Shown here in pieces: positions 1 through 20,000 of a DNA stretch of 20,000 nucleotides. Both the position numbers and the translations under genes were made by a program. Where the stretch lies: assembly GCA_029932605.1 (NCBI GenBank), contig JAOZPT010000047.1, forward strand, positions 1 through 20,000, given 5' to 3'. The stretch's first letter is position 1, and each line of letters starts with the position of its first letter. The DNA is from Candidatus Zixiibacteriota bacterium. Lineage in GTDB: Bacteria > Zixibacteria > MSB-5A5 > UBA10806 > 4484-95. The notes beneath the pieces were generated by a model. That model ran no database searches. It saw only the letters and a list, made by a program, of their open reading frames with translations, and was not told where the DNA came from.

Positions 1-91
1 TCAGTACCTATTTCCAATCCAATCAATCTTAATATCGAAGAAAATTACAAGAATTCCTGCTCATAGCTTAATATAAAAAAATGGCTATAGC

Positions 92-790
92 TTAACTCTC
101 CATCCTGTTACTATCCATCCTCACCTGGTTTGCCAGTCGATGGGCCATTCGGACTGGCTTCGGCAAACGGTATCTATGACAACATCTTAATACTATATCG
201 GTTGCCATATCAAGCTCAATCAAATGCCCAGCTGAGACAAATATAGGTTTGACTTTATCACGTGACCTTAAAACATGACCGACTTTTCTACCCTTATAGA
301 GCAGATCAGATATCGAACCTTTCATTTGAGCTGGTTCAGTAAAGTCGCCAACAAGACGACTTTTAGCGCAACCTATTGAGGGTCTATCCAATAAAATACC
401 GATCATACTGGCGATACCCATACCGCGCGGATGCGCTATTCCATGCCCATCGAATAGCAAAAGGTCCGGCTTATTTCTAAGTTTTTTAAAAACCTTCACT
501 ATTGCCGGTCCCTCACGAAATGCCAGTAATCCCGGGACATACGGAAAATCCGCCTTTTCAACTATAACCGATCTCTCAACCTCTTCAAGCTTGATATAAC
601 TTAACAATATTGCCACAGCAAAATTTTTTCTGCTGGATTTATCATAAGAAATATCAAAGGAACAAATCGATTTGAAATTTTTAAAACGATTTTCCAAACA
701 AAGATACGATAATAACGATTTCTGGAATTCAATTGCACCCTTAATATCTTTATTTCTGCAAATCTTTAAGAAATTATCAAGGACATTCAT
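92..790 (-). CDS. nfi: Endonuclease V (deoxyinosine 3'-endonuclease)
   Basis: 232-aa ORF with EndoV motifs in the canonical order: FDISY (catalytic Asp), FPYVPGLLAFREGP (wedge motif plus catalytic Glu), LLFDGHGIAHPRGMGIAS, SIGCAKSRL, KPIFVSAGH and YRLPKPVRMAH. Confidence 0.95.
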   Translation of the reverse strand: MNVLDNFLKICRNKDIKGAIEFQKSLLSYLCLENRFKNFKSICSFDISYDKSSRKNFAVAILLSYIKLEEVERSVIVEKADFPYVPGLLAFREGPAIVKVFKKLRNKPDLLLFDGHGIAHPRGMGIASMIGILLDRPSIGCAKSRLVGDFTEPAQMKGSISDLLYKGRKVGHVLRSRDKVKPIFVSAGHLIELDMATDIVLRCCHRYRLPKPVRMAHRLANQVRMDSNRMES

Positions 791-876
791 CCGAAAGTCA
801 CAATTTTTCGTATTACGAGAAGTGTATTAAAATCGTTGAGCCCAATTCAAATATGGACTTTTTATTGATTTAATTC

Positions 877-1773
877 TCACTTTCTCTTTTTAAGAATGGT
901 CATCCTGAGACTTGAAATCTGGTCGGCTATCAGCCCGAATAAAAACACCAGTATTCCAGAAATAATAAGCAGTAATGCACCGTTGACTATATGAAATCCC
1001 CTTCTGATTATCTCCTCGATTTGATAAATTACACCAATTGCAAACATAGCAACAGCAGTATTTATAAAGATCTTCAGGGGACTGAAAAGGGTTATCAATC
1101 GTACAATTAAAAGCAAAACCTCCGGTCCATGTTTAACCTGGCGCACCGAGCTTTTACCTATTCGTTCTCTGGTAGTGATAGGAACATAACAAACGTTATA
1201 ACCCATTTTATAAAACGCAATTGTACTTGTAGTAGAAAAAGAAAAACCATCGGGAAAAAGTTCAAGCATATCTATAATAACATCTTTTTTAATCGCTCTG
1301 AAGCCACAATTTAGGTCGGGGATTTTCTTTTCTGTTAACAGATTAGCCGTCAACCCCAGGAGAAACTTACCCGGTTTTCTCAGCCAGTCCTGTTTCGAGC
1401 CTTTGGTTCTTTTACCGGTAACCATATCATAATAAGGCAGCTCATCAAGCAAACGCGGAATATCTTCCGGGTCATGCTGACCATCAGCATCAAATAAAAC
1501 GATAACATCTCCACTGGCGTTGTTTATGCCTGTTTTAATAGAAGCTCCATAACCTTTGTTGTAGGGATGATCGATAACTGTAATCTGGCTGAAGCTCTTT
1601 AACCGCAATTTCGTATCGTCGGTCGAGCCATCGTTTACAACAATTATCTCCCAATCTTTATTTTCAATAAATTTTATAAGTTCTGTTATAGTGGATTCAA
1701 TCCCGGCCTTTTCATTATAGGCTGGAATTACAATCGATACTTTCGGAGGGTCAAACATATCTGCATATCCCAC
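877..1773 (-). CDS. Family 2 glycosyltransferase, DPM1/GtrB-like (polyprenol-phosphate glycosyltransferase type), two C-terminal TM helices
   Basis: GT-A motifs VSIVIPAYNE, IIVVNDGSTD, HPYNKGYGASIKTG, DxD (FDADGQHDPEDIP) and DLNCGFRA, followed by two hydrophobic C-terminal segments. The start is either GTG 1773 or ATG 1758. Confidence 0.9.
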   Translation of the reverse strand: MGYADMFDPPKVSIVIPAYNEKAGIESTITELIKFIENKDWEIIVVNDGSTDDTKLRLKSFSQITVIDHPYNKGYGASIKTGINNASGDVIVLFDADGQHDPEDIPRLLDELPYYDMVTGKRTKGSKQDWLRKPGKFLLGLTANLLTEKKIPDLNCGFRAIKKDVIIDMLELFPDGFSFSTTSTIAFYKMGYNVCYVPITTRERIGKSSVRQVKHGPEVLLLIVRLITLFSPLKIFINTAVAMFAIGVIYQIEEIIRRGFHIVNGALLLIISGILVFLFGLIADQISSLRMTILKKRK

Positions 1774-1898
1774 GGACTCACTGGAGAAACAGGAATTTTA
1801 ATTTCATTTTTCATTACATATCAATAACTTAAACCAGATCACGGCTTCTCTTTTATATACCTCCTTCAAAATCTGACATCGCTTATCATCACTTTCTC

Positions 1899-1927
1899 AT
1901 ATTATTAAATATTACTGCAATTATCAA
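1899..1927 (-). promoter_or_regulatory. Candidate sigma70-type promoter for the GT2-nfi genes
   Basis: Minus strand TTGATA (1927-1922), 17-nt spacer, TAATAT (1904-1899), inside a 244-bp AT-rich intergenic gap. AT-rich DNA gives chance matches. Confidence 0.35.
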
Positions 1928-2017
1928 GCAATAAATCACTACAATGTCATACATAGCAAATAAAAACTTAACATGTACCGACCAAACAGCTAAAACACTA
2001 AATAGCGAAGATGCATG

Positions 2018-3850
2018 CTAAAACCTGTGCGTATATCCAATACTTGCTATGTATTCATTAAAATCGGGAGATGAATTGTTGTTATATTTGTAAAAAGACG
2101 ACTTTGCCGATAACCGAATTATATCGACCCTGGTAATTGAATAACTTGATTGAAAGGTCATATTGGTTGCCATAGCCTCTTCTGAATCGGTATAATTAGT
2201 GCCAAGAGAATTCGAGAGATTGCCATTCAGCATTCTATTTGTCAATTGCAAACCAAGACACTTCTTAGTAGTTTTGCCCTGGCTTTCGACATCAACAGTG
2301 TTAAGATTAGTGTTAACCGACATTGACCAGGACCGGCTGAGCATCAACACGAGGGTAATCATGACATTCTGAGTATTCACATCATTACCGCTACGGGTAG
2401 GATTGAGGTCTTTGGAAAACTGGGTTGAATAATTCATAGAAATCGAATGGCTTGAATTAAACATGTTAAATTGATACATCACATTAGCTGCATAACTTGA
2501 ATTCTCATTATGTATCTTACCAATATAAAGCACCGAATCGGGTTCAGACCAGGTAGAATCCTGTTCGTTCCACACCGAATCCTGAACAATCCAGGTAGAG
2601 TCGGATGAGGCATCGTTTTTCATTACATTAAGCATAGCGTTGAATCCTATGGAAATCTGGTTTAAGGGACGGATAGTTGCATTCAATCCATAGGTTGACC
2701 TTTTAGTAGTATTAGTTTTTTGAGAGGCTACATTGTCATTTTGAGCATTAAATGTACCCTGCAGGGAAACCCGGTTTTCAAACAAACGAAAGCCAAGTCC
2801 TCCTTCGATAGTCTGCTTATCGTTCATATTCGAGCTTAAACCAAGTGATGTATAGCCCGGTCCAATATAGGTATAAGCGCCACGGGCATTGAAAATGCGT
2901 TGACTGAAATTTAATTCAGCCGCATAAGCATAATCGAAATTCGAAGAGATACGCGGAGTATAAACTTTTTTAACAAATGATGGTATATCCTCTGAAGCCT
3001 CAGATGAACTATACAGATTACGCGTGTAAGCACTACCAGCCAACTCTCCACGAAAAATCAAACTTCTGCCAAAAAGCTTGAGCACGGTGTTCGCCCCAAC
3101 CACGAGATTCTCCTGAGGTGTAACACCGTATTCTGGTATTGAATCAATGGAAGAAGTGTCTGGTGAAGTCGTAGTATCAACCTCAAGAGAATCGACCTGG
3201 AATATATCAAGAGGTAGTGAACCAACATTATCTTTAACTTTTACAACATTAATATCGAAAAAGGATGATTCCTCTCTTCCAATACCTATCTTAGCCCCAT
3301 ACAGATTCTGAGAATAAACCGAATTATACGCTCCAGCCACAACTTTCCTCTTGGTTTGACCACCAACAGCCTGAAACCTGAAAATGCCCGCATTTATATC
3401 TATCCCGGCACCGCGTATAGATACACCACTTAAAGTATATTTGGACAACTTATGGCTGAAATCGCCTATATGAAGAGTACCCCAACTCCATTGCGGGTGA
3501 ACGGCAAATTGATTGATATGTTGTTTAGCTGAGCTTCCCTCGGTCGAGTAGATGATATTAAGTGAAGCGCTAAAACTTCCAAACAGGGTAAGAGTTGGCC
3601 TTAAAAATATCCGGCCGGTGGTCGATGGCCTACGTGCTTCCCTCCCAGAAACTGAATAATATTCACCATAGGTGCCCAGATCTCCGGTTATTTTCCATAT
3701 TGATTTATCAACCTCCGGCTTAACTTCTGATTCGTACTGACCGCTTAGCGAGCGAGACGTATCCGGTGGTGGTATATCGGTGCTGTCCTGCGCCAATCCT
3801 ATGTTTTCACTAAATAACATTAAAAACGTAACCAATATTATTCTTTTCAC
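2018..3850 (-). CDS. Putative outer-membrane beta-barrel protein of unknown function
   Basis: Signal peptide (MKRIILVTFLMLFSENIGLA|Q), many alternating amphipathic strands rich in G/S/N/T/Y/F, and a C-terminal strand YIASIGYTHRF ending in Phe (BAM beta-signal pattern). Its GTG start overlaps the upstream TGA (GTGA, 3850-3847). Confidence 0.8.
   Translation of the reverse strand: MKRIILVTFLMLFSENIGLAQDSTDIPPPDTSRSLSGQYESEVKPEVDKSIWKITGDLGTYGEYYSVSGREARRPSTTGRIFLRPTLTLFGSFSASLNIIYSTEGSSAKQHINQFAVHPQWSWGTLHIGDFSHKLSKYTLSGVSIRGAGIDINAGIFRFQAVGGQTKRKVVAGAYNSVYSQNLYGAKIGIGREESSFFDINVVKVKDNVGSLPLDIFQVDSLEVDTTTSPDTSSIDSIPEYGVTPQENLVVGANTVLKLFGRSLIFRGELAGSAYTRNLYSSSEASEDIPSFVKKVYTPRISSNFDYAYAAELNFSQRIFNARGAYTYIGPGYTSLGLSSNMNDKQTIEGGLGFRLFENRVSLQGTFNAQNDNVASQKTNTTKRSTYGLNATIRPLNQISIGFNAMLNVMKNDASSDSTWIVQDSVWNEQDSTWSEPDSVLYIGKIHNENSSYAANVMYQFNMFNSSHSISMNYSTQFSKDLNPTRSGNDVNTQNVMITLVLMLSRSWSMSVNTNLNTVDVESQGKTTKKCLGLQLTNRMLNGNLSNSLGTNYTDSEEAMATNMTFQSSYSITRVDIIRLSAKSSFYKYNNNSSPDFNEYIASIGYTHRF
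2519..2602 (-). repeat. In-frame 21-bp (7-aa) tandem repeat x4 with a 42-bp higher-order period
   Basis: Protein DSTWIVQ/DSVWNEQ/DSTWSEP/DSVLYIG. DNA caccgaatc occurs at 2531 and 2573, ccaggtaga at 2549 and 2591, and gaatcctg at 2556 and 2577. Confidence 0.75.
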
Positions 3851-5883
3851 TTTTCACCCGCTTTTTCTGCATTTAATTCAACAATAGCTCTTGCTTCCTC
3901 ATAGCGATGAGCTTTATGTAAAATTTCTATTAACCTTTCCTTTAATATCTTGTTATCAGGCTGAAGATTATAAAGTTTTTGCCATTTGTCACATAAAACA
4001 TCTAGCCTGCCAAGCTTTTGATGTATTCGTATAATGGCATCATAAGCGACATCGCTCTGTTCATCCAATGAAAGCATTCGTTGGTAGCTCTTGAGTGCTT
4101 CAGCATAATTTTCACGGCTCTCAAAAATCTCCGCTAACCCTTCATGAGCCTGTATTGTTTTGGGATAAAGCGAGATTACTTTCTTATATATCTGCAGAGC
4201 CCGGTCATTATCACCACCCTGGCTGAACCATTCCGCATGGTATAGATGCAAAAAGATACTTGTTGGGTAATCCTGAAGATACGATTCAAGCAATATCCCA
4301 AAGTCTTTTCTGGTAATTGATATCTTTATAAAATCCAGGCTTCCTTTGATTATATTTTCTAACTCGACCATCTCATCCCGCATAGTCTCAAACTGTCCCA
4401 TTTTATCCAGTTGAAGTTTCCCATCGTTGTCGGCAAACTCAGCCTGAAATCTATCCTGTAATTCTGCCATCCTCCGGATTGCCAGATCAAGTGCCCGCTT
4501 GTAGGTTTCAACAGACCCTGTTTTATCTCCCTTTATGTAGGCAATCTCTCCCAGCTTGAACCAGGTTGAGGGCTTGTCCGGAGCGTTATTGCGAGCTATC
4601 TCAAGATATGTTTTAGCCGAATCCAGATTGTTCAATTCAAAATATGTAAGGCCAAGTTTGTATACTGGATAGAAATCAGACGGATAAAAATTATAAAATG
4701 ACCAATACAGGTTCAAGGCCTCATTATATTTAGAATTTGCAGAGTATAATTCCCCTAGAGTTTTTAGAGCCTCGATATTCTGATTGTCTATCCTCAGAAT
4801 TGCTTTTAGCTTTTCGATGGCGATGCTGTCACTACCCTCCTGTTTGAAAGTATTGGCAACTGCCAGCTGTACTTCTACATCAAGAGAATCACTCTTAATA
4901 AGTTCCCTGTATATCTCCCGTGCTTTCTGCCAGTTTCCCTCAAGCTCATAAGTAACGGCAATTTTTTTAGTAATGCTCTCATCCTCGGGATAGACCTTCG
5001 CTAAAAGTTCGTATGTCTCACGGATTTTATCCTGACGGTTGAAATTCTGCCAATATTTAACTATCTCCATATAAATCTTTCGCTCTCTGGGAAACCGCTT
5101 GATCAGAGAATCATATAGCGTCATGGCATCGTCAATTTTATTAAGGTAACGGTAAAAAAGCGCCAGTTGGAGGGCTAAATCAATATCATCCGGAGCATGT
5201 CTCTGAATATCCTCCAGGACAGGTAAAGCGATTTCATATTCCTCAAGTTTAACCAGTACATCGAAAAGCGCTTTTTTAAGATTATAATTATAAGGAAATC
5301 TCTCTACACTGTTTTCCAGATGAATTCGGGCTCTCTTATAATCCTGCTTTTCTATCATCAGAACAGCAATATTCACATAGGCTTCCATATTAGTTGAATC
5401 CAGTTCAACAGTATTTTTAAAATAGTCCAAAGCCCGGTCTTTTTTACCCTCTTTTGCCAGGGTTACTCCAAGGTTGAAATATACCATTGCCATCAGTTTT
5501 TTAATCTCCCAATCATCGGGAGATATCTCAAGATACCGTTCAAGTACACTTCTGGATTTGTCATAGCGCTGTTGGTTAGCGTAAAGTTGTCCTAAAAGTT
5601 TGAGAAATTGAGCATTTTTCGGGAATATTTTAATGGTGGTTTCCAACACCTTTATAGCATCAGGAATCTGTTTAACGGCTAAATAAGAGTTAACAAGATA
5701 TTCATAGGCTGTTTTTGAGCGGGGGTTTATTTCGAGGTAATCATTCAGCATATATATAGCCCGTTCGTAATCGCCGATGTTAAAGGCTTGAATTCCCTGC
5801 TCAAGTAGAGATTGAGCCTTAAGAATACCGCAAGTTATAAATAAAATTATAGGTAAGAGAAATAAAACAGATTTACCCCGCAT
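3847..5883 (-). CDS. Exported (probably periplasmic) tetratricopeptide-repeat protein
   Basis: Serial TPR-like units (e.g. AMVYFNLGVTLAKEGKKDRALDYFKNTVELDSTN, TWFKLGEIAYIKGDKTGSVETYKRALDL, AHEGLAEIFESRENYAEALKSYQRMLSLD). Signal peptide MRGKSVLFLLPIILFITCGILKA|Q. The ORF track starts at 5910; ATG 5883 is preferred because GGAG lies 9 nt upstream and the signal peptide begins there. Confidence 0.88.
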   Translation of the reverse strand: MRGKSVLFLLPIILFITCGILKAQSLLEQGIQAFNIGDYERAIYMLNDYLEINPRSKTAYEYLVNSYLAVKQIPDAIKVLETTIKIFPKNAQFLKLLGQLYANQQRYDKSRSVLERYLEISPDDWEIKKLMAMVYFNLGVTLAKEGKKDRALDYFKNTVELDSTNMEAYVNIAVLMIEKQDYKRARIHLENSVERFPYNYNLKKALFDVLVKLEEYEIALPVLEDIQRHAPDDIDLALQLALFYRYLNKIDDAMTLYDSLIKRFPRERKIYMEIVKYWQNFNRQDKIRETYELLAKVYPEDESITKKIAVTYELEGNWQKAREIYRELIKSDSLDVEVQLAVANTFKQEGSDSIAIEKLKAILRIDNQNIEALKTLGELYSANSKYNEALNLYWSFYNFYPSDFYPVYKLGLTYFELNNLDSAKTYLEIARNNAPDKPSTWFKLGEIAYIKGDKTGSVETYKRALDLAIRRMAELQDRFQAEFADNDGKLQLDKMGQFETMRDEMVELENIIKGSLDFIKISITRKDFGILLESYLQDYPTSIFLHLYHAEWFSQGGDNDRALQIYKKVISLYPKTIQAHEGLAEIFESRENYAEALKSYQRMLSLDEQSDVAYDAIIRIHQKLGRLDVLCDKWQKLYNLQPDNKILKERLIEILHKAHRYEEARAIVELNAEKAGEK

Positions 5884-7843
5884 GGACCGCATCTCCACGG
5901 GTGCTTTCATTGCCGGACGAATCCACCGCCTTCACTTTATAGTAGTGTTTTATCGTTCCAGAAGAGTCGATGAATTCAAGCCCTTGCAACGGCGATTTAT
6001 TCAACTTCTTGTAAACACCGGACGGTATATTCGAGCGATAAACATTGTAGCCAATTAGGTCGAAATCTACAACACGTTCCCATTTAATCCTAACACCTTT
6101 CTCCATAAGTTTGACGCTGACATTACGTGGTGATGGTGGCGAGCTGTAATCACGGATTAAAACGGTGTCAATTCTGCCAGGTTTACTCTGATTACCAGCG
6201 GAATCGAAAGCGGTAGCATAATATTGAAATTTACTGCCCTTAACCACAGAGGTATCTTTGAATCCAAATGGCGCCTTATCAAATTCTGCTATCATCTGGC
6301 TTTCTTCTTCATTCTCTTTTTTAAACACTCTATATAAGGCTACATCAAGAGAGGGACTTCTACCGCAGGATATTTTAACAAATCTTCCCTCGACATTCTC
6401 AGCCATGAAAGCCTGTGGCGGCAATGGCGGATCGTCATCGGGAACAAAAACCTCAATTGTGGTCTTCTCGCTTTCGTTACGAGAACGATCAACGGCGGAA
6501 ACACCAACCAAAAAACTCTTACCGGGAGTCAAACCAGCATCCTGATAGCCGCTGTCAATAAAAACAGTATCTTTATACGGTTCATGAATGATACGCGGTT
6601 GAATGTCCTCAGTCTGGCCACGGTAGATATAATAACCAACGACGTCGCTAGCCCGTGAGGGTGTCCATTTAAGTTTCAGGATTCTGCTTTCGATCTCAAA
6701 TGTTAAGTTCGTCGGTGAATCAGGAGGTGTTTTATCCTCTCCTATTGTTGCAATGGCATTGCTGCGTGGACTCTCATTATTCGATTTATCAACGGCTGTA
6801 ATTGCATAAAAATACTGAACTCCATTAGTAATTGTGGAATCAATATAAAAAGGCGATTCAACGGAAATGAGATTTTGGTTCAGTTTCTCAAAATCCTTAT
6901 CCAGACCGAGCGAACGATAGACATAGTAGCCAACAACATCCAGCTCAACGCTCATATTCCACGACAGGCCAACAACTCCATCGCCAGATTCAACAGATAA
7001 ATTTTGAGGTATTGAAGGAGCAACTATATCTTCTGGAATTGCCGTAATCGTTTGGGATGGCTGACTTTGGCGACCAAGAGGATCGACAGCGGTAACATAG
7101 TATGAGTATTCCGTTCCGTTTTTCAGCCATAAATCGATATACTCCGGTTGATACATATTATCCCGAATAATAGGTTTCCTATTAACTCTTTCAAATGAAC
7201 CCTCTCCCTCCTTGCGGTAAACAAAATATTGAACCGCCAGGTCACTGTAACCTTTCCACTTGGGGTAATCCCAGGTCAACACAAGCCTTGCATCTCCTAC
7301 CTCCGCCTTCACGTCATAAGGTGGATCAGGATATATTTCAGTAACAGCGGTCTTTTCCCTTATTGTAAACAATTCCTTACCACGGCTATCGACATAAACC
7401 ACTTTATAAATATACTCGCTGCCATGCTCAACACCAGTATCGAGAAACCATCGTCCTGTTAGGCGAGCAACACGAGGACTCAATAGCGAATGTGCAATAC
7501 CTACAAATTCATCACCCCGCAGTTTGCGCAGGATTTCAAAGGGTTCGGTTGTGTTAAAAGCTTTTGAAATCATCTGCCAATCCTCGCCCAGAACCGCCTT
7601 TACCTGATTTGGATCAATAACCGGTTTTACTGGAGAATCTTTGGTGAGAAGTTCAAAGTCGTTGTCAGTTGGCAACGGTCCCTTACGGTAAACATGGAAA
7701 GCCTCTGTTGAGCGCGGAGCTACGGTTAGAAATAGAACCACCGAATCGCCACTGGCCATAGTTATAAGCTCCCGTTTTACCTGCGCTTCCGATATTCCAA
7801 ATAACAAGATAGTTATAATGAAAATTAACCAAAGCTTCTTCAT
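5873..7843 (-). CDS. Exported fibronectin type III repeat protein (six FN3-like domains)
   Basis: Signal peptide MKKLWLIFIITILLFGISEA|Q. Six FN3 end-motifs: YIYKVVYVDSRGKE, YSYYVTAVDPLGRQS, YFYAITAVDKSNNES, FLVGVSAVDRSRNES, FQYYATAFDSAGNQS and HYYKVKAVDSSGNES. Most are preceded by P..P-type linkers, LxW and (G)YxVYR motifs. SD GGAGGAG at 7855-7849. Confidence 0.9.
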   Translation of the reverse strand: MKKLWLIFIITILLFGISEAQVKRELITMASGDSVVLFLTVAPRSTEAFHVYRKGPLPTDNDFELLTKDSPVKPVIDPNQVKAVLGEDWQMISKAFNTTEPFEILRKLRGDEFVGIAHSLLSPRVARLTGRWFLDTGVEHGSEYIYKVVYVDSRGKELFTIREKTAVTEIYPDPPYDVKAEVGDARLVLTWDYPKWKGYSDLAVQYFVYRKEGEGSFERVNRKPIIRDNMYQPEYIDLWLKNGTEYSYYVTAVDPLGRQSQPSQTITAIPEDIVAPSIPQNLSVESGDGVVGLSWNMSVELDVVGYYVYRSLGLDKDFEKLNQNLISVESPFYIDSTITNGVQYFYAITAVDKSNNESPRSNAIATIGEDKTPPDSPTNLTFEIESRILKLKWTPSRASDVVGYYIYRGQTEDIQPRIIHEPYKDTVFIDSGYQDAGLTPGKSFLVGVSAVDRSRNESEKTTIEVFVPDDDPPLPPQAFMAENVEGRFVKISCGRSPSLDVALYRVFKKENEEESQMIAEFDKAPFGFKDTSVVKGSKFQYYATAFDSAGNQSKPGRIDTVLIRDYSSPPSPRNVSVKLMEKGVRIKWERVVDFDLIGYNVYRSNIPSGVYKKLNKSPLQGLEFIDSSGTIKHYYKVKAVDSSGNESTRGDAVHAG

Positions 7844-7845
7844 GA

Positions 7846-10800
7846 TTACTCCTCCGGTATATAAATACTTGTCCAGAATTCCTCGGATACAAGCCCAATA
7901 CCATTTATCGTTCTTACACCTATATAGTATGTGTTACCACCGGTCATCCCTAAAATCCCATACATGATCCAACGTTCATAAACCAAACCGGAACCATACC
8001 AATCAAAGACATCCGTTGAACCATTTGAGGTTCCAATGGCATATTCGATATCTTCAATACCTGATTCAGGATCAGATACATTCGAAAACACTAACCTTAG
8101 AAGTAAAGGACCACGGCCACCTTGACGCTCCAAGGACGGTGATACAATTGGAGTAATAGGGGGTGTCGAATCGATGATATATGGACCGGTTACACAACTG
8201 CCGCTGATCATGCCGGCATTATTCACTGCTCGCAAACTTATATAACAGGTTGTTCCCTGAGCAAGTCCTAAATCCGGCAGGACCCAGGATTCGGCTACAC
8301 CAATATCCGAATTATCAAAATCAATAGTGTCATTGTTCCAATCAACGATATCGGTACCACCAGGCACGGTACCCACTGCTATCTGATAACCTCTCAGGTC
8401 TGTTTCGTAATCATGAGATCTCTCCGAGAAGATTAAATAATTTGTACCCGCTGGCAATCCATAACATAGGGCTGCAGTTGGATCTGATGGCGGACTTGGA
8501 TCTGGAGGTATGTGTGGACCACTACGAAATGGCTCACTTGTCAGTCCAGCATAGTTTATCGCTTCTACATCTATATAGAACGAATCAAGATATTCAACGA
8601 TACCACCGGTAACGGTTACTCCAAGATCATTTCCAATAAAAATCCAGTCATCTGTCCTAACTGTCGTATCGCTGGCGGATATAACTCTATATTGATACCC
8701 AAGGATATACGATTGTGAATCGGAACTTGCATACCATAATGTGGTAATAGATGGTGGCTCACCTGGCACGTGCGGTTCATAATAAGGCATAGATGGCCCT
8801 ATAGGAGGTACAAGTTCGGGCGGCAAAGGAACGGGAGGAATAACTGTTGGTGGAGTATATGGATAAAACTCTGGCCCTTCCCACTCATAGTAATATCTAG
8901 CGGTAGGAGTTGGTGGTGGTGATGTGTCAATGATTAGATTGGCTTTGCCATTCGCACTCCACATATTTTCACCATTCCGGGCTACCACATTAAGACAATA
9001 AAACCCTCCATGTTGCAATTGCAGGTCATATATTGTGGCTTCCGTGAGACCACCCGCTGAAGTCCAGCCAAGTATCGAAGTGTCACCAGGTGAAGTACCG
9101 ATCGAATACAGGTATTCCACTATACCTGATTCGTTATCGTATGACGACCAGCTTGCCGTAGTATAATCTGTAAACGGTGAGTAATAGTAAAGAGTGTGAC
9201 CGGCACTATATCTACTTTCGTAATACGGGAATGTAACTGTCGGTGTGGCGGGTGCGGTAACATCACCACCCATATTGTAATTTTCATATGAACCAACTCC
9301 TCCTCCACCATCGGGTGAGAAGTAAGTGACAAAGTTAACCTGCCTTTGGTTTGTGTAGCCCGCACCTGCTCGAGCCCTCAGAGTTAATGTCCAGTTACTG
9401 GATGTCTGGTCCTCCTGTTGGAGGAAATACCTCACCATATTCATCCGTCGGCCAATGCTCTGTAGGCCAATCTCCGGAGGTGTTGGATGTTCTTGCTCAT
9501 TAAACAAGATAGCATATTCAGATATACCGCGCGGATGAGAGGCTGACCAATTCATTGCCCCGTAATTATAATAATCTGCATTATAAGTAGTTACATTGAT
9601 CGTATTAAGTTGAGGTACTTGTAAATCGTTCATTAAATCGGCTTTTTTGCTGATAACCTGATCATGTGGAATCAGCCATTCAACCGTATCGGGCTGGCTC
9701 TCCTGCCATTCACCATAAAGTGCCAGAATATCGTATAGTTTTTCCGTAAGAATGACTTTAGCATCAAAAATAGGATCGATTGCCGTGGTATATGCCGATT
9801 GGGCATAACCGACATTGTTTAATTCATCCCTGAGTTGGACAGGTGATTCGCTGGTAATTGTAGCGGTTGCAACCGAATCTAAATGCTGGAAACCTAAATA
9901 GCACATATCGAACCATAGTTGCATACCGACAGCCAATGAAAGCTCTCTTTTTACACCAACGCTTAATGTATTCCATCTCGAATTGAATGCTGCTAAACTA
10001 TCTTCTATGCCACCTACCATTCTGAGCTTGAGCAATGCCTCTTTCCTCGCCCAGGTCAAATCTCGCAATTCTGGTAAAAGTGTATCGCCGATAGGATGCA
10101 TGGAAAGATGAAGTGACTTAAAAGATAAGATCGCTTGTAAAGTCTCATGGAGTTCTTGAAGTTCACTAGCTTTTTCACGTGCATATTCCTGCTCCTGACG
10201 ATTATAAGACACGCGATTAAAATAAAATTGGCCAATCTTATACATCAAGTTCGCATAATTTTGCCCAACTTGATCAAAGCTAATTTCTCCACCAGATCCG
10301 CTTAATGCATCATCAACAGACTGAATAGCACTTTCTAAAGTGTTAATTTTATCGACAATAAGCGCTTCATATTCTCCGAAGTCTTCCTCAGCCTGTTCCA
10401 AAACATCTTTGTTACTATTAGCTAAAATCTCATCAAGAGTGAAATCAGGCTGGCTGATAGCTCTTTTATATGTCGTATCGCCCTGGACATATTCCTCTGT
10501 CACAGGGTCATCAAGGTTGTATGATCTAACAGGGTCGCCCAATACATATTCAAGCTCTGGTATCCCGGCCAAGGTGGCTGATATCTGATTCAGACGATTG
10601 GAAATCTGATTACGATCATCGTTCGATGATTCAACCAAATTATCCACTCGATTTCTAAGCGTCCTTATAGAATCACGTGCAGCATGTGGTGGAGCATCAG
10701 GGGAGAAAAAGAAGTTTTCGTAAATGTAGGGTATTTGCACTATTTCCTGCAGATAAGAACTACGAAACATAGCCCATTGCGAAGAACAAATATCCCAATC

Positions 10801-13800
10801 AAAAAATCCATGATCCTGGCACCAATTCCAATTTATTGCAGCCGGAACCTCACCATAGCTAAGTTCCATTTCATCTAATTCACCAACATCGGCTAAGAAG
10901 AGTATTACAAACCACTGTAGCCAAGGATTATCACCCCTTAATAGCTGGCCAGCCTTGTAAAGATTATTAAATGCTTCAACCAACTCCTCGTCGGTTAAAA
11001 GGAATGATTGAACGATAGCCTCATCAATGGCATCCTGAGCCTCCTCTGCTTCCTCTTCCATATCCTCACCAATACTTTTAGCCTCGTCAATTAAGTCATC
11101 CATCTCCGAGTTTCGCCCCGTTCCTCCAGAAATACTCCCATCCTCGATTTTACACCAGACACTGGCCGATTTGCAGATACCAAGAACACATCCCTTTATT
11201 CCGGCCAAGCCAAAGATATACCAGCTCCCATCAGCGCCTATCAGGGCTGCCTCCAACCAACCCTTAGCCGATACAAGACCCCAAAACGCTTCAGCAGAAA
11301 CCCAAACCTTGGCATACATGCCCCAGGAAACGTTTACCACATACCAGGCCATAGCCTCGAAACCCGCGTTCACCTCAAGGACCCAGATGCTCCAATGATA
11401 AGATATGCTCATCTGGATAAAGAAACCGGGATTGCCAATAAACAACTCAGCATTAGCGTCGAGGAGATGCATAATTGATAAGTCAATCGCACCCTTAATC
11501 CCCCAGGCATCCTCACCGTAAACATAGAAAGCTAACTCGGTTTGACCGTTAATGAAATCCCCCACGGTAACATCGACAGTTATGTTACCCTCAGCATAAC
11601 CGCTCATGAAACCAACACACAGATATATCGAACCATTCAAATAGGTATCCTGATTGAGAAGTACTACTCGTCCATCAAGCCTGAAATATCCCTCTGTAAT
11701 TGTAAGAAGAACGCTACCAGAGACCAGATAATCTTGGACGATGGCAACCTGGGCATATAACAACACAGCAAAACTACCAGGGTCGCTGATACGTCCGCTG
11801 GCTGGATTATCACCGCCAAAGCCCGCCATTTCTCTTACAAGAGCCAGATCGCACTCGGTGGGATTATAGAAGAACCCTCCACCTACACCTGTTAAAACTA
11901 AACATGGCGGTATAGTAATCGAAACATCCATAGCTACGAATAAACCAAAACTGGTTTCATCGTTTATATGAGCAATCTTACCCACCACCACAATTCCATA
12001 GGTGTTAACAAATAACCCTTGCCCTCCCATAAGCAGTGAGAATCCCTCATTTCCAACCTGTTCATATGTAAGGTCTATACTAAATTCAACGAGATCTGGT
12101 ATGTTAACATAAGCGCTATCGATAATGATATGAGTGGAGTTTTCTGTGGTATAGGTAAGAAATTCCCTGATACCTCCTCCTCCAACTCCAGCTATATCAA
12201 TAGAAGCACCAAACCTGAAGAAGCTGGTTACATGAATAGTCTGCGTTTCCGGTGGATTGGGACCCTGGTCCCCCATGCTTTCACATGAAGCGCCGCCTGT
12301 TACCTGAATATCCGTTGGTACACTACTATACCCTATATTGCTTATGGTTATCGTTACGATATCTGTTATAGTAATATCACCACCGGTAATGGAGCCAGCC
12401 AGGTTTTCAACGTTACCACTTGAGGTTACATGTAAATCTTCAAATTGCAATCCTCCACCGACACCTTCCACATTCACATTTAATTTCCCCGAGATAGAAA
12501 GTGCAAAATCGCTTGTCTCAGAATCAAATGAGGCAAATATCAATGAATCAAGCTTGAGAGCTTCCCAGTTTACATCAAACATACCCGGTGCAGATTGCAG
12601 ATTCCCCCAGCGGACAGTTCCATCAAACTTGATCTCCAATCCAGGAGTTACAACACCACCCGAACGAGTTCCTATATGAAGCCATTTATTTGCATCACTC
12701 ATGAAATAGATATCTGCAACCATCTGTAACGAGCTTTGCTCTAAGTTGCCAAAGTTGAATCCTAAAGCGGCATAGGTGGGATCAAATGTGGCTACCCAGA
12801 GATCAAATTCACTCTGGTCATCGCCACCCAATCCCGGTGTTTCATCAATAATGCTGATATTAGCACCACCAGAAACCGTTCCGTCAGGATTAATCGAGAA
12901 ATTGAAAGTCTGCTTTGAAGTATCACATGGTTCAGGCAGTCTGGCAAAACCCTCTACGACTAAAGCACTGGACTGTATTCCAAGCTCGGTTAAGGCTATA
13001 TAGTCATCAACTATATAAAACTCACCACTTATAAGGCTAACACCAGCAATACTGACTGAGCCATCAGTGCCGATTTTTAAGCCATGAAACGAGCTCGTAT
13101 TATTGAGAAATTCAAGCTCACCGCTTAGGGATAAATAGAATATATTGTTTTCATAATCGAAAGAAATTCCGGGATAACCCTCTATATCTTTAATTTCAAA
13201 TTGAGCGCTGAACAATTCAAAATTCAGGAAATCCTCAGGAGTTGTTATATTTATATCCGGAATCGTTACCCCATCAGGTGAAATCTGCAAACCGGCAAAT
13301 GAGACAGAAAACCCATCACCAAAATCTGTTAGGCTCAAAGTTCCGGAGAGCGTTAGAGCAATACTTCCCTCCGGGAAGCTCAAATCAAAAGCCGGGTTGT
13401 CCGCAATCGGCTCTGGTCTGAACGTTGCAATGTACAATGGCAATGCTGCATCGGGTAGATGAGAAATATCGAAACCAAAACCGAACTCGCCATTTTCCCA
13501 TACAGCCACATAATGGATCGCCGCCGTGTCGGATTCACTACTGAAAAATTGAGTCTGGATATCTCCGGATAATCTAAATGATAAATCATCGACGCCAAAA
13601 GTCGCATTAACGCCACCCACTTTGAAATTAAACATGTCACCGATAGGAACATCAGCGATATAATCATCAAGTTGCTGGTAATATTCGCTGAAAGTACCCA
13701 TGTTCACAGAACCGGAAAATCCCTCTGTGGAGATAACCAACGAATCTAAACTTACATTGACACTGCCAAGCGCTTCGGGTAAAGCTATCCGTGCACTGGC

Positions 13801-16800
13801 TATAAGTGCAGGAGCTCCCTGAAAATGAGAGAACAGCAACTGCGTAAGGTCTAGAGGGATACCAGCCGATGCTAATGATAAAAGTGACTCTGCCCCCTCA
13901 GGCGGTGAAACATCGATTGAGCCCTCAACCAATTCAAAAGTAGAAACATTGACGGTGACACCAAAAGCTATACCAAATGACGGTGGCTCCGGTGCTTCAT
14001 ATTGAAGTGCTGGAATGACAAGCTGAACCTGCTCACCCGGACGGGTCGAGATGTGTAACCCATTCGAAACCGGCTCAGTTTGGACTAAAACCTCCTCGCC
14101 ATCTTTTAACACAATGTAAGCGATACTGGTATCGGGTAATGGTAGTTTTTCGGGAAGGGGTATTATGCCAAACAAATCACCGGGATGGAAACCATCGCTA
14201 TCCAGTACGGCAACGAGTGTTTCATCCAGGAAAAACTCAGCCTGGCCTGATGTGACACCGAAAGGAGAAAAACCGATATTGAATGACTCAGAGAACAGGC
14301 ATCGGATATTGGTATAATCCTCTCCATTAAAGCGTATAAACACATCGGTTTCACCGCTGGCGGCAAAGCCATTGGAGCTCAGTGAGATATTTTCCGGAAG
14401 GGTTAACCGTACGCCCGTAACTTCGGTAATAGGAGCGGATATATCAACAGCGCTCCACTCCAACCCGCCAAGCTCAGTTATAAACTTAAGGGCAAATTGA
14501 CTGGTAAACGTGGCCTCGCCCGAGACAATATTGAAATCGGTTATGTCGAATACCAGATTGTTGAAGTTTACACCTACAGTGGCTCCCTCGGATAGAATCA
14601 GCGTGTTAAAGCCGTTTATCAGCAAACCGCTGGAATTAAGAACAGCGTTGTTGATAGTGAAAACAAGGACAGGGTCATCCTGAGGAATCTGCCACCGGAA
14701 AGGATCGGTAACGGCAATTTCACCGTCTAATATTCGAGCGTTTATCAAATCAAAGCTAAGACTTCCTGCGGCGGTGATTGTATCGCCCTCGGAAGTGCCA
14801 GGAATACGCAACACACCGCTTAAGTCCATAATTGCACTCTGCTGGTCACCAGCTATTGCCAGTTGAACATTTGAGTTGGTTACAGCAAGTTGCCCAAATC
14901 CAATATCAAGTGGACAACCTGGTATGAAATCGGTTAAGGTTCCAGTTATATGACCATTGCTATCGATTGTAAAAGCTGTCGACATGACATCGGCCACACC
15001 ACTGTCTGCATCACAGCGGAGCACCTCCGGCATCTGTATATCGCCCCTGAAAGTTATATTGAAGTTTTGAATATCGTCTATTACAGCCAGGTCACCGCCG
15101 ATTTCCCGAACAAAGAAATTCAAACCGCCACCAAGTGGAAGCAGTAAGCCCGGTAAATCGAACTCCTTGGTTTCAAGAGAACCGGTGATTTTGCCATTCA
15201 GATAACCGGCATTTAAGATGGTTACTTGTGGGTTTCGTAAATCAGGTGGTACGAATTCCGGGAACTCGGGGAAGCTAAGCTCGAAATCAAAAGCAAATCC
15301 CCAATCCTCAAGAGGACCTCCGCTGAAATTGAACCAGTCGAACGTAAAGGCACTCATGCGAAAAGCTAAAGGCTTTAGCCCAAATCCATAAAATGTATAA
15401 GCAGAATCGGAAAGCTCTGGAATCGAGTATTCGGGGATATAAATACCATTTTTACTGATTACAACACCCGACATCTGGGGAAGCTGGAAACCGATGTCGG
15501 GGAAACCAAAACCTAAGTCCACACCGATTTCAAAATCCCAGCCGGCAATAAGATCATAAGTCAGTGATGGTATAGTGAAATTCGAGAAATACATGTCCAG
15601 CGTGCCAAGGTTAAGTGCAGGTAGCTGGGTTGGAGTATCAACATCAAATCCTCGAATTTCAAGGCCATATTCGGTGATACCAATTTCCGTTGAGGCTCCA
15701 TAGCTGGTGGTATCATCGAGGTTCAAACGAATACCACCGGTGAGACTTAAGTCAAATGAGATGTCCAGTGGTATAAATTGAGTTTCAAACGAACCGGCGA
15801 TATTAGAAATACTCAATGTAAGGTTATCGCTTCCGTTAACCAAGGGTATTTCCTGAGCCACTGGAAAATCAATCGAACCCAGCAAACGGCCATCCGGCAT
15901 AAGTGTTAGTTGGAAAATCTCATCGCTAATACTGGTATCAAACAGTTTTAACCGTCCTCCCAACTGGAAAACATTCAAACCATTAACATCACCGTATACC
16001 AGGTTTCGCAATTCAAAGGGAATTCCCAGTGAACTCAAATCAAAATCAGCATACTGTTCCGGCGGAACCGTGACATTAATTGAACCATCAACCAGATTCC
16101 TTGATACGGGGTCGATAGTGAAATCAAATTCGATATTTAACTGCGGTGGCTGAGGACGGCCAAGCTGTAACGATGTCATTACCAAGCTCACCGGCTGGCC
16201 AGGGCGAGTATAAAGACGTAAACCGCTGTCAACAAACTCGTGATCTACCAGCAATTCATCGCCATCTTTAATCTGCAAATAAGCAATGTCCTCGACCGGT
16301 AAACCCAGGTGCTCCGGTAAAAAAGCCATTCCAAAATAGCTCAAATCAGGGAAGAAACCACGTGAATCTATCAAGGCGATACAATGCTCACCGGAGAAAA
16401 ACTCCAATTGCCCAGATGAAACCTTGAAGGGGCTTAACGAAAAAGCAAAATCCGAAGAATATACTCCTGATAACGATGGTAAATCATAACCATCGAAACG
16501 AAGATGAATAGCCGAAGAACCACTGACAGCAAATCCATCAGCATCTATCGAGATCGAATTTGGCAGCTCCAGTAAAATCCCCAGCTCTTCGGTAAGCTCT
16601 GTACCCTGTGGTACAGCCTGGTAAACCAGTTCATCTCCATCAAATGCCACCTTGAAAGCAAACGGCATATCAAAAGACACATTACCGGAATTTATTCTGA
16701 AATCATCCCAACATACTGCCAAATTATCGAAAGTCACACCCAAAGTTGCCTCATCGCCAAGTTGTAACGACTGCCTGCCATTGATGACGATGCCTTCCTC

Positions 16801-19482
16801 ATTGATATCAGCGCTACCAATATTAAACGAGAGCACCGGTACAGATGGAGGTACCTCCCATACAAAAGGCGTGTTTATATCACCCTCAAGAGAAAGCAAA
16901 CGATTTTGAATAAACTCATAGCTAAAAGATGCAGTAGCGTTTATCGGTTCGCCTGAAGGACTGTTGAAACCAAGAAAAGCTGTTCCATCAAGCAATATCC
17001 TTTGCTCGTCATCTTCAAGGTAGAAGTTAAGGTTCGAATTTGTGATCGCTAAGGACAATAGTCCAACATGAAGTGAACAGGGCGGAACAATGTTTTCTAT
17101 AATCCCATTTAATCGGCCATCTCCCAAAATCTGTATTGAGGTTGACAGTAGATTAAGAGCTTGGTCGCCACCTTCACAGGAAAATGCTGGCGGTAATTCA
17201 AGCATCCCGCGCAAGCGAACATCGGGTGAAAACATTAGCTCTCCATCCTCTATTGCAGCGCCAAGAGAACCGGACAGCTCCATAACATTCATGACGATAA
17301 ATTCACCTAAAGGCAAACCTAGGCCCGGCTCTGCAAATGAAGTAACCGGTATTGTAGCATTGAAGTTGCCATTAACAAACGAAGCATTATTTATGATAAT
17401 TTCAGGATCCCGTAACTCTATAGGCGTACCCTCCGGGAAATCGGGAAAACGTAGACGCAGATCAAAATCGAAACTGAATTCTGCCGGTAATTCCGGATCC
17501 CAATCAAACCAAGAGAACGATAAAGCGGGAAAACTAAGAGCAAGAAATTCAAGTTCGAATCCACCAAGCTCGACCCGCGGCAGATACAAAGACGGGATAC
17601 TGGTCTCAGGAATAGTAAACCCATCAGGACCAAATGTAACCCCGCTAATGGGAGGTAAAGAAAGGCTGTCGAAAGCAGGAAAACCAAATGCAAGGTCCAT
17701 ACCAAGCGAGAAATCCCAATTGCCCGCTATAAATGATAATGACGATAATGAAAGATTACTCAATTGAAGATTTAGCCAGCCTAAGTCAATAGCCGAAAAA
17801 TCCAAATCGCCACGGGGTACAAATGATTCAACTGAAATTCCCGATGATGAAATTTGTAAAACGATATCGGCGCCAAAACTGGTCGATTCATCAGGTTGAA
17901 AATCAAGCCTACCTGTGGCAATAATATTATAATCAATGTCACCAGTGCTTAAATTTGCATTAAAATTACCGGATAACCCTGAAAGAATTAAAACAAACCT
18001 ATCTGATTCATCAACCAAAGGTATAGAAACCTCACCGGCACAGGTTATCTCACCTGTTAATACGCCACCGGCCAATAAAGAAAGGTCAACCAGATTACAT
18101 TCGGATTGAATTCCGAATAACTCTATGATGCCGCTTAGACTGATACCGGGTTCAGAAAAAGTGACCGAGGCTTGAGTTACAACCAATTGAGCCATCTCGT
18201 CGCCAATTGTAAATACTGGTGATGACGGCGAACCGGTAATTGAAGCCTCACCTGATAGACCACTGGCGGTTAAGCTAATGCGGCCAATTAGCTCATATTG
18301 ACCGTAATCACCCGGCAGGTTGAGTATCCCCCCTATGGTAACATGGTTAGAAGGATCAAATTCAATATCCTGAGGGAGAAAGTATTCACCCGTCAGTTCC
18401 GTTGGTATATCCCCGGTATTCAAATCCCCCGATATACTTCCTGATAAAAATGTTGGTATCTCATAATTGCCTTTTTGCAGGATGAGGTCACTGACAAACA
18501 CAGAGACAGACACCTCGAAACCACCCGGTAAATTAAGCAGTAGTTCCGTTGAACCATTTAAAGTATAAACAAAGTCATCCTCGAAAACAGTTAGAGCATC
18601 CAAATTGACCAAATAAACAGCACCTGGCTCGATGACAAGAGTGTCAAAAGGAAGTTCCGCGGGCTCTCCACCACTACTACCATAAAAGAACGACCATATT
18701 TCGCTTTTACCATCATTAGAAGTCGGTGCAAAACCATTTTGATCCGTGGCAGTGATCTGCCAGACATATTCTTTGCCAACCTCAAAGGGAAGCCCATCAA
18801 AAGGATAGTTATAGAAAGATAAGCCCGTGATAGTTTCCTCATGATGCGGATAGTTTGCCTCTATCGCCTGTTGCAGCGATTGACCCGGTAAACGCTCAAC
18901 TATAAGCAGGTGATAGTTAATTATATAATCAGGCGGGGTTATCACTGGTGTCCATTGAAACATGGGATAGGGCATGGTCACCGTTGAACCATTAGAAGGT
19001 AAAAGCAATTGAGGCGGGTCTGGATAAACAATAAAGAACGGAGCATCGTCCTCGGCTAAAGTCTCAAACCCGCTTATAAGGCTAACGGTTAATTTATAAT
19101 CCCCCTCGGGAAATCTGCCCGAGCGAACGACCATATCCTCAATTGACCTGTCGTAATCAACATCACGCCATTCTAAAAATTCAGTGGAATAAAAAGTCTG
19201 CCGGAAAGGGCCAATTAGCCTTATCAAATCACTTTGGGCAACCAGGATCTGGCCAAATCTTCGGCTGTCAATAACTACCCGAAAATGAAACTCAACCGGA
19301 CCTATATTCTGACAGAAAACGTTTAAAGCACCTACTGAAGGGTCACGTTCCCAATCGCTGAAATAAGGACTTGGATATGGGTTAATATTCAATGTTGCAT
19401 TCCATTGAGCTGAAGCGGAAACTGTAACTATAAAAAATATAACCAGACAAAACCAAAGCTTTTTAGTGTATCTCATAACCAT
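7846..19482 (-). CDS. Giant (~3878 aa) exported multidomain protein: TANFOR-like N-terminus, duplicated beta-rich region, helical region, C-terminal FN3/Ig-like repeats
   Basis: Uninterrupted 11.6-kb ORF with signal peptide MRYTKKLWFCLVIFFIVTVSASA|Q. The likely start is ATG 19476, with AAGGGA 6 nt upstream. The N-terminal pattern PYPSPYFSDW...GRFPEGDYKLTV...PPQLLLP...FQWTP...YVWQITATD...GKSEIWSFFY resembles a TANFOR domain plus FN3. An internal duplication and C-terminal DxESGIxxYxxxIGTxxG repeats are visible. Confidence is high for the CDS and moderate for the domain names. Confidence 0.85.
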   Translation of the reverse strand: MVMRYTKKLWFCLVIFFIVTVSASAQWNATLNINPYPSPYFSDWERDPSVGALNVFCQNIGPVEFHFRVVIDSRRFGQILVAQSDLIRLIGPFRQTFYSTEFLEWRDVDYDRSIEDMVVRSGRFPEGDYKLTVSLISGFETLAEDDAPFFIVYPDPPQLLLPSNGSTVTMPYPMFQWTPVITPPDYIINYHLLIVERLPGQSLQQAIEANYPHHEETITGLSFYNYPFDGLPFEVGKEYVWQITATDQNGFAPTSNDGKSEIWSFFYGSSGGEPAELPFDTLVIEPGAVYLVNLDALTVFEDDFVYTLNGSTELLLNLPGGFEVSVSVFVSDLILQKGNYEIPTFLSGSISGDLNTGDIPTELTGEYFLPQDIEFDPSNHVTIGGILNLPGDYGQYELIGRISLTASGLSGEASITGSPSSPVFTIGDEMAQLVVTQASVTFSEPGISLSGIIELFGIQSECNLVDLSLLAGGVLTGEITCAGEVSIPLVDESDRFVLILSGLSGNFNANLSTGDIDYNIIATGRLDFQPDESTSFGADIVLQISSSGISVESFVPRGDLDFSAIDLGWLNLQLSNLSLSSLSFIAGNWDFSLGMDLAFGFPAFDSLSLPPISGVTFGPDGFTIPETSIPSLYLPRVELGGFELEFLALSFPALSFSWFDWDPELPAEFSFDFDLRLRFPDFPEGTPIELRDPEIIINNASFVNGNFNATIPVTSFAEPGLGLPLGEFIVMNVMELSGSLGAAIEDGELMFSPDVRLRGMLELPPAFSCEGGDQALNLLSTSIQILGDGRLNGIIENIVPPCSLHVGLLSLAITNSNLNFYLEDDEQRILLDGTAFLGFNSPSGEPINATASFSYEFIQNRLLSLEGDINTPFVWEVPPSVPVLSFNIGSADINEEGIVINGRQSLQLGDEATLGVTFDNLAVCWDDFRINSGNVSFDMPFAFKVAFDGDELVYQAVPQGTELTEELGILLELPNSISIDADGFAVSGSSAIHLRFDGYDLPSLSGVYSSDFAFSLSPFKVSSGQLEFFSGEHCIALIDSRGFFPDLSYFGMAFLPEHLGLPVEDIAYLQIKDGDELLVDHEFVDSGLRLYTRPGQPVSLVMTSLQLGRPQPPQLNIEFDFTIDPVSRNLVDGSINVTVPPEQYADFDLSSLGIPFELRNLVYGDVNGLNVFQLGGRLKLFDTSISDEIFQLTLMPDGRLLGSIDFPVAQEIPLVNGSDNLTLSISNIAGSFETQFIPLDISFDLSLTGGIRLNLDDTTSYGASTEIGITEYGLEIRGFDVDTPTQLPALNLGTLDMYFSNFTIPSLTYDLIAGWDFEIGVDLGFGFPDIGFQLPQMSGVVISKNGIYIPEYSIPELSDSAYTFYGFGLKPLAFRMSAFTFDWFNFSGGPLEDWGFAFDFELSFPEFPEFVPPDLRNPQVTILNAGYLNGKITGSLETKEFDLPGLLLPLGGGLNFFVREIGGDLAVIDDIQNFNITFRGDIQMPEVLRCDADSGVADVMSTAFTIDSNGHITGTLTDFIPGCPLDIGFGQLAVTNSNVQLAIAGDQQSAIMDLSGVLRIPGTSEGDTITAAGSLSFDLINARILDGEIAVTDPFRWQIPQDDPVLVFTINNAVLNSSGLLINGFNTLILSEGATVGVNFNNLVFDITDFNIVSGEATFTSQFALKFITELGGLEWSAVDISAPITEVTGVRLTLPENISLSSNGFAASGETDVFIRFNGEDYTNIRCLFSESFNIGFSPFGVTSGQAEFFLDETLVAVLDSDGFHPGDLFGIIPLPEKLPLPDTSIAYIVLKDGEEVLVQTEPVSNGLHISTRPGEQVQLVIPALQYEAPEPPSFGIAFGVTVNVSTFELVEGSIDVSPPEGAESLLSLASAGIPLDLTQLLFSHFQGAPALIASARIALPEALGSVNVSLDSLVISTEGFSGSVNMGTFSEYYQQLDDYIADVPIGDMFNFKVGGVNATFGVDDLSFRLSGDIQTQFFSSESDTAAIHYVAVWENGEFGFGFDISHLPDAALPLYIATFRPEPIADNPAFDLSFPEGSIALTLSGTLSLTDFGDGFSVSFAGLQISPDGVTIPDINITTPEDFLNFELFSAQFEIKDIEGYPGISFDYENNIFYLSLSGELEFLNNTSSFHGLKIGTDGSVSIAGVSLISGEFYIVDDYIALTELGIQSSALVVEGFARLPEPCDTSKQTFNFSINPDGTVSGGANISIIDETPGLGGDDQSEFDLWVATFDPTYAALGFNFGNLEQSSLQMVADIYFMSDANKWLHIGTRSGGVVTPGLEIKFDGTVRWGNLQSAPGMFDVNWEALKLDSLIFASFDSETSDFALSISGKLNVNVEGVGGGLQFEDLHVTSSGNVENLAGSITGGDITITDIVTITISNIGYSSVPTDIQVTGGASCESMGDQGPNPPETQTIHVTSFFRFGASIDIAGVGGGGIREFLTYTTENSTHIIIDSAYVNIPDLVEFSIDLTYEQVGNEGFSLLMGGQGLFVNTYGIVVVGKIAHINDETSFGLFVAMDVSITIPPCLVLTGVGGGFFYNPTECDLALVREMAGFGGDNPASGRISDPGSFAVLLYAQVAIVQDYLVSGSVLLTITEGYFRLDGRVVLLNQDTYLNGSIYLCVGFMSGYAEGNITVDVTVGDFINGQTELAFYVYGEDAWGIKGAIDLSIMHLLDANAELFIGNPGFFIQMSISYHWSIWVLEVNAGFEAMAWYVVNVSWGMYAKVWVSAEAFWGLVSAKGWLEAALIGADGSWYIFGLAGIKGCVLGICKSASVWCKIEDGSISGGTGRNSEMDDLIDEAKSIGEDMEEEAEEAQDAIDEAIVQSFLLTDEELVEAFNNLYKAGQLLRGDNPWLQWFVILFLADVGELDEMELSYGEVPAAINWNWCQDHGFFDWDICSSQWAMFRSSYLQEIVQIPYIYENFFFSPDAPPHAARDSIRTLRNRVDNLVESSNDDRNQISNRLNQISATLAGIPELEYVLGDPVRSYNLDDPVTEEYVQGDTTYKRAISQPDFTLDEILANSNKDVLEQAEEDFGEYEALIVDKINTLESAIQSVDDALSGSGGEISFDQVGQNYANLMYKIGQFYFNRVSYNRQEQEYAREKASELQELHETLQAILSFKSLHLSMHPIGDTLLPELRDLTWARKEALLKLRMVGGIEDSLAAFNSRWNTLSVGVKRELSLAVGMQLWFDMCYLGFQHLDSVATATITSESPVQLRDELNNVGYAQSAYTTAIDPIFDAKVILTEKLYDILALYGEWQESQPDTVEWLIPHDQVISKKADLMNDLQVPQLNTINVTTYNADYYNYGAMNWSASHPRGISEYAILFNEQEHPTPPEIGLQSIGRRMNMVRYFLQQEDQTSSNWTLTLRARAGAGYTNQRQVNFVTYFSPDGGGGVGSYENYNMGGDVTAPATPTVTFPYYESRYSAGHTLYYYSPFTDYTTASWSSYDNESGIVEYLYSIGTSPGDTSILGWTSAGGLTEATIYDLQLQHGGFYCLNVVARNGENMWSANGKANLIIDTSPPPTPTARYYYEWEGPEFYPYTPPTVIPPVPLPPELVPPIGPSMPYYEPHVPGEPPSITTLWYASSDSQSYILGYQYRVISASDTTVRTDDWIFIGNDLGVTVTGGIVEYLDSFYIDVEAINYAGLTSEPFRSGPHIPPDPSPPSDPTAALCYGLPAGTNYLIFSERSHDYETDLRGYQIAVGTVPGGTDIVDWNNDTIDFDNSDIGVAESWVLPDLGLAQGTTCYISLRAVNNAGMISGSCVTGPYIIDSTPPITPIVSPSLERQGGRGPLLLRLVFSNVSDPESGIEDIEYAIGTSNGSTDVFDWYGSGLVYERWIMYGILGMTGGNTYYIGVRTINGIGLVSEEFWTSIYIPEE
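13800..18140 (-). repeat. Protein-level tandem duplication, 2 x ~721-726 aa, inside the giant ORF
   Basis: Colinear matching anchors: IPLVDESD/IPLVNGSD (offset 2175 nt), NWDFSLGMDLAFGFP/GWDFEIGVDLGFGFP (2178 nt), IAYLQIKDGDELLV/IAYIVLKDGEEVLV (2163 nt) and GIPFEL/GIPLDL. Boundaries are approximate. Confidence 0.88.
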
Positions 19483-19718
19483 TCCCTTTTCTTGAGGAGT
19501 AAAAAAATATAACCTCGTGAAAGGTTATCTGTTATAGAGTTGTTTTGACATCTCTTCATTTTATATATAAATAAGTAATTGGCTTATATCAGCCAGTAAA
19601 TATTACCCTCTCATATAAAGCCCAACCACCCCTTTTACAATTTAAATCAATCAGTAATATCATCTTAATAGTTCCTAAACTCATTTCATTAACATGCGTT
19701 CAGGATACAACCTTTGCT

Positions 19719-19747
19719 ATATACAATAAATCATGTAGTTATGTCAA
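19719..19747 (-). promoter_or_regulatory. Possible sigma70-type promoter upstream of the giant-protein operon
   Basis: Perfect TTGACA at 19747-19742 on the minus strand, followed after about 18 nt by an imperfect -10 (TATATA). Its orientation matches the operon. Confidence 0.25.
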
Positions 19748-19916
19748 GTTTTCGTTTTCATTTGAGAGACGGTTGAAGTTGTGATCATATATTAAGCATA
19801 AAAAAAACTCAAAATGATACAAGCTTAAAACCTTTTTGATGAAAAGAGGAAAATGATTTTAACTACAAATTTCTAAATGTGCTAAAGAAAGATTGTTTGG
19901 TTATACACAACAAAAC

Positions 19917-20000
19917 CGGAGGACGAGGGATTCGAACCCCCATGGCCTTGCGGCCGGCGGATTTCAAGTCCGCTGCCTTACCAGTTAGGACTAGTCCTCC
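19917..20000 (-). tRNA. tRNA-Ser, anticodon UGA (84 nt, long variable arm, CCA not encoded)
   Basis: Reverse complement GGAGGACTAGTCCTAACTGGTAAGGCAGCGGACTTGAAATCCGCCGGCCGCAAGGCCATGGGGGTTCGAATCCCTCGTCCTCCG. It has acceptor stem GGAGGAC/GTCCTCC plus G discriminator, anticodon stem GCGGA/TCCGC with loop CTTGAAA, variable arm GGCC-GCAA-GGCC and T-loop GTTCGAATC. Confidence 0.95.

Follow-up and report, generated by a model that had tools for sequence, protein, structure and literature searches.

The four-gene operon and its surroundings

The window, i.e., the whole stretch of 20,000 nt that was analyzed, comes from a Candidatus Zixiibacteriota bacterium (contig JAOZPT010000047.1), whose genome is 99.96% complete. 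Four tightly packed ORFs lie on its minus strand in the order giant protein, FN3 protein, TPR protein, and barrel, with the following neighbors.

92-790, minus strand: endonuclease V, downstream of the barrel gene on the same strand
877-1773, minus strand: GT2 glycosyltransferase, downstream of the barrel gene on the same strand
2018..3850, minus strand: outer-membrane beta-barrel, 610 aa, GTG start (ORF and AlphaFold2 model)
3847..5910, minus strand: TPR protein, 687 aa when counted from 5910, with 5883 the likelier start (ORF and Pfam/NCBIfam TPR)
5873..7843, minus strand: FN3-array protein, 656 aa, Sec-type signal (ORF and Pfam fn3)
7846..19482, minus strand: giant exported protein, 3878 aa (ORF)
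19917..20000, minus strand: tRNA-Ser(TGA), 434 nt upstream of the giant gene, at the contig end

The first-pass annotation of this DNA had reported four co-oriented genes with junctions of 2, -11, and -4 nt, and the layout was borne out. The giant and FN3 genes are separated by a 2-nt gap, the TPR and barrel genes overlap by 4 nt, and the FN3 and TPR genes overlap by 11 nt if the TPR protein starts at its third ATG (5883), a start that the reported junction requires, versus 38 nt with the longest start (5910). Between the barrel gene and the ordinary downstream genes (GT2 glycosyltransferase and endonuclease V) lie 244 nt. The barrel is patchy in the phylum of the host, being found in 13 of 101 genomes and in neither of two same-family genomes; since a tRNA-Ser(TGA) gene also lies upstream of the operon, this gene may be an insertion or integration site. 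In the host, both the barrel and the N-terminal module of the giant protein (N-module) are single copy.

As had been proposed, all four proteins carry Sec-type signal peptides, recognized by eye from a basic N terminus, a hydrophobic core, and a cleavage site between Ala and Gln. Their predicted mature forms all begin with Gln, and Gln-first mature proteins match the Bacteroidetes Q-rule. The giant protein ends in WTSIYIPEE and the FN3 protein in RGDAVHAG, and the earlier statement that neither has a recognizable surface-attachment domain agrees with our searches, in which no T9SS C-terminal domain, autotransporter, SLH, or sortase model of Pfam/NCBIfam matched any of the four operon proteins. 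Besides, hydropathy gave no C-terminal anchor in the giant protein, in which the peak 19-residue window past the signal peptide (KD 1.9) is internal, at residue 2512.

Predicted folds of the barrel and the giant protein

The barrel, which ends in Phe, matched no Pfam or NCBIfam family and belongs to no characterized one. We found 108 homologs, essentially all unnamed; the Atlas neighbors are all hypothetical proteins, and the closest named relative is from a Zixibacteria bacterium (68%). The AlphaFold2 model (66-row alignment; pLDDT 82, pTM 0.71) backs the barrel assignment, with 26 strands counted from its element list, no plug, no POTRA domain, and disordered N-terminal residues 16-47. Conserved motifs such as PQEN, GPGYxSLG, and DNV lie in or beside loops that standard topology would place outside. 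The barrel also carries eight matches to the O-glycosylation sequon D-(S/T)-(A/I/L/M/T/V), several of them in low-confidence loops.

Both fold searches ranked MtrB first (Foldseek TM 0.52; Z 21.9, rmsd 5.6, 469 aligned residues). The runner-up had a Z of 16.8, ushers formed the second-best Foldseek group (TM about 0.42), and LptD ranked far below MtrB. Like MtrB (PDB 6R2Q; available text of PMC7198977), the protein is predicted to be a 26-strand plug-less barrel and is encoded with a separate partner, but the two share only 13% identity, the partner module here consists of two Ig domains and belongs to a giant protein, and the likeness may reflect strand number only. A porin-cytochrome was considered and rejected, since none of the four operon proteins contains a CxxCH heme motif; the barrel is thus no electron conduit and at most sheath-like.

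Two-partner secretion (type Vb, TpsB/TpsA) comprises a 16-strand Omp85 barrel with POTRA domains and a cargo bearing a beta-helical TPS domain. Our barrel likewise adjoins a giant putative cargo with a conserved N-terminal module and a variable, sometimes toxic, C terminus, but differs in its 26 predicted strands, its lack of a POTRA domain or Omp85 match, and the Ig fold of the N-module. It resembles the chaperone-usher proteins FimD and PapC as a large barrel that would handle Ig-fold proteins, whereas it has no internal plug, NTD, CTDs, or usher family match and is accompanied by no chaperone or pilin genes.

The giant protein is strongly acidic (515 D/E versus 151 K/R) and had no sequence match in Pfam, NCBIfam, or the PDB (0 hits in the PDB search). 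It can be divided as follows.

19408..19482, minus strand: signal peptide, residues 1-25, cleaved after ASA and before Q (by eye)
18679..19407, minus strand: N-module, residues 26-268, two tandem Ig/FN3-type beta-sandwiches (model and profiles)
15943..18147, minus strand: beta-rich repeat 1, residues ~446-1180 (all-beta model, alternating hydrophobic pattern)
13783..15942, minus strand: beta-rich repeat 2, residues ~1181-1900 (36% identical to repeat 1 over 719 columns)
11233..13782, minus strand: further beta region, residues ~1900-2750 (language-model look-alike of DUF6603, a lead only)
9883..11232, minus strand: probable helical stretch, residues ~2750-3200 (judged from composition)
7849..9882, minus strand: C-terminal region, residues ~3200-3878 (conserved across giants of this class; resemblance to FN3/Ig by eye only)

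Residues 26-1190 were modeled with a pLDDT of 91, the N-module being predicted as a pair of consecutive Ig/FN3 sandwiches (with best Z scores of 11.4 and 9.8) and repeat 1, with confidence, as all-beta. Both repeats, each of about 720 aa, are hydrophobic on average with strongly alternating hydrophobicity (ratio 1.51 versus 1.00 ± 0.07 in shuffles; 1.30 in the barrel). Foldseek with residues 26-1190 returned matches of TM at most 0.13 only (teneurin/Rhs sheets and FN3 arrays); in a wider fold search, N-module matches filled the listing, and among the matches listed there was no repeat fold and no TamB/AsmA. Residues 1880-2830 had DUF6603 (PF20248) as language-model neighbors, with a score of 0.92 that carries low recognition value, and no Pfam match. 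The C-terminal region reached only 2.8 bits against our own FN3 profile.

This protein belongs to a class of about 3,500 to 4,100 aa, conserved at full length in several phyla, and a metagenome scan for further giants added one locus. A 6,410-aa homolog (L163:2-19234) has five copies of the beta-repeat, so that the length of the proposed beta rod differs between genomes. In another giant homolog (L144:1172-12853, G038:C46), an in-frame TAG lies inside the N-module match. We rejected the idea that the giant protein is a polymorphic toxin: its C-terminal region matched no toxin domain or T9SS tail in Pfam/NCBIfam and is conserved across the giant class, and the next gene downstream encodes a conserved FN3 protein, not an immunity protein.

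Conservation, co-divergence, and fusion of the barrel and N-module

The barrel-anchored survey covered 80 of 97 barrel relatives in species genomes, from taxa titled Zixibacteria, Ignavibacteria, Calditrichota, Gemmatimonadota, Bacteroidota, WOR-3, Eisenbacteria, and Kryptoniota. An N-module or giant body was present in 62 of the 80 barrel loci, and 16 of the 18 misses were loci under 18 kb. An FN3 homolog was found in 53/80 and a TPR homolog in 8/80. When only loci of at least 18 kb were counted (n = 41), the numbers were 39 for the N-module or giant body, 33 for FN3, and 4 for TPR, and in the host's own phylum (n = 15) they were 15, 9, and 0, respectively. Of 20 loci chosen because their giants are very large, 7 had the TPR gene. 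Thus, the TPR protein is an accessory found mainly beside giants of about 4,000 aa, and the FN3 protein is a frequent but not obligatory partner. That the genes form a module conserved in several phyla of the FCB group is supported; the co-occurrence of all four that had been suggested held for the barrel with the N-module but was incomplete for FN3 (53/80) and rare for TPR (8/80), and an obligate four-gene system is rejected on these counts. The conserved core is a pair, the barrel and the two-Ig N-module of 245 aa. Barrel, giant, and FN3 genes were also present in a cultured environmental strain, Runella sp. SP2, on its plasmid pSP2_2 (NZ_CP031032.1).

Among the matches listed for 401 genomes of the phylum Bacteroidota, 185 genomes had the barrel, 142 the N-module, 129 both, and 203 neither, counts in which kin are not independent and for which a few profile rows were drawn from the same genomes. 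Genomes with a close barrel (E < 1e-55) had the N-module in 68 of 68 cases, and it lay on the same strand within 20 kb in 83 of 90 close-barrel loci, again among the matches listed. On the same basis, only the module was detected in 13 genomes, and only a distant barrel in 56. Three toxin-tipped relatives (L096, L097, and L104) had no barrel within the 20 kb fetched.

Pairwise identities of the barrels and of their partner modules were strongly correlated (Spearman rho 0.81 over 93 de-duplicated pairs; permutation maximum 0.20), and the nearest neighbors of barrel and module agreed in 79 of 93. Four same-genome paralog pairs remained scoreable after de-duplication, and cognates tracked cleanly in two and partly in two. 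Such co-divergence shows co-inheritance, not contact. Furthermore, the N-module is fused to the N terminus of the barrel in five natural proteins, at the following positions.

L056:3470-6838, N-module-barrel fusion
L059:7067-11269, N-module-barrel fusion
L062:3404-6166, N-module-barrel fusion
L063:1542-4928, N-module-barrel fusion
L067:8207-10849, N-module-barrel fusion

Three of the five have an insert between the two Ig halves. In four of the five loci, a stand-alone N-module protein is also encoded immediately upstream of the fusion, an arrangement not accounted for by a simple one-plug model.

Beyond the N-module, barrel partners have little in common: they range from 235 to 6,410 aa, and their unrelated C-terminal parts hold carboxypeptidase-regulatory-like repeats, RCC1, peptidase C25, toxins, or nothing recognizable, which makes the N-module the constant part. 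Individual cases include a peptidase C25 domain (L048:4664-7090) and RCC1 repeats (L141:11366-14413), so that enzyme and propeller cargoes occur beside the giants, as well as a colicin/pyocin-type DNase tip (L100:13925-19105) and a deaminase tip (L096:8694-11867). At L100-L101, a split barrel gene lies beside a transposase-like ORF.

This range of partners bears on the possibility that the giant protein stays inside the cell as a periplasmic bridge, docking to the barrel from below and guiding lipid or other hydrophobic cargo along a beta-groove, as in TamB/AsmA or LptA-LptD. Its repeats are indeed hydrophobic with the alternation described above (1.51 versus 1.00 ± 0.07), and LptD is also 26-stranded (available text of PMC13721041). 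However, the giant protein lacks an anchor for the inner membrane and its signal looks cleavable, the giant body is missing from most barrel partners, and those tipped with a DNase or deaminase must leave the cell. Besides, the module is patchy (13/101 genomes of the phylum and 0/2 of the family), and LptD falls far below MtrB as a structural match. We regard such a bridge as improbable.

Export route and alternative explanations

The kinship of the giant protein with TANFOR proteins, which the first-pass annotation had hinted at, was upheld in a remote form. TIGR02542 (cutoff, 67 bits) had no match in the giant protein or the host genome, toxin-tipped relatives reached only 20 to 32 bits, and the 401 genomes gave subthreshold matches in eight genomes, one of them false (in a ribosomal operon). 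A profile built from the barrel-neighbor proteins of the first 80 loci alone nevertheless matched 10 of the 11 TIGR02542 matches found in the 401 genomes, with E values of 6e-17 to 6e-62, a link that is not circular. Since the profile recovers TANFOR matches, the N-terminal region of the giant protein is, by sequence, a remote TANFOR homolog, although the giant is not a toxin. The TANFOR-type proteins that the profile matched include some with DNase and deaminase tips.

According to the available text of Jana, Salomon and Bosis 2020 (PMC7073777), TANFOR proteins are hypothesized to be exported by the T9SS; T9SS substrates are enriched near TANFOR genes, the T9SS is present in >95% of such genomes, and the class includes antibacterial toxins. 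The giant protein resembles those described there in its large size, Sec-type export signal, homologous N terminus followed by FN3-type domains, nearby FN3 genes, and T9SS-bearing host. It differs in falling below the TIGR02542 cutoff, in lacking a toxin tip and an immunity gene, and in coming from outside Bacteroidota proper. The word "barrel" occurs 0 times in the main text of PMC7073777, in whose neighbor tables the barrel may appear under a hypothetical-protein label; the barrel-module pair was not described in the literature that we searched, nor in the available text of PMC13721041, PMC9239204, and PMC12419801. The TANFOR-type cargo class is known; none of the systems compared accommodates the barrel family or its pairing with the module. 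The barrel, which has no assigned family and, among the matches listed, occurs in 185 of the 401 genomes sampled from the phylum Bacteroidota, is a candidate partner for TANFOR-class export; for that export, PMC7073777, the one paper on the class that the searches found, offers the T9SS as a hypothesis.

The operon had been put forward as a candidate self-contained system, with the suggestion to test its independence of T9SS genes. Independence was not found, and SprA in every barrel-bearing genome counts against a self-contained system. SprA was present in 185/185 barrel-positive genomes versus 313/401 overall, in 67/67 close-barrel genomes tested, and in 10/10 genomes picked by hand, and the barrel was found in 0/88 SprA-negative genomes. 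Among barrel hosts we found none free of T9SS; even the genome behind a locus with a Chromatiales title gave a strong SprA match. The host itself has SprA, 8 PorV-family matches above the cutoff by their own score and one more counting neighbors, and 67 TIGR04183 tail matches above the cutoff, none of them on the operon contig. TIGR04131 (type B tail) and GldM had no host match, with their controls also silent, and the host possibly has a T9SS (SprA, many PorV-family barrels, 67 tails) without a canonical motor, a reading in which the silent GldM control must be borne in mind. However, 84 of the 88 SprA-negative genomes come from a single sampling stratum and probably from a single clade. Few independent events therefore underlie the contrast, and the census neither proves nor excludes T9SS dependence.

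It is conceivable that the giant protein, though it has no standard tail, passes out by way of the wide SprA pore, the barrel being a cognate shuttle or dock that binds the N-module. PorP/SprF barrels serve type B T9SS substrates in this way, as shuttle or surface dock. The SprA census (185/185) and the host's own SprA, PorV-family matches, and 67 tails are consistent with such assistance, as are the conserved barrel motifs in or beside the loops predicted to face outward; since SprA is near-universal in these phyla outside the one stratum, co-occurrence is weak evidence. Some barrel loci also adjoin T9SS substrates or a PorP/SprF gene. The T9SS substrates near TANFOR genes and the >95% figure in the available text of PMC7073777 point the same way. 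On the other hand, type A and type B tails are absent from the giant protein and from 31 partners (T9SS tail models matched none of the 31 partner proteins tested, nor further N-module proteins), the fusions put the module at the barrel N terminus, which is the periplasmic end, and the barrel is far larger than PorP/SprF or PorV and matches none of their models. We judge this route to be rather unlikely. At one locus (L126:7405-10616), a close barrel lies directly behind a PorP/SprF-OmpA gene, and the N-module protein is encoded elsewhere in the genome.

The reading that we prefer, and to which we give an even chance, is that the N-module docks in the barrel, which would serve as a dedicated socket for export or anchoring of the giant protein. 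It is supported by linkage, co-divergence, fusion, sequence repeats, and the lack of a T9SS tail; because the barrel travels with the front module of the giant protein across lineages, it likely grips this module. All four proteins would cross the inner membrane by Sec, and the N-module would enter the barrel from the periplasmic side, as suggested by the fusion topology and by analogy with MtrA. MtrB is a 26-strand sheath that traps folded MtrA (~80 × 30 × 35 Å) by stalled excretion (available text of PMC7198977), and the two-Ig N-module appears comparable to MtrA in size. The N-module might thus be both address and retention plug in the barrel. The remainder of the giant protein would be a beta rod that varies in length and has its functional end at the C terminus; in this operon it probably acts as an adhesin or surface scaffold, and in some relatives from Flavobacteriia the end would be a toxin tip. 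The FN3 protein may be an adaptor and the TPR protein a chaperone of the largest cargo class. Since MtrB, as given in the same text, has an outer aperture of ~15 Å and holds on to its partner instead of letting it go, the analogy does not imply passage of 3,800 residues.

In its widest form, the proposal is of an unnamed secretion or display system of the FCB group, in which a 26-strand MtrB-like barrel would recognize a TANFOR-type two-Ig module and export or retain giant adhesins and polymorphic toxins that have no T9SS tail. The same barrel and module would also have been recruited to feed signals into a FecR/CHASE2 cAMP relay; we offer this tentatively, as somewhat short of an even chance. 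If true, it would be an outer-membrane export or anchoring mechanism unlike the systems compared and linked to an unstudied cAMP signaling operon. With the minimal pair pinned down (barrel and 245-aa module), the question is directly testable in a cultured strain.

This relay concerns a distant tier of barrels of 800 to 920 aa, which were the only barrels in 117 of the 401 genomes. Their operon encodes a small N-module protein (~345 to 425 aa), a FecR-domain protein, the barrel, and a CHASE2 adenylate/guanylate cyclase, a layout seen in 15 of 16 distant-barrel loci inspected (L107-L122, e.g., L111:5975-12668) and missing from one. The 14 best module scores among 238 ORFs all fell on the upstream small ORF, and one more was near background. 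The cyclase-like last gene was recognized in 15/16 by a common C-terminal motif, and Pfam found CHASE2 plus cyclase in 2/2 loci tested and FecR in 4/4. The operon was not described in the literature that we searched.

These loci raise a further possibility, namely that the barrel and N-module form a trans-envelope sensor, with the giant protein as its sensory or binding arm. The cyclase-like gene that ends 15 of 16 distant loci, together with FecR, speaks for a signaling role of the pair, whereas FecR and cyclase genes are absent from the ORF list of the 20,000-nt window, a second, distant barrel is absent from the host genome, and the cyclase operon is confined to the 800-to-920-aa tier. For the giant operon we thus consider a receptor role very improbable. 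The distant homologs adjoin FecR and CHASE2-cyclase genes like the FecR/TPR/CHASE2 adenylate-cyclase clusters in the available text of PMC9239204, unlike the giant operon, which lacks both; NsrA of S. meliloti is grouped with these clusters, going by a cited title.
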